Part shown: positions 1 through 35,493 of the stretch, piece by piece | Layout: the number at the start of each line of letters is the position of its first letter | Position numbering within the stretch: position 1 is the stretch's first letter | IMG/VR virus record: IMGVR_UViG_2529293246_000006 | Length of the DNA: 35,493 nt | Origin: a virus | Lineage: Duplodnaviria > Heunggongvirae > Uroviricota > Caudoviricetes | Reading direction: 5' to 3' (one strand) | The notes under the pieces: generated by a model | What the model saw: the letters and a program-made list of their open reading frames with translations, nothing else | What the model was told of the DNA's origin: nothing | Database searches by the model: none | Translations under genes and position numbers: made by a program

Positions 1-390
1 TTACTCCTTTTTCCCTGTATCGGCATCAGGTTCGCCATCAAACAGTTTGCCCTGCATCCGATCCAGTTCTTCTTTTCTGACCCGCTTCACCACGCTGTAA
101 ACCCACTGTAGTGAAACACCAAATTTGCGGGCCAGTTCGTGATGGTTGCGCCCGTCAAACTCCAGGAAAATTTCCCGGTCGCGCTGGCTGACCTTCCAGA
201 CCATGCCCATCGGAAAATAGACGTTTTGCCCACCCCAGACCTGCATCATGCGGTTCGCGACGGCCTGACCAATCTGGTCGGCAACTGCGGGTTCGATATC
301 AATAATCTCGCGGACAGTCTCAGAGGTATGCTGTGCCAGTTCCACCAACAGTTCCGGCCCTTTACTACGAAACTGATTCAGGTCGCTCAT
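1..390 (-). CDS. mor: Mor/C-family transcriptional activator (middle operon regulator-like), 129 aa
   Basis: ORF 1..420 trimmed to the internal ATG at 390 (MSDLNQF...), which gives the 129-aa size typical of Mor. That ATG overlaps the upstream gene's stop as ATGA. C-terminal HTH-like region; family assignment is from memory. Confidence 0.75.
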   Translation of the reverse strand: MSDLNQFRSKGPELLVELAQHTSETVREIIDIEPAVADQIGQAVANRMMQVWGGQNVYFPMGMVWKVSQRDREIFLEFDGRNHHELARKFGVSLQWVYSVVKRVRKEELDRMQGKLFDGEPDADTGKKE

Positions 391-815
391 TGCTTCACTC
401 CCGCAGCTCTGCGCTGCCACTTCTTCAGTTTCTCAATCACGCTACTTGCCTGCTCATTGCTGAGCCAGCGTAACGCGCTGATTCCGGTTTCCCGTTTAAC
501 CCACAGCGCCAGCGCCTGCTCTGAACTGTCACGGACGATGCCTGCGGCAGCCATTTCAAGCCATAGCGCACGGATTTTCTTTGACTGCGGATGGCTGTCG
601 AGCGGTAAGCCGGACTTGGCTTTCCCGGCAGGCTTAATGCGAAAGCCTTTCTTTTTCATTGATTCCAGCACGCGGTTTAGCTGTGGGGTATCCATCCCTT
701 TGGTTGAGGCTTTGCCGGTCAGCCCCTGTAGCATCTGGCGGTAGGTGTCCTCATCCATCTGGAGGTCGCTGCGGGCAATATGAATGAGTTGAATAAGACG
801 CTGCTTAGTCATCAT
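387..815 (-). CDS. gemA: GemA-like protein (Mu gp16 family)
   Basis: ORF 387..1004 trimmed to ATGATG at 815..810, preceded by an AGGAG Shine-Dalgarno. Protein starts MMTKQRLIQLIHIARSDL...; sits immediately upstream of mor as in Mu. Family assignment from memory. Confidence 0.6.
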   Translation of the reverse strand: MMTKQRLIQLIHIARSDLQMDEDTYRQMLQGLTGKASTKGMDTPQLNRVLESMKKKGFRIKPAGKAKSGLPLDSHPQSKKIRALWLEMAAAGIVRDSSEQALALWVKRETGISALRWLSNEQASSVIEKLKKWQRRAAGVKQ

Positions 816-1016
816 TGCCACTCCTTTTACCTGCGCCACCGATATAGTCGACATATAAAGGAAGCGCGACAGGCCAGCACAGGAACATAACGGCCCAACT
901 GATCCAGTGTCCGGTACCGCTGTAACGTGAGTAAAACCCTGAACGGCGGTGCAGTTCAGCAGTACACCACCCCACGAGACCATACCAGAACAAGGCACAT
1001 ACAATTGATTCAGCCA

Positions 1017-1706
1017 TCATAAGCCACTCCCCAGCTTCCGCTGTTCCTGCCCGCTGACAGGCTGATGTAGACGGACGTTTTCTCCCTCTCTGTAACCGAT
1101 GTGGCGGGACATGTCCGCGTCACGGGATTTACCGGCTTTGCGGCCAGAGGTTGTTCCTGAATCAGGGTATTTTTGTTCAAGCCAGAGGTTTGCCAGCTCC
1201 CGTTCTTCGCGGGACATAGCAAATAAATGAACCTCACTACGCACGGCCAGAACCCATCCTTCGGCAAATTTGTCACCACGGCTGGTCTTGGTCGTGTTTT
1301 TGATTCTTTTATTCTGCTGTCGAATATAGTTTTTACGGGCCATGATTAACTGTCTGGCCAGTACCTCCCATGTATATGAGGCCAGTTCAACCCGGTCTTT
1401 ATTACCGTAAAAGCCAACGCCGGGTTTAAAGCCGGAGTGAATAATAGACTTAACGCCAAATGCCACCTGGATAATATCCAGCAGACCCAGCATATAACGC
1501 GGCGGATTAACGCTACCTGCAGCCCAGTAGTTACTGACGCTTTCATCAATATCACTGAGTGCGAGGTCAGCCTGGGTGATGTTATAGGCCTGCATCAGTT
1601 TCTGGGCGCGTTGCAGTGCCAGTGCCGCTTCATGGGGGTTATCGGATTTAGCCAGCGCAAGTAGCTTTTTTAACTTCTCCAGCAGCTTTTCATTATTCTG
1701 CGGCAT
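1017..1706 (-). CDS. early protein with DUF2786-like N-terminus
   Basis: 229-aa ORF. N-terminal LLEKLKKLLALAKSDNPHEAALALQRAQKLMQAYNI matches the helical motif I associate with DUF2786 phage proteins. ATG at 1706. Confidence 0.55.
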   Translation of the reverse strand: MPQNNEKLLEKLKKLLALAKSDNPHEAALALQRAQKLMQAYNITQADLALSDIDESVSNYWAAGSVNPPRYMLGLLDIIQVAFGVKSIIHSGFKPGVGFYGNKDRVELASYTWEVLARQLIMARKNYIRQQNKRIKNTTKTSRGDKFAEGWVLAVRSEVHLFAMSREERELANLWLEQKYPDSGTTSGRKAGKSRDADMSRHIGYREGENVRLHQPVSGQEQRKLGSGL

Positions 1707-1989
1707 AAGTCACCCCCAGGCGTTCGGCAAGGCGTTCCAGCTTTTTCTGCTTATGAAAATCAATCATCAGGCCCATCCCGTTTAGGCGGAACTGTTCAAT
1801 TATGATTTCAACGTCAGCCAGTTCGCCTGCCAGATCAACTTCATTGCCCAGTCCGTTCATGTTGCGGGCAGCAGCAGCGGCCAGTTCGGCAGCTTCTTCC
1901 ATCAGCTTCAGAGCCTGAGCTTCTGGGCCGAAGGTTTTGAGGGCCAGATTGTAGATCGTCGAACGGTTATATAATTTCATGCCTTTCAT
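1693..1989 (-). CDS. small MazG-like all-alpha NTP pyrophosphohydrolase (putative)
   Basis: 98 aa. Contains LKLMEEAAELAAAA...DLAGELADVEIIIEQ, resembling the EExxE...ExxD metal-binding helices of MazG/HisE-type pyrophosphatases. Assignment by motif only. Confidence 0.4.
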   Translation of the reverse strand: MKGMKLYNRSTIYNLALKTFGPEAQALKLMEEAAELAAAAARNMNGLGNEVDLAGELADVEIIIEQFRLNGMGLMIDFHKQKKLERLAERLGVTYAAE

Positions 1990-2004
1990 CTTATCTTCCC
2001 CAAA

Positions 2005-2277
2005 TCAATGGCGTGATACGCTGATAACTTTCACGTGGCCGTCCTCAGTAATTTCCAGCTCGTACAGCGGCGGCATTTTTCTCAGGTGGTCACTGGTGGC
2101 GTGAAGAACGTAAATGGCCTGATCTAGGCCATTTGTTGCTACGATGGCGTGTGAAGCCATGCTGATTAATTTGATTAATACCTGCCGGATATGGTTGGGA
2201 TTTTCACAACCACATTCACTGATATATTCCGCGACAATTTCACGGGTCCGTTTTTCGGCTTCTTTTGCAGTAATCAT
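2005..2277 (-). CDS. hypothetical early protein (90 aa)
   Basis: ORF in the early operon; ATG at 2277 overlaps the upstream stop (ATGA). Confidence 0.5.
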   Translation of the reverse strand: MITAKEAEKRTREIVAEYISECGCENPNHIRQVLIKLISMASHAIVATNGLDQAIYVLHATSDHLRKMPPLYELEITEDGHVKVISVSRH

Positions 2278-2462
2278 TTCTTTGCCTCACAAGGGATGAA
2301 TTCCATGGCCGGGACTTCGGTGTAGTAATGCTGGCTACAGTGTGGGCATACCAGCGTGATGAGGACGGCTGGTACGCGGTACTTACCGGAGGAAATGACG
2401 CTGGCGTCGCTGAACTTCAGGGTGGTGATACCTTTCTGGCAGTTGATACATTTGATGGACAT
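2274..2462 (-). CDS. small zinc-ribbon protein (62 aa)
   Basis: Two Cys pairs (CINC ... CPHC) about 35 residues apart, typical of a zinc ribbon. Sits in the early accessory region. Confidence 0.5.
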   Translation of the reverse strand: MSIKCINCQKGITTLKFSDASVISSGKYRVPAVLITLVCPHCSQHYYTEVPAMEFIPCEAKK

Positions 2463-2540
2463 GATTTATTCCTTAATGCTGTTTTCGGCGTGCAGAAGCC
2501 CACGGCACTGACGCCGAAATAAAAAGAAATTGAATTAAAA

Positions 2541-3152
2541 TTAAATGGCAGCGATATCTAACGGAATATTAATTAGCTTCCCGTGTTTATCTTTCTCCCG
2601 GAAATTAATATAGGTTTTGGACATTGCCACCTGCAGTGATTCCGATATGGCCTCCATTGCCCGGTTCCAGCGCTCGTCCTGAATCTTGACGCGGCGCAGG
2701 GAAAGAATACGTCCGGTATTAAGCTGGCCCTCTTTGTCCACCTGAAAAGCATCGCTGATGATGGCCCGCAGGTTGGCGTTCGCGCCTTCCGACCACTCGG
2801 TGACGCACTCGTCTATCAGGTCTTTGGCAATCTGCAGCTCTGGCCCGAAGGTCAGGGTTTCCTGCACGCGGATGGTGATCTGCTGAGCACCGTCGAAGCT
2901 GCTGAAGGTCACGTTGCCTTTGGCACCGCCACGCGTTCTGCCGTACTTCTCGGCCACAAGGTCAAGCCAGGCATAGCACTCGTCAAAGGCACGACGCTTG
3001 AAGTCACTGAGTTCATCGCGTTTAACCTTCGCGGCGACAACCTGTTCTTTAACGAAAGAGTCCATCGCAAGGTCATAGTCAGACACCTGGTCAACCGGCA
3101 CCAGACGCCCCTTGCGGTCTTTCATGTAGTTTTCTTTATTTACTTCGCTCAT
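2541..3152 (-). CDS. conserved early protein of Mu-like phages (possibly DUF3164 family)
   Basis: 203-aa ORF in the semi-essential early region between the B-like ATPase and gemA. Family guess from memory; no similarity to Mu Gam noted. Confidence 0.45.
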   Translation of the reverse strand: MSEVNKENYMKDRKGRLVPVDQVSDYDLAMDSFVKEQVVAAKVKRDELSDFKRRAFDECYAWLDLVAEKYGRTRGGAKGNVTFSSFDGAQQITIRVQETLTFGPELQIAKDLIDECVTEWSEGANANLRAIISDAFQVDKEGQLNTGRILSLRRVKIQDERWNRAMEAISESLQVAMSKTYINFREKDKHGKLINIPLDIAAI

Positions 3153-3169
3153 CTCTGTTCACCTTATGG

Positions 3170-3439
3170 TTAATGTAACGACTCTGACCAGGTAATACGG
3201 CAGCCATGCAACTCAAAGACACCCTGACGGAAGCGCCCTGAGCCGTCATGGCCAACATGGGTATAACTCGCTTTGCCCTGCTCCAGCAGGCGGGCACAGT
3301 GCCCGTTGCGGGCGATACGGATAACCGGCTTACTGCCAGCAATCATGACGCTCTGCACGGTAGTGTTCATGGCGTTGAGCGCCATAATGGCGGACTGCAC
3401 CTTGTTCATCTGCTGGTTGATATCGGCGATGGATTTCAT
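3170..3439 (-). CDS. hypothetical small early protein (89 aa) at the kil position
   Basis: ORF immediately downstream of the B-like ATPase (stop at 3442), the position Kil occupies in Mu. No recognisable motif. Confidence 0.45.
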   Translation of the reverse strand: MKSIADINQQMNKVQSAIMALNAMNTTVQSVMIAGSKPVIRIARNGHCARLLEQGKASYTHVGHDGSGRFRQGVFELHGCRITWSESLH

Positions 3440-3441
3440 GC

Positions 3442-4608
3442 TTAAACTCCTTTGACGACGTCGGCGTTGACCTGCGGGACCCCGATTTCAGCAGCCAGAT
3501 TCATGGCGGCTATCACCAGGTTACTGACGGCCAGCGGATACAGCAGGCTGACCATGCTTTTACGGCTACTACCCAGATTGCTCAGACGGGCGCGGATGGC
3601 TTCCACTGCGCTGGCGTCCATGATGTCGGCCAGCTGCTTACCGGCACGTTGCAGTTTGAACGTCAGAAACTCTTCGAGGCTGTTGTCCAGCGGCAGCAAT
3701 TCAACCAACTCGCAGCGCTGGACGACCTCACGGACTTCCATGTTGCGTTCGGACAGTTTGTCTGCCAGTTCAGGCTGGCCAATCAGCACGATGGACAGCA
3801 GTTTTTTGAAGCCGGACTCCAGTTCGAAGAAGCGTTTAAGGTGCTTCAGCGTCGGAATGGGAAGGCTGTGGGCCTCCTCAATCACCAGAACGTGGCTGAA
3901 ACCCGCCTGACTGCTGTCCTTCAGGACTCGGTGCAACTGGCGGAAGCGGGCGTCCTGGCTGCGTTTGATACTCTCCAGCGGCGCGATGGTGCTGATGATG
4001 GCCTCGGCGATAGCTGCCGCCTTCAGGGTTTTGCCCTTCACGTCGTTGTCTTCCATGGCGATGATGTATGGCTCGATTACAATCACCGGCGCGTTCTCGC
4101 GGTTGACGCGTTCAATCAGGTCGCGGCGCAGCGTGGATTTACCCGCACCGGACTCGCCGATAACCGCCAGAAAGCCACCATGGCGGGCGGTCTGGAACAG
4201 CGCCTCACGCACGTAGCGGATATCCGGCGTGGTGAACACATCGTCCGCGCCCTGCATGGCTTCATCGGCGAACGGATCACGGAAAAGGCCAAACGCTTTT
4301 TTGGTTGCTGGAAATAACACCTGCTTTTTGAGTAACATGTTCTCTTCCTCACTGAGGTTGGTTTTATCGGTAGTACCCGCTGTACGGGGCGTGACAGCGC
4401 CCTGTGCAGCATCAAAACTTTTCACTGTATCAATCCCCTTACTTTCCAGATACAACGCCAGACGCTGGCGTACCTCTTCGGGGCTGGTGCGTGGCCACTC
4501 GTTATGGTTCACAATCTGGGCCAGCGTGGCCTCGGAAACGGCGACGGCTCTTGCCACCACCGCCTGCGGGATGCGGGCCTCTTTCAGTTGTTGCTTCAGT
4601 ACCAGCAT
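3442..4608 (-). CDS. transposition ATPase (MuB-like AAA+ target DNA activator)
   Basis: 388 aa. Walker A GESGAGKST and Walker B VLVIEEAH. Directly downstream of the transposase. Strong GAGGAGG Shine-Dalgarno before the ATG at 4608. Confidence 0.85.
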   Translation of the reverse strand: MLVLKQQLKEARIPQAVVARAVAVSEATLAQIVNHNEWPRTSPEEVRQRLALYLESKGIDTVKSFDAAQGAVTPRTAGTTDKTNLSEEENMLLKKQVLFPATKKAFGLFRDPFADEAMQGADDVFTTPDIRYVREALFQTARHGGFLAVIGESGAGKSTLRRDLIERVNRENAPVIVIEPYIIAMEDNDVKGKTLKAAAIAEAIISTIAPLESIKRSQDARFRQLHRVLKDSSQAGFSHVLVIEEAHSLPIPTLKHLKRFFELESGFKKLLSIVLIGQPELADKLSERNMEVREVVQRCELVELLPLDNSLEEFLTFKLQRAGKQLADIMDASAVEAIRARLSNLGSSRKSMVSLLYPLAVSNLVIAAMNLAAEIGVPQVNADVVKGV

Positions 4609-4618
4609 GCCTTCCTCC

Positions 4619-6388
4619 TCAGTTACCGTTAACGATGCTGATAACGCTGTTGCGGGCCGGAGTGGTCAGGGTAACCATCACCTCATCCAGCGCGGCTTCA
4701 GGTACGCCATCCGGGTACTGCGCCGTTAACTGGCGGTAATGTTCCGGCGTCCAGATATGGCCGTTAGCGCCAAACTTCTCGCGCAGGGCTTTCGCCGCCT
4801 CCACATGGGTCAGCGGACGCTGCTCAATACGCGGCCCGCGCACGTCTGAAGCCTGACCGCGCTTCGGCATATAGGCCGGAAGCGTGGTGTCGTCGATATG
4901 TTTGTACGGGTCAAGTCGCCCGCCGAACGGCAGCGCCTTCGCCTTGCGTGCAGCAGCTGCATCGGTGGCGTTATCGGTGCCCGTAACCAGCTCTTCGATT
5001 TCTTTTGCCGCCGTCTGCGCCGGGGTCTCCGGCAGGGCTTTGTAGTTTTCGCCAAATACCGCCGCGTTTTCGGCAAAGCCGAACTCGTTCTTTCTGACCT
5101 CCTCGACCAGGAAGAACGTCTCGTGACCGTCCTCACCGGTCAGCACCACCTGCGCCACATCGCTGCGCCACGGGTTACGGGTAATCATCAGTTTTTCGCC
5201 GACCAGTACGCCCGGTACCGTCGAAACGTCAAACTCATTGCCCCGGAACGAGACGCGCAGTTTTGGTGTGACCTTACGGAGTTCCGGTGCGGCCACCGCC
5301 AGTTCGCGGCAAACCTCAACGGATGGCGCTTTTTTCAGCTGGTCAGCAGTAATCTTCAGCCAGATATCCGTGCGGGTTTTACCGTGGCGGCTGTGGACCG
5401 CCGTGGCGTTAAAGTGGCTGCGCCATTTCACCGCCAGTGCGTTCAGTTCGTCCAGGCTATGAACCGGCTGGAATTTGAGACCCGGCTCCAGTTTACGTTC
5501 GATAATGTCACGGGCCTTTTCCACCTGCCCGGTGGCGCGGGCGTTATGCGGCTTGTGCGCTATCAGATTGATGCCCAGCGAGCGGCACATGTTTTTCGTC
5601 ATGCCAGCGGTGTTCGCCGAACCGGGATCAAGGTAGAGTATTTTCGGCACGCCGTGCAGCACGTCCGCGCCGCCGCGCTCCTGCATGGCGTTGATAAGCA
5701 CAGAACAGAGGTTCTCACCAGATTCCGCACCCATCACGTACTCAACGTAAATCCAGCCGCTGGTATGGTCGGTAATCTCGTAACTCCACACGCGGTCACT
5801 GGCGATGCGGGCGATGTTGGCAGGCTTGTTCTTGTAGAACTTCGAGCTGTCCATCACCTGCAACCCTTTATGGCCGTTGCTCAGGTAGTAAAGCGTACAA
5901 AGTGAGGCATCAATCTCCCAGACGTGATTGGGATGCAGGCTGGCCATCTCGGACGACGGGGCCGGTGCGTCAAGCTGTTCCGGGTGCAGACCATAGTTCC
6001 GCAGGGCGCGGCTGATGGTATCCTCGGACAGCGGGAAAAACTCGCCTGTGGCCTCGTCCGTTCTGCCAGCAGTGATAAAGCCGTTTGACCGCAGGGTCTC
6101 CACCGCATCCGCGATGGAATACAGGCGCTTACCGTTCTTACGGGTGGCCTCGCGCAGCGTGGCAGATATCAGCGCGGCTTCGTCGCGGCTCAGGGCACTG
6201 CGCCCGGCATCGGCGCGTTTTTTACGTTTGTCAGTCACTGATACCTCCTTCAGCTTGCGCAGCAGGGTGGCGCGGGAAATGCCCAGTTCGGCGCAGGCGG
6301 CATCATATATCGCACCACGCTTACCATGCCCCGCGTCACGTGCCGCGCGGGCAACATAAACCAGTCGTTCAGTCAGGGCGGCACTCAT
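4619..6388 (-). CDS. DDE transposase (Mu/BcepMu-type, integrase-core fold)
   Basis: 589 aa. N-terminal HTH region, candidate catalytic Asp residues in HVWEIDAS and YLDPGSAN, followed by a conserved Glu region. Sits just upstream of the ATPase as in transposable phages. Confidence 0.85.
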   Translation of the reverse strand: MSAALTERLVYVARAARDAGHGKRGAIYDAACAELGISRATLLRKLKEVSVTDKRKKRADAGRSALSRDEAALISATLREATRKNGKRLYSIADAVETLRSNGFITAGRTDEATGEFFPLSEDTISRALRNYGLHPEQLDAPAPSSEMASLHPNHVWEIDASLCTLYYLSNGHKGLQVMDSSKFYKNKPANIARIASDRVWSYEITDHTSGWIYVEYVMGAESGENLCSVLINAMQERGGADVLHGVPKILYLDPGSANTAGMTKNMCRSLGINLIAHKPHNARATGQVEKARDIIERKLEPGLKFQPVHSLDELNALAVKWRSHFNATAVHSRHGKTRTDIWLKITADQLKKAPSVEVCRELAVAAPELRKVTPKLRVSFRGNEFDVSTVPGVLVGEKLMITRNPWRSDVAQVVLTGEDGHETFFLVEEVRKNEFGFAENAAVFGENYKALPETPAQTAAKEIEELVTGTDNATDAAAARKAKALPFGGRLDPYKHIDDTTLPAYMPKRGQASDVRGPRIEQRPLTHVEAAKALREKFGANGHIWTPEHYRQLTAQYPDGVPEAALDEVMVTLTTPARNSVISIVNGN

Positions 6389-6391
6389 GGG

Positions 6392-7300
6392 TTATGCCTC
6401 CTGCCCGTTAATCTCTGGCGTCGGGTCAGTCAGCCATGAAGGGGCGGCGTTGCCTGTCGGCTCGTCCGGCAGGTCAAATGTGGAGCGTAGGCTACGCGCG
6501 GTGCTTTCCAACTGGCAGACCAGACCGGCCATAAAGTCTCTGGGGGTATCAATCATATTTTCAGCACAGTATGCGCACAGGGTCTCAAAGGCGCTGGACA
6601 GTCGAACGGCGATGGCAGATTCCGCCTCAACCGCTAACGCTGTAACTTCCGCACGCAGCTTCTTCACCTCTTCGTCAGGCTTGGGCGGCTGGATACGGGA
6701 TTTCTTCTCCAGTTTTGTGGAGAGCGAGTCGATTTTTTCGTTTTTGTCGGCAAGCACGCGCTGTTGTGCTGCGTTGGTTTCGCGGGCTTCACGTAGGGCT
6801 TGACGCAATTCTCTACAGCTCATGCGGTCGACATCATCTAGTTTCAGACCCGCTACAGTGCCACCATCAGCCAGTTCAGCGAGAGATTCATCATCTTCAG
6901 TCATCAATTCAAAAAGTTTGGATTTACCCAAATGTGCCAACGTTGGCACATTTGATTTCAGTGCGGGGGATAAGTATTTAGTCGATGCTTGCATCATCCG
7001 CACAGAAGTTCGGTATGGTAAGCCCAACTCATTTTCAAGAATGTTAATAAATTCCCCGTGCGGCTCATTTTCTTTAAGAATTACAAGGCGCTTACCTGCT
7101 TCCAGCATCGCCTCAGCACTCTGTGCCATATAAAACCGTGTTTCGTGAACAATACGATCACGTTCATACGGCAGACCATCACCGAACTGCTGCATGATTT
7201 CGAGGCGATGTTCGGTCATGGCATTAAGACTAACGTTGAGGCCATCACTCAGCGGAGCATCTTCCATTAGTTCAACTGGTTGTGATTTTGTGCGTCCCAT
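6392..7300 (-). CDS. hypothetical early protein (302 aa, coiled-coil rich)
   Basis: ORF with an AAGGAG Shine-Dalgarno before the ATG at 7300. Central region is Glu/Lys/Ala-rich and looks coiled-coil. No family recognised. Confidence 0.5.
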   Translation of the reverse strand: MGRTKSQPVELMEDAPLSDGLNVSLNAMTEHRLEIMQQFGDGLPYERDRIVHETRFYMAQSAEAMLEAGKRLVILKENEPHGEFINILENELGLPYRTSVRMMQASTKYLSPALKSNVPTLAHLGKSKLFELMTEDDESLAELADGGTVAGLKLDDVDRMSCRELRQALREARETNAAQQRVLADKNEKIDSLSTKLEKKSRIQPPKPDEEVKKLRAEVTALAVEAESAIAVRLSSAFETLCAYCAENMIDTPRDFMAGLVCQLESTARSLRSTFDLPDEPTGNAAPSWLTDPTPEINGQEA

Positions 7301-7309
7301 TTCAACTCC

Positions 7310-7615
7310 TTAGCGACTACCAGCCATAACACGCTGGTTGATTTCATTAATACGATCCTGCGCCCGCGCCATTTCGGTACTGTGCGCCATGGCGATTTGT
7401 AAGAGCTGGACTCCAGGGGCAAAACGCCCGTTATCCAGTTTCAGGGCCAGTCCTTCTTCGATAAGGGTATTGAGCGCCCGATTGATATTCGCCGGGGACT
7501 CGCCCAGAGCTGACGCCAGCTCGCCGTTAGAAACACCGTTCAGAGCGTGACCGCGTAAAGCCTTAAGGACACGCAAAATACGGGTACCTGAGCTTGATGT
7601 ATTTGGTTTACTCAT
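7310..7615 (-). CDS. winged-HTH transcriptional regulator (IclR/MarR-like N-domain)
   Basis: 101 aa. RILRVLKALRGHALNGVSNGELASALGESPANINRALNTLIEEGL looks like an HTH. Its start overlaps the ner stop (ATGA). Confidence 0.5.
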   Translation of the reverse strand: MSKPNTSSSGTRILRVLKALRGHALNGVSNGELASALGESPANINRALNTLIEEGLALKLDNGRFAPGVQLLQIAMAHSTEMARAQDRINEINQRVMAGSR

Positions 7616-7836
7616 GACGCCTCCTTGAGGATGCCGGGGGTAACTTCTTTGCCTATTGCGACCGAAAGGTCTCGCAAAATCCGATAAGTCAAACGACCGC
7701 GTGGAAGTTCGCTTTTGCCTGCCCAGCGGCTGACAGCCTGGGTGACTGTTCGTGGCTCATAGCCCGCGTTAAGCGCGAACTGGCGCAAGCTACTGCCTCT
7801 TTCAACCAGCCGTGCCCGAACTTGTTGTTTGTTCAT
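7612..7836 (-). CDS. ner: Ner-like DNA-binding protein
   Basis: 74 aa from the ATG at 7836. ...LRQFALNAGYEPRTVTQAVSR... resembles the Ner/Nlp family. First gene of the minus-strand early operon, divergent from the repressor. Confidence 0.7.
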   Translation of the reverse strand: MNKQQVRARLVERGSSLRQFALNAGYEPRTVTQAVSRWAGKSELPRGRLTYRILRDLSVAIGKEVTPGILKEAS

Positions 7837-7924
7837 ATGCACCGTGTTCCTGTTGGGTTATGATGTACTCTATTGGGTCTATTGTACGCACCCGAACGGG
7901 TATGTCAAATTGAGATATGTTCAA
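7837..7924. promoter_or_regulatory. divergent ner/repressor intergenic control region (putative operators and promoters)
   Basis: 88-bp spacer between divergent start codons. Contains TGTTGGGTTA and TATTGGGTCT direct repeats and a CCCGAACGGG inverted repeat. Function inferred from position only. Confidence 0.4.
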
Positions 7925-8335
7925 ATGAGTATAAAAGAGAGATTGCGCGAAGCGATGGATGCTAAGAGTCTGACAATTAAGGCATTGTCAGAGTTGTCAA
8001 AAATTCCATATCGCTCACTTCAAAACTATCTGCGTGGAGAGAGAGAACCTAATGCAGAGGCTCTTGTTGCGCTAAGCACCCATTTGAACATATCAATAGA
8101 TTGGCTACTTACTGGTAAAGGGGAAGCTGTTGGGGTAGAGAAAGCACAGCCAGCTAATCAGGAGCAGCATTTCAACCAGTCTGATCTGAAGTTATTGGAG
8201 CTGCTCAACCAACTGGAGCCAGAGGTGCGAAAAGATTTGCTGCGAGGCGCTGAGGAAAAACAGCGAATGATTGATATGGAAAAACAGCTTAAGGAGCTGT
8301 CCGCAGCGTTCGAAAGATTAAAAAATACGGGTTAA
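7925..8335 (+). CDS. XRE-family HTH repressor (putative prophage maintenance repressor)
   Basis: ORF 7829..8335 trimmed to the ATG at 7925 (MSIKERLREAMDAKSLTIKALSELSKIPYRSLQNYL...). Classic XRE HTH with a C-terminal helical domain. Divergent from ner. Confidence 0.7.
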   Translation: MSIKERLREAMDAKSLTIKALSELSKIPYRSLQNYLRGEREPNAEALVALSTHLNISIDWLLTGKGEAVGVEKAQPANQEQHFNQSDLKLLELLNQLEPEVRKDLLRGAEEKQRMIDMEKQLKELSAAFERLKNTG

Positions 8336-8370
8336 TCTGTTCCTATTAAGAACATTAGAGGTATAAGGAC

Positions 8371-8904
8371 ATGACTATGCGCAAATTATTTTTACCGTTG
8401 ATATTTGTTTTATCTGGGTGTGGAGATAATACCGATCCTGCTGATACGTCCACCACAGCTAAGGAGCACGCGGTTTTTAGCGTTGAAACAGATAATCCGG
8501 TTGTAAATCGCGAATTACCGTTTATTCGCCAACAACTCCCCGGCCTGGATAAGTACGCGGACAGTTTTGAAAAAGTCGAAGTATCCGAGGATAGCGAACG
8601 TCCGGTGACAACGGTGCAGTTTCATATTAAAGACGAAAATAATATTCCAAGTGACTACATAGCCTCTGGTCATAATTGTTATTTGTTCATATCAAATAAT
8701 GCCCACGAAGTGAAAATATCTAAATCAGCATGTCAGGCTGTTTTTTTCGATAAAACGGATGTTCCTGGTGGAGACCTGACCGTGAAACTTGATAAGGAAA
8801 AAGTTCCTATGACAGATGATGGTAAGACCCCGCGAGCAGGTTGTTTGAAAGCTTATTCACCAGAGCCAGATAATGATTATTGGACTTGTCCAAGGCAGGA
8901 TTAA
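8371..8904 (+). CDS. lipoprotein of unknown function (moron; candidate superinfection-exclusion protein)
   Basis: 177 aa. N-terminus MTMRKLFLPLIFVLSGCGDN is a lipoprotein signal peptide with an LSGC lipobox. The gene and flanks are visibly AT-richer than neighbouring phage genes. Confidence 0.65.
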   Translation: MTMRKLFLPLIFVLSGCGDNTDPADTSTTAKEHAVFSVETDNPVVNRELPFIRQQLPGLDKYADSFEKVEVSEDSERPVTTVQFHIKDENNIPSDYIASGHNCYLFISNNAHEVKISKSACQAVFFDKTDVPGGDLTVKLDKEKVPMTDDGKTPRAGCLKAYSPEPDNDYWTCPRQD

Positions 8905-8911
8905 ATGTTTA

Positions 8912-8934
8912 GGTGGTGCTGCAGATGCACCACC
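8912..8934. terminator. hairpin between convergent lipoprotein and dam genes (putative bidirectional terminator)
   Basis: GGTGGTGC (8912-8919) / GCACCACC (8927-8934) stem with a 7-nt loop, flanked by A/T-rich runs. Lies between the stop at 8904 (+) and the stop at 8952 (-). Confidence 0.45.
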
Positions 8935-8951
8935 ACCTTTAACTACCTCTT

Positions 8952-9722
8952 TCAAAAATTACAAATTACCAGCTCTTTCTTCGGGCTGGGTTTGCCTGTT
9001 ACCTTAAGGTTGTAGCTGATATCAACCGACTGCATGTTCAGACCGTTGAATACCTGCCGCATTTCCGGGATATCGTTCACTGATATAATCATCTTCCCTT
9101 TGATCCTTCGCGCTAAATCTGCCATGTGATCATAGTTTTCCAGCCCGAACTCCACACCATAGCCTTCCGTTCCCCAGTACGGTGGGTCACAGTAGAACAG
9201 CGTATGCGGGCGATCATATCGCTCTATGCACTGGTGCCAGTCCAGATGCTCTATCAGCGTTCTCGACAGGCGCAGGTGTGCCATCGACAGTTCTTCCTCA
9301 ATACGCAGCAAATTGAAGCGCGGCGCACTGGTTGTAGAGGTACCGAATGTGTGATCGGCGACCTTGCCGCCAAATGCCTGTTTCTGCAGGTAGTAGAACC
9401 GGGCCGCCCGCTGAATGTCGGTGAGCGTTTCTTCCGGCGTATCCTGCAACCATTTGTAAATCTGACGGCTGACCAGCGCCCATTTGAACTGGCGAATAAA
9501 TTCTTCCAGATGATGCTTGACCACCCGATAGAGGTTCACCAGTTCCCCGTTGATATCGTTAATGACTTCGGTCTTGCTGGGAGTCTTTAGGAAATAGAGC
9601 GCAGCTGCCCCGCAGAACGGCTCCACATAGCAGGTATGGGCCGGAAACAATGGTAAAATATGCTTCGCCAGACGACGTTTACCGCCAATCCATGGGACGA
9701 TGGGTAAAGATTGTTCTTTCAT
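8952..9722 (-). CDS. dam: DNA adenine methyltransferase (Dam-like, N6-adenine D12 class)
   Basis: ORF 8952..9746 trimmed to the ATG at 9722 (MKEQSLPIVPWIGGKRRL...). FCGAA (motif I) and the DPPY catalytic motif (YCDPPYWGTEGYG). Opposite strand to its neighbours. Confidence 0.85.
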   Translation of the reverse strand: MKEQSLPIVPWIGGKRRLAKHILPLFPAHTCYVEPFCGAAALYFLKTPSKTEVINDINGELVNLYRVVKHHLEEFIRQFKWALVSRQIYKWLQDTPEETLTDIQRAARFYYLQKQAFGGKVADHTFGTSTTSAPRFNLLRIEEELSMAHLRLSRTLIEHLDWHQCIERYDRPHTLFYCDPPYWGTEGYGVEFGLENYDHMADLARRIKGKMIISVNDIPEMRQVFNGLNMQSVDISYNLKVTGKPSPKKELVICNF

Positions 9723-9769
9723 TATCCGTAAGCCTTTTGCAATCAATGAAAATATGGCAGGCTAGTCTG

Positions 9770-9781
9770 GTCTCGCGAGAC
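9770..9781. promoter_or_regulatory. perfect 12-bp palindrome GTCTCGCGAGAC upstream of dam
   Basis: Seen directly in the dam/holin divergent intergenic region, about 50 bp upstream of the dam start. Candidate operator; function unknown. Confidence 0.3.
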
Positions 9782-9969
9782 TGACTGAACCCTGGTCGGC
9801 TCACAGTGCATACCTGTGGGTTGATGACCAGCCTGGTGTTACCGCACCGGGCTGGTCGTTCTTTCAAAGCCATCATGCGGTTCACGTCTGCATCCTCACT
9901 ATTAACGCTGTTTAAAATCCCTTTCCCCGACCATTTGTGATGCTGTCTCCACTACACAAGGAGACGCTC

Positions 9970-10320
9970 ATGAAAAACCTGAAAAAATTCATTCCCCCTG
10001 TTAAAAAGCCACGTCTCAGCGGCTGGCTGCTGACCGCTGTGCTGCTGCTCGGCACCATCGGTCTGGTATCGCCCCAGCAGCTGCCGGTGGTTGTCTACAA
10101 GCTATCACTCATCACGCTGGCGGCAGTATTGGGCTACTGGCTTGACCGTTCGCTTTTCCCCAAAGCCCGTCCCGGTCAGTACCTGAAGCATGATGACAGG
10201 CTGATGGCTGATGGTCGCTTCCCTGTCCAGACTGGCCTTCACCTGGTCTTTTCTGCTGCGCTAATCCGCCGTGCGCTGATTGTTGCTGCAGTCTGTCTGG
10301 CCGTAGCGATGGGGCTTTAA
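9970..10320 (+). CDS. putative holin (three predicted TM segments)
   Basis: ORF 9937..10320 trimmed to the ATG at 9970, preceded by an AAGGAG Shine-Dalgarno. Three hydrophobic stretches. Immediately precedes the endolysin. Confidence 0.5.
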   Translation: MKNLKKFIPPVKKPRLSGWLLTAVLLLGTIGLVSPQQLPVVVYKLSLITLAAVLGYWLDRSLFPKARPGQYLKHDDRLMADGRFPVQTGLHLVFSAALIRRALIVAAVCLAVAMGL

Positions 10321-11057
10321 TGATGACCCTCTATATGTACTGGCCTCAGGTTGTCTGGGCCGTGCTGGTACTGCTGGGGCTGGGCATCGAACTGGCCCGC
10401 TACGGGCAGGCCCGAACGGGTAAGCACAGTTTCTGGTGGCAGCTCTTTGGTTCAGCAACGGTAGCCTGGCTGCTCTGGTGTGGCGGCTTCTTCAGTCAGG
10501 CCCGCGCTGCCCAGCCACCGCAGACCGCGCTGCAGTATCGCGACGATGTGATCCGTAATGCCCGGCTTGAATGGGGAATGTCTGCGCCGGTGGCCGACTT
10601 CGCCGCGCAGCTGCATCAGGAAAGCGGCTGGCGACCTGATGCGGTCTCGCCGGTTGGCGCTCAGGGACTGGCGCAGTTTATGCCCACCACCGCTGACTGG
10701 ATAAGTCAGCTGATGCCGGGGCTTAACAGCCGTGAACCGTTTAATCCGTCTTGGGCCATCCGGGCGCTGGTCAGCTATGACCGCTGGCTGTGGCAACGAG
10801 TCAGCGCCGTCAATGACTGCGAGCGTATGGCCATGACGCTGTCAGGCTATAACGGTGGTCTGGGCTGGGTACAGCGGGACAAACGGCTGGCCTCGCAGCA
10901 GGGGCTGGACAGCACCCGCTGGTTTGGTCATGTCGCCACGGTGAATGCCGGACGCAGCACTGCCAACTGGCGGGAGAACCGTCATTATCCGCAGCGCATC
11001 CTGCACGAACTGGCCCCGCGTTATCTCACCTGGGGAGGCGGCAGCTGTGTGGACTAA
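10320..11057 (+). CDS. endolysin, lytic transglycosylase (SLT domain) with hydrophobic N-terminal segment
   Basis: 245 aa. Contains ...LHQESGWRPDAVSPVGAQGLAQFMPTTADW..., resembling the SLT catalytic region. The hydrophobic N-terminus suggests a signal-anchor (SAR-type) endolysin. Confidence 0.75.
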   Translation: MMTLYMYWPQVVWAVLVLLGLGIELARYGQARTGKHSFWWQLFGSATVAWLLWCGGFFSQARAAQPPQTALQYRDDVIRNARLEWGMSAPVADFAAQLHQESGWRPDAVSPVGAQGLAQFMPTTADWISQLMPGLNSREPFNPSWAIRALVSYDRWLWQRVSAVNDCERMAMTLSGYNGGLGWVQRDKRLASQQGLDSTRWFGHVATVNAGRSTANWRENRHYPQRILHELAPRYLTWGGGSCVD

Positions 11058-11700
11058 CCTGCTAAAAAATCTGCCGTGGCGCAGTCTGCTGCTGGCGGTG
11101 GTCATAAATGCTTTTCTGATTGGGCTTTATTACCTGGGCTACAAAAGCGGGCATGAAAACGCCACGCGCGACGGCGATAAGGCGGTCAGTGAGTTGCAGT
11201 CAGCATTCGACACGTACAAAACGGAGCAGGCAACGCTTGAGAACGCTGCGTTGCGGGCTTGGGCGAAACGGTATCAGGAACAGGTAGCCGCCGGGCAGCA
11301 GGCTGAAGCCAGTTACCTTGAGCAGATTGCTCAACTGGAGAGCCAGAACAAACAACTACAGGGGCAAATTAACGATGTCACACAGCGCTGGATTGATGAA
11401 AAAGGTAAGAGCCATCCCATTGAGTGCGTGTTTACTCGCGGTTTCGTGCGCCAGTACAACGCCGCGCTCGGATATGACAACGCATCCGTCGACACCGGTC
11501 ATTCAGACGCAACTGCCGCCGCTGGCACCGGCACTGGCGCAGCGTCCGGGCAACCTGAAGCCGCTGACGCCTGGCTACGCAACTCAGGCGTCTCCCAGCG
11601 TGATGTCCTCGCCAACATCATCGACAACGCGAAGCAGTGCCGCATCTGGCGCAGCCAGATAAACGGGATGCTGGACGAACGGGAAGGATTACAGAAATGA
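11047..11700 (+). CDS. Rz-like inner-membrane spanin (i-spanin)
   Basis: ORF 10945..11700 trimmed to the GTG at 11047, preceded by a GGGGAGG Shine-Dalgarno. One N-terminal TM (LLLAVVINAFLIGLYYLGY) then a coiled-coil periplasmic domain. Start choice uncertain. Confidence 0.6.
   Translation: MWTNLLKNLPWRSLLLAVVINAFLIGLYYLGYKSGHENATRDGDKAVSELQSAFDTYKTEQATLENAALRAWAKRYQEQVAAGQQAEASYLEQIAQLESQNKQLQGQINDVTQRWIDEKGKSHPIECVFTRGFVRQYNAALGYDNASVDTGHSDATAAAGTGTGAASGQPEAADAWLRNSGVSQRDVLANIIDNAKQCRIWRSQINGMLDEREGLQK
11396..11662 (+). CDS. Rz1-like outer-membrane lipoprotein spanin (o-spanin), nested in Rz in the +1 frame
   Basis: MKKVRAIPLSACLLAVSCAS lipoprotein signal followed by a Pro-rich mature peptide. 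Lies entirely inside the Rz ORF in a different frame. An alternative ATG exists at 11375. Confidence 0.6.
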   Translation: MKKVRAIPLSACLLAVSCASTTPRSDMTTHPSTPVIQTQLPPLAPALAQRPGNLKPLTPGYATQASPSVMSSPTSSTTRSSAASGAAR

Positions 11701-12029
11701 CGTTGCAGGTTGAATTCTGGACGGTGGTGGGCTTTCTCATCACCTTCATGAGCTTTGTCGGCGGTATGGCCAAGTGGCTGTTCAGTAAAGCGGAGGAGCG
11801 TCAGGCGGCGCGGTTCGCCTCTCTTGAGCAGTCGCTGCAACAGTCCGCTTCCAACTGGGGCGAGCTGGAAAAAGAATTTATGCGGTTTAAGGCGGATTTA
11901 CCGCTGAACTACGTCCGCCGCGAGGATTACATCCGTGGGCAGACGGTCATCGAGGCCAAGCTGGACGCACTCTACAACAAACTGGAAGTGGTACAGCAGT
12001 ATCGTCATACAGGAGGTCACCATGGTTGA
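11697..12029 (+). CDS. small membrane protein (one N-terminal TM), Mu-like
   Basis: The ATG at 11697 overlaps the Rz stop (ATGA). FWTVVGFLITFMSFVGGMAKWLF hydrophobic helix followed by a coiled-coil region. Confidence 0.5.
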   Translation: MTLQVEFWTVVGFLITFMSFVGGMAKWLFSKAEERQAARFASLEQSLQQSASNWGELEKEFMRFKADLPLNYVRREDYIRGQTVIEAKLDALYNKLEVVQQYRHTGGHHG

Positions 12030-12333
12030 TATCGCCCGCGTGCGCCGGGAATCCCTGCGCTGGAGTCTGCTGGTTGCTCTGAACAAAACCCGCCCGTACA
12101 CCGCCAGCGAGACGCTGCTGCTGGACGTGTCCCGCGCCATCTACCCGGACACCACTCCGCTGGAGCTGCGCCGTGAGCTGGATTATCTGTCCGACCGCAA
12201 GATGGTTGATCTGGAGAAAAAACCCTCCGGCGACTGGTTTGCCGACCTGACCCGCCTCGGCGTTGACCTGGTGGAATATACCGTGGAATGCGGCCCCGGT
12301 ATCGCCCGCCCGGAAAAGTACTGGAGTGAATGA
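12022..12333 (+). CDS. hypothetical protein (103 aa)
   Basis: ATG at 12022 preceded by an AGGAGG Shine-Dalgarno; overlaps the upstream stop by 8 nt. Confidence 0.5.
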   Translation: MVDIARVRRESLRWSLLVALNKTRPYTASETLLLDVSRAIYPDTTPLELRRELDYLSDRKMVDLEKKPSGDWFADLTRLGVDLVEYTVECGPGIARPEKYWSE

Positions 12334-12878
12334 TGGCCAGACGCAGCACGATAGAAAAGCTGCCGGAAGACGTGCGTCGCTGGCTTGAGCGGGCGCTGAC
12401 TGAATCCGGCTTCAGCGGGTATAACGAGCTGGAGTCCCTGCTGCGTGAGCAGGGTTATGTCATCAGCAAATCGGCTATCCATCGCTATGGCCAGAAGATT
12501 GAGCGCCGCTATGGCGCTATCCGTGCAGCCACTGAAGCGGCCCGGATGCTGACCGAAGGTGCGGCTGACGATCAGGATGCACGTTCGGAGGCGGTGATCG
12601 CCCTGATTCAGACCGAGCTGTTCGAGAGCATCGTCCAGCTGCAGGAAGCGGAAGAAGGCGAAGTCGACCCCAAAGAGCGCGTGGCGCTGTTGTCGAAGGT
12701 GGCAAAGAACGTGGCCACGCTGTCCCGCGCTTCCGTCAACCTCAAGAAGTTCCAGTCTGAAGTCCGGGCCAGAGCGCAGCAGGCGGCCAGCAACGCCGAG
12801 AAAATTGCCCGTAAGGGTGGACTGTCAACCGATGCGGTACAGGCGCTGCGTCGTGAAATTCTGGGGATTGCCTCATGA
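12330..12878 (+). CDS. putative terminase small subunit (Mu gp27-like, DUF3486)
   Basis: 182 aa, directly upstream of and translationally coupled to the large terminase. Family assignment from memory. Confidence 0.55.
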   Translation: MMARRSTIEKLPEDVRRWLERALTESGFSGYNELESLLREQGYVISKSAIHRYGQKIERRYGAIRAATEAARMLTEGAADDQDARSEAVIALIQTELFESIVQLQEAEEGEVDPKERVALLSKVAKNVATLSRASVNLKKFQSEVRARAQQAASNAEKIARKGGLSTDAVQALRREILGIAS

Positions 12879-14398
12879 GCCAGCTTGCTCCTGTTTTGCC
12901 TGACACCTCGGCGCTGGATATCCCCGCCGTTCTGATGCCCTACCAGCAGCGCTGGGTGGCTGACACGTCTCCGCTCAAGGTGATTGAGAAGAGCCGCCGA
13001 ACCGGTATCACCTGGGCTGAGGCGTCCGATGACGTGCTGACCGCAGCCTCTTCAGCCCCTGCGGGTGGGATGAACGTGTATTACATCGCCTATAACCAGG
13101 ACATGACCGTCGAATATATTCAGGCGTGTGCGATGTGGGCGCGGGCATTCAACTATGCCGCCAGTGAAATCGAAGAGGGTTTCTGGGAAGAGGACGAAGA
13201 CGACAAGCATATCAAGACCTACACCATCAAATTCCCTGACTCCGGCTTCCGCGTTGTCGCGCTCTCCAGCCGTCCGTCTAACCTGCGTGGCCGTCAGGGC
13301 ATCATCGTTATCGACGAAGCGGCGTTCCATGAGCAACTGGACGAACTGCTGAAGGCGGCGCTGGCGATGCTTATCTGGGGCGGTAAAGTGCGCGTTATCT
13401 CCACCCATGACGGTGACGATAACCCGTTCAATACGCTTATCGGTGATATCCGGGCCGGGCGTCAGGGGGGCAGCGTACATCGCATTACTTTTCAGGAGGC
13501 TGTGTCCCAAGGGCTGTTCCACCGCGTCTGCCTGCGTACCGGGAAAGAATGGTCGGAAGCATCCGAGCAGGCGTGGATGGCATCGGTGTACAAATTCTAC
13601 GGTGCCGGTGCATCGGAGGAGCTTGACTGTGTTCCGGCCAACGGTGGCGGAGCCTGGCTGTCCCGCGCCCTGATTGAGTCCCGTATGTCGGCTGGCACGC
13701 CGGTGTTGCGTCTGACCTGCCCGGAGGGTTACGAGCTGAAGCCCGATGATGTCCGCTGGAGCGAGACGCAGGAGTGGCTTGATACACATCTGAAACCGTT
13801 GCTGGAGGCGCTCCCCGCTGACGCACGTTCTTTCCTGGGTCGCGACTTTGGCCGCAGCGGTGACCTGTCGGTGGACTATCCCCTGCTGCAGGAGAAGAAC
13901 CTGGTTCGCCGCGTGCCGTTCGTGCTGGAGCTGCGCAACGTGCCGTTCAAACAGCAGGAGCAAATCGCCTGGTACCTGATGGATGGCCTGCCAAACCTGA
14001 TGGGCGCGGCGCTTGATGCCCGTGGTAACGGCTCTTACCTCGCCGAATACGCCATGCAGCGCTACGGCTCCAGCCGGGTTAAGCAGGTGATGCCAACTGA
14101 AAACTGGTATCGCGAGCATATGCCGCCGGTCAAGGCTGCGCTGGAAGATGGCAACCTGGTGGATTTACCGAAGGATGAAGATACGCTGGATGACCTGCGG
14201 GCCGTTCAGGTGGTAAACGGCGTTCCCCGCGTGCCGGAACAGCGCTCAAAAGCGAAGTCTGACAGTGGCAAGCGTCACGGGGATTCAGCCATCGCACTGG
14301 CGCTGGCGTACTTCGCCAGTCGTGAAATTAACAAAGGGCCGGTGAAGGCAAGCTCACGCCGTCGTCGTCAGGCGGCCCGTATGCTGGAGGATTACTGA
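12875..14398 (+). CDS. terminase large subunit (Mu gp28-like)
   Basis: 507 aa. Position and size match, and an ATPase-like VIDEAAF Walker B-type motif is visible. Overlaps its neighbours by ATGA. Confidence 0.8.
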   Translation: MSQLAPVLPDTSALDIPAVLMPYQQRWVADTSPLKVIEKSRRTGITWAEASDDVLTAASSAPAGGMNVYYIAYNQDMTVEYIQACAMWARAFNYAASEIEEGFWEEDEDDKHIKTYTIKFPDSGFRVVALSSRPSNLRGRQGIIVIDEAAFHEQLDELLKAALAMLIWGGKVRVISTHDGDDNPFNTLIGDIRAGRQGGSVHRITFQEAVSQGLFHRVCLRTGKEWSEASEQAWMASVYKFYGAGASEELDCVPANGGGAWLSRALIESRMSAGTPVLRLTCPEGYELKPDDVRWSETQEWLDTHLKPLLEALPADARSFLGRDFGRSGDLSVDYPLLQEKNLVRRVPFVLELRNVPFKQQEQIAWYLMDGLPNLMGAALDARGNGSYLAEYAMQRYGSSRVKQVMPTENWYREHMPPVKAALEDGNLVDLPKDEDTLDDLRAVQVVNGVPRVPEQRSKAKSDSGKRHGDSAIALALAYFASREINKGPVKASSRRRRQAARMLEDY

Positions 14399-15894
14399 TG
14401 GCCCGTGGACTCTGGGTTTCACCCAGTGAGTTCGTCAAATTTGCCGAACCTAATAAAACACTGACGGAGCAGATCGCCTCGCGCAGCCGCTCCATCGACT
14501 TCTTCGGGCTGGGGATGTACCTGCCTAACCCTGACCCCATTCTGAAATCTCAGGGCCGGGATATCCGCATCTATCGCGAGCTGCGTACCGACCCGCTGGT
14601 CGGTGGCTGCATCCGCAGGCGTAAGGCGGCGGTCAAATCGCTGGAGCGCGGTCTTGAACGTGGCCATGCCCCGGCGCGGGTATTCAGCTTCATCCGGGAT
14701 ATGCTCGACGATCTGGATCTGTCCCGCATCATCGGCGAGATGACCGACGCCGTTCTCTACGGGTATCAGCCCTGTGAGATCATGTGGGGACGCTCTGTTA
14801 AATCCTGGGCCATTGCCGATATCGTAGGTAAACCCCCTGAGTGGTTCCAGTTCGACAACGACAACCTGCTGCGCTTTCGCGCCAAGGACGCCGGGCTGGA
14901 AGGCGAGCCGGTACCGCTGAACAAGTTTGTGGTACCGCGTCAGGACGCGACCTACGATAACCCGTATGGCTTCCCTGACCTGTCGATGTGCTTCTGGCCC
15001 GTGACCTTCAAAAAAGGCGGCATGAAGTTCTGGGTGCGCTTTGCCGAGAAATATGGCTCACCGTGGGTTATCGGCAAGCATCCGCGCGGTACCGCTCAGG
15101 GTGAGATTGACCTGCTGCTGGATTCCATGGAGGCAATGGTGGAAGACGCGGTGGCCGCTATCCCCGACGATTCCTCCATTGAAATTAAGGAGGCCGCAGG
15201 CAAGGCCGACAGCAGCGATATTTATCAGAACCTGATAACGCTTGCCCGCAGTGAAATCTCCATCGCCCTGCTGGGGCAGAACCAGACCACCGAGGCCAAC
15301 AGTAACCGCGCCTCCGCGCAGGCCGGACTGGAGGTTACTGATGATATCCGTGACGCTGACGCTGATATCGTGGAAAGCGCGGTGAATCAGGCCATCAGGA
15401 TGGCGGTATCAATGAACTTTGGCGACGTGGCCAGCCCCGTCTGGAAGATGTGGGAACAGGGAACGGTCGACGATACCCAGGCAACCCGCGACGAGAAACT
15501 CAGCCGCTCCGGTGTGGTCTTCACCCCGCAATACTTCAAGCGTGAGTACCAGCTGCAGGACGGTGATATTGACGAGACACCACCGTCAGAACGCCAGAAG
15601 AACATGCTGCCGCTGTCATTTGCCGAAGCTATTGATGCCGATATTCAGGCACAGCAGGCCCTGGACGACGCGCTGGATATTATGATGAACGGAGGCGCGT
15701 TAAATGGCACGCTGGAACCCGTACTGGCTCCTTTGTTTAAGCGGGTTGAAGATGGCGTCAATCCGTCTGAGCTGCTGGGCGAACTGGCCGAGCTGTACCC
15801 GCAGATGAACGCTGAAGACCTGCAGGAACGGCTGGCACGGATTATGTTTGTTGCAACTGTCTGGGGGCGTCTGCATGAGCGTGACAACGGCTGA
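14398..15894 (+). CDS. portal protein (Mu gp29-like, DUF935)
   Basis: 498 aa immediately after the terminase. Family assignment from memory and gene order. Confidence 0.75.
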   Translation: MARGLWVSPSEFVKFAEPNKTLTEQIASRSRSIDFFGLGMYLPNPDPILKSQGRDIRIYRELRTDPLVGGCIRRRKAAVKSLERGLERGHAPARVFSFIRDMLDDLDLSRIIGEMTDAVLYGYQPCEIMWGRSVKSWAIADIVGKPPEWFQFDNDNLLRFRAKDAGLEGEPVPLNKFVVPRQDATYDNPYGFPDLSMCFWPVTFKKGGMKFWVRFAEKYGSPWVIGKHPRGTAQGEIDLLLDSMEAMVEDAVAAIPDDSSIEIKEAAGKADSSDIYQNLITLARSEISIALLGQNQTTEANSNRASAQAGLEVTDDIRDADADIVESAVNQAIRMAVSMNFGDVASPVWKMWEQGTVDDTQATRDEKLSRSGVVFTPQYFKREYQLQDGDIDETPPSERQKNMLPLSFAEAIDADIQAQQALDDALDIMMNGGALNGTLEPVLAPLFKRVEDGVNPSELLGELAELYPQMNAEDLQERLARIMFVATVWGRLHERDNG

Positions 15895-16696
15895 ACTGGC
15901 GTACTGCATGACGTTGCCCCCCAAACGGGCTATCAGTTACCTGAAGTCCAAAGGGTATAGCTTCACGTGGGACTGGGAGGAGATGTGGCAGGATGCCCAT
16001 GCCCGCGCCTTTACCGTCGCCAAAGTGACCCGCCTTGATATCCTGGAAGATATTCGCGGGGCACTGCAGCAGGCTGTCGATGAAGGAAAAACAGGCCGCT
16101 GGTTCCGGCAGGAGCTGGAGCCGGAGCTGCAGCGTAAGGGATGGTGGGGGCCACGTGACACCACCGACCCGGTAACGGGCGAGCCGGTCACCATCCAGCA
16201 GGGCAGCCCATGGCGTCTCGACACCATCTTTCGCACAAATATGTCCGTACTCTACAGCGCCGGTCGCTGGGCTGAGCAGATGGAGAACGTCGACGACAGG
16301 CCGTACTGGATGTATACCGGCATCAACGACAGCCATACCCGCAAGAGCCATCTGGCGCTGCATGGTCTGGTGCTGCGCTATGATGACCCGTTCTGGCAGG
16401 CGTTCTATCCGCCGAACGGCTGGCGCTGCCGTTGTGGCGTGATTGCCCTGAGCGCGGCGGATGTGCGTGCCCGTGGCCTGAAGGTGTCAGGTTCTGGCGC
16501 AGCTCTGGGATGGGAGCTGAAGCTGGTCTCAGAGAAAACCGGCGAGATGCAGAACGTCGCCACCTTCAATACCGGCACCACGAAGGTGGCTACCGACGTC
16601 GGCTGGTCTTATGCGCCGGGGGCAGCATACCGTCCCGACCTTGCCCGCTATCAGGGGACGCTTCAACCGCTGGCACAGCAGGAACTGAGAGGATAA
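15875..16696 (+). CDS. head morphogenesis protein (Mu F-like)
   Basis: ORF 15848..16696 trimmed to the ATG at 15875. Size and position downstream of portal fit the Mu F family. Confidence 0.65.
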   Translation: MSVTTAELAYCMTLPPKRAISYLKSKGYSFTWDWEEMWQDAHARAFTVAKVTRLDILEDIRGALQQAVDEGKTGRWFRQELEPELQRKGWWGPRDTTDPVTGEPVTIQQGSPWRLDTIFRTNMSVLYSAGRWAEQMENVDDRPYWMYTGINDSHTRKSHLALHGLVLRYDDPFWQAFYPPNGWRCRCGVIALSAADVRARGLKVSGSGAALGWELKLVSEKTGEMQNVATFNTGTTKVATDVGWSYAPGAAYRPDLARYQGTLQPLAQQELRG

Positions 16697-16698
16697 CG

Positions 16699-17157
16699 AT
16701 GGCTTCCGATAACCTGGTCAATGTCACCATTAACGATGAATCCCTGCGCCGGAGCCTCCGTGCGCTGGATCTTGCTGCCACAGACCTGGAACCCGCGATG
16801 CGCAAAATCGCCGGAACCCTGCTGGCGGAAACGCAGTTTAACTTTCTCGATGAGGGGCGTCCGGGGTGGACTCCCTCGCTGGCAGCGCAGGAGCGCGACG
16901 GGCAAACGCTGCAGGATACCGGGCGTCTGATGGGGTCGGTATCAACCGACCATGACGACCGGCAGGCAGCGGTTGGCACTAATGTCGTTTATGGGCCGAT
17001 TCACCAGTTTGGGGGTAAAACGGGGCGTAATGAGTCCGTTGAACTTCCTGCCCGTCCGTTCCTGCCGCTGACGGGGGACGGTGAGCTGCAGCCTGAAGTG
17101 GTTGTCCCTATCCTCGATACGATTGTCCGCCATCTTGAAGCAGCGGCCCGTCGCTGA
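16699..17157 (+). CDS. virion morphogenesis protein (Mu G-like)
   Basis: ATG at 16699 after a GAGAGGA Shine-Dalgarno (MASDNLVNVTIND...), 152 aa. Family assignment from memory. Confidence 0.65.
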   Translation: MASDNLVNVTINDESLRRSLRALDLAATDLEPAMRKIAGTLLAETQFNFLDEGRPGWTPSLAAQERDGQTLQDTGRLMGSVSTDHDDRQAAVGTNVVYGPIHQFGGKTGRNESVELPARPFLPLTGDGELQPEVVVPILDTIVRHLEAAARR

Positions 17158-17201
17158 GTTTTGTCTCTGCAGGCGGGTGATTTATCATTGCCAGCCGCTG
17201 A

Positions 17202-17237
17202 GGGGCTGTATTACCTTTATAAAGGCTTTACAGCCCC
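17202..17237. promoter_or_regulatory. 36-bp imperfect palindrome in the G-I intergenic spacer
   Basis: GGGGCTGT...CCTTTATAAAGG...ACAGCCCC, with 8-bp perfect outer arms and a 12-bp perfect inner palindrome. Lies in a 214-bp non-coding gap. Confidence 0.4.
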
Positions 17238-17371
17238 CGCTTTGCACCACTATTCGCCCGCAGCGTGACATTCCCCGTACTGATACCCCCGATTTTTTCT
17301 AAAGCAGATTAAAAGCGCTGCTGACGCTTTTTCCACAGACTGTCCCCGACAACGTAACGCGGGACAGCAAA

Positions 17372-18469
17372 ATGCCAGCCATTCACATTTTTAAAGCCGG
17401 TACTCATACCGATATGCACGGCACGAAATTGCCGTTCACGCAAAGCGATCTTGCCGCCTGCGTGAAAGCCTATGACCCGTCCGTCCATGAAGCACCACTC
17501 GTTATCGGCCACCCCAAAACGGAAGACCCGGCGTGGGGCTGGGTGAAATCCCTGTCGCTTAACGGCGGCGATCTGCTGGCTGAGCCTGACCAGCTCGACC
17601 CGCAGTTTGCCGAACTGGTGGGCAACGGGCGCTTCAAGAAGGTCTCAGCCTCGTTCTATCTCCCGGACTCACCGAACAACCCGAAGCCCGGCACGCTTTA
17701 CCTGCGTCATGTCGGCTTTCTGGGGGCGCAGCCACCGTCCATTAAGGGGCTTAAGCAGGTTTCGTTTGGTGAGAAAGAAGAAGGCGTCGTGGAGTTTGCC
17801 GACTGGAGTGATATCACCAACGCCTCTTTATGGGGCCGTCTGCGCGATTTTCTGATCGCCCAGTTCGGGCTGGACGAGACCGACAAGGTGCTTCCTTCAT
17901 GGCAGGTGGACTCCCTGCGTGAAGAGGCTTACCGCGACACCGGGAAGTCTGAACCGGACTTCAGTGAACACAATCCCACCCCTCAAAAAGAGAACAGCAC
18001 CATGACTGAAGAAGAAATCAAAGCGCTTCAGGCGGAAAACACGCGTCTGAAAGCGGAAGCCACCCAGCGGGCGGAACAGGAAGCGAAGGCTAAGCAGGAC
18101 AAACTGCACGCGGACAACGTCTCCTTTGCCGAGAAGCTGGTTGGCGATGGCCGACTGGCTCCTAAAGCGAAGTCGGTTGTCGTGGCCATTCTGGACGCGG
18201 TCTCTGCAGGCGACAAGCCGGTTGAGTTTGCCGAAGGCGATATCCGCACCCCTCTGGCCACGGCGTTTAAGACGCTGCTGGACAGCACTGAGCCGGTACT
18301 GAATTTCAGTGAGCACGCGACCAAAGACCGCGTGAACACGGAGATCAAAACGACGTCAGCAGAGTTCGCTGAAGCCGACCCGGAACGTCTGGCGCTGCAT
18401 CAGAAAGCGCTGGAACTGTCGAAAAAAGAAGGCATCAGCTACGACGCTGCTGTCTCCCGCTGCCTGTAA
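17372..18469 (+). CDS. head maturation protease / scaffold (Mu I-like)
   Basis: 365 aa. N-terminal domain then a Glu/Lys/Ala-rich coiled-coil C-terminus, typical of fused protease-scaffold proteins. Upstream of the major head protein. Confidence 0.7.
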   Translation: MPAIHIFKAGTHTDMHGTKLPFTQSDLAACVKAYDPSVHEAPLVIGHPKTEDPAWGWVKSLSLNGGDLLAEPDQLDPQFAELVGNGRFKKVSASFYLPDSPNNPKPGTLYLRHVGFLGAQPPSIKGLKQVSFGEKEEGVVEFADWSDITNASLWGRLRDFLIAQFGLDETDKVLPSWQVDSLREEAYRDTGKSEPDFSEHNPTPQKENSTMTEEEIKALQAENTRLKAEATQRAEQEAKAKQDKLHADNVSFAEKLVGDGRLAPKAKSVVVAILDAVSAGDKPVEFAEGDIRTPLATAFKTLLDSTEPVLNFSEHATKDRVNTEIKTTSAEFAEADPERLALHQKALELSKKEGISYDAAVSRCL

Positions 18470-18482
18470 TTAAGGAGAGAAC

Positions 18483-19436
18483 ATGTCTGACTATTTAAAG
18501 GGTAAGCGCGTTGTTGACCCGGTGCTGACCAGCATCGCTCGCGGTTATAAAAATGCCGCATTTATCGGCGAACGCATCTTCCCCATTGTCCAGACCGATA
18601 AGGAAGGTGTGACCGTCCCGACCTTCGGTAAATCCGCCTTTGTTGAGTACGACACCGAGCGTGCCGTGGGGGCTGACAGTAACGTCCTGGTACGTGAGAA
18701 GACCGGCAAACTGGATCTGGTTCTTAACGAGCACGATCTGGCCGCGCCGGTGGACTACCGCGAGCAGGCGGAGTCGATGTTCAACGAAGAGGCCAAGGCC
18801 ATTCGTCGCGTGACCAGTGGCGTCAACCTGAAGCGCGAACTGTATGCGGCCCGTCTGGCGCAGGACAAAAACGTTTACCCGGCATCGTCCGTTAAAGCAC
18901 TGGCAGCTGCTGAACGCTGGGTCGGTGGTAAAGGTGATCCAATTGGCATTATTGAAGGTGGCATTGAGGCGGTACGTAACAAAACCGGCCTGCGCCCAAA
19001 CCTGATGACCATGGGGGCCAGCGTCATGTCGCTGCTGAAGTTCCACCCGGCGATTCAGGCCGCGATTGGAGCCAACGAGCGCAAGCGTATCACCATCGAA
19101 ATTCTGAAAGACCTTTTCCAACTGGAAGATGTGGCGATCGGCGAGCCGGTCTCCATGGCCTCCATGAAAGACGCGCAGAACAAGGACAAAGTCCCGACCG
19201 ATATCTGGGGTGACAACCTGATGCTGCATTACGTTGGCAAACCGCAACCAGGCACCGACAGCGCCGACGAAAACGAGCCGTCATTCGGTTACACCCTGCG
19301 CCGTAAAGGGATGCCGGTGGCGGATAAATACGACGGTGTCGGCGGCAAAGTGAAGTACTGCCGTTATACCGATATCTACAAAGTCGCCGTGGTCGGTGGC
19401 GATGCCGGGTATCTCGTCACCAACATCGTGAAATAA
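18483..19436 (+). CDS. major head (capsid) subunit (Mu T-like)
   Basis: 317 aa with a good AGGAGAGAACATG start, following the protease/scaffold gene. Confidence 0.75.
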   Translation: MSDYLKGKRVVDPVLTSIARGYKNAAFIGERIFPIVQTDKEGVTVPTFGKSAFVEYDTERAVGADSNVLVREKTGKLDLVLNEHDLAAPVDYREQAESMFNEEAKAIRRVTSGVNLKRELYAARLAQDKNVYPASSVKALAAAERWVGGKGDPIGIIEGGIEAVRNKTGLRPNLMTMGASVMSLLKFHPAIQAAIGANERKRITIEILKDLFQLEDVAIGEPVSMASMKDAQNKDKVPTDIWGDNLMLHYVGKPQPGTDSADENEPSFGYTLRRKGMPVADKYDGVGGKVKYCRYTDIYKVAVVGGDAGYLVTNIVK

Positions 19437-19446
19437 GGAGACGGTC

Positions 19447-19803
19447 ATGGGTACAACTCAACAGGTCATTCTGACCACCACCGTGACGGCCAGCGCGGCG
19501 CTGACGCAACAGCGCTTTGTCGGTGCCGATAATGGCCCCTGTCAGGCCGGTGCCGTGGCGCTCGGTGTGGCAGAGGTGGATGCTGCTGCCGGTGATGTAA
19601 CGCCGGTCAACGTACTGGGTATTGTTGCCGTCGAGGCTGGTGCTGCGATTGCTAAAGGGCAGAACGTCCAGTCGGATGAGAATGCCTGCGCCGTTCCCCA
19701 GACAGCCGCATCGGGCGAGACCCCGGCGGGCATTTCTGCCGGGATTGCGCTGGATGAGGCGCTGGCCGAAGGTGACGTTATCCGTATCCTGCGCGGGGTG
19801 TGA
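19447..19803 (+). CDS. Ala/Gly-rich head-associated protein (hypothetical)
   Basis: 118 aa with a good Shine-Dalgarno (AGGAGACGGTCATG), immediately after the capsid gene. Confidence 0.5.
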   Translation: MGTTQQVILTTTVTASAALTQQRFVGADNGPCQAGAVALGVAEVDAAAGDVTPVNVLGIVAVEAGAAIAKGQNVQSDENACAVPQTAASGETPAGISAGIALDEALAEGDVIRILRGV

Positions 19804-19804
19804 T

Positions 19805-20251
19805 ATGTACTGCACCCTCGCGGATTTGCTTGAACAGGTTCCTGAGCGGACGCTAATCCAGCTCACCAATGAGGAGCTGGACTTCGACTCGCCCGCGACG
19901 GTGAAAACTGAGGTGGTGGACAGCTGTATTCGCTATGCCGATGAACTGATTGATGCCCATCTGCGCGGACGCTATACCCTGCCGCTGGCGGAAATACCGA
20001 CCGTTCTGCGGGACATTGCCATCACGCTGGTGCGTTACCGGCTCTACACCCGCCGCCCGGAAGGGGCTGTCCCGGATACCGTGAAGGATGACCACAAAGA
20101 GGCCCGGCGACAGCTGGAGGGGTTGCGTGACAACAAGCTGACGCTGGGGCTGCAGTCCACTCAAAAAGACGTGCCTGAGTCCGGTGAAATCCGGGCGCGG
20201 GCACGTCGCCCCACCTTTGGCGGGCGCGATGGCTTACTGGAGAAATACTGA
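19805..20251 (+). CDS. Mu gp36-like protein (DUF1320)
   Basis: ATG at 19805, two bases after the upstream stop. Family from memory. Confidence 0.5.
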   Translation: MYCTLADLLEQVPERTLIQLTNEELDFDSPATVKTEVVDSCIRYADELIDAHLRGRYTLPLAEIPTVLRDIAITLVRYRLYTRRPEGAVPDTVKDDHKEARRQLEGLRDNKLTLGLQSTQKDVPESGEIRARARRPTFGGRDGLLEKY

Positions 20252-20715
20252 TGAACGTTCTGCCCGTCCTCGATGCAGTACTGACCCGGTTACGGGAGAA
20301 GCTGCCGCAGCTGCAGGTGGAGTACTTCCCGGAGAAACCGGCTGAGTATCGCCTGAATCATCCGGTTGGGGCGCTGCTGGTGAGCTATGCCGGGTCGCGC
20401 TTCGATAAGCCGAATGATATCGGTGCGGTGCTCCAGACTCAGACTATCCAGCTCTGCGTCACGGTAGTTTTCCGCCAGCTCAACGGTAAAAGAGGCGCGA
20501 TTGACGTTCTGGATGCAGTCCGTCGCATCCTCGGTGGCTACACCCCGCCGAACTGCCGCCGTCGCATCTGGCTGACCCGCGAGGTGTTTATCGGTGAGGT
20601 CAAGGGGCTGTGGCAGTACGCCCTCGACTTTGCCACTGAAAGCGTCTTTATCGAAGACAGCGATTTACCGTCCGGCCCGCTGTTAACCGAAGTGAACTAT
20701 GAGGAAAGCGAGTGA
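20251..20715 (+). CDS. Mu gp37-like protein (DUF1834)
   Basis: 154 aa; ATGA overlap with the upstream gene. Family from memory. Confidence 0.5.
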   Translation: MNVLPVLDAVLTRLREKLPQLQVEYFPEKPAEYRLNHPVGALLVSYAGSRFDKPNDIGAVLQTQTIQLCVTVVFRQLNGKRGAIDVLDAVRRILGGYTPPNCRRRIWLTREVFIGEVKGLWQYALDFATESVFIEDSDLPSGPLLTEVNYEESE

Positions 20716-20966
20716 TGAAAGAATACCGCTATTCCGGCCCGGCCAGCGGCGTCACGCTGTCGGACGGAACCGAAATCCTGCTCTGGCCGGGGAAGAATGT
20801 TTCCCTGCCGGAGGAGCATGACTATGTGAAGGTACTGGTGGCGCTGAAGCATCTGACACCGGTATCTGAAGAGACTAAACCCGCCAGCACACCGGTTGTG
20901 CAGTCACCAAAGCGCAGGAACGCCGGCGACAACGATGTGAAAACGGAGGACTCCCATGGCAGCTAA
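20715..20966 (+). CDS. small hypothetical protein preceding tail sheath
   Basis: ATG at 20715 overlaps the upstream stop; 83 aa. Confidence 0.45.
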   Translation: MKEYRYSGPASGVTLSDGTEILLWPGKNVSLPEEHDYVKVLVALKHLTPVSEETKPASTPVVQSPKRRNAGDNDVKTEDSHGS

Positions 20967-22383
20967 CTATCTGCATGGCGTCGAAACCATTGAGGTGGAA
21001 AACGGTGCCCGCCCGGTAAAAACGGTGAAGTCTGCCGTCATTGGCCTGATTGGTACCGCCCCGATGGGGGACGTCAATACGCTGGTGCAGTGCCTGTCTG
21101 AGAAAGATGCAGCGGCGTTTGGCAGCCAGCTCACCGGTTTTACCATTCCGCAGGCGCTGGATGCGATCTACGACCATGGGGCAGGCACCGTTCTGGTCAT
21201 TAACGTGCTTGATCCGGCTGTGCATAAAACCGCTGTGGCCGATGAAGATGTAACGTTCGACAAGGCGACGGGCAAGGCACAGCTGGCTAATCCGGTGGTC
21301 GCGCAGCTGGTACTGAAACCGGACAGCGATGGCCAGCCTTATGTGGAAGGTCAGGACTACTCGCTTGATGCACAGACCGGAGTGATTACCAACCTTGGTA
21401 AGAGCATTGCCGCAGATGCAACGGTGAAGGCCAGCTATAACTATGCTGATCCAACTAAAGTCACCCCGGCTGATATCATCGGTGCCGTTAACGCTGCGGG
21501 CAACCGTACCGGCATGAAGCTGCTTAACGACAGCTTCAACCTGTTTGGCTACTTCGCAAAAATACTGATTGCCCCGGTCTTCTGCACCCAGAACAGCGTC
21601 TCGGTTGAGCTTATCGCCATGGCTGAGAAGCTGGGCGCGGTGACCTACATCGACGCGCCGATTGGTACCACTTTTGCGCAGGCTCTGGCGGGGCGTGGCC
21701 CGGAAGGCACCATTAACTTCAACACCAGCTCCGACCGCGTCCGTCTGTGCTACCCGCACGTCAAGGTGTACGACGCGGCCACCAACAGCGAACGGCTGGA
21801 GCCGCTGAGCCAGCGTGCTGCAGGTCTGCGTGCCAAAGTCGACCTGGACAAGGGCTACTGGTGGTCGTCCTCCAACCAGGAAATTCTGGGTATCACCGGC
21901 GTGGAGCGCCAGCTGTCGGCAATGATTGACGACCCGCAGAGCGAGGTGAACCTGCTCAACGAACAGGGCATCACCACGGTCTTCAGCAGCTACGGCAGCG
22001 GCCTGCGTCTGTGGGGCAACCGTATGGCGGCATGGCCAACGGTCACCCATATGCGCAACTTTGAGAACGTTCGCCGTACCGGTGATGTGATCAACGAGTC
22101 CCTGCGTTACTTCAGCCAGCAGTACATCGACATGCCGATTACCCAGGCGCTGATTGATGCGCTGACGGAGTCGGTCAACGCCTACGGTCGCAAGCTGATT
22201 GGCGACGGTGCGCTGCTGGGCTTCAGCTGCTGGTTTGATCCGGCCCGCAACGAAGAGACGGAGCTTGCCGCCGGTCACCTGTTGCTGAGCTACAAATACA
22301 CGCCACCACCACCGCTGGAGCGACTGACGTTTGAGACCGAGATCACCTCGGAATATCTGTTAACCCTGAAGGGGAATAGCTGA
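20956..22383 (+). CDS. tail sheath protein
   Basis: 475 aa with MAANYLHGVETIEVENG... N-terminus. Followed by the tube and tape-measure genes, the canonical contractile-tail order. Confidence 0.85.
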   Translation: MAANYLHGVETIEVENGARPVKTVKSAVIGLIGTAPMGDVNTLVQCLSEKDAAAFGSQLTGFTIPQALDAIYDHGAGTVLVINVLDPAVHKTAVADEDVTFDKATGKAQLANPVVAQLVLKPDSDGQPYVEGQDYSLDAQTGVITNLGKSIAADATVKASYNYADPTKVTPADIIGAVNAAGNRTGMKLLNDSFNLFGYFAKILIAPVFCTQNSVSVELIAMAEKLGAVTYIDAPIGTTFAQALAGRGPEGTINFNTSSDRVRLCYPHVKVYDAATNSERLEPLSQRAAGLRAKVDLDKGYWWSSSNQEILGITGVERQLSAMIDDPQSEVNLLNEQGITTVFSSYGSGLRLWGNRMAAWPTVTHMRNFENVRRTGDVINESLRYFSQQYIDMPITQALIDALTESVNAYGRKLIGDGALLGFSCWFDPARNEETELAAGHLLLSYKYTPPPPLERLTFETEITSEYLLTLKGNS

Positions 22384-22904
22384 TGGCAAAGATTGAGATC
22401 AACCGCATCACGAATGCCAACATCTACCTGGATGGCGCTAACCTGCTGGGCCGGGCCGAGGAGGTCAAACTCCCGGACGTCTCCATGACCATGCAGGAGC
22501 ATAAGGCGCTGGGGATGGTGGGCAAAGTGGAACTCCCGGCAGGCTTCGACAAGCTGGAGGGTGAGATCAAGTGGAACAGCTTTTACCGCGACGCGATGCT
22601 GTCTGCTGCGAACCCGTATAAGTCGCTGGCGCTGCAGTGCCGTTCCAGCGTCCAGCGCTACAGTTCGCAGGGGCTGATTGACGAAATCCCGCTGGTCACA
22701 TTCCTGACGATCATGTTCAAGAAGAACCCGCTGGGGACGTTCAAACAGCACGAGAACGCCGAGTTCTCTAGCAGCTTCACCTGCACGTACATCAAGCAGG
22801 TACTGGATGGTGAAGAGCTGCTGGAGCTGGACTATCTGGCCAACATCTTCCGAGTCGGCGGCGTTGACCAGTTGACTGACTACCGCATCAATATCGGGGG
22901 CTGA
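22383..22904 (+). CDS. tail tube protein
   Basis: 173 aa; ATGA overlap with the sheath stop. Confidence 0.8.
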   Translation: MAKIEINRITNANIYLDGANLLGRAEEVKLPDVSMTMQEHKALGMVGKVELPAGFDKLEGEIKWNSFYRDAMLSAANPYKSLALQCRSSVQRYSSQGLIDEIPLVTFLTIMFKKNPLGTFKQHENAEFSSSFTCTYIKQVLDGEELLELDYLANIFRVGGVDQLTDYRINIGG

Positions 22905-22906
22905 CG

Positions 22907-23188
22907 GTGACCGTCGAGATTGAAGATAAAGGCGGGAACTGTGGTTCGATTGGCATGGGAAATGGTACGTGGTTTACCATCCTTGATATTCCGGGGGTGG
23001 AAAACCTTTTTAATACCCAGAAAACCAATGACCCGATTGACTGCACCCGCTCTAAAGCACGGAAGCTCGCTGACCTGATTGAGGCATGGGAGCCACCTGA
23101 CCACTGGTTCACCGGCATCGGCAAATCTGAAGGAAAGGCGCTTCTTATCGCCTTCCTGCGTAACTGCAAAGGCTTTCGCACTCACTGA
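22907..23188 (+). CDS. hypothetical protein, moron inserted between tail tube and tail chaperone genes
   Basis: 93-aa ORF from the GTG at 22907 (GGGGG Shine-Dalgarno 7 nt upstream); an alternative ATG at 22955 gives 77 aa. Followed by its own intrinsic terminator. No recognisable motif. Confidence 0.4.
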   Translation: MTVEIEDKGGNCGSIGMGNGTWFTILDIPGVENLFNTQKTNDPIDCTRSKARKLADLIEAWEPPDHWFTGIGKSEGKALLIAFLRNCKGFRTH

Positions 23189-23194
23189 TATCAC

Positions 23195-23218
23195 AGGGGC
23201 TTCGGCCCCTTTCTTCTT
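23195..23218 (+). terminator. rho-independent terminator after the moron
   Basis: AGGGGC-TTCG-GCCCCT hairpin (23195-23210) followed by TTCTTCTT. Confidence 0.6.
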
Positions 23219-23286
23219 AATCCCCTTTAATATCCGTCACGTCCACCTCCAGACATACTGCTCTGAACTTACACAGGAGCACGATC

Positions 23287-23601
23287 ATGTCACAGACCCA
23301 ATCCGATACTTTTAAGCTGTCTTACCCCTTCACCACCGCAGCAGGCACCAGAGTTGAGCAGGTTGAACTGAAACGCCTGACGGTCAAAGACCTGAAGCAG
23401 GTGCGCAAAATCAGTAAAGACCCGGCTGACTGGGACGAACCGCTCATTGCCCGTAGCACCGGTATTCTCCCCGAAGACCTCGATAACATGGATCTTGCCG
23501 ATTACATGGAGCTGCAGAAACGATTTCAGCAAGTCACTGGGCTGGGCAAGAGCGACGAAAACGCTGATGCAGGCGCAGGGGCTGCTGGCGAGGTGGTTTA
23601 G
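23287..23601 (+). CDS. tail assembly chaperone (P2 E / Mu gp41-like)
   Basis: 104 aa with an AGGAG Shine-Dalgarno, between the tube and tape-measure genes. An overlapping downstream ORF sits in another frame. Confidence 0.6.
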   Translation: MSQTQSDTFKLSYPFTTAAGTRVEQVELKRLTVKDLKQVRKISKDPADWDEPLIARSTGILPEDLDNMDLADYMELQKRFQQVTGLGKSDENADAGAGAAGEVV

Positions 23602-23704
23602 ATTTCAGCCGGGGGAGATTGATGCCCTCGATACTGACGATCTGGAGATGTGGCTGGAGCAGGCTGAAGAGCAAATCAAAAGCGAGTTCGGCGACAATCA
23701 GTAA
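23447..23704 (+). other. +1-frame overlapping ORF: probable frameshift extension of the tail chaperone
   Basis: ORF in the +1 frame overlaps the 3' part of the chaperone gene and runs 103 nt beyond its TAG (23599-23601), ending ...EIDALDTDDLEMWLEQAEEQIKSEFGDNQ. The -1 frame hits a stop quickly. Slip site not identified. Confidence 0.45.
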
Positions 23705-23796
23705 CGACTCATCACTTAACAGCCGCCCCTCGCGGCTGTTCTGCATGGCTCTCAGACATTTTCCTTCCGTTTTTCCGCTTTCAGAGGATAACAACC

Positions 23797-26262
23797 GTGG
23801 CCAGTGAATTTTCAGTCGGCGTCATTATTGGCGGCATTGTCGGAAGCAGCTTCCGCTCAGCCGTCAGTGGCACCCGACGCGCCCTAGATTCCCTGGGCGA
23901 TACATCGCGCCGCCTGCAGGAACGCCAGAATGCCTTAACTCGTGCAACTGAACGTTATGGCCAGTTAGGCTCTTCCCGGATGCAGCGCCTCAACAGCGAA
24001 CTGCTGCGGGTAAGCCGCACAATGGAGCAAATTGAACGCCAGCAGCGCCGTCTGTCAGCAGTATCAGCCACCAGTGACGCGCTGAAAGCTAACCGCATGG
24101 CGCTCTATGGCCAGGGAGCAGAGACTTATGGTATCGCCCGAACGCTGGGCGCACCGGTCATGGCCTCTGTCAAACAATATTCATCGTTTGAATCCCAGCT
24201 ACGCGATATCAGTGTCACCGGTGATCTGGATTCAAGGCAGGAACAGGCCATCGGTACTGCCATTCGTCGGGCATCCCTGCAGGTCAATCAGCTCCAGGAA
24301 TCTCTGTTGAGCGGCGTTGGTCAACTGGTTGCCGATGGCATGAATCCGCAGCAGGCAGCGACCTTTGCCGGGATGCTCGGTAAAGCGGCCACGGCCACCA
24401 AAGCAGATATGACTGACCTCGCAAAAATGACCTATGCCTTTAGCGATGCGCTGAAAATTACCGATGCCAAAGAGCTGGAGCAGGCGTTTGGGATTGCGGC
24501 AACCGGGGCCAAGCTAGGCTCGTTTGAGCTGAAGGATATGGCGAAAGCGTTACCCGGTATGGCCAAAGCCTTCGCTGCACGTGGTATTTACGGCAAAGAC
24601 GCCATAACCCAGATCGTAGCCAGTCTGGAAGTGGGTAAAGGCAGCGGCTCAGCGGAAGAGGCCGTCACCAATATGTCAAACTGGCTGGCGGCAATGGGAC
24701 GCGGAGATACCACGCAGAAATACGCTAAGGCTGGCGTGGATTACCAGGGATCAATGCAAAATTATGTAGCCCAGGGGTTCTCTCAATATGAAGCCTCCCT
24801 GATGATTGCCAACCGGTTTATCGACGGTAAAGGCAAGGCATTTGTGCAGCAATGGAAGGCGGCAGGCTCAAGAGGCGATCAGGAAGGCCAGCAGAGGCTG
24901 ATGGAGTCCTTCGGACTGGCGGAAGTCTTTACCGATATCCAGACCGTGAACCATCTACTGTCTATGCGTCAGGGCTGGGATAAGTACCAATCTAACAAGC
25001 AGGAAATGAACACTCCCTCTGCAATGTCTACGCTGGACAAGGATGCAGCGAAACAAAATGATACGCTCGAAGGACGTTGGCGCAGAACGCAGATTGGGTT
25101 TAACGACTCGGCCATTAGCATCGGAGAATCATTACGTCCGGCGTTGATCCAGCTGGGGGAAACATTCATCCCCTTAATGAACAGCGTTGGAAAATGGATT
25201 GCGGCTAATCCGCAACTCGTGAGCGGCACAATTCAAGTGATTGGCGCATTACTTGCGTTCAAGATGGCAACCATCGGCCTCAAGCTCGGGCTGAATCTCC
25301 TTATTTCACCTTTCGTCAACGTCTGGAAAAATGCCGTGCTCCTGCGGGCCAACTGGCTTCGCCTGACACTCGCGCTGGGTGAAGGCGGCAAACTTCGCTG
25401 GCTGGTGACCGGCTTCAGCGCCGTCGCCAGAGGAGCCAGAACACTGGGTGGTGTGCTGTCAGGTGGGCTGGTTCGCGGCATTATGATCGCCGGGCGTGCC
25501 GTTCTCTGGATTGGGCGGGCATTGCTGATGAATCCCATTGGTCTTGCTATCACCGCCGTCGCGGCGGCGGCTTATCTTATTTATCGTAACTGGGGGGCTG
25601 TCAGCAGTTGGTTCAAACAGCGCTGGGCTGACATTAAAGAGGCTTTTAACGGCGGTATCGTGGGGATTGGTAAACTGCTGATTAACTGGTCGCCGGTTGG
25701 TCTGCTCTATAAAGCCTTTGCGGCTGCGCTGAAATATCTCGGCGTTGATCTGCCCGCGAAGTTCACTGACTTCGGTGGCCATCTTATCGACGGGCTGATA
25801 AACGGCATCAAAAACAAATGGGAGTCGCTCAAAACCACCGTCACAGATATGGGTGACAGTGTCGGCGGCTGGTTCAAGGAAAAGCTGGGTATCCATTCGC
25901 CGAGCCGCGTGTTTATGGGCTTTGGTGACAACATCGCGCAGGGTGCCGCTATCGGCCTGCAGCGTACCACACCACTGGCAGCGCTCGCCGGACAACGCCT
26001 GGCAACAGAGATGACTCCCGATGTTCCCCGTATCCCGTCGCCGGAAATCATGGCTGCGGGATATTCAGGTCGTGGCGCAGTTGCAACTGGCGGCGGAACA
26101 TCTGGCGGTATCCAGGTCAGCTTTAATCCTCAGTTTTTCCTCAATGGCAAAGAAACCGCAGCGCCTGCCGGACTGACCGGCGCACTGAATATGAGCCTGC
26201 ATGAACTGGAGAAAATGCTGGAGCGTCTGCTGGCTCAGAAACAACGTCGGGGGTACGAATAA
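23797..26262 (+). CDS. tail tape measure protein
   Basis: 821 aa. Largely alpha-helical N-terminal two thirds, hydrophobic segments and a Gly-rich C-terminus. GTG start after an AGAGGA Shine-Dalgarno. Confidence 0.85.
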   Translation: MASEFSVGVIIGGIVGSSFRSAVSGTRRALDSLGDTSRRLQERQNALTRATERYGQLGSSRMQRLNSELLRVSRTMEQIERQQRRLSAVSATSDALKANRMALYGQGAETYGIARTLGAPVMASVKQYSSFESQLRDISVTGDLDSRQEQAIGTAIRRASLQVNQLQESLLSGVGQLVADGMNPQQAATFAGMLGKAATATKADMTDLAKMTYAFSDALKITDAKELEQAFGIAATGAKLGSFELKDMAKALPGMAKAFAARGIYGKDAITQIVASLEVGKGSGSAEEAVTNMSNWLAAMGRGDTTQKYAKAGVDYQGSMQNYVAQGFSQYEASLMIANRFIDGKGKAFVQQWKAAGSRGDQEGQQRLMESFGLAEVFTDIQTVNHLLSMRQGWDKYQSNKQEMNTPSAMSTLDKDAAKQNDTLEGRWRRTQIGFNDSAISIGESLRPALIQLGETFIPLMNSVGKWIAANPQLVSGTIQVIGALLAFKMATIGLKLGLNLLISPFVNVWKNAVLLRANWLRLTLALGEGGKLRWLVTGFSAVARGARTLGGVLSGGLVRGIMIAGRAVLWIGRALLMNPIGLAITAVAAAAYLIYRNWGAVSSWFKQRWADIKEAFNGGIVGIGKLLINWSPVGLLYKAFAAALKYLGVDLPAKFTDFGGHLIDGLINGIKNKWESLKTTVTDMGDSVGGWFKEKLGIHSPSRVFMGFGDNIAQGAAIGLQRTTPLAALAGQRLATEMTPDVPRIPSPEIMAAGYSGRGAVATGGGTSGGIQVSFNPQFFLNGKETAAPAGLTGALNMSLHELEKMLERLLAQKQRRGYE

Positions 26263-27146
26263 TGTTTGCGGTACTGGGTGATATTGAGTTTGAACTGATT
26301 ACCTACTGGGACGGCTTTGAGGCCACTTTCGGTGTCGATTATGCGGAACATGCCCGCATAGAGGGTAAGCCCGGCCTGCAGTTCGTCGGCGACAAGCTGG
26401 ACGAAATCCAGATAAGCCTGGTCTTCCATCAGCATTATTGTGTGCCCGACGTGGAGCTGGCGAGACTGAGAACGGCCATGAAAGCCCATCAGGCGCTGGC
26501 ACTGGTTTTCGGCAACGGTGACTATCGCGGCTGGTTTGTGATTACCGACGTGACCGCGACCAGCGAGCAGACCGACAGCACAGGCAACGTGCTGGCCGTC
26601 AATGCCACCGCATCTCTCCGGGAGTACATCGGCGACCCGAAGAACCCGCTACAGCCTCCTGCGATACGCACGCAGGTTCCCGGCGTCGGGGCGGTCTCCG
26701 GTGCCGTACCTTCTCCCTCCGGGGTGGCGCAGTACGTTCGCGACGGCGTCAACTATGCCAAACAGGCGCAGTCTGTTCTCCAGACCACCATCAGCGCCGT
26801 TCGGGTGGCGCAGAAAATGAAGGATAACCCCGCCGTCGCGCTGACCCGCGTGCCGGGGCTGATGAGCGGACTGGGCAACGTGTCCGGGGCGTTAGGCCAG
26901 AGCGTTCCGGCATTCAATGCGCTCTCTGAATCCATGCCTGATGCCATCAGTCTGGCCAGAGCCACCAGCGATGCGGCCACGTATGTACAACAGGCACAGT
27001 CTTCGCTGAGCGGCGTGGACGGCAGCAATATCGCGGCAGCGCTGGATGCCGTTTCCGGGCAGCTTAACTCCGCCAGCACCACCTTCACTCGTATGTCGCC
27101 GGGGTTAAGCACCATGGCAGCTAAAATTCTGGCGAGGAGTGTGTGA
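26262..27146 (+). CDS. tail protein (P2 gpU-like N-terminal domain with Ala/Ser-rich C-terminal extension)
   Basis: 294 aa immediately after the tape measure. The N-terminus (MFAVLGDIEFEL...QFVGDKLDEIQISL) resembles gpU. Family from memory. Confidence 0.5.
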   Translation: MFAVLGDIEFELITYWDGFEATFGVDYAEHARIEGKPGLQFVGDKLDEIQISLVFHQHYCVPDVELARLRTAMKAHQALALVFGNGDYRGWFVITDVTATSEQTDSTGNVLAVNATASLREYIGDPKNPLQPPAIRTQVPGVGAVSGAVPSPSGVAQYVRDGVNYAKQAQSVLQTTISAVRVAQKMKDNPAVALTRVPGLMSGLGNVSGALGQSVPAFNALSESMPDAISLARATSDAATYVQQAQSSLSGVDGSNIAAALDAVSGQLNSASTTFTRMSPGLSTMAAKILARSV

Positions 27147-27358
27147 TGTTTCTTGAACATGTTACCCGTGACGGAGAGCGCTGGGACTCTCTGGCATGGC
27201 AGTACTACGGCGACCCACTGGGCTATCCCCGGATAATTGCCGCCAATCCGCACGTGGCCATTACGCCGGTGCTGCCCTCCGGGCTGTTGTTACTGATCCC
27301 GGTTATCGAGGCTGAAGAAGCCACCACAGAAGAGGATATTGCCCCATGGCTGAGATAA
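27143..27358 (+). CDS. tail protein X-like (LysM-like small tail protein)
   Basis: 71 aa. ...WDSLAWQYYGDPLGYPRIIAANPHVAITPVLPSGLLLLIP fits the Phage_tail_X pattern. Confidence 0.65.
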   Translation: MMFLEHVTRDGERWDSLAWQYYGDPLGYPRIIAANPHVAITPVLPSGLLLLIPVIEAEEATTEEDIAPWLR

Positions 27359-28515
27359 ACAGCACTGCACAGGTCGCATCAGCGTTAACCGGCGTCAGCG
27401 ATGTTCTGAGTCCGGTGTTCACGCTGTGGTATCTGCAGAAGAACATCACCACCGATATCGCCCCCTATGTCACCCGCGTAACCTACAGCGATAACATCAA
27501 AAGCGAGTCCGATACCATTGAGGTGGAGCTGGACGACACCGATGGCCGCTGGCTGGATAAGTGGTATCCGGGCAAGGGTGACACGCTGACGCTGAAAATG
27601 GGTTATCAGGGCGAGAAGCTGCTGTCCTGTGGTACGTTCTCGATAGACGAGATCGAGGTGAGTTCGCCCGCGTCCGTTGTCGCTATCCGGGGCGTGGCCA
27701 CGTCGGTCAACAACGCCCTGCGGACAAAATCCAGTCGTGGTTTCGAGAGCACCACGCTGGCGGCTATAGCCGGACGGATTGCCAAAAAGCATCAGCTGAA
27801 GCTGGTTGGCAGTATTGAGTCCATCAAAATTGACCGGGTGACCCAGTATGCTGAAACGGACGTGGGCTTCCTGCGTCGACTGGCCAGCGAGTATGGTTAT
27901 GCCGTGAAAGTGGTCAGCGACCAGCTGATTTTCTCTCATCTGGCCACGCTGCGCGATCAGGAGCCGGTAAAACAGTTGAAGCCACAGGATGTGGCCAGCT
28001 TTTCCCTGCGTGACACCATCAACCGCGTCTACAAATCCGCAAAGGTAAAACACCAGAAGAGCAGCGATAAAAAGCTGATCGTCTACGAAGCTGATGGCGG
28101 TACCAGCGAAAGCGACAAACAAACCAAAGGCGGTAAGGTCACCAGTGCCGACTCACTGAAGGTCAACAGCCGCGTCAGTGATCCGGACAGCGCCCGGATT
28201 AAAGCAGATTCGGCGCTGGCCAGGCATAACGAATACCAGCAGAACGGCTCGCTGTCGCTGATGGGGACGCCTCAGTTGACTGCAGGCAACAAAATTGAAC
28301 TGGTGGGTTTTGGTCAGTTATCCGGGCCATGGCTGATAACTACTGCCCGCCATGCGTTTGACCGTAACAGCGGCTACATCACCGAACTGGAAGTGGCACG
28401 AGGGCCGGTTACGCAGGGCAAAGCGAAGAAAGGTAAAAAGACCGGAAAAACCCAGACGCTGACCGTCTATAAACCGGACGGCAGCACGTCCACGGTAATA
28501 AAGGAGAAAAAATAA
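27346..28515 (+). CDS. tail/baseplate hub protein (P2 gpD-like)
   Basis: 389 aa following the X-like gene, as in the P2-type X-D pair. Family from memory. Confidence 0.7.
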   Translation: MAEINSTAQVASALTGVSDVLSPVFTLWYLQKNITTDIAPYVTRVTYSDNIKSESDTIEVELDDTDGRWLDKWYPGKGDTLTLKMGYQGEKLLSCGTFSIDEIEVSSPASVVAIRGVATSVNNALRTKSSRGFESTTLAAIAGRIAKKHQLKLVGSIESIKIDRVTQYAETDVGFLRRLASEYGYAVKVVSDQLIFSHLATLRDQEPVKQLKPQDVASFSLRDTINRVYKSAKVKHQKSSDKKLIVYEADGGTSESDKQTKGGKVTSADSLKVNSRVSDPDSARIKADSALARHNEYQQNGSLSLMGTPQLTAGNKIELVGFGQLSGPWLITTARHAFDRNSGYITELEVARGPVTQGKAKKGKKTGKTQTLTVYKPDGSTSTVIKEKK

Positions 28516-29027
28516 TGGCAGGCGTCACCCGTCAGGTCGGTACGGTCAGCGCCGTCGATGCCGACAAGGTTCAGGCCCGCGTTCGTCTGCCTGAGTGCGA
28601 TAACCTGCGCACTAACTGGCTTAACGTACTGCAGCGCAACACCCAGGATAACAAGGATTACTGGCTACCTGACGTGGGGGAGCAGGTTGAGGTGCTGCTC
28701 GATGCCAACGGCGAGGATGGTGTCATTCTGGGCGCGGTGTATTCAGACGTCGATAAGCCACCGTTCAGCGACAAAAACGTCCGGGGCACGAAATACGCGG
28801 ATGGCGCAGAGTTCAGCTATAACCGCGCGACCCATACGCTGACGGTCAAAGGTGGTATCGAGCGCGTAGTAATCGAGGTTGCGGTAGGTATCAGCCTGAA
28901 GGGGAAAACCATTGATTTGACCGCTGACACCACCACGGTGAACGGCAACCTTGAAATCAACGGCAATGCCCACTCCACAGGCAGCATGCTCTCTGACGGC
29001 CAGAACTCCAATCATCACTCCCACTGA
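28515..29027 (+). CDS. baseplate spike protein (P2 gpV-like)
   Basis: 170 aa; OB-fold-like N-terminus and His-rich C-terminus (NSNHHSH). Position precedes the W/J/I genes. Confidence 0.7.
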   Translation: MAGVTRQVGTVSAVDADKVQARVRLPECDNLRTNWLNVLQRNTQDNKDYWLPDVGEQVEVLLDANGEDGVILGAVYSDVDKPPFSDKNVRGTKYADGAEFSYNRATHTLTVKGGIERVVIEVAVGISLKGKTIDLTADTTTVNGNLEINGNAHSTGSMLSDGQNSNHHSH

Positions 29028-29081
29028 CCTTCTTAAACGCCTTTAATATCGGCGTTCCCGCACAGGGGCAATACTGCCCCC

Positions 29082-29429
29082 ATGAAAACTACTTCCGTAT
29101 TCTGGCAACCGGCCCTGCAGGCCCCTGGCGAAATCGTCCGGGGGCTGGATGATATCTGGCAGGCCATTCAAATCATCCTGCGAACTCCTCGCGGCAGCGA
29201 CCCGCATCGCCCGGAGTTCGGCAGCAACCTGCATCTTTATATCGACTGGCCCATCGACCGGGCTATCCCACATGTGGTGCGCGAGTCCGTTGATGCCATC
29301 CGGCGCTGGGAGCCTCGCTGCCAGCTTATGTCGGTTAAACCCGCCGTCGACGGTGAACATCTTACGCTCCGGGTGAGCTGGAAAGGCTCTGACGGACAGC
29401 CCCGGACTCAGGAGCTTTTATGGCGCTGA
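29082..29429 (+). CDS. baseplate protein (P2 gpW / GP25-like)
   Basis: 115 aa directly upstream of the baseplate J gene. Confidence 0.7.
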   Translation: MKTTSVFWQPALQAPGEIVRGLDDIWQAIQIILRTPRGSDPHRPEFGSNLHLYIDWPIDRAIPHVVRESVDAIRRWEPRCQLMSVKPAVDGEHLTLRVSWKGSDGQPRTQELLWR

Positions 29430-30523
29430 CAGAACCCGATTTTATTGAACGCGATGCCGACAAAATCACGGCTGAAATGATTGCTCAGTACGAAGCCGCA
29501 ACCGGCAAGACGCTGTACCCCGCCCAGGCTGAGCGCCTGTTGATTGACCTGTGGGCATACCGCGAAATGCTGGTCAGGGTAGCGGCGCAGGAAGCGGCCA
29601 AACAGAATCTGGTCGCCTTTGCCCGTGAGCCGATGATTGATTACCTCGGTGAACTGGTCGGTGTTTACCGCCTTGCCGCGCAGCCTGCCACCACCACTCT
29701 CCAGTTCTCCGTGGATGAGGCACTGGCCATTGATGTGCTGATTCCGGCAGGCACCCGCGTCAGCGCTTCCGACAGCATTATTTTTGCCACCGATACGGAC
29801 GTGGTGCTGAAAGCCGGATTGCTTCTGGTCAATGCCACGGCCACCTGTACCGAACCGGGAGCCGCTGGCAATGGCTGGCAACCTGCGCAGGTCAGTCAGT
29901 TGCTCGATGAGATTGATAACGTCGACCTGCAGGTGACCAATCTGATGGCAAGTTCTGGCGGTTCAGAGCAGGAAGACAATGACAGGCTCCGCGAGCGTAT
30001 CAAACTGGCCCCGGAGTCATTCACCAACGCCGGAAGCCGTATGGCATACCGCTTTCATGCCATGCAGGCCCATCCCAACATCGTCGACGTCGCTGTGCTC
30101 TCCCCGGTTCCCGGCACCGTAGAACTGTATCCGCTGCTCAGTACCGGCCTGCCGGACGACAGCATCCTCACTCTGGTAGAGAGCTTCTGCTCAGACGAAA
30201 AAGTCAGGCCGCTCACTGATACCGTGCGGGCTAAAACGCCCGTGCAGGTGGATTACACCATAGATGCCCAGATCACCATCTACCGCAATCAGGATGCCAA
30301 CTCGGTAAAAGACGAGGCAAACAACGCCATCCAGAACTGGGTCGCAGCCCGAAGAACCAAGCTGGGCGTGGATATCGTCCCCGGACAAATTAACGCGGTG
30401 TTGACTGTCAGCGGCGTTTACCAGGTTGAACTACCCGGCCTTGAACTTGTTGTTCTTGCAGAGAATGAGTGGGCTAATTGTACCGCCATCAACGTAACTA
30501 TCACGGGAGTTGTCGATGGCTGA
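29420..30523 (+). CDS. baseplate protein J (P2 gpJ-like)
   Basis: 367 aa; position and size fit. Confidence 0.75.
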   Translation: MALTEPDFIERDADKITAEMIAQYEAATGKTLYPAQAERLLIDLWAYREMLVRVAAQEAAKQNLVAFAREPMIDYLGELVGVYRLAAQPATTTLQFSVDEALAIDVLIPAGTRVSASDSIIFATDTDVVLKAGLLLVNATATCTEPGAAGNGWQPAQVSQLLDEIDNVDLQVTNLMASSGGSEQEDNDRLRERIKLAPESFTNAGSRMAYRFHAMQAHPNIVDVAVLSPVPGTVELYPLLSTGLPDDSILTLVESFCSDEKVRPLTDTVRAKTPVQVDYTIDAQITIYRNQDANSVKDEANNAIQNWVAARRTKLGVDIVPGQINAVLTVSGVYQVELPGLELVVLAENEWANCTAINVTITGVVDG

Positions 30524-31094
30524 GACGCTAAAACTCCCGCCAGCACTTGAGGGTGATATCAGCTTCAGGGCACTGGGCAATTTGGCCGGAAGACTGGACA
30601 GCATCGACCTGAGCGTGTTGATGGTCTACCTCGTCGATATTGTCGACAGCTCTGCACTGCCATGGCTGGGCGAGCAGTTCTCGCTGTTCGGTGACGGCTG
30701 GGAACTGGCGGAGTCAGACGATGTACGTCGCACGCTCATCAAATCCGCCATCGAGTTGCACCGCTACAAAGGGACGCCGTGGTCAATCCGGGAAATTATC
30801 CGCCGTTTTGGCTTCGGTGAGGTGGATCTGATTGAAGGCACTGGCCAGATCGGATACGACGGCAAACACAGTTATAACGGGCTTTTTGTCCACGGCGATG
30901 CGGAAGCCTGGGCGGTCTATCGCGTCATCCTTAAACAGCCCATCACTAACGATCAGGCAGCACTGTTACGTCAGACGCTCGCTGCCTTTGCTCCGGCCCG
31001 CTGCCATCTGGCGAGTCTGGAGTATCAGTCTGTCGCCATTCGCTACAACAACACCGTCAACTATGACGGCAGCTATAACCACGGGAGCAGTTAA
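30516..31094 (+). CDS. tail protein I (P2 gpI-like)
   Basis: ORF 30510..31094 trimmed to the ATG at 30516 after a GGGAG Shine-Dalgarno; overlaps the J stop. Confidence 0.65.
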   Translation: MAETLKLPPALEGDISFRALGNLAGRLDSIDLSVLMVYLVDIVDSSALPWLGEQFSLFGDGWELAESDDVRRTLIKSAIELHRYKGTPWSIREIIRRFGFGEVDLIEGTGQIGYDGKHSYNGLFVHGDAEAWAVYRVILKQPITNDQAALLRQTLAAFAPARCHLASLEYQSVAIRYNNTVNYDGSYNHGSS

Positions 31095-31096
31095 TT

Positions 31097-32071
31097 ATGG
31101 CAAACCTACCTGAAACCCCGCAGTGGGAAGACGGCATCTACCAGATTGAGGTCTCCGACCCCGTACTGGGCGGGCCTGACGGAATTTCTAACCGTCAGGC
31201 TAAACAGCTGGCCAGCCGTACTTCATACCTGAAACAACAGGTTGAAAAAGGCGGTTCAGATCTCGCGAAACACATCGCAGCGGCCGACCCGCATACCCAG
31301 TACGCGACGAAGGCCAGCCCAACATTCACGGGTACGCCAACGGCCCCCACGCCTGCAGCTAATGACAATAGCAAAAAGCTGGTGACGACAGAATTTGTGG
31401 CGAGGGCGATTGCTGCGCTTGCAGGTACAGCCCCAGAAACACTGGATACGCTGAAAGAGCTGGCTGATGCCCTTGGCAACGATCCAAACTTTGCGACCAC
31501 AGTGCTGAACAAGCTGGCGGAGAAACTGGCCAAAGACCAGAACGGTGCGGATATTCCCGATAAGGCAGCCTTTCTTCAAAACCTTCGTTTGGGAGCAGGT
31601 GCTCCAGCTATCGGTATTCCGTTCTTCTGGCCTTCAGCTGCGATGCCTAATACCGTCATAGATGAATGGGCAGATATGGTGTTTCTGAAATTCAACGGTG
31701 CGACATTTTCGGCAACAACTTATCCGAAGCTAGCTAAGGTGATCCCCAGTCTGACGCTAACCGAGGCTCGGGGTGAGTTTCCGCGCATTTGGGATGATGG
31801 GCGTGGCGTGGATAACGGGCGTGCATTGTTGAGTATACAGGGTGATGCCATCAGAAATATCACCGGTAATGTCGGCGTTTATTCAGATGGTTTATTAACT
31901 TATGCTTCTGGTGTTTTTTCTCTTGGGTCTTCATCATCGAATAAAAATAACCCAATAGCAGGGAGCGGGGCAAATGCTTACGCCACTTTTGATGCTTCAA
32001 AAGTCGTACCAACAGCTTCTGAAAACCGTCCTCGTAACATCGCTTTTAACTTCCTTGTGAGAGCAAAGTAA
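31097..32071 (+). CDS. tail fibre protein (constant N-terminal part 31097-31583 plus invertible variable C-terminal part)
   Basis: 324 aa. The left inversion site (31571-31596) lies inside the gene. The C-terminal part is AT-rich compared with the N-terminal part. Confidence 0.75.
   Translation: MANLPETPQWEDGIYQIEVSDPVLGGPDGISNRQAKQLASRTSYLKQQVEKGGSDLAKHIAAADPHTQYATKASPTFTGTPTAPTPAANDNSKKLVTTEFVARAIAALAGTAPETLDTLKELADALGNDPNFATTVLNKLAEKLAKDQNGADIPDKAAFLQNLRLGAGAPAIGIPFFWPSAAMPNTVIDEWADMVFLKFNGATFSATTYPKLAKVIPSLTLTEARGEFPRIWDDGRGVDNGRALLSIQGDAIRNITGNVGVYSDGLLTYASGVFSLGSSSSNKNNPIAGSGANAYATFDASKVVPTASENRPRNIAFNFLVRAK
31571..31596. repeat. left inversion site (gix/hix-like), core TT at 31584-31585
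   Basis: TTTCTTCAAAACC-TT-CGTTTGGGAGC is an inverted copy of the site at 33431-33456 and resembles the Hin hixL site TTCTTGAAAACCAAGGTTTTTGATAA as I recall it. Confidence 0.7.
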
Positions 32072-32682
32072 TGAAACCTATTTTTAATGAAAATGGACTG
32101 GCAACTGAGGCGGGCGATATTCGCTGCTTTTACTATGACTCTTTTACTTATGAATATACGGGCTGGTCTGACGAACATATTAACGTTGGTGTAAGCATGC
32201 CGGGGAATTCGACCGATATTGATCCGGGTGATGAGGTGTCAGGCATGGTCGCTGTATTTAACTGTGATGCATGGAATCAACAGGAAGACCACCGCGGCGA
32301 AACCGTATTTTCTACCGCTGATAGTAGCCATGTAACCGTTGATTACATCGGTGAAATCAGAGACGGCTTCACAACAGCAGCTCCTGCCACACCTTACGAT
32401 AAGTGGGATGGGGAGAAGTGGATAACGGATAGTGAAGCGCAGCACACAGCCAACATCGCCGCTGCTGAAGTAGACAAACAGTCCAAAATTGACCAGGCCA
32501 ATGAATACATCAACAGTAAGCAGTGGCCCGGCAAAGCCGCTTTGGGCCGCCTAAGTGACGCGGAGAAAGAGCAATATAATTTGTGGCTGGATTATCTCGA
32601 TGCGCTGGAAGCTGTAGACACCTCCAGTGCTCCAGATATTAACTGGCCTACTCAGCCTGATAATCGGGAGCAGGCTGGGTAA
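32071..32682 (+). CDS. tail fibre assembly chaperone (Mu U / P2 G-like)
   Basis: 203 aa; ATGA overlap with the fibre gene. Lies inside the invertible segment and is AT-rich. Confidence 0.65.
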   Translation: MKPIFNENGLATEAGDIRCFYYDSFTYEYTGWSDEHINVGVSMPGNSTDIDPGDEVSGMVAVFNCDAWNQQEDHRGETVFSTADSSHVTVDYIGEIRDGFTTAAPATPYDKWDGEKWITDSEAQHTANIAAAEVDKQSKIDQANEYINSKQWPGKAALGRLSDAEKEQYNLWLDYLDALEAVDTSSAPDINWPTQPDNREQAG

Positions 32683-32839
32683 ATGCGGCGCCATCGTATA
32701 AATACCCCGACTCAACGTCATCAGGACAATTAACCCAAACCAACGAGGGGTGGAAACGCCCCTCCGGATCTACATCTACGGTTTCTTCAACGCGAAAGTT
32801 TTCTTTGCCTTCAATTTTTTTAATTCTTGCCCATGTCAT
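32648..32839 (-). CDS. small putative tail-fibre assembly protein for the alternative fibre (U'-like)
   Basis: 63 aa, convergent with and overlapping the 3' end of the plus-strand assembly gene; follows the alternative fibre cassette on the minus strand. Confidence 0.4.
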   Translation of the reverse strand: MTWARIKKIEGKENFRVEETVDVDPEGRFHPSLVWVNCPDDVESGYLYDGAAFTQPAPDYQAE

Positions 32840-32843
32840 TTAA

Positions 32844-33442
32844 TCACCACTCAATAATCACAATACCATTTTTACCGGAGCCGGATTTATTACTACTGTT
32901 AGCAGCAATCCCACCACCACCGCCCCCATAACCAGGCGCATCCAGACCCATCCCTGTAGATCCTCGGCCTCCGGGGCCGCCACCGTTGCCGCCGCAATTT
33001 GCCGAGTTGGCTGAACCGTCATCCCCCCAACCCAACCCCTGATTAACGTCTCCGCCAAAACCGGCTCCCGACGAACCACCGGATGTTGATGTGCCGCCAT
33101 ACCCATACTGACCACCAGTCGCGGAGAGATAAGAACCAAAAGAAGATGACCCACCGGATGCGCCATTACCTGTAGTTACGCCAGCACCAGCAGAGCCAAC
33201 GGTTACCGTAACGCTTGAAACGTCTGTGAGATCGAGAAGCAATTTCGAATATCCGCCACCGCCGCCACCGCCCCCGCGCTTTGTTGTATCGGTAGTCGAC
33301 CCGCCAGACGCTCCACCACCAATTACTGTCACCTGGCATTTTCGCCCTTGTTGGAGTGCCTCAGGAACGTTCCAGTTAGATACTCCAGGGGTGTTGAAAA
33401 CAACTATGTTTTGCAGGCCAAAGGCCGATGCTCCTAAACCAA
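32844..33442 (-). CDS. alternative tail-fibre C-terminal variable domain (Sv'-like), promoterless cassette, Gly-rich
   Basis: Minus-strand ORF reads ...FSKNLGLGASAFGLQNIV... across the right inversion site, in frame with the constant part (FLQNL) after inversion. Contains long Gly runs (GGGGGGGG, GGGGGG). Confidence 0.55.
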
Positions 33443-33456
33443 GGTTTTTGGAAAAG
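33431..33456. repeat. right inversion site (gix/hix-like), core AA at 33441-33442
   Basis: CTCCTAAACC-AA-GGTTTTTGGAAAAG is the inverted partner of the site at 31571-31596; 61 bp upstream of the invertase start. Confidence 0.7.
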
Positions 33457-33516
33457 CAGTTACACATAGCGAAATCTGCAAAAATCCTCCTACCGCGACA
33501 TAGAGGAGGAAAATTG

Positions 33517-34098
33517 ATGGCCGTCATTGGTTATATCCGCGTATCAACAATCGACCAGAACAGCGATTTACAGCGTAATGCGCTCACAAGCGCAAACTGT
33601 GACCGCATTTTTGAAGACCGTATGAGCGGAAAAGTTGCCAGCCGCCCCGGTCTGAAACGCGCTTTAAAGTGCGTTAATAGCGGAGACACCCTGGTCGTGT
33701 GGAAACTGGACAGGCTGGGGCGCAGCGTTAAGAACCTGATCGCACTGATATCAGAATTACATGAACGCGGTGCCCACTTCCGCTCTTTAACAGACAGTAT
33801 TGATACCAGCACTGCCATGGGGCGCTTCTTTTTCCATGTGATGTCAGCACTGGCGGAGATGGAACGTGAGCTGATCGTCGAACGAACACTGGCCGGGTTG
33901 GCAGCAGCCAGAGCACAGGGACGCATAGGTGGAAGGCCCAATGCATTAAAACCGCATGAGCGGGAACAGATTGGGAGACTATTGGCCAGGGGACATACTC
34001 GCCAGCAACTGGCCATAATCTACGGAGTGGGATTATCGACGCTCTATCGGTATTTTCCGGTAGATAGTCAGAGGAAGGATGAAGCGGTAGGATTGTAA
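33517..34098 (+). CDS. gin: site-specific serine DNA invertase (Gin/Hin/Pin/Cin family)
   Basis: 193 aa. MAVIGYIRVSTIDQNSDLQRNAL...GDTLVVWKLDRLGRS...SLTDSIDTS..GRFFFHVMSALAEMERELIVERT closely matches the Gin/Hin sequences I recall, including the catalytic Ser in VSTIDQ. GAGGAGGA Shine-Dalgarno. Confidence 0.9.
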   Translation: MAVIGYIRVSTIDQNSDLQRNALTSANCDRIFEDRMSGKVASRPGLKRALKCVNSGDTLVVWKLDRLGRSVKNLIALISELHERGAHFRSLTDSIDTSTAMGRFFFHVMSALAEMERELIVERTLAGLAAARAQGRIGGRPNALKPHEREQIGRLLARGHTRQQLAIIYGVGLSTLYRYFPVDSQRKDEAVGL

Positions 34099-34132
34099 TT
34101 CTTTTGCAAATATTGAAACGCCGCAGCGATGC

Positions 34133-34176
34133 CATTTATCTCACGGAAATGGGCGCATTTATCGCGCGGCGCATCA
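34133..34176. repeat. prophage right terminus with two transposase-binding-like repeats; phage DNA ends ...CA at 34176
   Basis: CATTTATC at 34133-34140 and 34156-34163. Read inward from the end, the terminus is TGATGCGCCGCGCGATAAATGCG..., resembling the Mu R end TGAAGCGGCGCACGAAAAACGCG...CGATAAATGCG as I recall it. Confidence 0.65.
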
Positions 34177-35493
34177 TTTCATGGTTACGCCGGTGATTAA
34201 ACCAATCACCGCCACTACCATCAGGTAATAGGCAGGCATCATCAGATTCTGCGAGCTTTCGACCAGCCAGGCCGCCAGTGTTGGCGTCAGACCGGCAACC
34301 AGCACCGAAATATTAAATGCCGCCGCCAGCGCGCTGTAACGGATATGCGTCGGGAACATCGCTGGCAAGGTAGAAGCCATAACGCCCGTAAAGCAGTTAA
34401 GGATCACCGCCAGCATCAGTAACCCGGCAAAAATCAGGCCGATGACGTTACTGTTAATCAGAATAAACGCCGGGATCGCCAACACAAACAGGGCAACACT
34501 ACCAAGTAGCACAAACGGACGACGGCCAAAACGGTCACTCAGCAAGCCCATCACCGGCTGGACAAACAGCATACCGATCATAATGGCGATAATAATCAGC
34601 ACCCCGTGGTCTTCGGAGTAATGCAGGTTATGCGACAAATAACTCGGCATATAGGTCAGCAACATGTAGTAAGTCACGTTGGTGGCAATTACCAGACCAA
34701 TACATGTCAACAGGCTGCGCCAGTGTTTGGTGGCAATCTCTTTAAACGAGACTTTCGGGCCATCCTGCAAACCTTCGCGGTCGCCCTGTTCCAGTTTATC
34801 GACATGCTGCTGGAACGCCGGAGTTTCTTCCAGCGCATGGCGCAGGTAAAGCCCGATAATCCCTAACGGCAGAGCAATAAAGAACGGAATACGCCAGCCC
34901 CAGTCGAGGAAGTTCGCTTCGCCGACAATGGTCGAAATTAACACCACTACGCCAGCACCCAGCACAAACCCGGCAATAGAACCAAAGTCCAGCCAGCTGC
35001 CCATAAAGCCACGTTTACGGTCAGGGGAGTATTCCGCAACAAATATCGACGCCCCGGTATATTCACCGCCGACCGAGAAACCTTGTGCCATCTTACAGAT
35101 CAACAGCAGAATCGGTGCCCAAATACCAATCGTGTCGTAGGACGGTATTAAGCCAATACAGAACGTACTGATCGACATAATCACAATAGTGATAGCGAGG
35201 ATCTTCTGGCGACCATATTTATCGCCCAACATACCAAAGAAGAGTCCGCCAAGCGGTCGAATCAGAAAGGGAACGGAGAACGTGGCAAGTGCAGCAACCA
35301 TCTGCACGCTGGGGTCAGCCCCCGGGAAAAAAACTTTACCTAATGCGTAAGCAACAAAACCATAAACACCAAAATCAAACCATTCCATTGCATTACCCAG
35401 TGATGCTGCGGTAATGGCTTTACGCAGTTTACCGTCATCAATAATGGTGACATCACGAAGGGTAATCGGTTTTACTTTTTTCCTTTTCAGCAT
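34174..35493 (-). CDS. proP: proline/glycine-betaine MFS transporter ProP, 3'-truncated by the prophage insertion (439 of ~500 codons)
   Basis: Protein starts MLKRKKVKPITLRDVTIIDDGKLRKAITAASLGNAMEWFDFGVYGFVAYALGKVFFPG..., matching E. coli ProP from memory. The frame ends ...GVTMK and then a TGA formed by the phage terminal TGA at 34174-34176. The C-terminal domain is missing. Confidence 0.8.
   Translation of the reverse strand: MLKRKKVKPITLRDVTIIDDGKLRKAITAASLGNAMEWFDFGVYGFVAYALGKVFFPGADPSVQMVAALATFSVPFLIRPLGGLFFGMLGDKYGRQKILAITIVIMSISTFCIGLIPSYDTIGIWAPILLLICKMAQGFSVGGEYTGASIFVAEYSPDRKRGFMGSWLDFGSIAGFVLGAGVVVLISTIVGEANFLDWGWRIPFFIALPLGIIGLYLRHALEETPAFQQHVDKLEQGDREGLQDGPKVSFKEIATKHWRSLLTCIGLVIATNVTYYMLLTYMPSYLSHNLHYSEDHGVLIIIAIMIGMLFVQPVMGLLSDRFGRRPFVLLGSVALFVLAIPAFILINSNVIGLIFAGLLMLAVILNCFTGVMASTLPAMFPTHIRYSALAAAFNISVLVAGLTPTLAAWLVESSQNLMMPAYYLMVVAVIGLITGVTMK

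Follow-up and report, generated by a model that had tools for sequence, protein, structure and literature searches.

Gene content and transcription of the early block

The window (the whole stretch of DNA analyzed, 35,493 nucleotides) is a transposable prophage of the BcepMu/B3-like kind and is present at 95 to 100% identity in 24 of 5,426 complete E. coli genomes. The interval from 1017 to 3439 is an ordinary "semi-essential" early block of such an E. coli prophage. The original prediction read this interval as a Mu-type semi-essential early region of six small genes between a B-like ATPase gene and gemA, and that reading was borne out. All six open reading frames (ORFs) were recovered at the predicted lengths on the minus strand, and Pfam and PHROG matches placed them downstream of the B-like ATPase and upstream of GemA and Mor. 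The six genes are real, but the count was wrong, since a seventh ORF of 71 amino acids (aa), which follows orf229 with a 4-nt overlap, had been overlooked. The features of the locus, in order of transcription, are as follows.

7881 to 7908, minus strand: sigma-70-like promoter (TTGACA, 16-nt spacer, TACAAT; 11 of 12 consensus matches)
3442 to 4608, minus strand: B-like transposition ATPase of the ExeA/AAA_22 type, upstream boundary (PF13401, 3e-20; PHROG 296, "DNA transposition protein," 5e-89)
3170 to 3439, minus strand: orf89, basic protein of 89 aa (pI 9.9), remote Mu Kil homologue (phrog_2041; NCBI "HI_1482 family")
2541 to 3152, minus strand: orf203, DUF3164 protein, acidic (pI 5.7), occupant of the Gam slot (PF11363, 7e-80)
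2463 to 2540, minus strand: the sole sizeable intergenic gap, 78 nt, between orf203 and orf62
2274 to 2462, minus strand: orf62, four-cysteine zinc ribbon of 62 aa (phrog_3401)
2005 to 2277, minus strand: orf90, dispensable cassette of 90 aa (phrog_3691)
1693 to 1989, minus strand: orf98, predicted small MazG-like all-alpha nucleoside triphosphate (NTP) pyrophosphohydrolase (PHROG 2245, 6.6e-30)
1017 to 1706, minus strand: orf229, DUF2786 plus DUF7168, basic (pI 9.7), with a weakly KH-like core
805 to 1020, minus strand: orf71, the seventh small ORF, 71 aa with two hydrophobic stretches (phrog_6436)
387 to 815, minus strand: GemA, downstream boundary (PF06252, 9e-41; 35% identity to Mu GemA)
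1 to 390, minus strand: Mor, middle-operon activator, last gene of the early operon (PF08765, 1e-42)

The same six coding sequences are annotated by RefSeq in identical E. coli prophages. All six match PHROG families (E values of 7e-30 to 1e-82) and thus are not chance ORFs. By profile search, all six proteins fall in existing Pfam or PHROG families whose function is unknown or general; an NCBIfam scan was uninformative. For orf62 and orf90, we weighed the alternative that they are not genes at all, since both are short and neither reaches threshold with any Pfam family. This is extremely unlikely, however, given that their PHROG matches reach 9e-32 and 2e-44, respectively, that residues are invariant across 56 unique relatives of orf62 and 28 of orf90, that Shine-Dalgarno motifs and an ATGA overlap are present, and that both are annotated by RefSeq.

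The predicted early expression of the block gained support from the single sigma-70-like early promoter and from a sequence scan that found no minus-strand terminator-like site between positions 7900 and 1, that is, down to Mor. Judged by its sequence, the element at 7908 to 7881 is the probable early promoter of the whole leftward operon. Every ORF has an ATG start and a Shine-Dalgarno-like motif, and the spacers in transcription order are +2, +17, +78, −4, +15, −14, −4, −11, and −4 nt (negative values are overlaps). The tight translational coupling proposed for the block is consistent with these spacers throughout, except at the 78-nt gap between orf203 and orf62. That gap contains an inverted repeat (CGGCGT at 2516 to 2511 and ACGCCG at 2491 to 2486); its loop measures 19 nt, and there is no T-run. 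The gap was also considered as an internal promoter or terminator, and this idea was dropped, as the scan gave no minus-strand site there. A single early promoter would thus serve the semi-essential region together with the transposase and B genes, and translation would be largely coupled.

The Kil-like gene and the exchangeable cassettes

The original prediction stated that none of the six ORFs looked like Mu Kil or Gam. This held for Gam, of which no similar sequence was found, but not for Kil: orf89 occupies the Kil position and is remotely homologous to the Kil family. It lies directly downstream of B with a 2-nt spacer, a position shared with Mu kil and with the kil gene of VW-6B. Pairwise BLAST of orf89 against Mu Kil returned just an insignificant 8-residue match. 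A hidden Markov model (HMM) of the orf89 family (84 members) matched Mu Kil at 2.5e-6 and 15 other Mu early proteins at 0.03 or worse; it also matched the VW-6B kil protein (1e-5), BcepMu gp07 (2e-6), and B3 ORF10 (2e-4). Alignment of the orf89 and Kil families with hhalign gave probabilities of 69% and 62% (E values of 4e-5 to 8e-5 over 67 columns), compared to 0.1% for a reversed control. One PHROG family, phrog_6381, was matched by both Mu Kil (1.3e-9) and orf89 (4.8e-3). All 76 of 76 orf89-family members matched phrog_2041, and the other PHROGs that they reached were Kil families, bar one single hit. Among sibling loci, the ORF after MuB was Kil-like in two (L167 and L168) and orf89-like in two others (L169 and L170). 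At the level of profiles, orf89 is a remote, distant relative of Mu Kil. Expression of Mu kil is lethal to the host and turns cells spherical, according to the account of Waggoner 1989 given in PMC3961180. By analogy, orf89 would most likely perturb host envelope or cell shape functions early in lytic growth. The link would carry a poorly understood host-killing function over to the B3/BcepMu branch.

Against all Mu early proteins, BLASTP and phmmer searches with the six ORFs gave nothing significant. Weak leads from these searches, orf62 as a relative of Mu gp6 and orf98 as a relative of Mu gp14, were rejected when family-HMM P values of about 0.007 to 0.008 proved to be at background level. 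Five of the six ORFs have no detectable Mu counterpart, so the block is not a set of well-characterized Mu early proteins.

The CxxC...CxxC pattern noted for orf62 was confirmed: C5, C8, C39, and C42 are 100% conserved in the 56 unique relatives, and no named Pfam family matched at threshold. The adjacent orf90, which overlaps orf62 by ATGA, is clearly a dispensable cassette. It is missing from KP12 and E. coli 571, and its GC3 is 0.48 versus 0.65 to 0.70 in its upstream neighbors. Both orf62 and orf90 would be small exchangeable cassettes.

The MazG-like assignment of orf98 was likewise supported, by the PHROG 2245 match and an intact motif, with Pfam scores just under the gathering cutoffs (19.5 bits versus 21.3 for PRA-PH and 13.5 versus 22 for MazG). 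The EExxE ... ExxD metal-binding motif is present: E31, E32, and E35 are conserved at 95 to 98%, and in E56-x-x-D59, D59 is conserved at 93% and E56 at <85%; conservation of D59, E61, and E65 is 93 to 98%. Two loci (L081 and L084) have lost the second half of this motif. The family phrog_2245 is annotated as NTP pyrophosphohydrolase, and RefSeq, in its newest naming, calls the protein [quoted passage not shown] The metal-binding acidic residues are intact in orf98, which would probably act on the nucleotide pool as a MazG-like nucleotide pyrophosphohydrolase.

For orf229, the predicted DUF2786 similarity proved correct (PF10979, 2.1e-13, residues 7 to 45), and a second domain, DUF7168, follows (PF23771, 1.5e-24, residues 47 to 190). 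The protein is basic and is probably nucleic acid binding. Its identification as a true type I KH protein was dropped as too weakly supported (best Foldseek E value of 0.13; no GXXG in the aligned family). Sequence searches found no solved relative of either orf98 or orf229. In other loci, the DUF2786 slot holds a different cassette of 128 to 159 aa.

DUF3164 at the Gam position

orf203 matches DUF3164 over its full length (PF11363, E value of 7.4e-80, residues 9 to 201 against positions 1 to 193 of 194), with conserved motifs GG-x-KGN, SFDG, IDEC, and LRR. The family occurs in 209 phage records, 50 plasmid records, and prophages of many bacterial species. Mu Gam is the Ku-like DNA-end binding protein of PF07352 (PDB 2P2U family). 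No Pfam or PHROG Gam match was obtained for any of the six ORFs, and a local Gam HMM gave nothing across the window. The possibility that DUF3164 is a diverged Gam was rejected, as hhalign against Gam gave 0.2%. PDB sequence and profile searches for solved DUF3164 relatives came back empty. Our structural model of DUF3164 is of moderate quality (pLDDT of 77, pTM of 0.46, from a shallow alignment of relatives at ≥71% identity); it resembled neither the Ku/Gam-like fold (PDB 2P2U) nor any fold of DNA-binding or inhibitor proteins. A 2026 paper that applied AlphaFold and Foldseek to DUF3164 also found nothing, and the family was still uncharacterized in that year. In the literature, we found no experimental work on the six proteins themselves or on DUF3164 or DUF2786 at large, no function reported for DUF2786, and no paper tying DUF3164 to Gam.

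orf203 occupies the Gam slot as an alternative to Gam. Among 79 loci picked by B, 40 had DUF3164, 38 had Gam, none had both, and 1 had neither; 74 species-level loci picked by GemA gave 57, 15, 0, and 2, respectively (Fisher P = 7e-14 for the GemA-selected loci, phylogeny ignored). The Gam-type cluster corresponds to PF07352 (8e-41), and Gam would not have been missed, because it keeps 42 to 64% identity across hosts. BcepMu, B3, KS10, and VW-6B have DUF3164 without Gam, whereas Mu and PhiKM show the reverse, PhiKM having Gam at the very slot that DUF3164 fills in the window. Roseophages with DUF3164 were independently remarked to be without Gam (PMC5488378). In the Pseudomonas phages LPB1 and MP29, the two genes are cleanly swapped, gene for gene, with flanking genes 95 to 99% identical and DNA identity (96%) breaking at the ORF borders. 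In a set of 80 diverse DUF3164 loci there was one Gam match, in a plasmid-like element that holds a partial Gam together with DUF3164.

Because transposable phages carry DUF3164 or Gam and almost never both or neither, we infer that the two perform the same service, with DUF3164 substituting functionally for Gam. As such, DUF3164 would shield linear phage DNA against the host exonuclease RecBCD; it could bind DNA ends or, given its acidity, inhibit the nuclease. Other slots swap cassettes that are not obviously analogous, so position alone does not prove equivalent function. The alternation could stem from the history of the lineages or from a recombination hot spot rather than from a common function, with DUF3164 having an unrelated role, e.g., as a transposition or replication accessory factor or a virion-associated protein. 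The swapping of nonanalogous cassettes in adjacent slots would fit this explanation, as would the lack of sequence or fold resemblance to Gam, the acidity of DUF3164 (Mu and E. coli Gam are near neutral), the one element carrying both proteins, and the DUF3164 peptides contained in a virion proteome (PMC5488378). We nevertheless consider it rather unlikely. Exactly one of the two genes fills the slot in 72 of the 74 loci picked by GemA and in 78 of the 79 picked by B, unlike morons, which show a presence-or-absence pattern. Moreover, both states are found with both B types and are interleaved along the GemA similarity ranking, and the LPB1/MP29 swap is exact.

Functional substitution for Gam leads to a broader proposal, which we put forward tentatively as a serious possibility: DUF3164 may be a structurally distinct, new class of host nuclease antagonist or DNA-end protector that has repeatedly replaced the Ku-like Gam in transposable phages of Enterobacterales, Pseudomonas, Burkholderia, Neisseria, and beyond. 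In that case, these phages would have another nearly universal early factor directed at the host, the Kil-like phrog_2041/Kil superfamily.

Role of the block and comparison with known systems

Accessory genes are expected to vary in content between close relatives, and here orf90 comes and goes as described above and orf229 is replaced in KP12. We think it probable that the block is, as proposed, a semi-essential early region of the BcepMu/B3 type that combines two near-fixed functions (Kil-like and DUF3164) with exchangeable cassettes. The alternative is that the block serves mainly phage housekeeping and supports replicative transposition through DNA handling, nucleotide pool sanitation, and regulation. 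Wide conservation in Mu-like phages, from those of Gammaproteobacteria to those of Bacteroidetes, is seen for DUF3164, the Kil-like gene, and DUF2786; MazG-like enzymes are classic house-cleaning enzymes; orf229 appears to be nucleic acid binding; and there was no anti-defense signal, with no match below an E value of 0.01 for the seven ORFs in PADLOC-DB, whose models cover defense proteins only. Against this, the two reference points, Mu Kil (PMC3961180) and Mu Gam (PMC8705779), both act on host functions, and several cassettes are dispensable among near-identical prophages. We regard a mainly housekeeping block as unlikely. The host-directed reading would apply to two genes only, orf89 as Kil-like and orf203 as occupant of the Gam slot; an anti-defense role of the block is plausible. 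The gene structure, the family memberships, the relatedness of orf89 to the Kil family, and the mutual exclusion of Gam and DUF3164 are results of the analysis, and the biochemical activities given for all block proteins are predictions.

Taken alone, the region is unremarkable: it is a standard early accessory block made of catalogued families, in a type of prophage that public E. coli genomes already contain. The useful outcome is comparative: in one slot, DUF3164 and Gam behave as strict alternatives, and a widespread protein of unknown function is thereby given a testable one. Mu Gam and lambda Gam are in use for recombineering and DNA break imaging. If our proposal is true, DUF3164 would join them as a new protein class for protecting linear DNA.

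Compared to Mu Gam, DUF3164 has the same slot between B/Kil and GemA, the same strand, and a similar size, and the two are mutually exclusive across transposable phages, but DUF3164 has its own conserved motifs and no Pfam similarity to Gam. Like Mu Kil (gp5), orf89 is the first gene after B; the two proteins are similar in size (74 aa for Mu Kil and 89 aa for orf89) and share a helix followed by RP-x-I-x-I/V and then by a C-terminal G-C-x-I-x-W. The similarity is remote, however: Mu Kil and orf89 belong to PHROGs 2743 and 2041, respectively, and orf89 has an extra conserved cysteine and a G-x-A-x-Y...G-x-F/Y-R-x-G-x-F segment. orf98 shares the acidic motif on two helices and the PHROG annotation with the MazG/all-alpha NTP pyrophosphohydrolase superfamily but has just 98 aa and scores below Pfam gathering; relatives add a PF04447 dATP/dGTP pyrophosphohydrolase as a cassette between the MazG-like gene and DUF2786. 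With BcepMu, B3, and PhiKM, the prophage has in common a leftward early operon comprising a DUF3102 protein, a DDE transposase, an ExeA-type B, a small Kil-like ORF, DUF3164 (Gam in PhiKM), small cassettes, GemA, and Mor. ORF6 and ORF5 of B3 are the same DUF3164 and DUF2786-plus-DUF7168 pair, and in BcepMu a "pyrophosphatase" adjoins DUF3164. Where the prophage departs from these phages is in its small cassettes: the zinc ribbon, orf90, and a small MazG-like gene are present, and the HU and SSB-like genes carried by BcepMu and KS10 are absent.

Organization of the early operon

Between the B ATPase gene and gemA, the original prediction counted six small genes encoding proteins of 89, 203, 62, 90, 98, and 229 aa. 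All six were found at these sizes on the minus strand of the window, but a seventh ORF, of 71 aa, had been overlooked. In order of transcription, the genes are as follows.

4619-6388, minus strand, DDE transposase
3442-4608, minus strand, ExeA/AAA_22-type B ATPase
3170-3439, minus strand, orf89 (Kil-like), directly after B
2541-3152, minus strand, orf203 (DUF3164)
2274-2462, minus strand, orf62
2005-2277, minus strand, orf90
1693-1989, minus strand, orf98 (MazG-like)
1017-1706, minus strand, orf229 (DUF2786 and DUF7168)
805-1020, minus strand, 71-aa ORF (phrog_6436)
387-815, minus strand, GemA
1-390, minus strand, Mor

Each of the six ORFs begins with an ATG that follows a Shine-Dalgarno-like motif, and because all six match PHROG families (E values of 7e-30 to 1e-82), we consider them genes rather than chance ORFs. 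The 71-aa ORF, which is in the RefSeq annotation, encodes two hydrophobic stretches and shares 4 nt with orf229 and 11 nt with gemA. The spacers of the operon, in order of transcription, are +2, +17, +78, -4, +15, -14, -4, -11, and -4 nt, where negative values denote overlaps. A single strong sigma-70-like promoter (TTGACA, 16-nt spacer, TACAAT; 11 of 12 consensus matches) on the minus strand at 7908-7881 faces the operon and sits between it and a divergent HTH repressor gene (plus-strand ORF 7829-8335); this interval probably serves as promoter and operator of the early genes. Since there is one strong promoter and no minus-strand terminator-like site was found between it and Mor, it is reasonable to infer early co-transcription. 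The sole sizeable intergenic gap (2463-2540, minus strand) contains an inverted repeat whose arms, CGGCGT (2516-2511) and ACGCCG (2491-2486), enclose a loop of 19 nt; a T-rich stretch comes before the repeat, and no terminator-like T-run follows it in the sequence. The gap may harbor an element for RNA processing or stability.

The 2,423-bp interval holding the six ORFs is 95 to 100% identical to prophages in 24 of 5,426 complete E. coli genomes and 99.7% identical to "Escherichia phage Phi06_2974 B," and the same coding sequences are present in the RefSeq annotation. The same prophage disrupts adiA in E. coli AW1.7 and a P2-like prophage integrase gene in NCTC_13148, two sites that would fit near-random insertion by transposition. 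The window ends on the right in a host MFS sugar transporter gene (34174-35493, minus strand), which follows the invertase region and so places the right end of the prophage near 34.1 kb. In that region, a resolvase/invertase gene (33226-34098, plus strand) adjoins an opposite-facing glycine-rich tail-fibre-like ORF (32844-33527, minus strand), and the pair resembles an invertible host-range segment of the Gin type. Identical E. coli prophages are annotated with a DNA adenine methylase gene, which in the window (about 8952-9746, minus strand) separates the repressor region from the lysis genes.

DUF3164 and Gam in a shared slot

The claim that none of the ORFs resembles Mu Gam needs correcting: orf203, a full-length DUF3164 match (7e-80), is not Gam-like in sequence, yet it occupies the Gam slot. 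In Escherichia phage PhiKM, the neighboring genes are syntenic with those of the window, but Gam (PF07352 at 8e-41 for the Gam-type protein of this slot) stands in place of orf203. When ORFs between B and GemA were clustered de novo in 79 IMG/VR and reference loci chosen by B (identity of at least 81%), the slot after orf89 held DUF3164 in 40 and Gam in 38; none had both, and the one locus with neither shows a deletion. Among reference phages, BcepMu, B3, KS10, VW-6B, and the window carry DUF3164 without Gam, whereas Mu and PhiKM carry Gam without DUF3164.

The pattern extends to more distant relatives. In 80 diverse DUF3164 loci (43 to 99% identity, 10-kb flanks), DUF3164 lies on the same strand between an upstream B (ExeA type or MuB type) and a downstream GemA in nearly all loci bearing detectable markers, and a significant Gam match was found in just one locus. 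In this locus (L226), a half-length Gam-like ORF (1917-2345; PF07352 at 6e-12) accompanies DUF3164 (9692-10600), and the element is plasmid-like rather than a Mu-like phage, with RepA, ParA, a D12 methylase, and a tyrosine integrase. A further sample, biased toward neither protein, comprised 80 GemA-chosen loci from species-dereplicated genomes (Enterobacterales, Moraxella, Pseudomonas, Burkholderia, Neisseria, Pasteurellaceae, Vibrio, Desulfovibrio, and Treponema). Among the 74 loci with 6 kb or more of upstream sequence, DUF3164 alone was found in 57, Gam alone in 15, neither in 2, and both in none (Fisher p = 7e-14, phylogeny ignored). With loci ranked by GemA similarity, the two states are interleaved, implying many switches. 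Gam keeps 42 to 64% identity from E. coli to Rhodobacter, so missed Gam genes are unlikely. Roseophages with DUF3164 have been described as having "lacked Gam," two facts that the authors did not link (PMC5488378).

Pseudomonas Casadabanvirus phages, a separate lineage, supply a second clear case. LPB1 carries ORF12, ORF12.1 (DUF3164), and ORF14, and MP29 carries ORF12, ORF13 (Gam), and ORF14. The flanking proteins are 95 to 99% identical, and the 96% DNA identity breaks off and restarts at the ORF borders, an exact gene-for-gene replacement (LPB1 6575-7192 against MP29 6837-7733). The numbering chosen by the LPB1 annotators mirrors the swap.

We infer that Gam and DUF3164 are non-orthologous replacements, in which case DUF3164 would supply the function of Gam, shielding the linear DNA of the phage from the exonuclease of the host, perhaps by inhibition and not by binding of ends. 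The chief competing reading, a mere recombination hot spot at this slot, fits the exchange of non-analogous cassettes in other slots of the region, but the presence of exactly one of the two genes speaks against it. Functional replacement offers a testable hypothesis on DUF3164, which is part of the value of the locus. The family is acidic (pI 5.7 to 6.0), with strongly conserved GGxKGN, SFDG, IDEC, and LRR motifs; a 2026 paper using AlphaFold and Foldseek gave it no assignment. That DUF3164 is a diverged Gam was ruled out (hhalign probability of 0.2%).

A Kil-like protein after B

Contrary to the original prediction that none of the ORFs looks like Kil, several independent lines agree that orf89 is Kil-like, a remote homologue of Mu Kil as judged from sequence profiles and position. 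Pairwise BLAST aligned only LxGCxIxW, at the C terminus of each, but both proteins match phrog_6381 ("Kil"; 4.8e-3 for orf89 and 1.3e-9 for Mu Kil). Aligning 15 diverse orf89 relatives with four Kil sequences by hhalign gave a probability of 69% (E value of 4.4e-5) over 67 columns, nearly the whole of Kil, and the reversed-sequence control gave 0.1%. Exhaustive profile searching yielded 97 cluster representatives, and an HMM built from 83 of these and the window protein (84 sequences) detected Mu Kil (2.5e-6), VW-6B "kil" (1e-5), BcepMu gp07 (2e-6), and B3 ORF10 (2e-4), with 15 other Mu early proteins all scoring 0.03 or worse. When 76 family members were compared with 38,880 PHROGs, all matched phrog_2041, and, save one single hit, the only others reached were Kil families (phrog_2743, five members; phrog_6381, four). 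Both proteins are encoded directly after B; in sibling phages, the ORF at this position resembles Kil (L167, L168, and VW-6B) or orf89 (L169 and L170). Cells expressing Mu kil become spherical (Waggoner 1989, as cited in PMC3961180), and the extension of the Kil family by orf89 adds to the value of the locus.

Remaining genes and comparison with known phages

Three further predictions held. The MazG-like fold proposed for orf98 is supported by PHROG 2245 ("nucleoside triphosphate pyrophosphohydrolase," 6.6e-30), with Pfam PRA-PH and MazG matches just under the cutoff and a retained motif (E31, E32, E35, then E56-x-x-D59); E31, E32, E35, D59, E61, and E65 are 93 to 98% conserved in 55 relatives, and no solved relative was found by sequence. 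Two divergent homologues (L081 9422-9727 and L084 9420-9728; E-K-M-A-G) have lost the ExxD half and may be inactive or repurposed. Pyrophosphatases of different families recur beside DUF3164 or Gam: a PF04447 dATP/dGTP pyrophosphohydrolase cassette is present in the early region of some relatives (L013 9616-10107, plus strand), and that of BcepMu encodes gp06 (2668-3105, minus strand), annotated "pyrophosphatase." The protein thought DUF2786-like, orf229, is basic (pI 9.7) and has DUF2786 and DUF7168 with a good predicted model (pLDDT 83, pTM 0.75). Its type is frequent beside DUF3164 or GemA (24 of 80 loci; also B3 ORF5), and the family occasionally has a SprT-like protease domain fused on. 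The predicted CxxC...CxxC zinc ribbon is that of orf62, with four invariant cysteines. For orf90, no informative relatives were found; its absence from near-identical prophages and its GC3 of 0.48 (0.65 to 0.70 in upstream neighbors) fit a recently acquired, dispensable cassette.

No Mu counterpart was detected for orf98, orf229, orf62, orf90, or DUF3164, and PADLOC matched none of the seven ORFs. The observation was confirmed and its interpretation supported in part: the block is a semi-essential early region, variable and probably partly host-directed, anti-defence activity is conjecture, and the statement on Kil and Gam did not stand.

The locus belongs to an already known kind of early region. 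As in Burkholderia phage BcepMu and Pseudomonas phage B3, the early operon runs leftward and closes at the left end with GemA and Mor, a DUF3102 gene lies ahead of the transposase gene, and the late genes run rightward. The DUF3102 protein (6392-7300, minus strand), encoded immediately ahead of the transposase, has conserved counterparts in B3 (ORF13) and BcepMu (gp10) and is another widespread early protein of this phage type.

Follow-up and report, generated by a model that had tools for sequence, protein, structure and literature searches.

The early region of a BcepMu-like prophage, contained in a 35,493-nucleotide stretch of tailed-phage DNA (IMG/VR record IMGVR_UViG_2529293246_000006; hereafter the window), holds a small gene whose product raises two questions: does it belong to the MazG-like nucleotide pyrophosphohydrolases, as a reading of the sequence without database searches had proposed, and what would such an enzyme do for the phage? 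The sequence-only reading had placed an ORF at 1693-1989. A 98-aa ORF running from ATG to TAA indeed spans these positions, but it lies on the minus strand; the plus-strand reading is interrupted by stop codons and is not a gene. The translation, MKGMKLYNRSTIYNLALKTFGPEAQALKLMEEAAELAAAAARNMNGLGNEVDLAGELADVEIIIEQFRLNGMGLMIDFHKQKKLERLAERLGVTYAAE, includes both peptides on which the proposal was built, LMEEAAELAAAA (residues 29-40) and LAGELADVEIIIEQ (residues 53-66). Comparison with the orthologue of Klebsiella phage KP12 showed 15 synonymous and 2 non-synonymous differences (dN/dS 0.035), while dN/dS was about 0.15 against Escherichia phage PhiKM and against a Serratia prophage, the whole set of comparisons ranging from 0.035 to 0.18. 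These low ratios show that the ORF is a real gene under purifying selection, which is strong in the comparison with KP12. In E. coli AW1.7, the corresponding PGAP coding sequence is WP_001569383.1, a "hypothetical protein". The stop codon of the gene falls inside the following gene, which encodes a DUF2786/DUF7168 protein and whose ATG is found 14 nt upstream of this stop (Table 1); the overlap suggests that the two genes may be translationally coupled.

Over positions 1000-3200 (2.2 kb), the window and the E. coli AW1.7 chromosome are 100% identical; in that chromosome, the PGAP annotation reveals a prophage of ~34 kb, inserted in adiA. Escherichia phage Phi06_2974 B matches the first 6.4 kb of the window at 99.7% identity, and PhiKM, whose orthologue of the 98-aa protein is about 71% identical, is classified as a Bcepmuvirus. 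The layout of the prophage is BcepMu-like: a central divergent control region separates a minus-strand early operon, which extends to the left end of the window, from the lysis, head and tail genes on the plus strand. Within the control region, a promoter-like site probably drives the operon of the MazG-like gene as its early promoter, judging by its match to the consensus. No minus-strand terminator-like sites were found between this site and the GemA and Mor genes. Given this co-directional string, which leads from the promoter-like site via the genes for transposase and MuB-like ATPase to those for GemA and Mor, and the lack of terminator-like sites along it, the term "early operon" used by the sequence-only reading is correct. 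The MazG-like gene is the only nucleotide-metabolism gene of the prophage besides a Dam methylase. The MazG-like protein and six neighbours were also searched with the PADLOC-DB 2.0 models; none of them gave a defence match at E ≤ 0.01, and a prophage-encoded defence module was rejected on this basis. No Rfam family and no tRNA was detected in scans of the window.

Table 1. Features of the MazG-like gene and of the early operon (window coordinates).
Feature	Position	Strand	Remarks
MazG-like CDS (early operon, 10th)	1693..1989	-	ATG 1989-1987, TAA 1695-1693; 98 aa; predicted stand-alone all-alpha NTP pyrophosphohydrolase
Shine-Dalgarno-like GGGGAAG	1995..2001	-	5 nt 5' of the MazG-like ATG; putative, from sequence
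Overlap of MazG-like gene end and DUF2786/DUF7168 ATG	1693..1706	-	14 nt
EExxE motif codons, E31-E32-A-A-E35	1885..1899	-	GAA GAA GCT GCC GAA; helix 9-44; predicted metal-binding
ExxD motif codons, E56-L-A-D59	1813..1824	-	GAA CTG GCT GAC; helix 50-90
Basic pair codons, K83-L-E-R86	1732..1743	-	C-terminal part of helix 2; putative triphosphate binding
Promoter-like site, TTGACA-16-TACAAT	7881..7908	-	11/12 consensus matches; divergent control region, upstream of early genes
Early operon, BcepMu-type prophage	1..7880	-	co-directional gene string
Early operon, 1st to 3rd		-	small ORF, HTH protein, DUF3102
Early operon, 4th	4619-6388	-	DDE transposase
Early operon, 5th	3442-4608	-	MuB-like AAA+ protein
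Early operon, 6th to 9th		-	89-aa ORF, DUF3164, 62-aa zinc-ribbon ORF, 90-aa ORF
Early operon, 11th	1017-1706	-	DUF2786/DUF7168 gene
Early operon, 12th to 14th		-	71-aa ORF, GemA, Mor

The proposal of a MazG-like enzyme was founded on the resemblance of the two peptides to the EExxE...ExxD metal site of the MazG and HisE pyrophosphatases. In the 98-aa protein, the pattern EE..E-x(12-28)-E..D was matched at residues 31-59, with E31, E32 and E35 separated by a 20-residue gap from E56 and D59. This arrangement is above chance expectation: it appeared in 0.34% of shuffled sequences of the same composition (n=200,000), and among the 248 stop-to-stop segments of at least 60 aa in the window it occurred only here. 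It is also conserved. Each of the five acidic residues is kept in at least 90% of the sequences, both in 37 close homologs and in 65 distant relatives that are mostly 30-50% identical; none of the latter departs from D59, and at least 90% of them retain E56. G21, Q25, Q66, K83 and R86 are likewise invariant or at least 90% kept in the two sets, K83 being invariant and R86 at least 90% kept among the relatives. The EExxE segment aligns with EEMGE of the Bacillus MazG 5ie9 and the ExxD segment with ELGD of genuine MazG proteins. An invariant K95...R99 pair of genuine MazG is found at a similar distance from ExxD as K83 and R86, which are likely to be phosphate-binding residues.

The profile search put forward with the proposal was made with the single sequence and with its family. 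Searched alone, the query fell just below the threshold for Pfam PRA-PH (PF01503; E=0.0013, 19.5 bits for a threshold of 21.3) and below it for Pfam MazG (PF03819; E=0.088, 13.5 bits for a threshold of 22), both matches being in the correct register, and it scored 15.8 bits with the NCBIfam HisE equivalog domain (TIGR03188), whose cut-off is 42.7. PHROG 2245, annotated as "nucleoside triphosphate pyrophosphohydrolase", was matched at E=6.6e-30 (105.5 bits), residues 4-96 covering positions 116-210 of the 218 of the profile; weaker matches were to PHROGs 4856, 1992 and 715, described as NTP-PPase or MazG-like. A word-indexed search retrieved 75 homologs, mostly from Enterobacterales prophages, a few of which are already named, as "NTP pyrophosphatase (non-canonical NTP hydrolase)" at JGI or as "nucleoside triphosphate pyrophosphohydrolase family protein" at NCBI. 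In an exhaustive profile search of cluster representatives (50% identity), 13,946 were found at E ≤ 1e-3 and 4,392 at E ≤ 1e-10; the MazG-like phage family is therefore very large. When the relatives were scanned singly, PF03819 matched 12 of 65 at E ≤ 0.01, with a best E of 4.2e-8, PRA-PH matched four and the MazG-like PF12643 two; the relatives matching PF03819 had been collected by the family profile at E about 1e-20 to 1e-27. An independent test was provided by an alignment (A3) of 26 genuine PF03819 proteins related to 5ie9, the solved MazG of Bacillus, from which the K95...R99 pair above was also read. Compared with A3 by hhalign, the two phage-family alignments gave P=2.7e-4 (A1) and P=1e-4 (A2), at a probability of 42-58%, with the F-x-P, EExxE and ExxD segments in register.

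Direct comparison with solved structures was less telling. HMMER profiles of A1 and A2 found no significant match among PDB sequences, the best real one being the 5ie9 MazG (E=0.17 and 0.073, respectively); the sequence link to solved structures is for this reason weak, and relies on the profile-profile and transitive evidence. With A2, 5ie9 was outscored by a STAS protein and by a coiled coil of designed sequence; these PDB matches were not counted as evidence. The sole phmmer match of the 98-aa protein to PDB sequences was a designed repeat protein, which was discarded as a low-complexity artefact. Against isolated phages, tblastn returned four records only, even at E ≤ 1, all of them unannotated or "hypothetical"; a central family member (P0107) retrieved ten, including two RefSeq records of Clostridium phages that carry the name NTP pyrophosphohydrolase. 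The sole homolog with a precomputed PRA-PH domain (P0067) belongs to a chimeric contig and was excluded. Identity with the dimeric dUTPases was also rejected, as no Pfam match to them was seen even at E ≤ 10. All together, the PHROG 2245 match, the PF03819 matches of the relatives, the hhalign comparison and the viral structures described below support the conclusion that the 98-aa protein is an all-alpha NTP pyrophosphatase of the MazG/HisE clan and a member of PHROG 2245, as first suspected. Our literature search found no assayed member of this PHROG 2245 family.

An AlphaFold2 model calculated with the family alignment (pLDDT 93, pTM 0.79) was assigned two long helices by DSSP, at residues 9-44 and 50-90, with a loop of five residues between them. 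Each helix bears one acidic motif, and the paired acidic helices expected of a MazG-like protein are thus present in the predicted model. Judging from the spacing, an antiparallel hairpin turning at residues 45-49 would bring E35 and D59 face to face and put E32 and E56 one turn away. Foldseek searches of the PDB gave E values of 0.25 or worse. In the viral structures of BFVD, the top matches were "nucleoside triphosphate pyrophosphohydrolases" of uncultured phages, with E values down to 3e-5, a probability of 1.0 and TM scores of 0.7-0.8. The predicted model is an all-helical fold that superimposes on solved members of the MazG/HisE clan, and the fold evidence, consistent across libraries, is only moderately strong for a small helical protein.

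How does the protein compare with enzymes already described? With the PHROG 2245 phage proteins (for example BFVD A0A8S5UYQ2 and A0A8S5TW21; TM 0.7-0.8, 25-33% identity) it shares the acidic motifs and the K...R pair. However, the archetype of this group is a two-domain protein of ~210 aa, whereas the window gene covers profile positions 116-210 only. One relative (P0095, about 210 aa) has both domains and spans profile positions 10-207. Many relatives bear additional N- or C-terminal modules, often unrelated, such as a Lar-like zinc ribbon scoring under the Pfam threshold (P0073 and P0075) or a C-terminal extension of about 70 aa (P0025 and P0026). By this sequence comparison, the window protein would be the bare catalytic module, corresponding to the C-terminal part of PHROG 2245. 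The solved small MazG proteins, namely Sulfolobus SSO3215 (1vmg), the integron iMazG (2q5z, 2q73), Bacillus MazG (5ie9) and YpjD (2gta), are 14-27% identical to it, and Bacillus MazG has a longer loop between its motif helices. Unlike HisE (PF01503; 1yvw, 6j22, 7bgm), it is encoded in a phage early operon and not in a his operon.

The neighbourhood of the gene varies among its relatives. In a Serratia prophage, the orthologue is about 61-66% identical and the order is Gam, a small ORF, the MazG-like gene, DUF2786/DUF7168, GemA and Mor; at the Serratia prophage loci L005 and L006, an identical 14-nt overlap with the DUF2786/DUF7168 gene is found. In KP12 the 90-aa upstream gene is absent and a different 128-aa ORF follows, again with a 14-nt overlap, and in PhiKM a 71-aa ORF intervenes; the MazG-like gene is a "hypothetical protein" in both records. 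These gene orders show that the MazG-like gene was retained while its neighbours were swapped. In relatives of ~40% identity, the gene is part of non-Mu siphovirus replication modules, with Dam and DnaB genes close by and HicAB and the terminase downstream. An obligatory partnership with the DUF2786/DUF7168 protein is not supported, in view of the other downstream genes of KP12 and PhiKM and of these non-Mu modules. In the early region that holds one distant relative (contig L002), an Apyc1-like metallo-beta-lactamase gene was also seen, ~5 kb upstream.

We consider it probable that the protein acts as a stand-alone NTP pyrophosphatase of the MazG/HisE clan (PHROG 2245), an early-operon enzyme whose likely task would be to condition the pool of nucleotides. 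Our argument on its catalysis, metal ligands, oligomeric state, substrate and biological role is by analogy with other MazG enzymes. The protein is predicted to fold as a hairpin of two long helices, in which E31, E32 and E35 of helix 1 would face E56 and D59 of helix 2 and bind Mg2+, while the conserved basic residues K83, R86 and R90 may hold the triphosphate. The alpha-beta phosphoanhydride bond of a (d)NTP would then be hydrolysed, yielding the monophosphate and pyrophosphate. Small MazG proteins work as dimers or tetramers, and the same is probably true of this one. The gene would be expressed from the early operon, its translation probably being coupled to that of the adjacent genes; the enzyme would therefore be made as replicative transposition begins. 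Most likely, it would clear non-canonical or unwanted (d)NTPs and so prepare the nucleotides used in phage DNA synthesis. This role is a prior that comes from other MazG enzymes rather than something observed in the present analysis; it is favoured because the verified family members that have been tested use (d)NTPs. The MazG of cyanophage S-PM2, likewise a phage-encoded MazG-type pyrophosphohydrolase, is the example, and had long been suspected of alarmone activity. The purified protein prefers dGTP and dCTP and neither binds nor hydrolyses (p)ppGpp (PMC6850273).

The sequence-only reading had suggested another role, the depletion of alarmone or signalling nucleotides used by host stress or immune pathways. 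An alarmone hydrolase would serve counter-defence by cutting (p)ppGpp early in lytic growth, thereby blocking abortive infection and the toxin activation that depends on the stringent response. There is a precedent in Atd1 of Pectobacterium phage PcCB7V, a MazG-like phage protein that hydrolyses ppGpp (Km about 50 µM) but not rNTPs or c-di-GMP, and that protected cells against TIR-STING and retron-TIR (bioRxiv 10.1101/2022.06.09.495361). Moreover, accessory genes of Mu-type early operons are typically host-directed, Gam for example. Atd1 and the window protein are both phage-encoded, stand-alone members of the MazG superfamily of roughly 90-120 aa, with twin acidic motifs, and both are accessory early genes; however, Atd1 comes from a large virulent myovirus, where it lies beside a nucleotidyltransferase, whereas the window gene comes from a transposable prophage and its family has no detectable sequence relationship to Atd1. 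The latter point was established by scanning all ORFs of the PcCB7V genome (MW367417), which contains two MazG-superfamily genes. One, QQG33500.1, is an 86-aa "phosphoribosyl-ATP pyrophosphatase" encoded two genes from the nucleotidyltransferase; it is probably Atd1, an identification that comes from this position and not from a statement in the paper. The other, a 120-aa "hydrolase" at 132.5 kb, matches the genuine MazG profile at E=5.5e-5. Against the MazG-like family here, QQG33500.1 gave a misaligned BLASTP match at E=0.12 and an hhalign P of 0.16, the 132.5-kb hydrolase scored E=0.65-0.92 with the family profiles, and for the two candidates together the family HMMs gave E ≥ 0.65 or no score. 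Since neither gene resembles the family detectably, orthology to Atd1 was rejected and its function is not transferable by this route; an Atd1-like function for the MazG-like gene is a minority possibility. The Atd1 result comes from one preprint, and the cyanophage enzyme, as described above, shows no binding or hydrolysis of (p)ppGpp. We thus hold it unlikely that the window protein is an alarmone hydrolase. It may also be that the PHROG 2245 lineage is a counter-defence enzyme independent of Atd1, which would cut (p)ppGpp or a non-canonical nucleotide signal and so stop abortive infection while replicative transposition is under way. On this account, which we find rather unlikely, the enzyme could have been retained in an otherwise mosaic BcepMu-type early operon, and it might cooperate with the zinc-ribbon or DUF2786/DUF7168 proteins that are recurrently adjacent or fused to it.

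Three further explanations seem harder to sustain. The enzyme might deplete an immune signalling nucleotide or its precursor (that of CBASS, Pycsar or Thoeris, or a non-canonical dNTP signal) and so disarm the defence. The general chemistry of the superfamily speaks for it, as does the Apyc1-like gene on L002, which indicates that such early modules collect counter-defence genes. However, we know of no MazG-type enzyme that cleaves cyclic nucleotides. Atd1 left c-di-GMP uncut (bioRxiv 10.1101/2022.06.09.495361), and we saw neither a PADLOC match of the gene or its neighbours nor, within the window, linkage to a defence or anti-defence marker, which makes this role highly improbable. It is very unlikely that the protein is a non-catalytic helical one that uses the MazG scaffold to bind another protein, as a regulator or inhibitor. 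A comparable case is that of staphylococcal phages, whose dimeric dUTPases have a second activity as de-repressors, and the small size of the protein, its two-helix hairpin, the conserved 14-nt overlap with the downstream gene and the frequent fusion of the family to unrelated N- or C-terminal modules would all suit a scaffold. However, the five acidic ligands, K83 and R86 are kept across relatives only 30-50% identical; such conservation is expected of an active enzyme and hard to reconcile with a pure scaffold. The chance that the gene is a phage-borne HisE, a phosphoribosyl-ATP pyrophosphatase serving histidine biosynthesis, appears negligible. It is true that the query's own best Pfam and NCBIfam matches are PRA-PH/HisE models, but its TIGR03188 score lies far below the equivalog cut-off (15.8 against 42.7 bits), MazG matches outnumber PRA-PH matches among its relatives (12 against 4 of 65) and the prophage has no other his genes. 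HisE function was rejected on this score and on the absence of his genes.

With the MazG/HisE-clan pyrophosphatase as the preferred reading, proteins recorded as hypothetical in E. coli prophages, KP12 and PhiKM can be annotated as MazG-like NTP pyrophosphohydrolases. The protein is a newly annotated member of a known and populous family of phage enzymes and not a new system. That the gene was kept while its neighbours were swapped implies a selected function in the early lytic growth of transposable phages. The substrate specificity of this small and easily expressed protein would bear on about 14,000 related protein clusters, and also on a point in dispute, namely whether dNTPs or alarmones are the substrates of phage MazG enzymes.

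The whole window (1-35493) is a transposable prophage of the BcepMu type (Bcepmuvirus-like). Transcription of the early operon proceeds leftwards, and the window starts exactly at the stop codon of Mor. At the other side the window passes the right end of the prophage and enters host DNA, represented by a fragment of adiA and the beginning of adiY; the prophage interrupts adiA in E. coli AW1.7. Judging from the PGAP annotation, the tail-fibre region at the right end looks like an invertible host-range segment of the Gin/Cin type. We consider the near-consensus sigma-70 site in the divergent control region to be the probable early promoter; over the first 9 kb of the window, the total of promoter-like sites was not above that of shuffled sequence.

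Features of the window and of the compared contigs L002 (carrying the distant relative P0072) and L012 (Pectobacterium phage PcCB7V)
Feature	Location	Strand	Remarks
DUF2786/DUF7168 gene (PHROG 421)	window 1017-1706	minus	downstream of the MazG-like gene
62-aa CxxC...CxxC zinc-ribbon ORF	window 2274-2462	minus	two genes upstream of the MazG-like gene
Promoter-like site, TTGACA-16 nt-TACAAT	window 7881-7908	minus	near-consensus sigma-70; divergent control region
Two tail-fibre assembly genes	window ~32050-34064		opposite orientations; PGAP annotation
Truncated lectin-domain gene and "recombinase family protein"	window ~32050-34064		PGAP annotation
Host DNA	window ~34145-35493		adiA 3' fragment, start of adiY
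Apyc1-like metallo-beta-lactamase gene	L002 1-686		contig of P0072
86-aa "phosphoribosyl-ATP pyrophosphatase"	L012 2104-2364	minus	adjoins nucleotidyltransferase
120-aa "hydrolase"	L012 32483-32845	minus	adjoins DNA ligase gene

Within the early operon, the DUF2786/DUF7168 gene starts 14 nt ahead of the stop codon of the MazG-like gene, and this overlap is also kept in the Serratia prophage (loci L005 and L006). In Klebsiella phage KP12, the slot after the orthologous gene is held by a different ORF, of 128 aa, with an identical overlap of 14 nt.

In the window, in KP12 and in relatives, small zinc-ribbon proteins are found repeatedly beside the MazG-like module. The zinc-ribbon ORF directly abuts the MazG-like gene in KP12, and in the homologs P0018 and P0024 the two genes were called as one fusion. 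P0073 and P0075, about 40% identical to the MazG-like protein, carry a Lar-like zinc ribbon at the N-terminus (PF14354, 22.8 bits, below the cut-off of 28.6 bits).

Some homologs outside the window depart from the 98-aa form. Three of them (P0022, P0025 and P0026) are 169-aa variants, lengthened by about 70 aa inserted in the C-terminal part (KKLPRRELLEDWCGAVP...); for this insertion no convincing match was found in Pfam or PHROG, only a weak one to HTH_29 at 16.6 bits against 28.1. In P0022 the LGVTYAAE tail occurs again after the insertion, as though by in-frame insertion of a small module. P0067 is a metagenomic protein of 94 aa and, alone among the homologs, has a precomputed PRA-PH domain. 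It matches the MazG-like gene identically through EEAAELA, after which its sequence is that of a typical HisE; most probably the assembly is chimeric, with its junction at the motif common to both.

The genome of PcCB7V, the phage encoding the MazG-like (p)ppGpp hydrolase Atd1, contains two separate MazG-superfamily genes, and the preprint describing Atd1 (bioRxiv 10.1101/2022.06.09.495361) does not name which of them is Atd1. On the contig of P0072, the Apyc1-like gene and the P0072 gene share one early region, the former lying about 5 kb upstream of the latter; a HicAB pair follows immediately downstream of the P0072 gene.

Follow-up and report, generated by a model that had tools for sequence, protein, structure and literature searches.

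Exclusion of phages by prophage-encoded lipoproteins has been experimentally tested in coliphages (PMC11893012), and several described systems can be set beside the lipoprotein gene analysed here, which lies next to the repressor gene of a BcepMu-like transposable (Mu-type) prophage of E. coli. The FhuA-inactivating proteins Cor (phages phi80, N15, HK022 and T1) and Llp (T5) are, like the protein of the window (the whole 35,493-nucleotide stretch of DNA that was analysed), phage-encoded and equipped with a lipobox signal peptide, and they act in the envelope, protecting a cell that already carries the phage, as is proposed for the window protein. Cor and Llp are much smaller, at about 60-80 aa, and their genes adjoin tail-fibre or receptor-binding genes, not the repressor. 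A position beside tail-fibre or receptor-binding genes is documented for the genes of analogous coliphage lipoproteins (PMC11893012). The preliminary description of the locus had brought in Cor-type and Llp-type proteins as models, and membership in either group is not borne out, as neither shows sequence or fold similarity to the window protein.

A nearer parallel is offered by Ltp of Streptococcus phage TP-J34 and gp15 of HK97, which are lysogen-expressed, membrane-anchored proteins that block DNA entry after adsorption; the ltp gene sits in a lysogeny module beside the repressor. In position and presumed logic, these two are the closest analogy to the window lipoprotein, which nevertheless shows no homology to them: Ltp belongs to a Gram-positive host and consists of helical HTH-like repeat domains, and gp15 is an inner-membrane protein. 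Lambda Bor/Iss and other prophage 'moron' lipoproteins are accessory, compositionally distinct, prophage-expressed and lipid-anchored, all of which is proposed for the window protein as well, although it has no homology to Bor/Iss (the Pfam search was empty) and no promoter of its own was found. The window gene is an uncharacterised addition to this known class of prophage accessory lipoproteins, and it appears to borrow the promoter of the repressor.

The prophage context is well defined. Over 2 kb (window positions 7800-9800), the sequence matches a stretch of the E. coli AW1.7 chromosome with 99.9% identity, and in that chromosome the prophage adjoins melR and a decarboxylase pseudogene annotated without its C-terminus, a truncation that would be expected from Mu-type transpositional insertion into that gene. 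The left end of the prophage abuts this Orn/Lys/Arg decarboxylase pseudogene (AW1.7 locus L001, 2621-4201, to the left of window position 1), whose C-terminus is recorded as missing in RefSeq. A search of positions 7000-10500 against Rfam returned no RNA family. The genes and sequence elements around and within the lipoprotein slot are as follows.

Farther left than the transposase, minus strand: ExeA-family (MuB-like) gene of the early operon
4619-6388, minus strand: DDE transposase gene of the early operon
6392-7300, minus strand: DUF3102 gene of the early operon
7310-7615, minus strand: IclR-type HTH gene of the early operon
7612-7842, minus strand: ner-like gene of the early operon
7925-8335, plus strand: HTH (XRE/CI-type) repressor gene, 136 aa (Pfam HTH_3 3.7e-11 and Phage_CI_repr 1.5e-05; PHROG repressor families)
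8336-8370, plus strand: repressor-lipoprotein gap, 35 nt, with a palindrome and two Shine-Dalgarno-like sequences
8371-8904, plus strand: lipoprotein ORF, 177 aa, beginning MTMRKLFLPLIFVLSGC; stop codon at 8902-8904
8371-8418, plus strand: predicted signal peptide, aa 1-16, MTMRKLFLPLIFVLSG followed by C, ending in the lipobox residues L-S-G before Cys17
8419-8469, plus strand: tether, Cys17 (predicted to be lipid-modified) and a disordered, acidic, Thr-rich segment, aa 17-33, with Gly at +2 and Asp at +3
8470-8808, plus strand: core alpha/beta domain, aa ~34-146, the unit common to the wider family (AlphaFold2 pLDDT about 90)
8809-8904, plus strand: C-terminal tail, aa 147-177, with a second Cys pair (C158/C173) in a predicted beta-hairpin
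8911-8938, no strand assigned: GC-rich hairpin with 13-nt arms (8911-8923 and 8926-8938) and a 2-nt loop
8952-9746, minus strand: D12-class DNA N6-adenine methylase (dam) gene, RefSeq start at 9722 (Pfam MethyltransfD12 1.2e-27; phrog_56 2e-100)

The repressor gene is the first gene of a rightward immunity transcript and diverges from the early operon that carries the transposase. The convergent dam gene (minus strand) forms the right boundary of the lipoprotein slot and is followed by rightward lysis and structural genes. The interval 8336-8940, to which the gene had initially been assigned, comprises the ORF itself, the 35-nt gap that follows the repressor stop and the downstream hairpin. 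For the ORF, RefSeq (PGAP) uses the ATG at 8377 (MRK..., 175 aa, WP_001228474.1), and both candidate starts have a Shine-Dalgarno-like sequence, the ATG at 8371 being preceded by GAGG (8358-8361) and the ATG at 8377 by AAGGA (8365-8369); some relatives read MTIRK, so that the first ATG is their only usable start. The N-terminus (MTMRK-LFLPLIFV-LSGC) has a positively charged beginning with R4 and K5, a hydrophobic core and then the lipobox L14-S15-G16-C17, and thus agrees with the definition of a lipoprotein signal as [LVI][ASTVI][GAS]C preceded by a positively charged N-terminus and a hydrophobic core. Across 20 homologues, G16 and C17 do not vary, and L14 is retained in 90% or more of the sequences. 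Around the predicted lipidation site, family members most often read C-G-D; some carry Asp at +2, and some are anchored by a transmembrane segment.

The intergenic sequence upstream of the lipoprotein gene points to joint expression with the repressor. A block that runs from the final ~30 nt of the repressor gene through the 35-nt gap into the start of the lipoprotein gene is conserved even where the repressor protein itself is only about 46-49% identical, and this conservation across repressor alleles fits a two-gene operon with recombination breakpoints inside the repressor gene. A scan of the gap for sigma-70-like promoters and terminators found none. By its layout, the lipoprotein gene appears to follow the repressor gene as second member of one operon, and from this gene order the protein would probably be produced in lysogens. 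A perfect palindrome, TGTTCC-TATTAA-GAACA (8338-8354), lies past the repressor stop and ahead of the lipoprotein ribosome-binding site and is retained in relatives whose repressor alleles differ; the divergent promoter region (7843-7924) contains TGTTC and GAAC half-sites as well, and the pattern of the palindrome is no more frequent than expected by chance. A LexA box was considered for this palindrome and rejected.

Downstream, the hairpin starts 6 nt past the lipoprotein stop, within the 47-nt gap that separates the convergent stop codons of the lipoprotein and dam genes. Its arms are 92% complementary, its predicted folding energy is -19.4 kcal/mol (z = -2.96; 0/200 shuffles fold as well), and close relatives retain it. 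The segment 8911-8938, followed only by a TTT tract, was passed over by the terminator scan, and the hairpin is a plausible candidate for a bidirectional terminator with a weak U-tract. The initial proposals of a 177-aa ORF with a lipoprotein signal (LSGC lipobox, invariant G16/C17), of a position directly after the repressor on the same strand (start 35 nt past the repressor stop, both on the plus strand) and of a hairpin shared with the convergent dam gene (a 13-bp stem between both stop codons) were all confirmed. The accompanying statement that the gene is AT-richer than its flanks requires a qualification. The ORF has a GC content of 41.6% (GC3 34.8%), compared with 55.6% for the window, and falls in the lowest 0.7% of all 534-nt intervals; the contrast holds against dam (50.3%), the early genes (51-60%) and the lysis genes (56-63%), but does not extend to the repressor gene as a comparator, because that gene is itself AT-rich (44.3%). 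The repressor and lipoprotein genes together form an AT-rich island.

The domain carried by the lipoprotein has no functionally characterised counterpart in the resources searched. Scans of the window protein against Pfam, NCBIfam and PADLOC gave no match (none with PADLOC at E up to 1), 60 diverse relatives likewise had no Pfam hit, and comparison of the modelled domain with solved structures produced no match. The only profile that responds is phrog_10002, to which no function has been assigned and which matches aa 27-134 with E = 5.2e-14; this agrees with the earlier view that no similarity could be assigned. The matching region corresponds to profile positions 215-321 of 328, and proteins of phrog_10002 occupy the same repressor-proximal slot in BcepMu-like phages. 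Full-length members (e.g. P0087) carry a cytoplasmic motif, a helical domain and a transmembrane helix before the shared domain, whereas the window protein has a lipoprotein signal peptide in place of these N-terminal parts and adds the Cys-loop tail. Because the match is confined to the C-terminal domain, the window protein is a domain-level and not a full-length member of phrog_10002.

In the AlphaFold2 model, built with the family alignment, residues 1-32 (signal peptide and tether) are disordered, with pLDDT <50 for 14-32, and the domain runs through a helix at 43-55, a short helix at 58-61, four strands, a helix at 119-126, two further strands and the C-terminal hairpin, whose tail strands are placed at 159-161 and 170-174. 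The core signature consists of PGLxKY, IPxxYxxxGHxC and KxxC. C103 and C121 are invariant in the family, and positions 56/125 are C/C in 40/60 diverse relatives and a hydrophobic pair in most others (L/F in the window protein), a covariation expected for a dispensable disulfide. The cysteine pattern supports an oxidising, periplasmic location. The most conserved residues are Gly, Pro, Cys and aromatic residues, which define a fold and not an obvious active site or target, and the surfaces vary around this conserved scaffold. The C-terminal tail is found again in relatives of 311-320 aa, after a helical insert of ~150 aa, and is absent from relatives of 143-147 aa.

The family is larger than the close relatives of the window protein suggest. 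A word-indexed search found 37 close clusters, all from Enterobacterales where the source is named, and an exhaustive profile search extended the family to 185 representative clusters (50% identity), most of them proteins of 130-160 aa. All 197 family sequences collected, close and distant, were assigned to anchor classes by their N-termini: 98 have a lipobox, 39 a signal peptide or signal anchor, 26 one or two transmembrane helices before the domain, and 34 no recognisable anchor or are fragments. At position +2, the members with a lipobox have Gly or Ser and occasionally Asp. Irrespective of the membrane to which it is attached, the domain evidently functions in the periplasm, and because the anchor type varies so much across the family, the site of action cannot be read from the anchor.

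Comparison of homologues with the window copy gave a dN/dS of 0.12-0.16 at dS 0.5-0.9, which reflects purifying selection that is 2-3x more relaxed than that on dam (0.03-0.06), the IclR-type gene (0.02-0.05) and the transposase (0.05-0.09). Together with the conservation of the family, these values indicate that the ORF at 8371-8904 is a real gene. An identical 177-aa protein occurs on at least 1000 contigs, labelled only 'hypothetical protein' or 'Lipoprotein', and the named sources in this cluster are E. coli, Salmonella, Klebsiella, Enterobacter, Cronobacter and Serratia; an identical protein across genera implies recent spread of the prophage or of the lipoprotein module. The gene is present in 22 of 5,426 complete E. 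coli genomes, compared with at least 636 that hold related prophage sequence. Among related viral contigs sampled via the conserved IclR-type gene, 68 cover the slot, which is filled by a family member in 30 and lacks one in 38, and in the common E. coli prophage of the ABU 83972 type the slot is empty, with only 116 bp between repressor and dam. The gene agrees with the definition of a moron in its variable presence (22/5,426 vs >=636; 30/68) and foreign GC content; as to a promoter and terminator of its own, no sigma-70-like site was found upstream, and the hairpin downstream has a weak U-tract. Variable presence, foreign composition and an immunity-adjacent lipoprotein are hallmarks of an accessory lysogenic-conversion gene.

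In all BcepMu-like loci retrieved, the family gene lies on the repressor strand, between the immunity region and the dam/lysis genes, and it occurs there in four architectures.

175-177 aa: the form found in the window
143-147 aa: without the Cys-loop tail
311-320 aa: with a helical insert of ~150 aa before the same tail
324-329 aa: a transmembrane fusion, equivalent to full-length phrog_10002

Two of these architectures occur in tandem in Serratia sp. Ag1 (L005), where a 324-aa transmembrane fusion (4870-5844) overlaps the repressor stop and is followed, after a 160-bp gap, by a 175-aa lipoprotein (6004-6531) that is 74% identical to the window protein. Outside the window, in related BcepMu-like phages (L046 3979-5800; L005 4376-5844; L010 17-1441; L008 5426-5965), the C-terminal repressor tail shares a short G/V/N/Q-rich motif with the N-termini of one or two membrane proteins. 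Its sequence is FHGxVGQxAGGxIxN in phages of the L046 type, and in the Serratia type either GDVGNVVSGxV or IHGNVMGNVIKGNV. In the L046 type, one copy ends the repressor and two open the membrane proteins on either side of the lipoprotein gene, the third copy belonging to a small protein with two transmembrane helices after that gene. One motif-bearing membrane protein is fused to the domain studied here, and the others are encoded beside it. Neither the motif nor the partner membrane proteins were found in the window protein or the ORFs near the slot.

Taken at the level of cell biology, the gene very probably encodes a genuine periplasmic accessory lipoprotein that is expressed in the lysogen. 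For its function, (super)infection exclusion of phages is the best-supported reading, and is offered here as a tentative candidate role. It draws on the immunity-proximal position, the accessory and mosaic behaviour of the gene, the occurrence of the family in three kinds of temperate phage and the coliphage precedent. Besides the BcepMu-like loci, a distant member adjoins the repressor of a P2-like prophage, and another, in a Mu-like phage, is the sole opposite-strand gene and lies just before the endolysin gene. Processing by signal peptidase II would release a 161-residue protein tethered by Cys17 and a flexible linker of ~16 residues, whose compact alpha/beta domain, presumably stabilised by disulfides, would fit a periplasmic location. 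Co-transcription with the repressor, in a unit closed by the hairpin, would lead to continuous production in lysogens, and as an envelope protein of lysogenic conversion it may then block incoming phages at a periplasmic step, whether by binding an envelope component or by binding an entering tail or ejection protein. Several observations count against this reading. The protein has no similarity to any annotated exclusion or defence family and no structural match, the dN/dS values show no gene-wide sign of positive selection or of an arms race, the best-conserved residues mark a fold and reveal no target, the anchor type varies among relatives, and some family members lie outside phages, in an Rhs island and in a toxin-antitoxin/Fic/SNase island. 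Literature on BcepMu-like prophages of E. coli and on exclusion lipoproteins of Mu-like phages was searched and yielded nothing specific.

If the exclusion reading is correct, the family would be a new and fairly widespread one (185 clusters at 50% identity), with a fold absent from solved structures, and would bear on host-range prediction in phage therapy and on the annotation of prophage cargo. BcepMu-like transposable prophages are common in E. coli, as related sequence is found in at least 636 of the 5,426 complete genomes.

The same non-phage relatives lend some weight to a different view, possible although on the unlikely side, that the protein contributes to envelope conversion or fitness in a way that has nothing to do with phage entry. 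It could be a periplasmic binder or inhibitor of a toxin or enzyme (for example a T6SS or Rhs effector, a bacteriocin, a nuclease or a lytic transglycosylase), or could confer serum or stress resistance like lambda Bor. One distant member is encoded ~2.4 kb away from an Rhs toxin gene and on the strand opposite to it. Another, of 140 aa, is encoded on a metagenome contig (L057 5498-6423), where there is a 4-nt overlap between its gene and the end of the gene of an SNase-domain protein (168 aa), within an island that also holds MazE, PemK and Fic genes, and this family member and the SNase protein could be an enzyme-partner pair. Small size, periplasmic location and disulfide stabilisation recall many immunity and inhibitor proteins, and in this family variable surfaces surround a conserved scaffold.

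The transmembrane fusions raise a further alternative, which we regard as unlikely, namely that a repressor-linked membrane module tunes the lysis-lysogeny switch and has this domain as its periplasmic sensor or partner, with the window gene as a free-standing, reduced version. Several features of the relatives favour it. The 324-329 aa phrog_10002 proteins of the same slot carry the domain as their C-terminal periplasmic half, their cytoplasmic N-terminus begins with GDVGNVVSGxV, and their genes overlap or closely follow a repressor gene with a tail motif of the same kind (IHGNVMGNVIKGNV). The L046-type motif (FHGxVGQxAGGxI) recurs at its three places, the repressor C-terminus and the N-termini of the two flanking membrane proteins. 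The N-domain of the fusions is a generic helical bundle that weakly matches anti-repressor PHROGs (E ~4e-4). A layout with the same motif at the termini of adjacent genes was used to discover pairs of bacterial amyloid-like signalling motifs (bioRxiv 10.1101/2020.01.06.895854), and by analogy one may speculate about an amyloid-like signalling link between the repressor and the membrane proteins. In its most specific form, which is more doubtful still, the domain would be the periplasmic input module of an undescribed phage device for lysogeny control, and the window lipoprotein a detached component or modulator of it. The window itself, as noted above, has neither motif nor partner near the slot. 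The fused relatives are a tractable entry to a possible link from the envelope to the phage repressor.

The proximity of the lysis genes, ~1 kb away, brings in a role as a lysis accessory, i.e. an outer-membrane spanin, an antiholin or an endolysin regulator. The cassette near the lipoprotein gene consists of the following genes.

9970-10320: holin
10320-11057: SLT endolysin
11047-11700: Rz-like spanin (phrog_1403, E = 1.9e-85)
11396-11662, embedded in Rz in the +1 frame: Rz1 candidate, MKKVRAIPLSACLLAVSC..., with a lipobox and a proline-rich body

O-spanins are lipoproteins too, and a 312-aa relative shows a very weak match, limited to the signal peptide, to a spanin PHROG (E = 0.1). The lipoprotein gene nevertheless belongs, by its position, to the transcription unit of the repressor and is separated from the lysis genes by the convergent dam gene, more than half of the related phages have no family member, and the window protein has a folded domain, in contrast to the short proline-rich Rz1 type. 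A full lysis cassette (holin, SLT endolysin, Rz and the embedded Rz1 candidate) is present elsewhere, so that the spanin reading is largely rejected, and a lysis role of any of these kinds is highly improbable. The ORF at 11396-11662 is likely, from its reading frame and composition, to be the Rz1 o-spanin gene, which is absent from the RefSeq annotation.

Lastly, a decaying or spurious ORF without function, as the AT-rich composition and records reading only 'hypothetical protein' or 'Lipoprotein' might suggest, is effectively refuted by the conservation data, given a dN/dS of 0.12-0.16, a Cys/Gly/Pro signature invariant across 185 clusters, a confident AlphaFold2 model and the improbability by chance of a long ORF in AT-rich DNA.

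A tblastn search of deposited phage genomes with three family members retrieved only two records, both of the same phage as the window. A counterpart of the locus is found in OM835952.1 (L002; 25970-26503), deposited as 'Klebsiella phage KP12 clone KP12_2' (Vequintavirinae), where the Mu-type early and immunity region shows 98-100% protein identity; this Mu-type segment probably belongs to a prophage of the host, whereas the record bears the name of a virulent phage.

Follow-up and report, generated by a model that had tools for sequence, protein, structure and literature searches.

An orphan DNA methyltransferase gene in the window (the whole 35,493 nt stretch of viral DNA that was analysed) is accompanied by a conserved, structured element. 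The element lies upstream of the gene on the plus strand, opposite to the methyltransferase, shows covariation among relatives and is tightly linked to com/DNA-modification genes. It is apparently undescribed, and unannotated beside this class of gene. A small RNA is predicted from it, and the element probably helps to hold the methyltransferase switched off. The explanation we favour, as somewhat better than an even chance, is that a late anti-restriction methyltransferase is under the control of a divergent small RNA together with its promoter, in a manner like that of momP2 of phage Mu, and that a perfect palindrome upstream of the gene is the first hairpin of this RNA.

The Methyltransferase Gene and Its Genomic Setting

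The gene is carried by a BcepMu-like transposable prophage, of Mu type but without mom. The coding sequence of the methyltransferase (8952–9722, minus strand; 256 aa) begins with ATG at 9722 and ends with TAA at 8952–8954; the range of 8941–9969 assigned to it in the sequence-only reading spans this gene plus the 247 bp gap to the holin gene. The protein matches PF02086 with 97.7 bits (cutoff 22), residues 19–240 aligning to profile positions 1–246 of 253, and it has the motif order of the alpha class, FCGAA (residues 36–40) being followed by DPPY (179–182), i.e., motif I is N-terminal to motif IV. The earlier description of an intact D12-class enzyme with these two motifs is borne out. Its left neighbour is a lipoprotein-like ORF (8371–8904) without a Pfam or PADLOC match, and on the right a holin gene starts at 9970 on the plus strand. 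No restriction endonuclease partner was found beside the methyltransferase by Pfam and PADLOC searches of the neighbours, in agreement with the RefSeq annotation of relatives and with what had been proposed.

The lysis and late genes from 9970 onwards are on the plus strand, as are the two genes left of the methyltransferase, and to these the gene is indeed antisense; the early operon (1–7842) is on the methyltransferase's own strand, so that the orientation is less exceptional than was first suggested. At the right end, an invertase gene (33517–34098) and a host MFS transporter gene (34174–35493, minus strand) are separated by only 75 bp, leaving no room for mom, as had been noted. The methyltransferase module lies away from this end; it is inverted, with the immunity region on one side and the lysis cassette on the other.

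An identical protein occurs on more than 1000 contigs, under the name 'DNA adenine methylase [Enterobacterales]', and in strain Ecol_542 it is WP_000664222.1. Of 5426 complete E. coli genomes, 636 (about one in nine) gave a match, and in divergent BcepMu-like prophages of E. coli, that of ST131 among them, the gene occupies an unchanged position. It matches phrog_56 at 3e-100, and is 64–68% identical to the methyltransferases of phages B3, phiE125, VP882, phiHAP-1 and KS9. Activity has reportedly been shown for phiE125 gp27 and the VP882 enzyme, reports that we kept out of the evidence. By sequence, the methyltransferase belongs to the B3 ORF48/phiE125 gp27/M.EcoMIV subfamily, which has the Dam fold, yet is distinct, and which takes the place of Mom in com-mom-type modules of many Mu-like and other temperate phages. 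The enzyme itself is a routine, already catalogued phage orphan. Of the roles first considered for it, protection of phage DNA from restriction is the most likely, given its 64.5% protein identity to B3 ORF48, a gene in the place of mom (PMC3299994).

The Methyltransferase Is Not a Dam Orthologue

The enzyme had been called Dam-type, a label that holds for the superfamily but not for orthology. The broader subfamily model TIGR00571 was barely passed (score 117.2, cutoff 114.85), and the Dam equivalog model NF008152 (NCBIfam) was failed by far (69.8 bits against 441). In phmmer searches EcoDam was matched at E = 1e-14, DpnM at 5e-16 and T4 Dam only at E = 0.01, while the m4C enzyme M.CbeI (7M6B; PMC8616854) was matched about as well as EcoDam (E = 3.8e-13). 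The fold family and motif order are common to the window enzyme and EcoDam, T4 Dam and DpnM (PDB 2G1P, 1Q0S, 2DPM), but the beta-hairpin reads AFGGKVADHTFGTSTTSAPRF in the window enzyme and YGYNGLCRYNLRGEFNVPFGRY in EcoDam. Residues K9, L122, R124 and P134 of EcoDam, to which Horton et al. in 2006 are said to have assigned base-contact roles at GATC, have P, K, A and S as their counterparts in the window enzyme. The four contacts are conserved in none of 85 family members, and the replacements P and K are conserved across those 85. The window methyltransferase is, from these comparisons, not a Dam orthologue, and the database names 'Dam' and 'methyl-directed repair DNA adenine methylase' claim more than has been established; the GATC-reading residues are absent.

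Two reports bear on expression in lysogens. M.EcoMIV, the syntenic orthologue in ST131 (EC958 Phi2), showed no transcription in the lysogen (PMC4659465), and expression of plu3449 of Photorhabdus luminescens TT01, a probable orthologue inferred from its 771 bp length, InterPro domains and prophage location only, was <0.001 times that of gyrB (PMC6092372). Both are D12 orphans to which no motif or recognition site was assigned (PMC4659465, PMC6092372). Neither is the exact protein of the window: the ST131 Phi2 enzyme (with that of phage PhiKM as stand-in) is 84% identical to it, and Photorhabdus orthologues 84–86%. These observations disfavour the earlier suggestion of an epigenetic regulator in the lysogen. 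It is extremely unlikely that the enzyme is a second Dam of the host type, directed at GATC, which would serve the lysogen as a mismatch-repair methylase or an epigenetic regulator. Such a role would fit membership of the Dam superfamily, the TIGR00571 score just past its cutoff and the name 'methyl-directed repair DNA adenine methylase' carried by the KP12 record, but it is opposed by the equivalog score, the lack of conservation of the EcoDam base contacts in the 85 family members, and the silence of orthologues in lysogens with no assignable motif (PMC4659465, PMC6092372).

A Predicted Small RNA Divergent from the Methyltransferase

Conservation upstream of the methyltransferase extends over as much as about 190 nt, in 71 of 80 genome loci of gamma- and beta-proteobacteria. 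A covariance-model search found the element in 83 of 90 sources, as one full-length copy per locus that was always divergent from the methyltransferase; it is present in phages B3, phiE125 and VP882 and absent from Mu. The only match in the window is at 9757–9869 (plus strand; 85.6 bits, E = 1.7e-18). A reverse search of IMG/VR, starting from the RNA motif, located the element in 111 of 120 loci, and in 98 of the 106 viral contigs with enough flank there was a divergent methyltransferase within 600 nt. The exceptions showed either Com and a PF01555 methyltransferase, or Com and a P-loop/GNAT protein. The enzymes accompanying the element are D12 methyltransferases, a beta-class methyltransferase and a GNAT-type enzyme.

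The predicted RNA of about 98 nt (9769–9866, plus strand) has a start inferred from the −10 hexamer and an end inferred from a terminator-like hairpin with a U-rich tail. Its putative promoter has an extended −10 (TGgCAGGCT, 9755–9763) and, 16 bp upstream, a −35-like hexamer (TTTGCA, 9736–9741), both on the plus strand. The latter overlaps, on the other strand, the Shine-Dalgarno region of the methyltransferase, whose translation-initiation region (9726–9738, minus strand) consists of AAAAGG (9733–9738) and a conserved motif, GGCTTACGG (9726–9734), just 5′ of the ATG; in loci without com, GGCTT(A/G)C(A/G)G is found directly 5′ of the start codon. The promoter in the window is imperfect (−10 CAGGCT; −35 a 4/6 match), and the −35 reads TTTACA in ST131 Phi2. 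Among 77 distinct sequences of relatives, the −10 hexamer has A at position 2 in 76 and T at position 6 in all 77, with positions 3–5 varying (12 hexamer variants); TG at −15/−14 is found in 41, and a −35 matching TTGACA in at least four of six positions, at a spacing of 16–18 bp, in 47.

Three hairpins are predicted in the plus-strand RNA. The 5′-terminal hairpin, SL1 (9770–9781), is the palindrome. It is followed by SL2 (9795–9825), a 12 bp helix of GUCGGCUCACAG and CUGUGGGUUGAU with four G·U pairs, and by SL3 (9826–9857), a GC-rich hairpin of 14 bp that, with the U-rich tail GUUCUUUCA (9858–9866), is read as an intrinsic terminator. A further helix, P0, may form between GUUC (9858–9861) and GAAC (9787–9790). 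The terminator hairpin is strong; the U-tract is weak to moderate, and a consensus terminator scan gave no call. In 73 of 83 rows of relatives, U accounts for 4–7 of the 9 nt following P0. Most of the homologous blocks listed for other E. coli genomes stop exactly at 9866.

Folding energies indicate which strand carries the structure. For 9757–9866, the plus-strand RNA folds at −58.6 kcal/mol (z = −6.4) and its complement at −41.4 kcal/mol (z = −2.4). Over 49 dereplicated sequences the mean is −54.6 kcal/mol for the strand opposite to the methyltransferase and −44.3 kcal/mol for the methyltransferase strand, the former folding better in 44 of the 49 (p = 1e-8). In an alignment fitted to the covariance model, 86.8% of cells were paired, compared with 70.2% in shuffles and 33–50% in slid controls, and 30 of 34 pairs varied on both sides (448 cells of this kind against 127, a level reached in none of 500 shuffles). 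An alignment by MAFFT only gave the same covariation outcome for P0 and SL2. Between clades, the MAFFT alignments misregistered SL1 and SL3, and from them RNAalifold retrieved no more than P0, P2 and part of P1; per-sequence folding and a covariance model were used instead. Covariation in SL2 includes a pair that is A-U in 47 sequences and G-C in 29, and many of its cells are G·U, which would be A·C mismatches on the other strand. In SL3 all 13 pairs have changes on both sides, and in P0 five of six pairs do, with 95.6% of cells paired.

These data bear on two other interpretations of the element. In the first, the hairpins are only DNA or transcription punctuation, a competing divergent promoter and an insulating terminator, and the transcript has no function. 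The promoter-like pattern and terminator-like end agree with this, as do the description of Mu momP2 as promoter competition only (PMC3378877) and the gamma-proteobacterial prophages, which have the terminator just before a conserved late-promoter-like motif. A terminator needs neither SL2 nor P0, however, yet both show compensatory changes, their loops and junctions are conserved across beta- and gamma-proteobacteria, and the palindromic apex of SL1 is maintained as well, so we consider punctuation without a functional RNA unlikely.

In the second, the functional RNA is a 5′ leader in the sense of the methyltransferase, resembling an attenuator or riboswitch, in which CUGUGAGCC pairs with GGCUUACGG and masks the start site. 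About half of the loci have an upstream gene that runs in the same direction and ends 0–17 nt from the element, making it probable that a leader is transcribed there. There is also a 9 nt complementarity between the upstream sequence and the initiation region, and the latter is closer to the SL2 arm of its own locus than to the arms found elsewhere, with 6.66 against 6.11 matches (0 of 1000 permutations). The energies and the G·U-versus-A·C patterns nevertheless favour the other strand (44 of 49 sequences), the sense strand of the window reaches only z = −2.4, and no Rfam riboswitch was matched. Initiation region and SL2 do not co-vary consistently between clades, three loci (L056, L060 and L065) deviate, and kinship of loci confounds the test. 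A sense leader as the functional RNA is thus distinctly unlikely, but it and the antisense RNA could both be real.

A search of Rfam 15 with positions 8800–10100 of the window returned no relevant match at E ≤ 10, and the best result for eight relatives was ctRNA_pGA1 in one of them, at 29.5 bits against a gathering threshold of 45. Literature searches for an RNA adjoining com or methyltransferase genes found nothing relevant. Cis-encoded antisense RNAs include P22 sar, lambda OOP, P1 c4, the plasmid ctRNAs and RNA-OUT of Tn10. Like these, the element appears to specify a small structured RNA with a terminator, opposite the 5′ region of the gene that would be controlled; it differs from them in having no Rfam family, and in this prophage an overlap with the methyltransferase mRNA is putative.

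Two other candidate functions were rejected. A small protein gene is contradicted by 1 nt indels and by lengths (111–120 nt) that are not multiples of three, and a transposition or packaging site by the presence of the element in the non-transposable phages phiE125 and VP882.

The Palindrome

The perfect 12 bp palindrome GTCTCGCGAGAC is located exactly where the sequence-only reading had placed it (9770–9781), 48 nt upstream of the methyltransferase ATG, and is the single match in the window at up to one mismatch. The window has 6 perfect 12 bp palindromes, compared with 9.5 ± 3.1 in shuffles; a palindrome of this length is unremarkable alone, and this one is meaningful only because of the comparative data. 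Six related prophages have it without a change, and it remains beside the methyltransferase despite inserted cargo genes. In 40 of 49 dereplicated relatives the apex of SL1 forms a perfect palindrome with a length of 8 nt or more (median 12 nt), whereas the median longest palindrome in SL2 and SL3 is 4 nt. The symmetry is kept but the sequence is free: there are at least 14 different core hexamers, and TCGCGA is found with methyltransferases of 73–100% identity, CTCGAG at 87% and ATCGAT at 86%.

Dyad symmetry could also mark an operator for a dimeric DNA-binding protein, such as the phage repressor (the candidate first put forward), a Mor/C-type activator or a controller protein. A Mor protein of the prophage is encoded at 1–420. 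The perfect palindrome is placed over two putative promoters, and its loop-less perfection would suit a DNA site or cruciform, being unexplained for an RNA hairpin. Against an operator, the window has one copy at up to one mismatch, so that it is not a motif shared by late promoters or operators; prophages with repressors only 26% identical over 69 aa have the same palindrome; and close relatives have at least 14 core hexamers that do not track methyltransferase phylogeny. With its position inside a covarying RNA structure, this makes an operator very unlikely, that of the repressor included.

The preferred interpretation, in which the palindrome is the 5′ hairpin of the RNA, could, more tentatively, extend to RNA-RNA pairing or dimerisation driven by this hairpin. 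The predicted SL1 duplex has an energy of −26.9 kcal/mol, and the hairpin −3.6 kcal/mol. The loop-less, perfect SL1 palindrome of most lineages is poorly accounted for by a simple hairpin.

The palindrome was also considered as the recognition site of the methyltransferase, and rejected: the core does not track methyltransferase phylogeny, and one of the variants, GCGCGC, lacks an adenine in its core hexamer.

Control of the Methyltransferase and the Mu com-mom Paradigm

Pmom of Mu faces competition from momP2, a promoter that is divergent from it and overlaps it (PMC3378877). The com-mom operon of Mu resembles the window module in being a late, potentially toxic modification gene under layered control, and the conserved extended −10/−35 pattern opposite the methyltransferase, a predicted promoter, is a candidate momP2-like feature. 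Again as in Mu, relatives of the module carry a gene for the Com zinc-ribbon protein (PF10122; present in beta-proteobacterial relatives and B3) and a start codon that is sequestered in a hairpin. The window differs in having a SAM methyltransferase and not Mom, no com, no GATC in the control region, and a location away from the right end. A Com zinc-ribbon ORF is absent from 9723–9969, where the distance from the ATG to the −10 of the predicted RNA is only 35 nt. There are no GATC sites in 9723–9969, and Mu-style control by Dam/OxyR is therefore not indicated. A consensus scan did not find a sigma-70-like promoter for the methyltransferase itself. The element had no match upstream of com in Mu, where the gin-com gap is only 94 bp.

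Under the favoured explanation, the enzyme would be made in lytic growth and would methylate phage DNA before packaging, protecting it in the next host, and would be kept off in the lysogen. A structured RNA of about 100 nt would be transcribed from its own sigma-70-type promoter on the opposite strand (about 9769–9866). Both this transcription, and repression by the RNA, its promoter or the two together, are inferred. The −35 would overlap the ribosome-binding region of the methyltransferase, the −10 would be a few bases from the position required for a methyltransferase promoter, and the terminator-like hairpin would sit just before the late/lysis genes. Repression could be by RNA polymerase competition, as with momP2 and Pmom in Mu; in modules inside a late operon, antisense pairing with read-through transcripts could also repress. 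The broader proposal, that the element represents a new, widespread family of phage sRNAs and a third component of com/mom-type cassettes, acting through the RNA and not merely through its promoter, is tentative, and we regard it as less probable than not by some way. On this proposal the RNA would set the timing of an otherwise toxic, genome-wide modification enzyme, and in cassettes without com it may take part of the role of Com. If the RNA is regulatory, it would offer a testable reason for the silent prophage methyltransferases of methylome studies, and the Mu mom paradigm, in which a divergent promoter competes against a toxic modification gene, would be extended to a family of cassettes with different enzymes.

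Related Modules in Other Phages

Other Mu-like prophages have replaced mom with the non-specific adenine methyltransferases Hia5, Hin1523 and Nma1821, which give broad protection from restriction (PMC3299994). Compared by description only, these are at the right-end position of mom, and the window gene is elsewhere. B3 ORF48 is outside the 1000 nearest relatives of Hia5 (PMC3299994).

Among well-studied phages, the element is carried by B3, phiE125/phi1026b and VP882; in E. coli, hundreds of prophages have it, ST131 Phi2 among them. The M.EcoMIV locus of ST131 Phi2 is syntenic with that of the window, in the same type of prophage, and has the same palindrome and element, at about 81% nucleotide identity. 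The reports on M.EcoMIV and plu3449 (PMC4659465, PMC6092372) make no mention of an adjoining RNA.

B3 has a Com homologue and, in the place of mom, the adenine methyltransferase ORF48, for which activity was undemonstrated (PMC3299994). The element is found upstream of its com gene (ORF47), on the opposite strand (52.8 bits). Compared with the window, B3 has kept com, and its module is co-directional within the tail-gene operon. In the B3 annotation, the region of the element is represented by two tiny hypothetical ORFs, 45 and 46.

Prophage layout and the position of the methyltransferase

The window is a BcepMu-like (Bcepmuvirus) transposable prophage, and GenBank holds the related phages KP12 and PhiKM. 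The minus strand carries the early genes, i.e., Mor (1–420), GemA, an ExeA/B-like gene (3442–4608), a DDE transposase (4619–6388) and small HTH genes up to nt 7842. An HTH_3 repressor (7925–8335) is on the plus strand, as are the lysis and late genes, which run from the holin (9970 onward) to an invertase (33517–34098); a host MFS transporter gene lies 75 bp beyond. A prophage of the same layout, which splits an aldolase gene in E. coli Ecol_542, is 100% identical over the 1.7 kb around the methyltransferase (8300–10000). Adjacent to the repressor gene, and pointing away from it towards the early operon, is a near-consensus sigma-70 promoter (TTGACA, 16 bp, TACAAT; 7881–7908, minus strand), presumably the early promoter/operator region. 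A glycine-rich tail-fibre-type ORF (32844–33527, minus strand) adjoins the Gin/Hin-type invertase, which by analogy with the G region of Mu suggests an invertible host-range segment.

The methyltransferase ORF (8952–9722, minus strand) encodes 256 aa. A sequence-only reading had described it as a complete, orphan D12-class enzyme antisense to all surrounding late and lysis genes, preceded by a palindrome. What was observed is confirmed, and its interpretation is partly supported. The ORF matches PF02086 (97.7 bits), with FCGAA at residues 36–40 and DPPY at 179–182, and no restriction gene is found among the flanking genes. The late genes run in the opposite direction, but the early operon shares its strand. 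The convergent neighbour (8371–8904, plus strand) encodes a lipoprotein-like product (177 aa) that has a signal peptide followed by an LSGC lipobox. With a GC content of 0.42 (late region, 0.58), no Pfam or PADLOC match and only a partial match to phrog_10002, it resembles moron cargo. The 47 bp gap between these two genes contains an 8 bp GC-rich hairpin (GGTGGTGC / GCACCACC, loop TGCAGAT; 8912–8934) that may be a bidirectional terminator, and which a consensus terminator scan did not flag.

Identity of the enzyme

Methyltransferases of this kind are already known, and the identical protein (WP_000664222.1 in strain Ecol_542) occurs on more than 1000 contigs as 'DNA adenine methylase [Enterobacterales]', and similar DNA is present in 636 of 5426 complete E. 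coli genomes. Within this prophage family its place is constant, on the opposite strand of the repressor–holin interval, while the adjoining cargo genes vary. It shares 64–68% identity with enzymes of phages B3 (ORF48), phiE125 (gp27), phi1026b, VP882, phiHAP-1, KS9 and MuM16-1. B3 ORF48 is downstream of Com, and B3 is described as having a Com homologue, with Mom replaced by an adenine methyltransferase (Drozdz et al., PMC3299994).

The enzyme is not a Dam orthologue: the Dam equivalog model gives 69.8 bits (cutoff 441), and the TIGR00571 cutoff is barely exceeded. Matches to EcoDam and DpnM (~1e-14 to 5e-16) are equalled by that to M.CbeI (7M6B), an m4C enzyme (PMC8616854). The DNA-reading hairpin is AFGGKVADHTFGTSTTSAPRF, and EcoDam residues K9, L122, R124 and P134 align with P, K, A and S, a hairpin and contact-residue signature kept in 85 family members. 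Since the score is far below the Dam cutoff, an m4C enzyme is equally close and the EcoDam residues are replaced, these comparisons fix neither a target sequence nor even a target base. For M.EcoMIV, the syntenic orthologue in E. coli ST131 (prophage Phi2), no motif could be assigned and the lysogen did not transcribe the gene (PMC4659465); expression of plu3449, probably the Photorhabdus orthologue, was <0.001 times that of gyrB (PMC6092372). GATC is rarer than expected in the window (76 sites, 135 predicted from base composition), and is absent from the methyltransferase control region (9723–9969).

A structured element divergent from the methyltransferase

The 12 bp palindrome GTCTCGCGAGAC is present at 9770–9781, 48 nt upstream of the ATG. 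By itself it is not significant, because the window has six perfect 12 bp palindromes and shuffled sequences have 9.5 ± 3.1. It is exact in six related prophages, and the 48 nt distance is maintained even where genes are inserted between palindrome and holin. Among 80 loci retrieved from bacterial genomes by the methyltransferase protein, 71 (gamma- and beta-proteobacteria) show conservation reaching far past the palindrome, up to ~190 nt upstream; some beta-proteobacterial loci have a Com gene (PF10122) between element and methyltransferase.

Folding predictions place the structure on the strand opposite the methyltransferase. Nucleotides 9757–9866 (plus strand) form three hairpins of −58.6 kcal/mol (z = −6.4; 0/200 shuffles as good), compared with −41.4 kcal/mol (z = −2.4) for the complement. 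Across 49 dereplicated sequences the means are −54.6 and −44.3 kcal/mol, with the strand opposite the methyltransferase folding better in 44 (p = 1e-8). SL1 (9770–9781) is the palindrome, SL2 (9795–9825) a 12 bp helix with four G·U pairs, and SL3 (9826–9857) a 14 bp GC-rich hairpin followed by GUUCUUUCA. In relatives, the segment after SL1 pairs with that after SL3, directly ahead of the U-run (helix P0). In 40 of 49 lineages the apex of SL1 is perfectly palindromic over at least 8 nt and has no loop, unlike SL2 and SL3, whose loops are ordinary; at least 14 different cores occur. A self-duplex of SL1 (−26.9 kcal/mol) is predicted to be far more stable than the hairpin (−3.6 kcal/mol). A motif ahead of the methyltransferase start codon, GGCUU(A/G)C(A/G)G, resembles the SL2 5′ arm, with only loose co-variation.

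The predicted promoter comprises a −35-like TTTGCA (9736–9741, plus strand), overlapping the methyltransferase Shine-Dalgarno sequence, and an extended −10, TGgCAGGCT (9755–9763, plus strand). In 77 distinct sequences the −10 hexamer has A at position 2 (76) and T at position 6 (77) with a variable middle, and TG occurs at −15/−14 in 41; judged by this conservation, it behaves like a real promoter element.

Covariation and distribution

P0 and SL2 are supported by covariation: in a MAFFT alignment 95.6% of cells were paired (81.5% when shuffled), 10 of 13 pairs had two-sided changes, and none of 500 shuffles was equal. The model-based alignment, which leans towards structure because it is fitted to the covariance model, gave 86.8% paired (70.2% shuffled; 0/500 reaching this), two-sided changes at 30 of 34 pairs (448 such cells, 127 in shuffles), and 33–50% paired in slid controls. 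In 83 of 90 sources, including B3, phiE125 and VP882, the covariance model found a single full-length copy, which in every case was divergent from the methyltransferase; it found none in Mu.

The linkage also holds when the RNA is the starting point. Scanning IMG/VR for exact matches to an SL2 motif pattern returned 120 loci, 111 with the full element, and a divergent methyltransferase homologue (41–100% identity) lay within 600 nt in 98 of the 106 with enough flank. The informative exceptions had, after Com, either a beta-class PF01555 methyltransferase or a P-loop/GNAT protein, so the element accompanies com/mom-type DNA-modification cassettes generally rather than one enzyme. In one such contig (L207) the protein after Com (389 aa; P-loop and GNAT acetyltransferase domains), 332 nt downstream of the RNA 5′ end, may represent a new architecture among Mom-like, acyl-type DNA-modification enzymes.

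The element has no Rfam family and no RNA annotation in RefSeq or phage records; it appears to represent an undescribed RNA of the cis-encoded regulatory class. Hypothetical genes overlapping it in B3 (tiny ORF45 and ORF46; L087, 2067–2292) and VP882 (gp36; L089, 2072–2404) may be annotation artefacts. In E. coli AF22 the methyltransferase (L006, 4952–5716) has an internal stop and a pseudogene annotation, and its upstream element is intact (86.7 bits). Among the E. coli matches listed, most homologous blocks end exactly at 9866. One E. coli genome (NZ_CP155528.1, 1795117–1795307, a stretch without annotated features) matches only 9676–9866, the methyltransferase 5′ end plus element, and this may be a cassette remnant.

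A possible silencing unit

The mom gene of Mu is toxic, expressed late and controlled at several levels, and its divergent, overlapping promoter momP2 captures RNA polymerase in the absence of activator C (PMC3378877). In this prophage the conserved predicted promoter of the element diverges from the methyltransferase and overlaps both its ribosome-binding region and the stretch that must contain the methyltransferase's own promoter. For the latter no sigma-70-like sequence was detectable, which suggests that the gene is activator-dependent. About half of the loci (beta-proteobacteria, phiE125, VP882, B3) have the cassette within a late operon, with the upstream gene ending 0–17 nt from the element; transcripts reading through from that operon would be complementary to the RNA. 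The comparisons establish that the element exists, as well as its strand, structure and linkage. From the momP2-like overlap, the undetected methyltransferase promoter and the late-operon placement, we infer that it is a transcribed small RNA/promoter unit silencing the methyltransferase. It would keep the gene off until late lytic growth, when the enzyme could methylate phage DNA and shield it from restriction.

Late-promoter block and cargo hotspot

About 35 nt past the U-rich tail of the RNA is a conserved block, CACTATTAACGC(T/C)GTTTAAAATCC (9890–9925, plus strand; TATTAA at 9900–9905), a candidate for the late (lysis) promoter region. It is also found in the comparison loci L001 and L004–L006 and in gamma-proteobacterial loci, and stays beside the RNA when cargo enters before the holin. 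The interval from this block to the holin is a cargo hotspot, occupied in L001 (5367–5933), L004 (6903–8225) and L005 (5915–6910). Extra ORFs are present there in KP12 (one), ST131 Phi2 (three) and strain 2014C-3075 (two, including one labelled 'ABC transporter ATPase').

Follow-up and report, generated by a model that had tools for sequence, protein, structure and literature searches.

A conserved palindromic element in the central G-I spacer of a BcepMu-like transposable prophage, upstream of a putative Mor-type late promoter

Alignment of the spacer between late genes G and I of a BcepMu-like transposable prophage with the spacers of its relatives shows that a 36-bp palindrome in this gap is one lineage's version of a smaller single-copy element, GTAAAG-N1-2-CTTTATAAAG, which is found in either orientation. 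In the sequences compared the element is strongly conserved, single-copy and positioned at the genome centre, upstream of and separate from the promoter of gene I. To our knowledge the central gyrase site of phage Mu is the only well-studied cis element that is required in the middle of a transposable phage genome. Attempts at working equivalents of this strong gyrase site (SGS) in other Mu-like phages have mostly failed (reviewed in PMC10052514). Many prophages of E. coli, Klebsiella, Pectobacterium and Burkholderia carry the element, whose sharply delimited 10-bp core is conserved across host genera and is a candidate for such a site, so that the central-site question becomes directly testable.

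The prophage, its ends and the G-I spacer

The window, meaning the whole stretch of 35,493 nucleotides that was analysed (IMG/VR record IMGVR_UViG_2529293246_000006), is identified as a BcepMu-like transposable prophage. Over 16400-18500 it shares 99.9% identity with Escherichia phage Phi06_2974 B, 96% with Klebsiella phage KP12 and 81% with E. coli phage PhiKM, a member of the genus Bcepmuvirus, and matches Burkholderia phage BcepMu more weakly. The gene order is that of BcepMu, with the early genes on the minus strand, running leftwards from 7842 and encoding an AAA+ MuB-like protein and GemA in addition to the transposase, and the late genes on the plus strand, the holin gene first. The genes that matter here are the following.

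1-420, minus strand: Mor-family activator gene, the leftmost phage gene (Pfam Mor, E 1.3e-42; BcepMu gp1 occupies the same position)
4619-6388, minus-strand early block: rve-type transposase, from gene content
16699-17157, plus strand: gene G, for virion morphogenesis or tail completion, which closes the lysis-head-assembly late operon (Pfam Phage_tail_S, E 5.7e-22; start as annotated in KP12 and PhiKM)
17372-18469, plus strand: gene I, for the head protease/scaffold, which opens the following late operon (homology to BcepMu gp32, B3 ORF36 and Mu I)

The right phage end, at 34176 (...GCGCATCA), was recognised by its match to the terminal repeat of BcepMu. E. coli AW1.7 carries a prophage with 99.9% identity that starts TGATTAGACTTGAGATAAATGAC, and from it the left end was placed 161 bp to the left of window position 1. 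With both ends placed, the genome measures ~34,337 bp and its centre falls at about window coordinate 17008. A truncated host gene for an MFS transporter takes its stop codon from the right phage end. An earlier note on this DNA had put the spacer about 17 kb from the right end and near the middle of the genome, and both statements hold: the measured distance to 34176 is 16,957 bp and, with the left end located, the axis of the palindrome lies at 50.6% of the genome, 211 bp (0.6% of the genome) to the right of its centre.

As that note had described, G and I stand 214 bp apart (G stop 17157, I start 17372). No gap in the late region is larger, the others measuring 98, 195, 54 and 161 bp and the pre-holin gap 190 bp. 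The spacer upstream of the promoter of I is composed of these features.

17166-17201: dyad A, an imperfect G+C-rich hairpin just past the G stop (from its fold), containing GCGGGTGATTTAT, which resembles the Mu gyrase core
17202-17237: the 36-bp palindrome (dyad B), the best palindrome of the window, with a significantly stable fold
17215-17224: invariant palindromic core CTTTATAAAG, single copy, with no substitution in enteric-lineage loci
17226-17235: conserved right flank CTTTACAGCC (alignments); its minus-strand GTAAAG is the third alternating pentamer
17238-17292: variable linker, aligned with indels and conserved in neither length nor sequence

The palindrome is genuine. It reads GGGGCTGTA-TTA-CCTTTA/TAAAGG-CTT-TACAGCCCC, the slash marking the axis, with 18-nt arms that match at 15/18 positions (83% complementarity) and a spacer of 0; no other palindrome in the 35.5-kb window attains this match count, and 15 is not reached in any of 30 shuffled windows. 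Positioned ~45 bp downstream of the G stop codon and upstream of the promoter of I, it folds at -22.7 kcal/mol as RNA (z -4.2, with 0/200 shuffles as stable) and at -11.6 kcal/mol as DNA (z -3.8). The arms of the neighbouring dyad A vary by lineage yet remain complementary (GGGGCGG/CCGCCCC, GGCGGCACA/TGTGCCGCC and GGCGC/GCGCC). Comparison of TGATAAATCA in dyad A with the phage end repeats G(A/C)GATAAATG gave a 7-mer match only, which was judged weak.

Several other assignments for the spacer were considered. A coding open reading frame (KP12 annotates one of 41 aa, and the window contains one of 73 aa at 17081-17302) was rejected because indels between lineages break the frame. A search against Rfam 15 reached the gathering score of no family and returned two sub-threshold hits, with E values of 0.52 and 6.7. 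A sigma-70 promoter built from the TATAAA and TTTACA of the core was also rejected by eye, the order and spacing being wrong on both strands and a conserved partner hexamer being absent; in a sigma-70 consensus scan the sole match in the region was a 9/12 site at 17161-17188.

Conservation of the core and its flank

The G-I spacer alignment comprised 70 distinct spacers from viral and genome collections and contains three conserved blocks, while the core was compared over 98 loci representing 29 variants, of which 96 loci belong to the enteric lineage and two are BcepMu and phiE255. The inner 12 nt, CCTTTATAAAGG, show zero substitutions in the 96 enteric-lineage loci and become GTTTTATAAAGG, one base different, in BcepMu and phiE255. 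The right flank, (C)TTTACAGCC, is nearly invariant over the 98 loci, and the string TTTATAAAGGCTTTA is common to the window, BcepMu and phiE255 amid DNA that is otherwise unalignable (local alignment p<0.002). Conservation extends further: most relatives with 46-68% identity in the I protein carry CTTTATAAAG or TTTTATAAAG at 136-200 bp upstream of I, and the core persists in most of those down to 46-47% identity. The core occurs once each in the window, in KP12 and in BcepMu (as TTTTATAAAG), where 0.03 occurrences are expected, and two lineages carry it as two tandem copies 10 bp apart.

In several distant lineages the extra GTAAAG stands on the left side of the core (GTAAAGGCTTTATAAAG), which mirrors the layout in the window. 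The presence of GTAAAG on either side of the core indicates that the element is made of three TAAAG pentamers in alternation and may lie either way round. The spacing between the core and the promoter box varies from 64 to 131 bp among lineages and shows no fixed helical phasing.

The earlier note had treated the 36-bp dyad as the unit, and on this point the comparison leads to a different picture, in which the unit is the 10-bp core with one flanking GTAAAG and the long arms are lineage-specific. The outer arms are kept with a different sequence in some lineages (BcepMu has CCCGTAAAG/CTTTACGGG); Pectobacterium-type lineages retain only 4-5 bp of them, with one compensatory change, and one enteric lineage of ~16 loci has lost them. 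Overall, dyad symmetry beyond the core is enriched rather than universal, with at least 8/15 matches in 51% of variants vs 6% of shuffled-flank controls.

The late promoter of gene I

The proposal in the earlier note that the spacer contains a late promoter for I is well supported by a repeated box with fixed spacing, a 19-mer in BcepMu and the Mor-family gene of the phage. The palindrome lies outside this promoter, which occupies ~17293-17350, roughly 80 bp further downstream. Recurrence of the box, its spacing, its likeness to the Mu Mor site and the presence of a Mor-family gene together make assignment of ~17293-17350 as a Mor-type late promoter for I (P_I) well supported, and the Mor-family product of the gene at 1-420 is presumed to be the activator of both P_I and its twin before the lysis genes, P_lys. 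The promoter features are as follows.

9903-9947, plus strand: twin late promoter P_lys, TAACGCTGTTTAAAAT-N25-CTGTC (motif repeat; an equivalent is present in KP12)
17293-17315, plus strand: T6 run and activator box TAAAGCAGATTAAAAG of P_I, conserved in all relatives compared; the same box stands before the lysis genes
17311-17331: second small hairpin, in the promoter spacer, with the A run contributed by the activator box and the T run by the spacer
17336-17344, plus strand: -10-like CAGACT and conserved CTGTC; P_lys (9912-9947) and distant lineages show the same spacing
17340-17367, plus strand: 5'-leader hairpin CTGTCCC...GGGACAG over the I ribosome-binding site (fold, alignment)

The second conserved block of the alignment, TTTTTTCTAAAGCAGATTAAAAGC, spans 17293-17316, and CTGTC follows TTAAAA after exactly 25 nt. 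The combination TAAnGCnGnTTAAAA-N25-CTGTC has two occurrences only in the window, at 9903-9947 (lysis genes) and 17300-17344 (before I), and the shorter plus-strand TTAAAA-N25-CTGTC returns the same pair, at 9912-9947 and 17309-17344. In BcepMu the 19-mer TAAAGCCGATTAAAAGACC stands unchanged ahead of both the holin gene and I, and the box and its spacing are retained where the I protein is only ~47-50% identical. The transcript of I is predicted to start at ~17345-17356. The second hairpin that the earlier note had pointed out, AAAAGCG-CTGCTGA-CGCTTTT, is present at 17311-17331 and is weak; other lineages also have a dyad in the promoter spacer, with differing sequences.

The activator box resembles the Mu Mor site AGTAAAGCCGGTTAA and, closely, the Mu middle-promoter region AGTAAAGCCGGTTAATCCGGC; at the Mu middle promoter Mor binds as a dimer to a dyad with its centre at -43.5 (PMC4287176). 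Like the Mor- and C-dependent promoters of Mu (Pm, Plys, PI, PP and Pmom), the region 17293-17350 has no -35 and places a box similar to the Mor site (TAAAGCCGGTTAA) upstream of a weak -10, with the motif repeated before the lysis operon in a phage that encodes a Mor-family protein; the consensus scan returned no sigma-70-type hexamer pair at the activator box. The two systems differ in that the box described here is not dyad-symmetric, unlike the Mu Mor site or the C site TTAT-N5-6-ATAA, and in that a single activator apparently takes the place of the Mor-then-C cascade of Mu. The palindrome has no part in this likeness, being outside the Mor-type promoter. With the late-promoter motif of this phage group now defined, annotation of its members and the analysis of prophage induction transcriptomes should be aided.

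Possible roles of the element

Our preferred reading, held tentatively, is that the element may be a DNA-level central cis-acting site, a counterpart of the central gyrase site of Mu. A DNA-level role is suggested because the element is found in either orientation, because it stands 64-131 bp from the promoter box, and because its arms vary by lineage with dyad symmetry kept; its conservation also exceeds what a hairpin would need, since the core is invariant in the enteric loci and kept amid unalignable DNA. In this model the very deformable TATA centre, positioned between T and A runs within G+C-rich arms, could be bound and bent, with gyrase cutting ~20 bp to the left, so placed that TTTATAAA takes the +19 position of the Mu TTTTTTAAAA. 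As an alternative, the element might be extruded as a cruciform. Either way, the element would mark the apex of the supercoiled loop by which the two phage ends are paired for replicative transposition. In lineages with a T tract after the hairpin, the palindrome would probably also terminate the upstream lysis-to-G transcript. It is possible, if doubtful, that BcepMu-like transposable phages in general are defined by a centre site consisting of CTTTATAAAG and its GTAAAG flank, a compact palindrome that would arrange the genome topologically for end pairing. It would act either as a new, minimal type of strong gyrase site or, independently of gyrase, as a cruciform or hinge that fixes the loop apex, with B3 GTTTATAAAC and YPCBV-1 CTTTTAAAC as the equivalents in other genera.

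The positional argument for a Mu-type gyrase site in the spacer holds, and such a site is possible. The spacer is at the genome centre and at the G-I junction, upstream of the late promoter of I, as is the Mu SGS. In the Mu record the annotated gyrase cut, at 17879/17880, is 20 bp past the end of G and misses the genome centre by 479 bp. Across Mu, BcepMu, B3, phiSHP3, YPCBV-1 and Ab30, the gap at the G-I junction or its equivalent falls at 48.6-52% of the genome, and the axis of the BcepMu palindrome at 51.0%. The central position could also just follow from conserved gene order. T-run/A-run motifs are found at the G-I junction in Mu, in B3 (GTTTATAAAC) and in YPCBV-1 (CTTTTAAAC, twice), and none was seen in the G-I-equivalent gap of phiSHP3. 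In Mu these motifs fill the I-proximal (right) side of the gyrase site, the right arm of which is its essential part (PMC10052514; PMC13284261). The motifs shared by the Mu, B3 and YPCBV-1 gaps may be regarded as the best comparative argument for the Mu analogy.

The element and the sites of Mu and of Sp18, a Mu-like prophage of E. coli O157, are alike in being single-copy cis elements in the G-I spacer, within ~1% of the centre, with the late promoter of I downstream, and in combining hairpin-forming dyads with T-run/A-run motifs set in G+C-rich DNA. The resemblance to the Mu core itself is not significant: the window GCGGGTGATTTAT at 17173-17186 resembles Mu GCGG(C/G)TGATTTTAT, yet GCGGGTGATTT matches the Mu core at chance level (p ~0.19 by shuffling; the best local match, GCGG(G/C)TGATTT, scores 17), and the similarity of the window spacer to the Sp18-type spacer is likewise not significant (p ~0.29 by shuffling). 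The element is a compact perfect palindrome that is invariant across host genera, whereas the Mu, D108 and Sp18 sites are >100 bp long and asymmetric (right arm essential) and have no invariant core. A Mu-type SGS is further defined by strong quinolone-induced gyrase cleavage and by the need for it, at a central position, in efficient replicative transposition.

The Mu, pSC101 and pBR322 sites are reported as outstanding matches to the E. coli gyrase motif of Sutormin et al. (PMC6379681). We rebuilt this motif from 576 published (coordinate, score) pairs (PMC6379681) and the first 250 kb of W3110, as a symmetrised frequency matrix with a ridge correction. The rebuilt motif correlates with the published scores at a cross-validated r of 0.86, is in the correct register (G at 0, C at +3) and reproduces the published central consensus; the exact published matrix was not recovered by regression on 416 and then 576 scores, with 120-188 bp windows and an L1 fit (residual sd ~1.2). 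The published 133-bp consensus alone, scored by identity or by strong/weak-base agreement, missed the Mu site in Mu and was discarded. When trained without the Mu site, the rebuilt motif placed that site 2nd of 36,717, at the exact annotated 4-bp stagger. Its scores in the other sequences are given below.

Window, G-I spacer: best 7.9 at 17281, rank 116 of 35,493, ordinary; the score at 17200 is ~4.6
Window, Mu-like core at 17179: 3.5-4.0, z 1.3, unremarkable
BcepMu, G-I spacer: best 9.7, rank 156
KP12, G-I spacer: best 7.4, rank 196
Sp18-type prophage spacer (control): best 4.9, rank 922 of 38,721, missed

The ordinary score of the spacer is a further difference from the Mu SGS. The Sp18 site is reported to be functional in Mu (PMC10052514); since the rebuilt motif misses the Sp18-type control, its sensitivity is limited and the ordinary score of the spacer is a weak negative. 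Averaged over 26 representative lineages, the motif score peaks 19-20, 40 and 100 bp to the left of the axis, at 3.8, 4.4 and 5.4 respectively (null maximum 3.56), and ten lineages have their local best score at -16 to -22, with values up to 9.9. With the cleavage centre at -19, TTTATAAA falls at +19, as does the TTTTTTAAAA of Mu. The lineage-averaged -19 peak is marginal, and comes mostly from a single A+T-rich core lying in the trough of the motif.

Gyrase has loose sequence specificity, and the known Mu-type gyrase sites, when compared, have no invariant 10-mer in common; perfect conservation of the core would therefore fit a sequence-specific protein better. It is nonetheless rather doubtful that the element is an operator for such a protein, either the Mor-family activator or another conserved early protein of the phage, which as a dimer or tetramer on the three alternating TAAAG pentamers would tune P_I or block upstream read-through. 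An invariant 10-bp palindrome with lineage-specific dyad extension is what a co-evolving dimeric binder would be expected to leave, and the triple TAAAG/CTTTA cluster is the only one in the window. On the minus strand the element also resembles the activator box (GTAAAG-CCTTTA-TAAAG vs CTAAAG-CAGAT-TAAAAG in the window), and in BcepMu the two share an identical 8-mer (GTAAAGCC-TTTA-TAAAA in the element vs GTAAAGCC-GAT-TAAAA in the box); the likeness of the box to the Mu Mor site and the Mor-family gene of the phage also speak for the operator reading. Box and core do not covary, however: lineages with an altered box (TAAAC, TAATG) retain the core and its GTAAAG flank. No -10-like element is found at promoter spacing after the core on either strand of the window sequence, the half-sites are 5-6 bp apart, which is unusual for helix-turn-helix dimers and counts against an operator, and the distance to P_I (64-131 bp) is without helical phasing. 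A single site, absent from P_lys and from the early control region, would also be unexpected for an activator. Among other candidate binders, a phage HU-like protein was rejected; BcepMu encodes one, but no window ORF matches HU. In an informal comparison with consensus sequences, the element gave no match to sites for IHF, Fis, DnaA, CRP or P2 Ogr-type activators (TGT-N12-ACA).

An RNA-level role, in which the palindrome is an intrinsic terminator or a 3'-end-stabilising hairpin closing the lysis-to-G late transcript, appears unlikely as the general explanation of the element. The position (~45 bp past the G stop and before P_I) and the strong RNA hairpin fit such a role. The initial terminator test, which took the outermost enclosing pair in 100-nt folds, found shuffled controls equally stable and was replaced by a stricter one requiring a single hairpin of -8 kcal/mol or better across the core, with a T tract no more than 2 nt from its end. 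Such a hairpin is present in 20/72 variants vs 8/375 random positions in the same loci. These variants represent ~7 independent lineages (PhiKM, L029, BcepMu/phiE255, L147, L149, L152 and L188), in which the palindrome is thus a plausible terminator of the lysis-to-G transcript, and by eye, unfolded, the Mu and Sp18-type gaps also contain long imperfect hairpins followed by T-rich tails. The element has in common with rho-independent terminators a G+C-rich hairpin at an operon end and, in several sister lineages, a T tract; it differs in that the window hairpin is followed by CGCTTTGC, which has no U tract, and in that its apex is invariant. Hairpin and T tract together are absent in 72% of variants, the outer stem is wholly lost in one enteric lineage, and a terminator needs neither an invariant 10-nt apex nor a conserved 3' flank. 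The phage's own canonical terminator at 23195-23210 (GGGGCTTCGGCCCC then TTTCTTCTT) looks very different. Stem mismatches show no strand bias (~4 independent G·T vs 2 A·C events), numbers too few to separate RNA from DNA. Were the element only the operator of a regulator or a terminator, the result would be an ordinary one; the central-site, operator and terminator readings are not mutually exclusive. That the palindrome is instead a chance or neutral feature without function, for example the remnant of a mobile repeat, is highly improbable: it is the best palindrome of the window and unmatched in shuffles, and its core is unchanged in enteric relatives, one base off in Burkholderia phages and recurrent in most distant relatives. 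The single-copy core argues that it is not a dispersed repeat, and conservation across the loci compared effectively refutes this explanation.

For the central-site reading, a further parallel is provided by Pseudomonas phage Ab30 (D3112-like), in which a 37-bp insertion-free intergenic segment has been proposed as a gyrase site (PMC5977238). This segment, like the element described here, is intergenic and palindromic, and it is positioned within ~150 bp of the centre of a transposable genome. It differs in lying at another gene junction and in having G+C-rich palindromes rather than an A+T core, the candidate sequence containing two copies of GGCACA(T/A)TGTGCC.

Inverted repeats at the I promoter and I start

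The leader of I carries a hairpin, CTGTCCC...GGGACAG (17340-17367), which spans the likely ribosome-binding site and is kept across the enteric lineages. This conservation suggests that the protease/scaffold gene is controlled at the level of translation. In many lineages the predicted I promoter itself has an inverted repeat in the stretch separating its activator box from the -10-like CTGT (17311-17331 in the window; also in the compared loci L169, L189 and L194). The repeats differ in sequence among lineages and are unrelated to one another (for example CTGAGCC..GGCTCAG and GGGCCA..TGGCCC), and the box-to-CTGT inverted repeat is structurally conserved in these promoters. A sub-threshold Rfam match to the Cupriavidus-1 sRNA (17375-17449, minus strand; 22.8 bits, where the gathering score is 45.5; E 0.52) is antisense to the start of I, and a minus-strand terminator-like hairpin is positioned nearby at 17331-17311; this is probably due to chance.

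Palindromes in the window and at the centres of other transposable phages

The next-best palindromes in the window after that of the G-I spacer have 14/18 arm matches, a level found about 0.7 times per window in shuffles, and all are within coding regions:
6924-6959, palindrome, 14/18
20168-20207, palindrome, 14/18
27778-27813, palindrome, 14/18

An insertion-free "candidate gyrase site" has been published for the genome centre of the Pseudomonas transposable phage Ab30 (PMC5977238), and this site (L197 437-500) is built from the palindrome GGCACA(T/A)TGTGCC, present twice. Spacers of the Pectobacterium lineage carry GGCGGCACA...TGTGCCGCC immediately 3' of G. Transposable phages in general may carry palindromes at the centre of the genome. 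The spacer of the Sp18-type prophage, a Mu-like prophage of E. coli O157 (L198 20250-20425), is unflagged by the reconstructed gyrase motif (best score 4.9, rank 922), despite the report that the Sp18 site is able to replace the gyrase site of Mu (PMC10052514); by eye it reads as one long, imperfect palindrome, GGCGCGTG...GATTTT...AAAATC...GCGCC, with TTTGTATTTTT after it.

Additional late promoter candidates

Elements related to the I promoter are found elsewhere in the window:
9903-9970, twin of the I promoter, TAACGCTGTTTAAAAT-N25-CTGTC, upstream of the lysis cassette
within 23195-23265, canonical terminator, GGGGCTTCGGCCCC then TTTCTTCTT, 3' of the tail-tube gene
23214-23229, inverted half activator box, TTCTTAATCCCCTTTA, directly past the tail-tube terminator

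The position of the twin ahead of the lysis cassette implies a holin gene start at 9970 rather than at the first GTG (9937), in agreement with the annotation of the related Klebsiella phage KP12. The inverted half-box is accompanied by ATACTGCTCTG, also directly past the terminator and within 23195-23265, and together these may form a third late promoter ahead of the tail-chaperone gene at 23287.

Prophage ends and right-end genes

The prophage is inserted within an MFS sugar-transporter gene (region 34017-35493), with the truncated host ORF taking its stop codon from the phage terminal TGA, and the left phage end is positioned 161 bp beyond the window. Adjacent to the right end are:
32844-34016, minus strand, two ORFs, one with a glycine-rich domain and the other without a Pfam match

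An invertase gene is absent at this right-end location (32844-34016), where KP12 has a DNA invertase. Judged by position, the two ORFs might encode alternative tail fibres and belong to an invertible segment that has become frozen.

Follow-up and report, generated by a model that had tools for sequence, protein, structure and literature searches.

A mobile DUF7739 gene as optional cargo between the tail tube and tail assembly chaperone genes of BcepMu-like transposable phages

The 93-codon gene that follows the tail tube gene of a BcepMu-like phage (hereinafter ORF93) is a genuine accessory gene that belongs to a small family, DUF7739 / PHROG 1239, is under selection and moves horizontally. 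Its slot, a few dozen bases long, extends from the stop codon of the tube gene to the resident terminator that closes the lysis-head-sheath-tube operon; many relatives have this slot empty, and some have other cargo in it. The best overall explanation, to which we assign a probability of about 0.45, is that ORF93 is real mobile cargo that is expressed late in the lytic cycle and functions as a binder or inhibitor.

The window, i.e. the whole analyzed stretch of 35,493 nucleotides, is a BcepMu-like transposable phage or prophage. Its gene products comprise a transposase of the rve type, an AAA protein, an HTH repressor, a Dam methylase, a holin, a protein with an SLT domain, a terminase, a capsid protein and a contractile tail of the P2 type. 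The region around ORF93 is 99.9% identical to 'Klebsiella phage KP12', 96% identical to Phi06_2974 B and 88% identical to the E. coli phage PhiKM. The tube gene, ORF93 and the chaperone gene lie on the plus strand: the sheath gene (positions 20956-22383) is followed by the tail tube gene of the ORF list (22383-22904, 173 aa; PF04985 Phage_tube, E 1.1e-54) with its stop codon TGA at 22902-22904, and the GTG start of ORF93 (22907-23188) comes 2 nt past this stop. Inside the tube gene and close to its 3' end, the sequence has a Shine-Dalgarno-like GGGGG run (22896-22900), which precedes the GTG by 6 nt. Downstream of ORF93 are the intrinsic-terminator-like hairpin AGGGGC-TTCG-GCCCCT (23195-23210) and the adjoining TTCTTCTT, which extend together over 23195-23218, then a late-promoter-like element (23217-23261), the tail assembly chaperone gene (23287-23601, 104 aa; PF10109, E 7e-23), a frame of the ORF list that overlaps the latter and ends at 23704 (a GpE-family protein in RefSeq annotation), and the tape measure gene (23797-26262). 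The positions of the GTG, of the GGGGG run and of GGGGC-TTCG-GCCCC with its T-run, reported in the initial annotation of this DNA, all proved correct when the sequence was re-read.

Two antisense ORFs, at 22880-23194 and 22888-23181, were rejected as shadow frames, because both homology and selection are found in the plus frame. A perfect 9-bp hairpin, AACAGCCGC / GCGGCTGTT with a 5-nt loop and without a clear T-run, is located at 23718-23740, past the chaperone/GpE frame and before the start of the tape measure gene, and may be an RNA stability or attenuation element.

The initial annotation had described the product of ORF93 as having no recognisable motif, a statement that has to be revised, since the protein belongs to PHROG 1239 / DUF7739. 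The PHROG 1239 profile matches ORF93 with E 1.5e-45, residues 1-93 being aligned with profile positions 1-96 of 96. The score of ORF93 with the Pfam model DUF7739 (PF24881), 18.7 bits, is below the 27-bit gathering threshold. Nineteen of the 20 aligned family members match PF24881 (best E 6e-21), and the Sf6 gene 22 protein and its relatives, which are above the Pfam threshold, can be aligned with ORF93 from end to end (41-54% identity). Examination of the multiple alignment of ORF93 and DUF7739 proteins (A1) revealed 16 invariant and 14 nearly invariant columns, the former including N-x-T-W-F and C-x-G-F-R. By the full-length profile match and the common conserved residues, ORF93 is a divergent member of DUF7739. 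The N-terminus of the family is conserved from the GTG of ORF93 on, the matching start codon at locus L011 being ATG. An exhaustive profile search of 1.84 billion cluster representatives yielded 82 family members only, nearly all of them stand-alone proteins of 86-100 aa. The ORF93 protein itself is a soluble protein of 10.3 kDa with a pI of 6.1 (12 acidic and 11 basic residues).

A 132-aa protein from an E. coli plasmid record (P0035), named 'phage major tail tube protein', combines the C-terminal part of the tube (PF04985) with the first ~55 residues of ORF93; a frameshift or a sequencing artefact has probably joined the two neighboring genes in this record.

Pairwise comparison of ORF93 with 46 distinct relatives gave dN/dS values of 0.03-0.17 wherever dS was measurable; the tube gave 0-0.05 and the chaperone 0.1-0.3, so that the constraint on ORF93 is comparable with that on the chaperone and looser than that on the tube. 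Its GC3 is 0.57, as against 0.82 for the tube gene and 0.71 for the sheath gene. Among 5,426 complete E. coli genomes, ORF93 is present in 640, annotated throughout as a 'hypothetical protein', and these 640 stand against 643 genomes with a copy of the tube-chaperone junction. Such data bear on the possibility that ORF93 is of no use to the phage, being a hitch-hiking or selfish ORF that is kept since its position at the operon end is harmless. The repeated loss or decay of ORF93 and the tolerance of the slot to many different inserts, both described below, would fit such a passenger. Nevertheless, dN/dS of ~0.1 over dS of up to ~1, the 16 invariant columns shared by branches of only ~40% identity, and the retention of the gene in 640 E. 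coli genomes make a functionless ORF extremely improbable.

We compared the junction at 74 loci (one genome per species), which were retrieved with the tube protein and in which the tube, ORF93, chaperone and tape measure were located; all counts rest on the 69 loci with a tube as well as a chaperone gene, and a junction with a gap of <=215 bp is regarded as empty. ORF93 is present in some relatives and absent in others, and its position is not kept in all relatives sharing the tail module. The junction is empty at 32 of the 69 loci, including Erwinia tracheiphila (L020), in which the tube is 98% identical, as well as Xenorhabdus, Brenneria and several Pectobacterium. In Erwinia, Xenorhabdus, Pectobacterium and Brenneria, ORF93 is absent even though the tubes are 92-98% identical. 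The gene is also absent from BcepMu, where a spacer of 103-121 bp that contains no ORF separates tube and chaperone, from the Salmonella STM4212-type prophage and from the Pseudomonas phage Bise. The rule that the chaperone follows the tube with no gap, from which the initial annotation had started, does not apply in the lineage of the window, in which ~110-150 bp is the normal tube-chaperone spacing.

At ten of the 69 loci an intact ORF93 is the only gene at the junction, and one further copy, in Mixta (L015), has a stop at W61. Four loci have a Phage_gp49_66 ORF followed by ORF93, one of them with an IS element in addition; a fifth such arrangement, in Apirhabdus (L022), contains a frameshifted ORF93. 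Five Photorhabdus species (L028-L031 and L034) retain a 5'-truncated remnant of 56 codons. Other junctions contain different cargo: a 66-aa ORF of PHROG 9518 (4/69), a Cys-less ferredoxin-like ORF with similarity to PF00111 and PHROG 844 (6/69, all in Pectobacterium), a GC-rich, apparently non-coding insert (4/69, Lonsdalea), a CdiA-CT RNase A toxin with its CdiI_2 immunity protein (1/69; Neisseriaceae bacterium TC5R-5, L066 3596-4843, downstream of the hairpin), and a 2.2-kb module on the opposite strand that consists of a PAAR protein and three further ORFs (1/69; Chromobacterium sphagni, L064 773-2904). The absences, the broken copies, the low GC3, the homologues elsewhere and the other cargo at the same junction agree with the earlier view that this is an accessory gene and not a part of the tail.

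The ferredoxin-like ORF of Pectobacterium (L048, L050, L052 and L055-L057, ~3540-3872) encodes a 109-110-aa plant-type protein (PF00111, E 2e-4; PHROG 844 'ferredoxin', E 1e-23), whose cluster-binding cysteines are apparently replaced (SRAGADPSSAAR); in L048 it has a hairpin on each side. The Lonsdalea inserts (L042-L046, ~3522-3930) are 356-411 bp long and GC-rich, and their ORFs are Arg/Pro-rich and differ between strains; the insert looks like a non-coding element, either repeated or structured. In L066 and L064, interbacterial-toxin cargo resides within a phage tail operon. Two records carry this enterobacterial BcepMu-like sequence under mismatched names: L021 (NZ_PJIO01000028.1, 'Arthrobacter sp. 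GMC3', an 8.2-kb contig with coverage of ~7x) and OM835952 ('Klebsiella phage KP12 clone KP12_2', taxonomy Vequintavirinae). Both probably represent contamination or a co-purified prophage filed under another name.

The hairpin downstream of ORF93 has a 6-bp stem with five G-C pairs, a UUCG loop and the tail UUCUUCUU (-11.8 kcal/mol, z -2.0). Since a scan of the sequence with a terminator consensus found 7 sites, compared with 5.6 expected in shuffled sequences, the hairpin by itself would be weak evidence, and it is conservation that argues for a real terminator. A hairpin with a T-run is found at the same junction in nearly all relatives, and the stems differ between genera at this one place; therefore the structure is conserved while the sequence changes. 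Exactly AGGGGC-TTCG-GCCCCT is present at the empty junctions of Pectobacterium and Samsonia (L049, L053 and L058), the BcepMu junction has GGCCCGC-TTCG-GCGGGCC-TTTTTT, and other stems in place are GCCCAC/GTGGGC in a Ralstonia phage, AGGGAGAGA/TCTCTCCCT in Brenneria, and AAGGAGGGG/TCCCTCCTT. Both hallmarks of an intrinsic terminator, a G+C-rich stem-loop and a U-run, are thus combined with a structure that is kept through sequence change.

The initial annotation assumed that ORF93 came with its own terminator, which is contradicted by the empty junctions, where the same or an equivalent hairpin with a T-run is found and relative to which the cargo lies upstream of a resident terminator. The hairpin and T-run are located 20-55 nt past the tube stop at empty junctions and directly 3' of the cargo at most filled ones. 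In particular, the empty Erwinia junction, which reads ...GGGGCCTGGTGGCCCC TTGC TTCTTAATCCCCTTTAATATCCGTCA..CATACTGCTCTGAACTTACATAGGAGCAC.ATCATG, keeps TTCTTAATCCCCTTTAATATCCGTCA...CATACTGCTCTGAACTTACA and is nearly base-for-base the same as the window downstream of ORF93; therefore ORF93 has been inserted, or elsewhere lost, between the tube stop and the resident terminator.

Comparison of the same Erwinia tracheiphila locus (L020 3519-3560) with window positions 23180-23195 showed that CTGATACCAC, 12 nt past the tube stop, resembles the last bases of ORF93 and its flank (CACTGATATCAC). By this resemblance the empty site may be a deletion derivative and not a site that was never occupied.

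The initial annotation was right about a repeated late-promoter-like motif, as the window contains TTCTTAA-N3-CCTTTAATATC exactly two times, compared with 0.02 expected occurrences. It is a part of a longer element, TTAA-N6-TTAA(T/A)A-N~21-(C/A/G)AT(A/G)CTG, which ends in the ATACTG type of box and has three copies in the window, all on the plus strand, compared with 0.01 expected. The copy upstream of the chaperone gene (23217-23261) reads TTAA-N6-TTAATAT-N20-CATACTGC; another one (9902-9946) is just upstream of the holin (PF13272) and lysis genes, and the third (29033-29077) is between the genes for a gpV-like spike (PF04717) and a gp25/W-like baseplate protein (PF04965). The core columns of the element are invariant in an alignment of 12 sequences from seven genera, which includes both empty and filled junctions (A2). 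It has a -10-like hexamer and lacks a -35 box, and by analogy with the C-dependent late promoters of phage Mu it would be an activator-dependent late promoter.

The three copies probably define three late operons. As the hairpin and the promoter-like element are present at empty junctions as well, ORF93 would be the last gene of the lysis-head-sheath-tube operon, which is the first of the three predicted late operons. A scan restricted to sigma-70-type sites found none in 22383-22907. We infer transcription, termination and promoter activity at the junction from the sequence.

In the copy starting at 29033, no more than 6 nt separate the end of the -10-like box from the annotated ATG, so that the mRNA from this copy may be leaderless or the start codon may have been miscalled. 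A gene for a D12-class N6-adenine DNA methyltransferase (8952-9746; PF02086, E 1e-27) is on the opposite strand, just upstream of the copy that precedes the holin gene.

In other mobile elements, members of the family occupy the early-left operon of temperate phages, where recombination genes (erf, ssb, recT, rdgC, abc2) lie on one side of them and xis/int on the other, as in Sf6 (gene 22), HK75, CUS-3, Edwardsiella phage EPP-1, an Enterobacter phage and several prophage contigs, including metagenomic ones. One member lies beside a resolvase gene in an integrative conjugative element (ICE) of Xenorhabdus, and others are in three phages of ~92-95 kb. In one of these, Yersinia phage fHe-Yen8-01, the homologue gp123 (PHROG 1239, E 1e-24) is annotated as a 'particle associated protein', like several neighboring genes; this lead to virion association is a single GenBank annotation without a traceable paper. 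PHROG scans of the neighbors of family members in Sf6, EPP-1 and fHe-Yen8-01 showed almost exclusively uncharacterised proteins, and no guilt-by-association argument could be derived from them. The Sf6 gene 22 branch is similar to ORF93 in full-length homology, motifs and size (~93-99 aa). However, ORF93 is in the late tail operon of a transposable myovirus, whereas those members are in the early-left operon of lambdoid and P22-like phages.

Since podoviruses like Sf6 and CUS-3, whose tails are not contractile, carry homologues, the function of the family is not specific to the tube or sheath. Homologues are not confined to tail modules, as shown by the early-left operons, the podoviruses and the ICE, and no tail family in Pfam or PHROGs matched ORF93. 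A structural tail component was rejected on the distribution of the gene, namely the empty junctions, the pseudogenes and the non-tail homologues. A weaker variant would make ORF93 a lineage-specific tail accessory, either a minor tail or assembly factor or a late protein that shields the tube or sheath of the phage itself from host systems that sense tails or block their assembly, similar to AtiEcA. Translational coupling to the tube within the same late operon, the purifying selection, and the presence of ORF93 at 640 of the 643 junctions in E. coli prophages of this type would be consistent with this role, for which late counter-defence that rescues tail assembly is a precedent (PMC11364771). 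Nevertheless, it is distinctly unlikely, given the absence of ORF93 beside nearly identical tubes in four genera, its pseudogenes or truncated copies in Mixta, Apirhabdus and Photorhabdus, the early homologues in Sf6 and CUS-3 and the one in an ICE, and the lack of a tail family match in Pfam or PHROGs.

The AF2 model of ORF93 has a pLDDT of 86 and a pTM of 0.77. Fold comparison gave DMP12 (PDB 3w1o) as the top match and also CdiI E479 (PDB 5j4a), at identities of 8-9% and without significance in Foldseek; the modeled fold weakly resembles small protein-binding inhibitors. DMP12 is a DNA-mimic inhibitor from Neisseria that acts on the DNA-binding protein HU and relies on rows of Asp and Glu (PMC3643605). 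A DMP12-like DNA mimic was rejected on charge, as ORF93, with its pI of 6.1, is not acidic; in the family the pI ranges from 5.7 to 9.3. Foldseek searches of PDB and BFVD produced nothing significant, the viral matches all being uncharacterised, and the A1 profile had only chance-level matches among PDB sequences. No match to ORF93 was found in NCBIfam, and a scan of the whole window with Rfam detected no family. A weak-match Pfam scan of 20 family members for recurrent immunity or DMP12-like families returned DUF7739 only. Literature searches found no mention of DUF7739 or fHe-Yen8-01, and those on Sf6 gene 22 and BcepMu gave nothing on ORF93 or the tube-chaperone junction. The supplements of two screens of phage accessory genes do not contain peptide motifs of the family, and the paper on the LF82 prophage transcriptome does not include a BcepMu-like prophage.

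The position of the lambdoid members among erf, ssb, recT, rdgC and abc2 suggests another role, in which ORF93 would bind DNA, RNA or a recombination or repair enzyme, for instance as a nuclease modulator, and aid phage DNA metabolism instead of opposing a dedicated defence system. Most family members are basic (pI 7.6-9.3), and the top fold match acts on HU (PMC3643605). However, the window protein is near neutral, no known DNA-binding motif or family was detected by Pfam, NCBIfam and the family scan, and the end of a structural operon is an odd place for such a factor. Moreover, co-location in the early-left operon says little, because that operon is a general accessory region. On balance, we consider this role unlikely.

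ORF93 could also benefit the lysogen if it were expressed from the prophage, as an orphan immunity protein against a polymorphic toxin or as a superinfection exclusion or defence factor. A promoter is not detectable, however, there are only 2 nt between the tube stop and ORF93, and all other family contexts are lytic-cycle operons that are repressed in lysogens. Unlike CdiI E479, ORF93 does not adjoin a toxin gene, and none was found beside a family member in the window or in any other examined context. PADLOC had no match at E up to 1 for ORF93, Sf6 gp22 or P0089. A lysogenic benefit is accordingly quite unlikely.

The explanation that we prefer, late lytic expression of a binder or inhibitor, can be outlined as follows. 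ORF93 is upstream of the terminator, its GTG is 2 nt past the tube stop behind a Shine-Dalgarno-like run, and it lacks a detectable promoter of its own; because of this anatomy, it would most likely be made in the lytic cycle only, from the transcript that also encodes the abundant sheath and tube and with its translation coupled to theirs. Past the terminator, the conserved promoter-like element of the activator type would start transcription anew for the chaperone, the tape measure and the genes that follow, so that nothing downstream depends on read-through, and the slot would tolerate insertions. The 10-kDa protein would bind or inhibit a protein of the host or of a defence system stoichiometrically, as a host-takeover or counter-defence factor and not as a tail building block; its place of action would be the cytoplasm in the course of lytic growth, and virions might contain it. 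Delivery with the particle, which is speculation, would fit the virion annotation in fHe-Yen8-01 and late high-level expression.

All family contexts are lytic-cycle operons of mobile elements rich in host-takeover genes, and the most economical reading is therefore that the protein binds or inhibits a factor of the host or of a defence system, although we adopt it only tentatively and with the odds somewhat against it. A location in an early operon in lambdoid phages and in a late one here implies two different timings, which a single mechanism would have to reconcile, and a tail-related role specific to the lineage would equally explain near-fixation in E. coli prophages and the coupling to the tube. 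The broadest form of the proposal is that DUF7739 proteins are undescribed counter-defence or host-takeover inhibitors, early in lambdoid phages, late and abundant in BcepMu-like phages and perhaps virion-loaded, and that the junction is an unrecognised hotspot of conflict cargo; we regard it as rather doubtful.

In kind, ORF93 is ordinary: a small accessory gene in a variable slot of a phage, already catalogued as a DUF. Its points of interest are the prevalence in E. coli, where about one in eight complete genomes carries it, the fact that it sits in an early operon in some phage types and in a late one in others, and the cargo hotspot first delineated here. As a selected, optional cargo in a defined slot, the gene is tractable for knockout and pull-down. 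The slot, recognizable as the 3' end of a late operon with a resident terminator followed by the promoter-like element, could serve for mining phage-host conflict genes in transposable prophages, as its contents vary by genus from a CDI toxin/immunity pair and a PAAR module to a ferredoxin-like protein and DUF7739. If DUF7739 proteins proved to be counter-defence factors, they would represent a further counter-defence family, one common to lambdoid, P22-like and BcepMu-like phages, a large Yersinia phage and an ICE.

In the definition of Juhala and Hendrix, a moron is said to be an autonomous unit of promoter, gene and terminator that is expressed from the prophage. ORF93 resembles the morons of lambdoid phages as an extra optional gene of atypical composition between two conserved structural genes, present or absent among close relatives. 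On the other hand, it follows the tube stop by 2 nt without a sigma-70-like site in the tube gene, and its terminator is the phage's own, not one acquired with the gene. The classic moron layout proposed in the initial annotation was rejected for these reasons.

Anti-CRISPR loci in the late structural region of Mu-like Pseudomonas phages were reportedly described by Bondy-Denomy and colleagues in 2013. ORF93 shares with them the transposable phage, the slot among structural genes and the interchangeable small accessory proteins. Anti-CRISPR loci have their own promoter and an aca gene for an HTH regulator, whereas ORF93 has neither and is not related to them in sequence.

AtiEcA, the anti-Tai counter-defence protein of phage phi80, is a small lytic-cycle protein that acts by binding another protein, and counter-defence factors that are made late and restore tail assembly have been documented (PMC11364771). 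The AtiEcA gene is located beside its cognate tai before the packaging module, whereas ORF93 is in the tail operon. By analogy, AtiEcA would provide a precedent for the late expression of a counter-defence factor that we suggest for ORF93.

Follow-up and report, generated by a model that had tools for sequence, protein, structure and literature searches.

Candidate Mor-type late promoters of a BcepMu-like prophage

The window, i.e. the whole stretch of 35,493 nucleotides that was analysed, is a BcepMu-like transposable (Mu-like) prophage as judged by RefSeq annotation and a Pfam scan. Its leftward early operon extends from 7615 to 1 and encodes a DDE transposase, an ExeA-type ATPase, a gp16/GemA-like protein and, as the last gene, a Mor-family protein. 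The rightward late region starts at 9970 with the holin gene, which is followed by transglycosylase, terminase, portal and head genes and by P2-type tail genes. From position 1 to 31600 the window is 99.3% identical to a prophage of E. coli AW1.7, while the sequences differ past 31600. For the part from 22800 to 29500, identity is 100% with the AW1.7 prophage and 98.8% with Klebsiella phage KP12. Related tail-region DNA is present in 646 of 5,426 complete E. coli genomes. Relatives were also seen in Burkholderia, Pseudomonas, Pectobacterium, Photorhabdus and other genera.

Two gaps between tail genes carry the same motif. The first gap lies between an open reading frame at 22907-23188 and the tail-chaperone gene (+ strand, ATG at 23287; Pfam Phage_TAC_7, E = 6.8e-23) and contains CTTCTTAA-TCC-CCTTTAATATC at 23213-23234. 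The second copy, CTTCTTAA-ACG-CCTTTAATATC at 29029-29050, is found between the stop of a V-like gene at 29027 and the ATG of a gpW/gp25-like baseplate gene (29082-29429, + strand; Pfam GPW_gp25, E = 7.2e-11). Both copies of this 8 + 11 bp motif were thus located where an earlier note on this DNA had reported them. Their number clearly exceeded chance: dinucleotide shuffles gave an expectation of 0.01 for the two matches found, and two or more matches occurred in none of 100 shuffles. Even with up to 3 mismatches allowed, the window contained no third match. The similarity of the two copies extends beyond the 8 + 11 bp, since both contain TTAA-N6-TTAA and both are followed by ATACTGC at exactly 42 nt from the motif start.

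Within the window the exact dyad TTAA-N6-TTAA occurs only four times, at 9902, 23217, 29033 and 33664, and a dyad with one mismatch, CTAA-N6-TTAA, is located at 17299. When the sites at 9902, 17299, 23217 and 29033 were aligned on the dyad, a -10-like hexamer was found after exactly 23 nt at all four of them, each hexamer being followed by a G. The sites therefore take the form of a 14-16 bp dyad (c/t)TTAA-N6-TTAA(a/t), a spacer N23 and a sigma-70-type hexamer nAnnCT, usually followed by G. For scanning, the full pattern was defined as the dyad with at most 1 mismatch, N23 and nAnnnT, with 300 shuffles as control. It matched five times on the + strand and not at all on the - strand of the window, where ~0.39 matches per strand were expected, and the largest count in the 300 shuffles was 3. 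With the exact dyad, 3 matches were obtained versus ~0.01 expected. Four of the five matches fall between genes, in the small number of gaps located before late gene blocks. The fifth, at 23312, lies within the chaperone gene and is probably a false positive, which indicates that the relaxed pattern yields some such matches.

A scan for consensus sigma-70 promoters called no -35/-10 pair at any of the four sites. Read directly, the stretch located 17 bp before each hexamer agrees with TTGACA at no more than 2 of the 6 positions. Two of the -10 hexamers, CAGACT and GATGCT, are weak. An arrangement of this kind is known from the middle promoter Pm of phage Mu, which has a -10 element and no -35 element; the Mor binding site there is a 16-bp element centred at -43.5, in which a G/C-rich hexanucleotide lies between two 5-bp inverted repeats (PMC4390567; PMC4287176). 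We used this geometry, i.e. the dyad centre plus 43.5, to predict the transcript starts in the window, which gave ~9951/9952, 17349, 23267 and 29082/29083. The motif would then occupy about -54 to -33 relative to the start.

The first of the four candidate promoters, Plys, precedes the lysis genes on the + strand. Its putative Mor box TTAAcgctgtTTAA at 9902-9915 is an exact dyad, with 23 nt to the -10-like hexamer GATGCT at 9939-9944. The predicted start at ~9951-9952 is followed by the Shine-Dalgarno (SD) sequence AAGGAG at 9958-9963 and by the ATG of the holin gene at 9970, and the resulting unit would comprise lysis, terminase and portal genes. The earlier note had related the lysis leader to the motif through AATCCCTTT. 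This sequence is indeed present at 9916-9924, but the alignment was 10 bp out of register; the motif in fact corresponds to TTAACGCTGTTTAA at 9902-9915, which likewise stands 23 nt from a -10-like hexamer. The palindromic Plys box also has a CATGAT at N24 on the - strand, facing a small ORF and dam. We considered divergent use of Plys for these - strand genes and rejected it: the CATGAT overlaps a likely start codon and would itself be located upstream of the implied transcript start. We regard it as coincidental.

The second candidate, Phead, was absent from the earlier note. It is represented by a fourth copy, CTAAAGCAGATTAA, at 17299-17312 before the head protease/scaffold gene. Its box CTAAagcagaTTAA on the + strand is a one-mismatch dyad located 23 nt from the hexamer CAGACT at 17336-17341. 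The predicted start is A17349, upstream of the I-like protease/scaffold gene with its ATG at 17372 (+ strand), and the unit would contain protease/scaffold, capsid, sheath and tube genes. At Ptail1 the box TTAAtcccctTTAA at 23217-23230 (+ strand) forms the core of the motif at 23213-23234. Here the hexamer CATACT lies at 23254-23259, the predicted start is A23267, and the SD GGAG at 23276-23279 precedes the chaperone ATG at 23287. This unit would encode the chaperone, the tape measure protein and gpU/X/D/V-like proteins. At Ptail2, finally, the box TTAAacgcctTTAA at 29033-29046 (+ strand) forms the core of the motif at 29029-29050. It is followed by the hexamer AATACT at 29070-29075 (+ strand), and the predicted +1 is 29083, with A29082 as the nearest purine. 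The gpW/J/I-like baseplate genes and the tail fibre gene would belong to the Ptail2 unit.

Both tail promoters are accompanied by a hairpin. The earlier note had described the two hairpins as comparable neighbours of the motif; both exist, but they are not equivalent, the one at 23195 being a terminator upstream of the box and the one at 29065 wrapping the -10 hexamer. At 23195-23216 (+ strand) a stem AGGGGC-TTCG-GCCCCT is directly followed by the T-run TTCTTC. Its core GGGGC-TTCG-GCCCC (23196-23209) has a predicted RNA folding energy of -11.8 kcal/mol (z -3.0), and the hairpin at 23195-23210 received a terminator-like call. It is located 7 nt after the stop of the open reading frame at 22907-23188. 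With its GC-rich stem-loop, the immediate T-run and its place at the end of a transcription unit it is a rho-independent terminator, which ends the Phead unit (sheath/tube/93-aa block). A GC-rich stem with a T-run occurs at the equivalent place in most of the related loci displayed, with clade-specific stem sequences. The T-run reaches into the Ptail1 box and constitutes its upstream flank.

The second structure is an inverted repeat GGGGCA-ATAC-TGCCCC at 29065-29080 (+ strand; -12.0 kcal/mol, z -2.3), which lies 15 nt downstream of the motif, lacks a T-run and encloses the Ptail2 hexamer. When 53 distinct relatives were compared, 49% had a perfectly paired stem of 5 bp or longer around this hexamer, versus 2% when the flanks were shuffled. 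At least seven different stem sequences occur, e.g. GGGGGC/GCCCCC, GCGGC/GCCGC, GCCCTG/CAGGGC and GAGGGC/GCCCTC, and in some clades the stem reaches over the ATG. Counting pairs in a single register gave a modest result for this hairpin, with 68% of the cells paired versus 55% after shuffling and slid controls close behind; the register differs between clades, and the controls are inflated by the G-run/C-run composition. The per-sequence stem test is the clearer one of the two for this hairpin.

To see how the sites are distributed among relatives, six complete BcepMu-like genomes were scanned with the full pattern. All four sites were found in most of these phages, with few other matches outside the AT-rich Pasteurella genome. 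In PhiKM, Ralstonia phage YO107_2 and Pseudomonas phage Komp_PAO1_1 they lie before the lysis, head, chaperone and gpW genes; Komp_PAO1_1 contains exactly four matches, all of them TCTTTAAACCCGATTAAAAGCC. The Pasteurella phage AFS-2018a has the four sites plus many extra matches, its genome being AT-rich. For BcepMu the scan returned three sites and one further match before gene 19. The BcepMu chaperone site has a degenerate proximal half-site, TTAA-N6-CTGA, which is outside the scan, and the Phead box at the equivalent place reads gGTAAagccgaTTAA. Altogether, BcepMu, PhiKM, the Ralstonia, Pseudomonas and Pasteurella phages and ~230 further loci have kept the four sites in the same places.

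Taking one genome per species with a gpW alignment provided 80 loci from Enterobacterales, Burkholderiales, Pseudomonas and others. In 74 of these 80 genomic loci the Ptail2 box and hexamer are found directly upstream of the gpW-like gene, and in most of the 80 the Ptail1 site is kept ~6 kb upstream of it. Over 1.11 Mb the pattern matched 141 times on the gene strand versus 22 times on the other strand, and nearly all gene-strand matches are located at -49 to -80 nt or at ~-6 kb from gpW. Of the related viral loci, 74 of 75 carry the Phead site, which stands at -73 relative to the I-like ATG, and 78 of 78 carry the Plys site, 68-87 nt upstream of the holin ATG. A consensus of 108 distinct instances reads T-N2-yTAA-N4-C-T-TTAA-w-A-t-c, then (g/c)AtAcT-G. 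Hardly any variation is seen in the dyad and the -10 hexamer, whereas the sequence of the 23-nt spacer is unconstrained, as one would expect for a promoter with an operator upstream of it.

These data bear on the possibility that the two tail copies arose by chance, or by a duplication that left a repeat without function, with hairpins that are mere terminators between gene blocks. The copies at 23213 and 29029 do share more than the family consensus needs, namely 19 of 22 positions and, close by, the 9-mer CACAGGGGC, and the hairpin at 23195 is truly terminator-like. However, both sites have kept their positions in hosts belonging to three orders although the flanks have diverged, and the second hairpin (29065-29080) has no T-run and encloses a -10 hexamer. 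In relatives the 9-mer CACAGGGGC varies independently at the two sites; for this reason we do not treat it as a functional link. A repeat without function is hence a very improbable account of the two copies.

The earlier note had placed the activator gene outside the window. This turned out to be wrong, as a Mor/C-family activator gene occupies positions 1-390 on the - strand. Its product matches the full profile of Pfam Mor PF08765 (E = 1.3e-42) and carries the RefSeq name 'Mor transcription activator family protein'. Identity amounts to 30% with Mu Mor and 35% with Mu C, and by tblastn the protein is the sole Mor/C homologue in the window. A Mor homologue is encoded by 6 of 6 complete phages with the sites, the BcepMu protein being 53% identical to that of the window, and Mor homologues were found in 108 phage records.

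We consider it highly probable that the motif is the operator of the single Mor/C-family activator of this phage and marks two of the four late promoters of a BcepMu-like prophage. The proposal of the earlier note that the motifs are late-activator sites at operon starts is supported in this form: the dyad, its spacing to the -10 hexamer and the missing -35 element match Mu Pm, and the same four places are kept across distant relatives. Binding of Mor, dependence on the activator and the exact transcript starts are what we infer from this agreement. By analogy with Mu Pm, Mor would bind the dyad with its centre near -43.5, stand in for the absent -35 contact and recruit the host RNA polymerase. 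One Mor/C protein would apparently drive the four late promoters directly. Since the mor gene is the last of the early operon and a second family member is absent, we infer a cascade of two tiers (early, then late) rather than the three tiers of Mu. The one set of mapped starts that was found, from differential RNA-seq of B. cenocepacia J2315 as an uninduced BcepMu lysogen, contains no primary starts at the late promoters, as expected for a silent prophage (PMC4603805, Table S3). No description of Mor sites or late promoters of BcepMu-like phages was found in the open-access papers searched, a search that did not extend to the original BcepMu paper (Summer et al. 2004).

The dyads might alternatively serve another DNA-binding protein, such as a repressor, the transposase, IHF or a P2-type Ogr/Delta protein, instead of being part of Mor-dependent promoters. 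Ogr-type activators are used by P2-like phages, and the tail genes here resemble those of P2; moreover, the TTAA dyad is AT-rich, like many sites of architectural proteins. Yet the Ogr-type dyad TGT-N12-ACA, to be expected near -55, is absent near all four sites: it occurs 5 times in the window versus 7 expected, and none of the occurrences lies within hundreds of bases of the sites, so that a P2-type Ogr/Delta promoter was rejected. The early control region (7615-7925) contains no TTAA-N6-TTAA even with 1 mismatch, which makes a repressor operator unlikely. Furthermore, the fixed 23-nt spacing to the -10 hexamer and the strand bias of 141 versus 22 are properties of promoters, and a matching element is carried by the Mor-regulated Mu Pm. 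Overall, we regard a role for a different DNA-binding protein as unlikely.

The earlier note had also suggested that the motif could be part of a common RNA leader. In a wider form, the motif would belong to a shared RNA leader or a translational operator at the 5' ends of the late transcripts. In favour of this idea, the Plys and Ptail1 leaders have a similar short sequence around the SD, and the similarity of the ribosome-binding contexts noted before for the lysis and chaperone leaders was confirmed (ACTTACACAGGAGCACGATCATG versus ACTACACAAGGAGACGCTCATG). The motif itself, however, lies 37-57 nt upstream of the start defined by the -10 hexamer and would therefore not be transcribed from these promoters. 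At Ptail2 the distance from the dyad to the gpW ATG is only 35 nt and includes the -10 hexamer; at 29029-29050 no leader of any kind would fit. What is conserved is a DNA dyad and, at a fixed distance from it, a hexamer, with freely varying sequence in between. The Plys leader differs in relatives outside the SD, and a search of the whole window against Rfam at gathering thresholds gave no match. An RNA element thus has hardly any likelihood compared with the operator of a Mor-type promoter.

The predicted Ptail2 promoter fills the 54 nt between the V-like stop and the gpW ATG. In the window its hexamer ends 6 nt before this ATG, and the distance is nearly fixed among 80 scored gpW sequences, comprising 74 genomic loci, the window and five complete phages: 60 of them have 6 nt, 9 have 7 nt and 11 have 8 nt. 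An SD-like 4-mer between -16 and -4 was found in 0 of 56 distinct gpW upstream sequences. The N-termini of six gpW homologues align from the ATG at 29082. The gpW-like mRNA is predicted to be leaderless, because its start codon sits at the predicted transcription start. In the BcepMu, Ralstonia and Pseudomonas phages the hexamer of the head promoter is also located 6-8 nt before an ATG, and in BcepMu the annotated start of gene 32 falls inside the -10 hexamer. Leaderless mRNAs are known, e.g. that of lambda cI made from PRM. The gpW-like gene would resemble cI in having its start codon at the predicted transcript start and no SD. Unlike cI, it is a structural late gene with a (predicted) activator-dependent promoter, and the arrangement is conserved across many hosts.

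At the other three promoters we noticed short complementary sequences that could fold back onto the translation initiation region. At Plys the candidate pair at 9944-9966 (+ strand) consists of TGTCTCC (9944-9950) and GGAGACG (9960-9966), the latter at the SD. At Phead (17340-17367, + strand) CTGTCCC (17340-17346) could pair with GGGACAG (17361-17367), 5 nt before the ATG, and at Ptail1 (23259-23281, + strand) TGCTCT (23259-23264) with GGAGCA (23276-23281), likewise at the SD. The 5' arms of these pairs lie just after the hexamer and upstream of the predicted start. Compared with shuffles, the 7-bp Plys stem has p = 0.05, the 7-bp Phead stem p = 0.04 and the 6-bp Ptail1 stem p = 0.14 when taken alone. 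The mean longest stem over the relatives was 7.0, 7.05 and 5.65 bp for Plys, Phead and Ptail1, respectively, versus ~4.5 bp for shuffled sequences. Among 21 relatives, 86% of the cells of the Plys stem were paired versus 37-51% in slid controls, with no compensatory changes, and RNAalifold returned no consensus structure for the Plys leaders. The Phead stem was predicted by RNAalifold on 13 relatives and includes 1 compensatory pair. The arms vary from clade to clade; at the place of the Ptail1 pair, for instance, other clades have TCCTTCGC/GCGAAGGA and TGTTCCTG/CAGGAGCA. Covariation is little because the SD cannot vary. With neither a consensus structure nor compensatory changes at Plys, the idea of a fold-back rests on complementarity and not on covariation.

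Mu itself contains similar pairs. At Pm, whose +1 has been determined experimentally, 9214-9223 can pair with 9243-9252, the paired region spanning the ATG of gp18 (10 bp, p = 0.0013), and an 8-bp stem is found at the Mu Plys (p = 0.01). Such complementarity was absent at the Mu promoters PI and Pmom. For all seven promoters Fisher's combined p was 1.8e-4, a value from a test that was designed after the pattern had been seen.

Because the 5' arm of 6-10 nt is located just upstream of the promoter's own start, only transcripts coming from outside would carry both arms. Read-through RNAs from upstream operons or flanking host genes would then be translationally silent, while RNAs initiated at the promoter would be without the 5' arm and hence translated. 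At gpW a leaderless mRNA would take this role, the GC-rich hairpin wrapping the -10 hexamer and abutting or, in some clades, including the AUG. We put forward as a speculative idea, more doubtful than the promoter assignment, that in BcepMu-like phages, and apparently in Mu too, the first gene in each of the late units may depend for its translation on transcripts initiated at its own promoter. Fold-back inhibition of read-through transcripts has reportedly been described for IS10/Tn10 by Davis, Simons and Kleckner in 1985. The present case would be like IS10 in that a sequence upstream of the gene's own start is complementary to its translation initiation region. It would differ in concerning internal late operons of a phage and not a transposase gene, and in having complementarity statistics as its sole support. 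If true, it would be a phage version of the IS10 fold-back, which could guard against premature expression of the lysis genes.

The analysis provides a sequence-level map of a late regulon in widespread Mu-like prophages, comprising one activator gene, four putative operators, operon boundaries and predicted starts. Such a map may improve annotation, e.g. of the start of BcepMu gene 32, and may be used for the design of induction reporters. The roughly 100 natural variants of the putative Mor operator can be compared with recent cryo-EM structures of Mor and C. If the leaderless gpW mRNA and the fold-back both hold, late gene control in transposable phages, Mu included, would have a further, so far unrecognised level of translational insulation. 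Mor-type late promoters are very likely the kind of element to be expected here, while the cascade with a single activator, the leaderless gpW promoter and the possible fold-back may represent variations on this known kind.

Among known promoter systems, the late promoters of P2 and 186, which depend on the zinc-finger activators Ogr/B, share with the window the homologous P2-type tail blocks FI/FII/E/T/U/D and V/W/J/I/H. They are also activator-dependent, as predicted for the window, and have no -35 element. In P2 the operon boundaries lie before FI and before V. The boundaries in the window are different, being located before E and before W.

The C-dependent late promoters of Mu offer a closer parallel. 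There, too, four late promoters depend on an activator, a dependence that is predicted for the window, and two of them precede the same blocks, i.e. the lysis genes and the I protease/scaffold gene. The third Mu promoter, PP, is located inside gene N, whereas the tail promoters of the window precede the chaperone and gpW-like genes, and unlike Mu the phage of the window has no mom-type promoter. The C-activated Mu Pmom reads TTAT-N6-ATAA, N24, TAAGAT and is thus within 1 bp of the geometry found here. Geometry alone is shared, however: the C box of Mu has the consensus ccATAAcCcC, while the window sites have TTAA half-sites with the proximal flank TTAAwATC. An assignment of the sites to the C-dependent class was rejected, as they contain neither this C box nor TTAT-N6-ATAA.

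The closest agreement is with Mu Pm. Scanning Mu with the full pattern picked out Pm as GTAAagccggTTAA-N23-TATCCT at 9174. The published -57G and -54A fit the Mu coordinates only with +1 = 9224, and the Pm element then covers 9173-9188, AGTAAagccggTTAAT. The 5-6-5 layout is common to aGTAA-agccgg-TTAAt of Mu, gGTAA-agccga-TTAAa of BcepMu Phead and TTAA-N6-TTAA of the window. Also shared are the 23 nt from the dyad to the -10 hexamer, the missing -35 element, a phage-encoded activator of the Mor family and a terminator that abuts or overlaps the box; in Mu the early terminator overlaps the Mor site, and in the window the terminator abuts the Ptail1 box. The two systems differ in what the activator is used for. 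Mu uses Mor for a single middle promoter, and the C protein made from it then activates the late promoters, whereas in the window one activator apparently serves four promoters. By their sequence features, the four sites correspond to promoters of the Mor type, i.e. of the type of Mu Pm.

Complementarity around the transcript start is also found at two promoters of phage Mu itself. At Pm, the Mor-activated middle promoter, the bases just upstream of +1 (position 9224 of the Mu sequence) share 10 bp of complementarity with the region around the gp18 start codon (arms at 9214-9223 and 9243-9252). At Plys of Mu, 8 bp of complementarity link the bases following the -10 hexamer with the region of the lys start codon (10449-10456 and 10478-10485). 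To our knowledge the complementarity at these two promoters has not been described before. In the window, the repressor-side genes at 7829-8904 on the + strand, which comprise a gene for an HTH_3/CI-like protein and one 177-aa ORF, have their transcription directed toward the lysis cassette, with the dam methylase gene in between on the opposite strand. If pairing of upstream bases with the holin start region indeed silences read-through RNA, lysogen read-through from this repressor-side unit would be one situation in which it matters.

The Plys dyad is palindromic. Within window 9872-9915, a CATGAT on the - strand lies 24 nt from the dyad, oriented toward the dam gene and a small ORF at 9679-9885. 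This hexamer overlaps a likely ATG and is located upstream of the implied transcript start, so that divergent activation from the dyad seems unlikely.

A fifth match to the relaxed promoter pattern, TTAAgctgtcTTAC-N23-CAGAGT at 23312-23360, falls within the 5' part of the tail chaperone gene. It is retained in close relatives only, whose coding sequence is conserved there in any case, and is probably due to chance. The variable tail-fibre/recombinase region contains a fourth exact TTAA-N6-TTAA, TTAAAGTGCGTTAA at 33664-33677, for which neither strand carries a -10-like hexamer at the right distance. At Ptail2 a second inverted repeat, AACGCC...GGCGTT (29036-29056), flanks the promoter-proximal TTAA half-site and occurs in close relatives only.

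For BcepMu, the start region of gene 32 (18812-18865) places the annotated start at 18850 within the predicted -10 hexamer GATGAT. Another ATG is found 12 nt downstream of it, 7 nt past the hexamer. This ATG is probably the true start, and the gene 32 mRNA is probably leaderless.

The right end of the window (31600-35493) diverges from the AW1.7 prophage, which is otherwise 99.3% identical. It carries different tail-fibre and fibre-assembly genes, matches again only at 33431-34176 (91%) and includes a large - strand ORF (34174-35493) extending to the window end. These sequence differences mean that the host strain or the insertion site is not the same.

In the intergenic gap that separates the G-like gene from the I-like gene lies a long inverted repeat, GGGGCTGTA...TACAGCCCC, around the palindrome CCTTTATAAAGG (window 17202-17237; fold -22.7 kcal/mol, z -2.85). 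Counterparts lie at about 18735-18765 in BcepMu and, in two further phage sequences, at about 4958-4992 (L004) and 5030-5055 (L006). Of 79 related viral loci, 73 retain the element TTTATAAAG(G); BcepMu and a Pseudomonas phage have it too, even though their G+C content is very different. The repeat may be a protein-binding site, a terminator or an analogue of a gyrase site, the last because the strong gyrase site of Mu is located in its G-I gap, the equivalent of the gap that holds the inverted repeat in the window prophage.

Follow-up and report, generated by a model that had tools for sequence, protein, structure and literature searches.

The locus examined lies in the tail module of a 35,493-nucleotide stretch of viral DNA, referred to here as the window, whose source is a BcepMu-like (Bcepmuvirus-type) enterobacterial prophage. 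The DNA of Klebsiella phage KP12 is 99.8% identical to the window region, that of Escherichia phage Phi06_2974 B 95.5% identical, and that of PhiKM, which is classified as Bcepmuvirus, 86% identical. Related regions are carried by 637 of 5,426 complete E. coli genomes and occur also in Burkholderia, Ralstonia and Pseudomonas phages; the head genes of this BcepMu-like group are Mu-like. The tail module of the window includes a sheath gene (20956-22383), a tail tube gene (22383..22904, plus strand; PF04985, E=1e-54), a 93-aa ORF listed between the tube gene and a 104-aa chaperone ORF, and a tape measure gene (23797..26262, plus strand; PF10145, E=4e-16), which carries the same annotation in relatives, as well as gpU-, gpX- and gpD-like genes. 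Two overlapping chaperone ORFs are situated between the tube gene and the tape measure gene, as in the lambda G/GT-type system.

The zero-frame chaperone ORF (23287..23601, plus strand) starts with ATG and encodes 104 amino acids, of which residues 8-84 match the tail assembly chaperone family PF10109 (Phage_TAC_7; E=7e-23, 80.9 bits against a cutoff of 25). Its product is named 'phage tail assembly protein' in RefSeq and is presumably the short, abundant form of the chaperone, equivalent by analogy to P2 gpE or lambda gpG. The ORF list placed its end at the TAG at 23599-23601, as had been stated in the original prediction. This stop is variable among relatives, where the zero frame may terminate at 23557, 23599, 23614 or 23620. 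A 111-aa type carries CCG or CAG in place of the TAG and reads through to 23620, and a 90-aa type (P0045, present on 914 contigs) stops at 23557, 11 codons after the phenylalanine at residue 80 (Phe80). In L124-L129 the stop lies 15 codons after Phe80, and in L179 only 8 codons after it.

The +1 frame of the same region is open from 23396, immediately after its last upstream stop (23393-23395), to the TAA at 23702-23704, and its first start-type codon is a TTG at 23447. These ORF and stop positions bore out the earlier reading of a +1 frame open from at least 23447 to 23704. A single open +1 frame of 59 codons is not significant in itself (about 6% expected, by our own estimate). A putative GpE'-like domain (PF06528), resembling that of P2 E', was located in the +1 frame at 23585..23683 (plus strand). 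In the window itself the match of the +1 ORF (residues 47-79, E=0.023) remained below the gathering score, with 14.6-16.6 bits against a cutoff of 23. PF06528 did match 17 of 23 diverse members of the family, with a best E-value of 6e-6; comparison of the family profile with P2 E' using hhalign gave a probability of 86% (E=5e-6), and the GpE'-like part also matched phrog_8286 (E=3e-32). A search of NCBIfam with either the fusion or the E' ORF returned no match.

The locus was compared with 170 related loci, 102 of them unique, belonging to four clades: Enterobacterales, Burkholderia BcepMu, Ralstonia and Pseudomonas. The loci were drawn from IMG/VR (80), GTDB genomes (42) and GenBank phages, with 40 further loci representing relatives of the BcepMu, Pseudomonas and Ralstonia chaperones. 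Within this set the +1 frame retains a characteristic peptide, FxxxxGW...LLARWFRFQPGEID, whose tryptophan is encoded in the window by the TGG at 23543..23545 (plus strand), 6 codons after Phe80. A +1-frame Trp was found within 8 residues after the Phe in 101 of the 102 unique sequences, and in 23 diverse peptides it is aligned and invariant despite clade-specific indels. The distance from Phe to Trp in the +1 frame is 3 codons in the BcepMu and Pseudomonas clades, 4 in the Ralstonia type and 6 in the enterics.

Inferred nucleotide changes were counted by parsimony on a tree of 55 unique close relatives and assigned to zero-frame codon positions 1, 2 and 3. Upstream of 23524 the counts were 116, 71 and 375, with zero-frame third positions dominant. 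Directly after the TTT codon of Phe80 this pattern was lost: between 23527 and 23550 the counts were 22, 3 and 21, as for dual coding, and between 23551 and 23574 they were 32, 19 and 16, with +1-frame third positions favoured under weak constraint. Between 23575 and 23598 they were 24, 0 and 0, so that all 24 inferred changes fell on positions that are third in the +1 frame and second in the -1 frame, and the +1 pattern continued from 23602 to 23697 (65, 14 and 17). The ratio of position 1 to position 3 changes had thus switched from 116:375 to 22:21 and then to 24:0. Purifying selection on the +1 frame sets in at about 23528, roughly 70 nt before the TAG, and it was therefore concluded that the +1 frame is read tens of nucleotides before the TAG is reached. 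The interval 23528..23598 (plus strand) would accordingly be a dual-coding overlap, where the zero frame encodes the C-terminal tail of the short chaperone and the +1 frame the linker of the long one, and the predicted +1-frame continuation (23528..23704, plus strand) comprises 58 codons and the TAA. Judged from the sequence comparison, the conservation of the +1 frame in 102 unique sequences from four divergent clades, together with the +1-phase substitutions, is decisive against a chance open frame.

The -1 frame was also considered. The original prediction had excluded a -1 slip on the grounds of an early stop, and a TGA at 23565..23567 (plus strand) is indeed present and is conserved in 56 of 56 unique close relatives. 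Beyond this codon, however, the -1 frame of the window is open again from 23568 to 23807, so that stop codons do not exclude a -1 slip within the last 11 codons of the ORF. The exclusion of a -1 slip follows instead from the phase of the substitutions at 23575-23598 and from the presence of the GpE'-like domain in the +1 frame. The -1 frame of the window contains neither an E' domain nor a -1 heptanucleotide.

The original prediction had left the slip site open and had suggested an alignment of the junction across related phages. This alignment revealed a conserved motif where the TAC_7 domain ends: the Phe80 codon is TTT and is followed by C in 170 of 170 loci, a count that overstates the number of independent observations because the loci are phylogenetically related. 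When each clade was treated as a single observation, the probability of finding TTT throughout was about 0.003 (our own estimate, from background TTT use). Across their large ORFs, the four clades use TTT for a background fraction of 0.49, 0.30, 0.15 and 0.15 of Phe codons, and at a control conserved Phe of the same gene the enterics carried TTC and TTT in a ratio of 31:12. Pseudomonas phage Bise (GCA_TTT_CAA), L179 and L180 also possess the TTT and the following C. As Phe80 is invariant as a protein residue too, part of its conservation is protein-driven; a constraint on the protein leaves unexplained both the choice of TTT over TTC and the C that follows. In 21 unique sequences a +1-frame stop is located 4 codons before the TTT, and between this upstream stop and the +1-frame Trp the TTT_C is the only slippery element that the sequences share.

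In the window the candidate slip cassette CGA_UUU_C occupies 23521..23527 (plus strand), with Arg79 at 23521-23523, Phe80 at 23524-23526 and the C at 23527, and was delimited by nucleotide conservation and positional bounds. Among close relatives no change was inferred in the TTT and only one in the CGA. CGA precedes the TTT in 65 of 67 enteric and 16 of 16 Ralstonia-type unique sequences (81/83); at a control invariant Arg it was used in 1 of 55. The codon before the UUU is not universal, as the site takes the form UCC or GCC_UUU_CGC in the BcepMu clade and GUG_UUU_CGG in the Pseudomonas clade. The zero-frame A-site codon is the common CAG in 55 of the 67 enterics, which suggests that a classical 'hungry A-site' stimulus is absent there; it is CTG in the Ralstonia type, and CGC, CGG or CGT in the BcepMu and Pseudomonas clades. 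No upstream Shine-Dalgarno-like stimulator was found in the related loci, and a search for conserved downstream RNA structure found none (alifold, -1.1 kcal/mol in the enterics). A hairpin at 23528-23586 (z=-2.2) is predicted in the window alone and is not conserved. Based on these comparisons, CGA_UUU_C at 23521-23527 is the likely site of the slip.

It is unlikely that the programmed +1 frameshift instead takes place elsewhere in the overlap, at GGG_C (23539-23542), GGG_G (23578-23581) or GTT_TAG_A (23596-23602). Slippage on a G run has a precedent in Mu (CGG_GGG_CGA), and among close relatives the GGG at 23539-23541 showed no inferred change; variation at the preceding position 23538 is synonymous in the zero frame and gives L, R or Q in the +1 frame, and position 23542, where all four bases occur, completes a GGN codon in the +1 frame. 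This GGG is nevertheless replaced by AGC, GGC or GCT in the L085, L119, L122 and L180 types, all of which retain the +1-frame Trp and the E' domain without it, and in the BcepMu and Pseudomonas clades no G run is found within the three codons from TTT to Trp. GGG_C was rejected as a general site, since it is missing in the same four types and in the non-enteric clades. The GGG_G, a candidate from a four-sequence alignment, would allow perfect re-pairing, but its fourth base may be G, C, T or A, a variation that is silent in the +1 frame yet changes the zero-frame residue among A, P, S and T, and it was rejected both for this variation and for the earlier end of the zero frame in several lineages: in the 90-aa type, L124-L129 and L179 the zero frame ends upstream of both 23578 and 23599. 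The latter observation applies equally to the end of the ORF, where the sequence GTG GTT TAG A followed by a rare AGA in the +1 frame had been put forward in the original prediction as a possible prfB-like site. The sequence is present as described; its TAG, however, is not conserved, with stops as close as 8 codons after Phe80, the AGA gives way in relatives to CGG or AGG without altering the +1-frame amino acid, +1-frame selection is already apparent about 70 nt upstream, and the GpE' match begins at 23585, before the TAG. These observations refute a prfB-like shift at GTT_TAG_A, and no Shine-Dalgarno sequence of the prfB type was found at the proposed shift. A Mu-like -2 mechanism was likewise rejected, because UUU does not permit a tRNA to re-pair at -2, and because the runs of G at 23539 and 23578 either lack conservation or lie in the wrong phase.

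Explanations that dispense with a ribosomal frameshift were weighed against the same alignments. The +1 ORF could be a separate 45-aa GpE-family protein initiated at the ATG at 23567 and acting in trans, exactly as PGAP annotates it in RefSeq (CDS 23567..23704, plus strand, 'GpE family phage tail protein'), and the BcepMu record also treats its +1 ORF (gp42) as a gene in its own right. The window does possess this ATG, but in many relatives it is ACG and in others ATT or AAA, and six changes were inferred at 23568, inside the codon. No ATG, GTG or TTG whatsoever occurs between the Phe and the E' core in 9 of 66 enteric and 3 of 6 Pseudomonas-type unique sequences, and a start with a Shine-Dalgarno-like sequence ahead of it was seen in only 18 of 101 unique sequences, at varying positions. 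A ribosome-binding site and start belonging to the +1 ORF, the finding named in the original prediction as speaking against a frameshift, was thus looked for in 101 unique relatives, and none was conserved. In addition, +1-frame selection and the invariant Trp extend 24-40 nt upstream of the ATG at 23567, an independent start would leave the fixed TTT_C and CGA unexplained, and the homologous P2 E' is made only as a frameshift fusion according to the P2 annotation. Independent initiation was therefore considered very unlikely. We regard it as still more improbable that transcriptional slippage or editing connects the frames, or that the chaperone acts by itself and the +1 ORF is a relic that is not expressed. 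For KS10, a Mu-like Burkholderia phage, no detectable frameshift site was reported (PMC2628397), and the protein database contains assorted 138-aa in-frame fusions. These fusions, however, are joined at many different homopolymers and resemble assembly or sequencing indels, for which reason they are uninformative and were set aside as evidence on the junction. The interval offers RNA polymerase no homopolymer longer than 3-5 nt on which to slip, the TTT run itself being 3 nt, and a relic is ruled out by the strong +1-phase purifying selection seen in more than 100 sequences.

The comparison of related loci thus gave strong support to the core of the original prediction, a two-product chaperone whose extension is reached by a +1 rather than a -1 shift, and it is very likely that the long chaperone arises through a programmed +1 frameshift. 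We infer ribosomal slippage to be what joins the two frames. The best explanation of the locus as a whole, which we consider probable on the strength of these alignments, is that two proteins are made, the longer of them a 138-aa fusion produced by a minority +1 slip at CGA_UUU_C. The majority of ribosomes would translate 23287-23601 to its end, yielding the 104-aa TAC_7 chaperone. A minority would shift into the +1 frame at CGA_UUU_C (23521-23527), with tRNA-Phe re-pairing from UUU (23524-23526) to UUC (23525-23527), and would resume decoding at AGC (23528-23530) and terminate at the TAA at 23702-23704. The predicted fusion, join(23287..23526, 23528..23704), has the sequence ...LQKRF-SKSLGWARATKTLMQAQGLLARWFRFQPGEIDALDTDDLEMWLEQAEEQIKSEFGDNQ across and beyond the junction and would consist, in order, of the TAC_7 domain, an 18-residue linker starting S-K-S-L-G-W and the P2 GpE'-like domain.

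The tRNA for phenylalanine has the single anticodon GAA, which decodes UUU by G:U wobble pairing and UUC by Watson-Crick pairing. Because the anticodon wobbles on UUU and pairs fully on UUC, re-pairing in the +1 direction would be favourable. The preceding CGA is a rare codon read by an inosine-containing tRNA-Arg through an I:A wobble, and it probably enhances slippage. It could do so by leaving a weakly held tRNA in the E site or, in the style of Ty3, by placing a 'special' tRNA in the P site while Phe-tRNA enters on the +1 UUC; both routes would yield an identical protein. CGA is able to replace GCG in the Ty3 +1 site, according to the review of Atkins et al. (PMC5009743). A low efficiency would be expected at CGA_UUU_C. 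For comparison, the frameshift efficiency of Mu is quoted as 2.2% in a passage of PMC3498833, and the lambda frameshift is quoted in a passage of PMC5009743 as occurring about 1 time in 30. If the two chaperones act as lambda gpG/gpGT and P2 E/E+E' do, the role of the short form would be to coat the tape measure protein, and tube subunits would be recruited by the rare long form; the ratio of short to long form would then be set by the frequency of frameshifting. The assembly function of the two chaperone forms is proposed here by this analogy.

Among known systems, the closest resemblance is to gpE and E+E' of P2. P2 E matches PF10109, and the P2 fusion contains a TAC_7 domain, a linker of about 20 residues and GpE' in the same order. 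The P2 locus also lies between the tube and tape measure genes, and its long form is annotated as a frameshift fusion, with 142 aa against the 138 aa predicted here. In P2, too, the codon that slips is a Phe UUU where TAC_7 ends, within 3 residues of the aligned position. The direction, however, differs, as P2 shifts by -1 at GGT_TTT_TTG (tandem-slippery T_TTT_TTG), in contrast to the proposed +1 at CGA_UUU_C. Further TAC_7 relatives also shift by -1, and the Phe codon on which they do so is aligned 3 residues downstream: the site is GGT_TTT_TTG in Wolbachia WO, as in P2, and G_GGT_TTT_A in Vibrio Valp1, and Pasteurella AFS-2018a belongs to this group as well. As -1 sites and the proposed +1 site both occur among TAC_7 relatives, the direction of slippage would have changed within one family with its position almost fixed.

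In Mu, gp41 is a myophage tail chaperone with an extension in the +1/-2 frame, as here, and passages in PMC5009743 and PMC3498833 cite Xu, Hendrix & Duda 2004 for a -2 frameshift at CGG_GGG_CGA. Unlike the window chaperone, Mu gp41 belongs to PF23746 (Gp41_Mu; E=9e-35) and has only a marginal TAC_7 score; a search of PF23746 with the window chaperone gave no match. The run of five G in Mu permits -2 re-pairing, which the UUU of the window does not. The prfB gene of E. coli (RF2; CUU_UGA with an upstream Shine-Dalgarno sequence) shares with the proposed site the +1 direction, bacterial translation and re-pairing in the P site, and differs in that the TAG of the window is neither conserved nor at the shift.

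A further parallel is provided by influenza A PA-X, for which P-site +1 slippage at UCC_UUU_CGU was shown by mass spectrometry (PMC3498833). Both systems have an in-phase UUU_C at the 5' end of the +1 ORF and keep the UUU against synonymous change, and the BcepMu clade, with UCC_UUU_CGC, comes closer still. The differences are that bacterial ribosomes and an unrelated gene and function are involved here, that the enteric A-site codon CAG is not rare, and that the preceding codon is mostly CGA. UUU-pyrimidine sites were reportedly found by Schwartz and Curran in 1997 to be prone to +1 shifts in E. coli; their study appears as reference 74 in PMC3789692. In BcepMu itself (NC_005882) the locus is homologous, with gp41 the TAC_7 chaperone and gp42 a +1 ORF containing an E'-like domain, yet the record gives gp42 as the lambda G analogue and gp43 as the slippage product, and leaves gp41 and gp42 unlinked. 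The aligned sequences support a +1 fusion of gp41 with gp42 at UCC_UUU_CGC.

Frameshifting in the tail chaperone gene is a textbook conserved feature of long-tailed phages, and nearly all cases documented to our knowledge are -1. The use of -1, -2 or +1 at this gene by tailed phages has been reviewed (PMC5009743). No description of a CGA_UUU_C chaperone site was found in the literature consulted; the BcepMu-type +1 site may already have been noted by Xu et al. 2004, Summer et al. 2004 or Schwartz & Curran 1997. A joint reading of the observations is offered tentatively, as a serious possibility that we stop short of favouring: CGA_UUU_C, or more generally NNN_UUU_C, may be a new conserved prokaryotic +1 signal, TAC_7 chaperones may have switched between -1 and +1, and E' ORFs may be mis-annotated. 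Under such a reading the signal would work with no stop codon, Shine-Dalgarno stimulator or downstream structure and would be a bacterial counterpart of PA-X and Ty3-type sites. The -1 forms would be G_GTT_TTT_TG (P2 and Wolbachia WO) and G_GGT_TTT_A (Vibrio Valp1) and the +1 form that of the BcepMu-like phages, on Phe codons 3 residues apart. It would follow that the E' ORFs of hundreds of prophages are mis-annotated as separate genes, the prophages affected being those of E. coli, Salmonella, Burkholderia and Pseudomonas.

Under the proposed mechanism, a phage lineage that is well sampled would arrive at the usual pair of proteins through a +1 shift at a minimal signal, UUU_C. If true, it would provide a natural bacterial example of PA-X-type +1 slippage and a clean system in which the effect of the I:A wobble at CGA on reading-frame maintenance could be tested. 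It would also correct a systematic annotation error, in which RefSeq lists a separate 45-aa gene and the BcepMu record pairs the wrong ORFs, a correction relevant to work on prophages, tailocins and phage engineering. For the chaperone family itself, it would mean that the direction of slippage can change while its position stays nearly fixed.

Variation within the overlap between the chaperone ORF and the +1 ORF was found in several related loci. In L051, a zero-frame CAG codon has become TAG at the position equivalent to 23557 of the window, a change that leaves the amino acid of the +1 frame as it was (ACC to ACT). As a result of this change in the 90-aa chaperone type (variant P0045), which is widespread and present on 914 contigs, the low-complexity tail of the short product is truncated, while the long product is unaffected. 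A different arrangement was seen in L110 (Apirhabdus apintestini CP138906.1, about 1180-1720), where a 1-nt deletion lies approximately four codons upstream of the proposed slip site, TTT_C. The TAC_7 domain and the GpE'-like domain (E') are therefore placed in one continuous frame, and only the fused form is encoded. The gene may be a pseudogene or a fused variant that occurs in nature, or the deletion may be an error of sequencing. Indels in the overlap were also present in L081 and L099 (Erwinia tracheiphila).

The direction of the extension was found to vary among TAC_7 chaperones of other phages. It lies in the -1 frame in Vibrio phage Valp1 (G_GGT_TTT_A), Wolbachia WO (GGT_TTT_TTG) and Pasteurella AFS-2018a, and in the +1 frame in Pseudomonas phage Bise (GCA_TTT_CAA); a frameshift annotation was absent from all records of these four (L177, L178, L088 and L176). 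In the window itself, the -1 frame contains a stretch of 80 codons free of stops (23568-23807), spanning the E' region and reaching into the start of the tape measure gene. Analysis of substitution phase found no coding constraint on this frame, which is broken in relatives at 23676 or 23716.

Between the tube and chaperone genes lies a 93-aa ORF (22907-23188) with a weak match to DUF7739 (E=0.003), which is retained as a hypothetical protein in KP12 and PhiKM and replaced at the equivalent position by a Phage_gp49_66 ORF in relatives of the L180 type. It is followed, ahead of the chaperone start, by a hairpin resembling an intrinsic terminator (23195-23220; AGGGGC-TTCG-GCCCCT, then TTCTTCTT), located within what is presumed to be a single late tail operon, and this element could be an attenuator or contribute to RNA stability. 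Another hairpin (23730-23752; CAGCCGC-CCCT-GCGGCTG, then TTCTG) is situated after the E' stop and before the tape measure start. Its stem is maintained in KP12, Phi06_2974 B and PhiKM, with variable loop and flanks, and it was not called by the terminator scan because its T tail is weak.

In the BcepMu GenBank record (L131, NC_005882; gp41/gp42/gp43 region, 7603-8364), the lambda-G analogue is assigned to gp42, the +1 E'-like ORF, and gp43, which is in the same frame as gp41, is described as a slippage product of gp42; the +1 link between gp41 and gp42 at UCC_UUU_CGC is not annotated. In the RefSeq PGAP annotation, the +1 ORF is a gene of its own that encodes a 45-aa 'GpE family phage tail protein' (WP_001148841.1; 23567-23704 in the window, 668-805 in the related locus L172). 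This separate-gene annotation is probably a systematic mis-annotation affecting hundreds of E. coli genomes.
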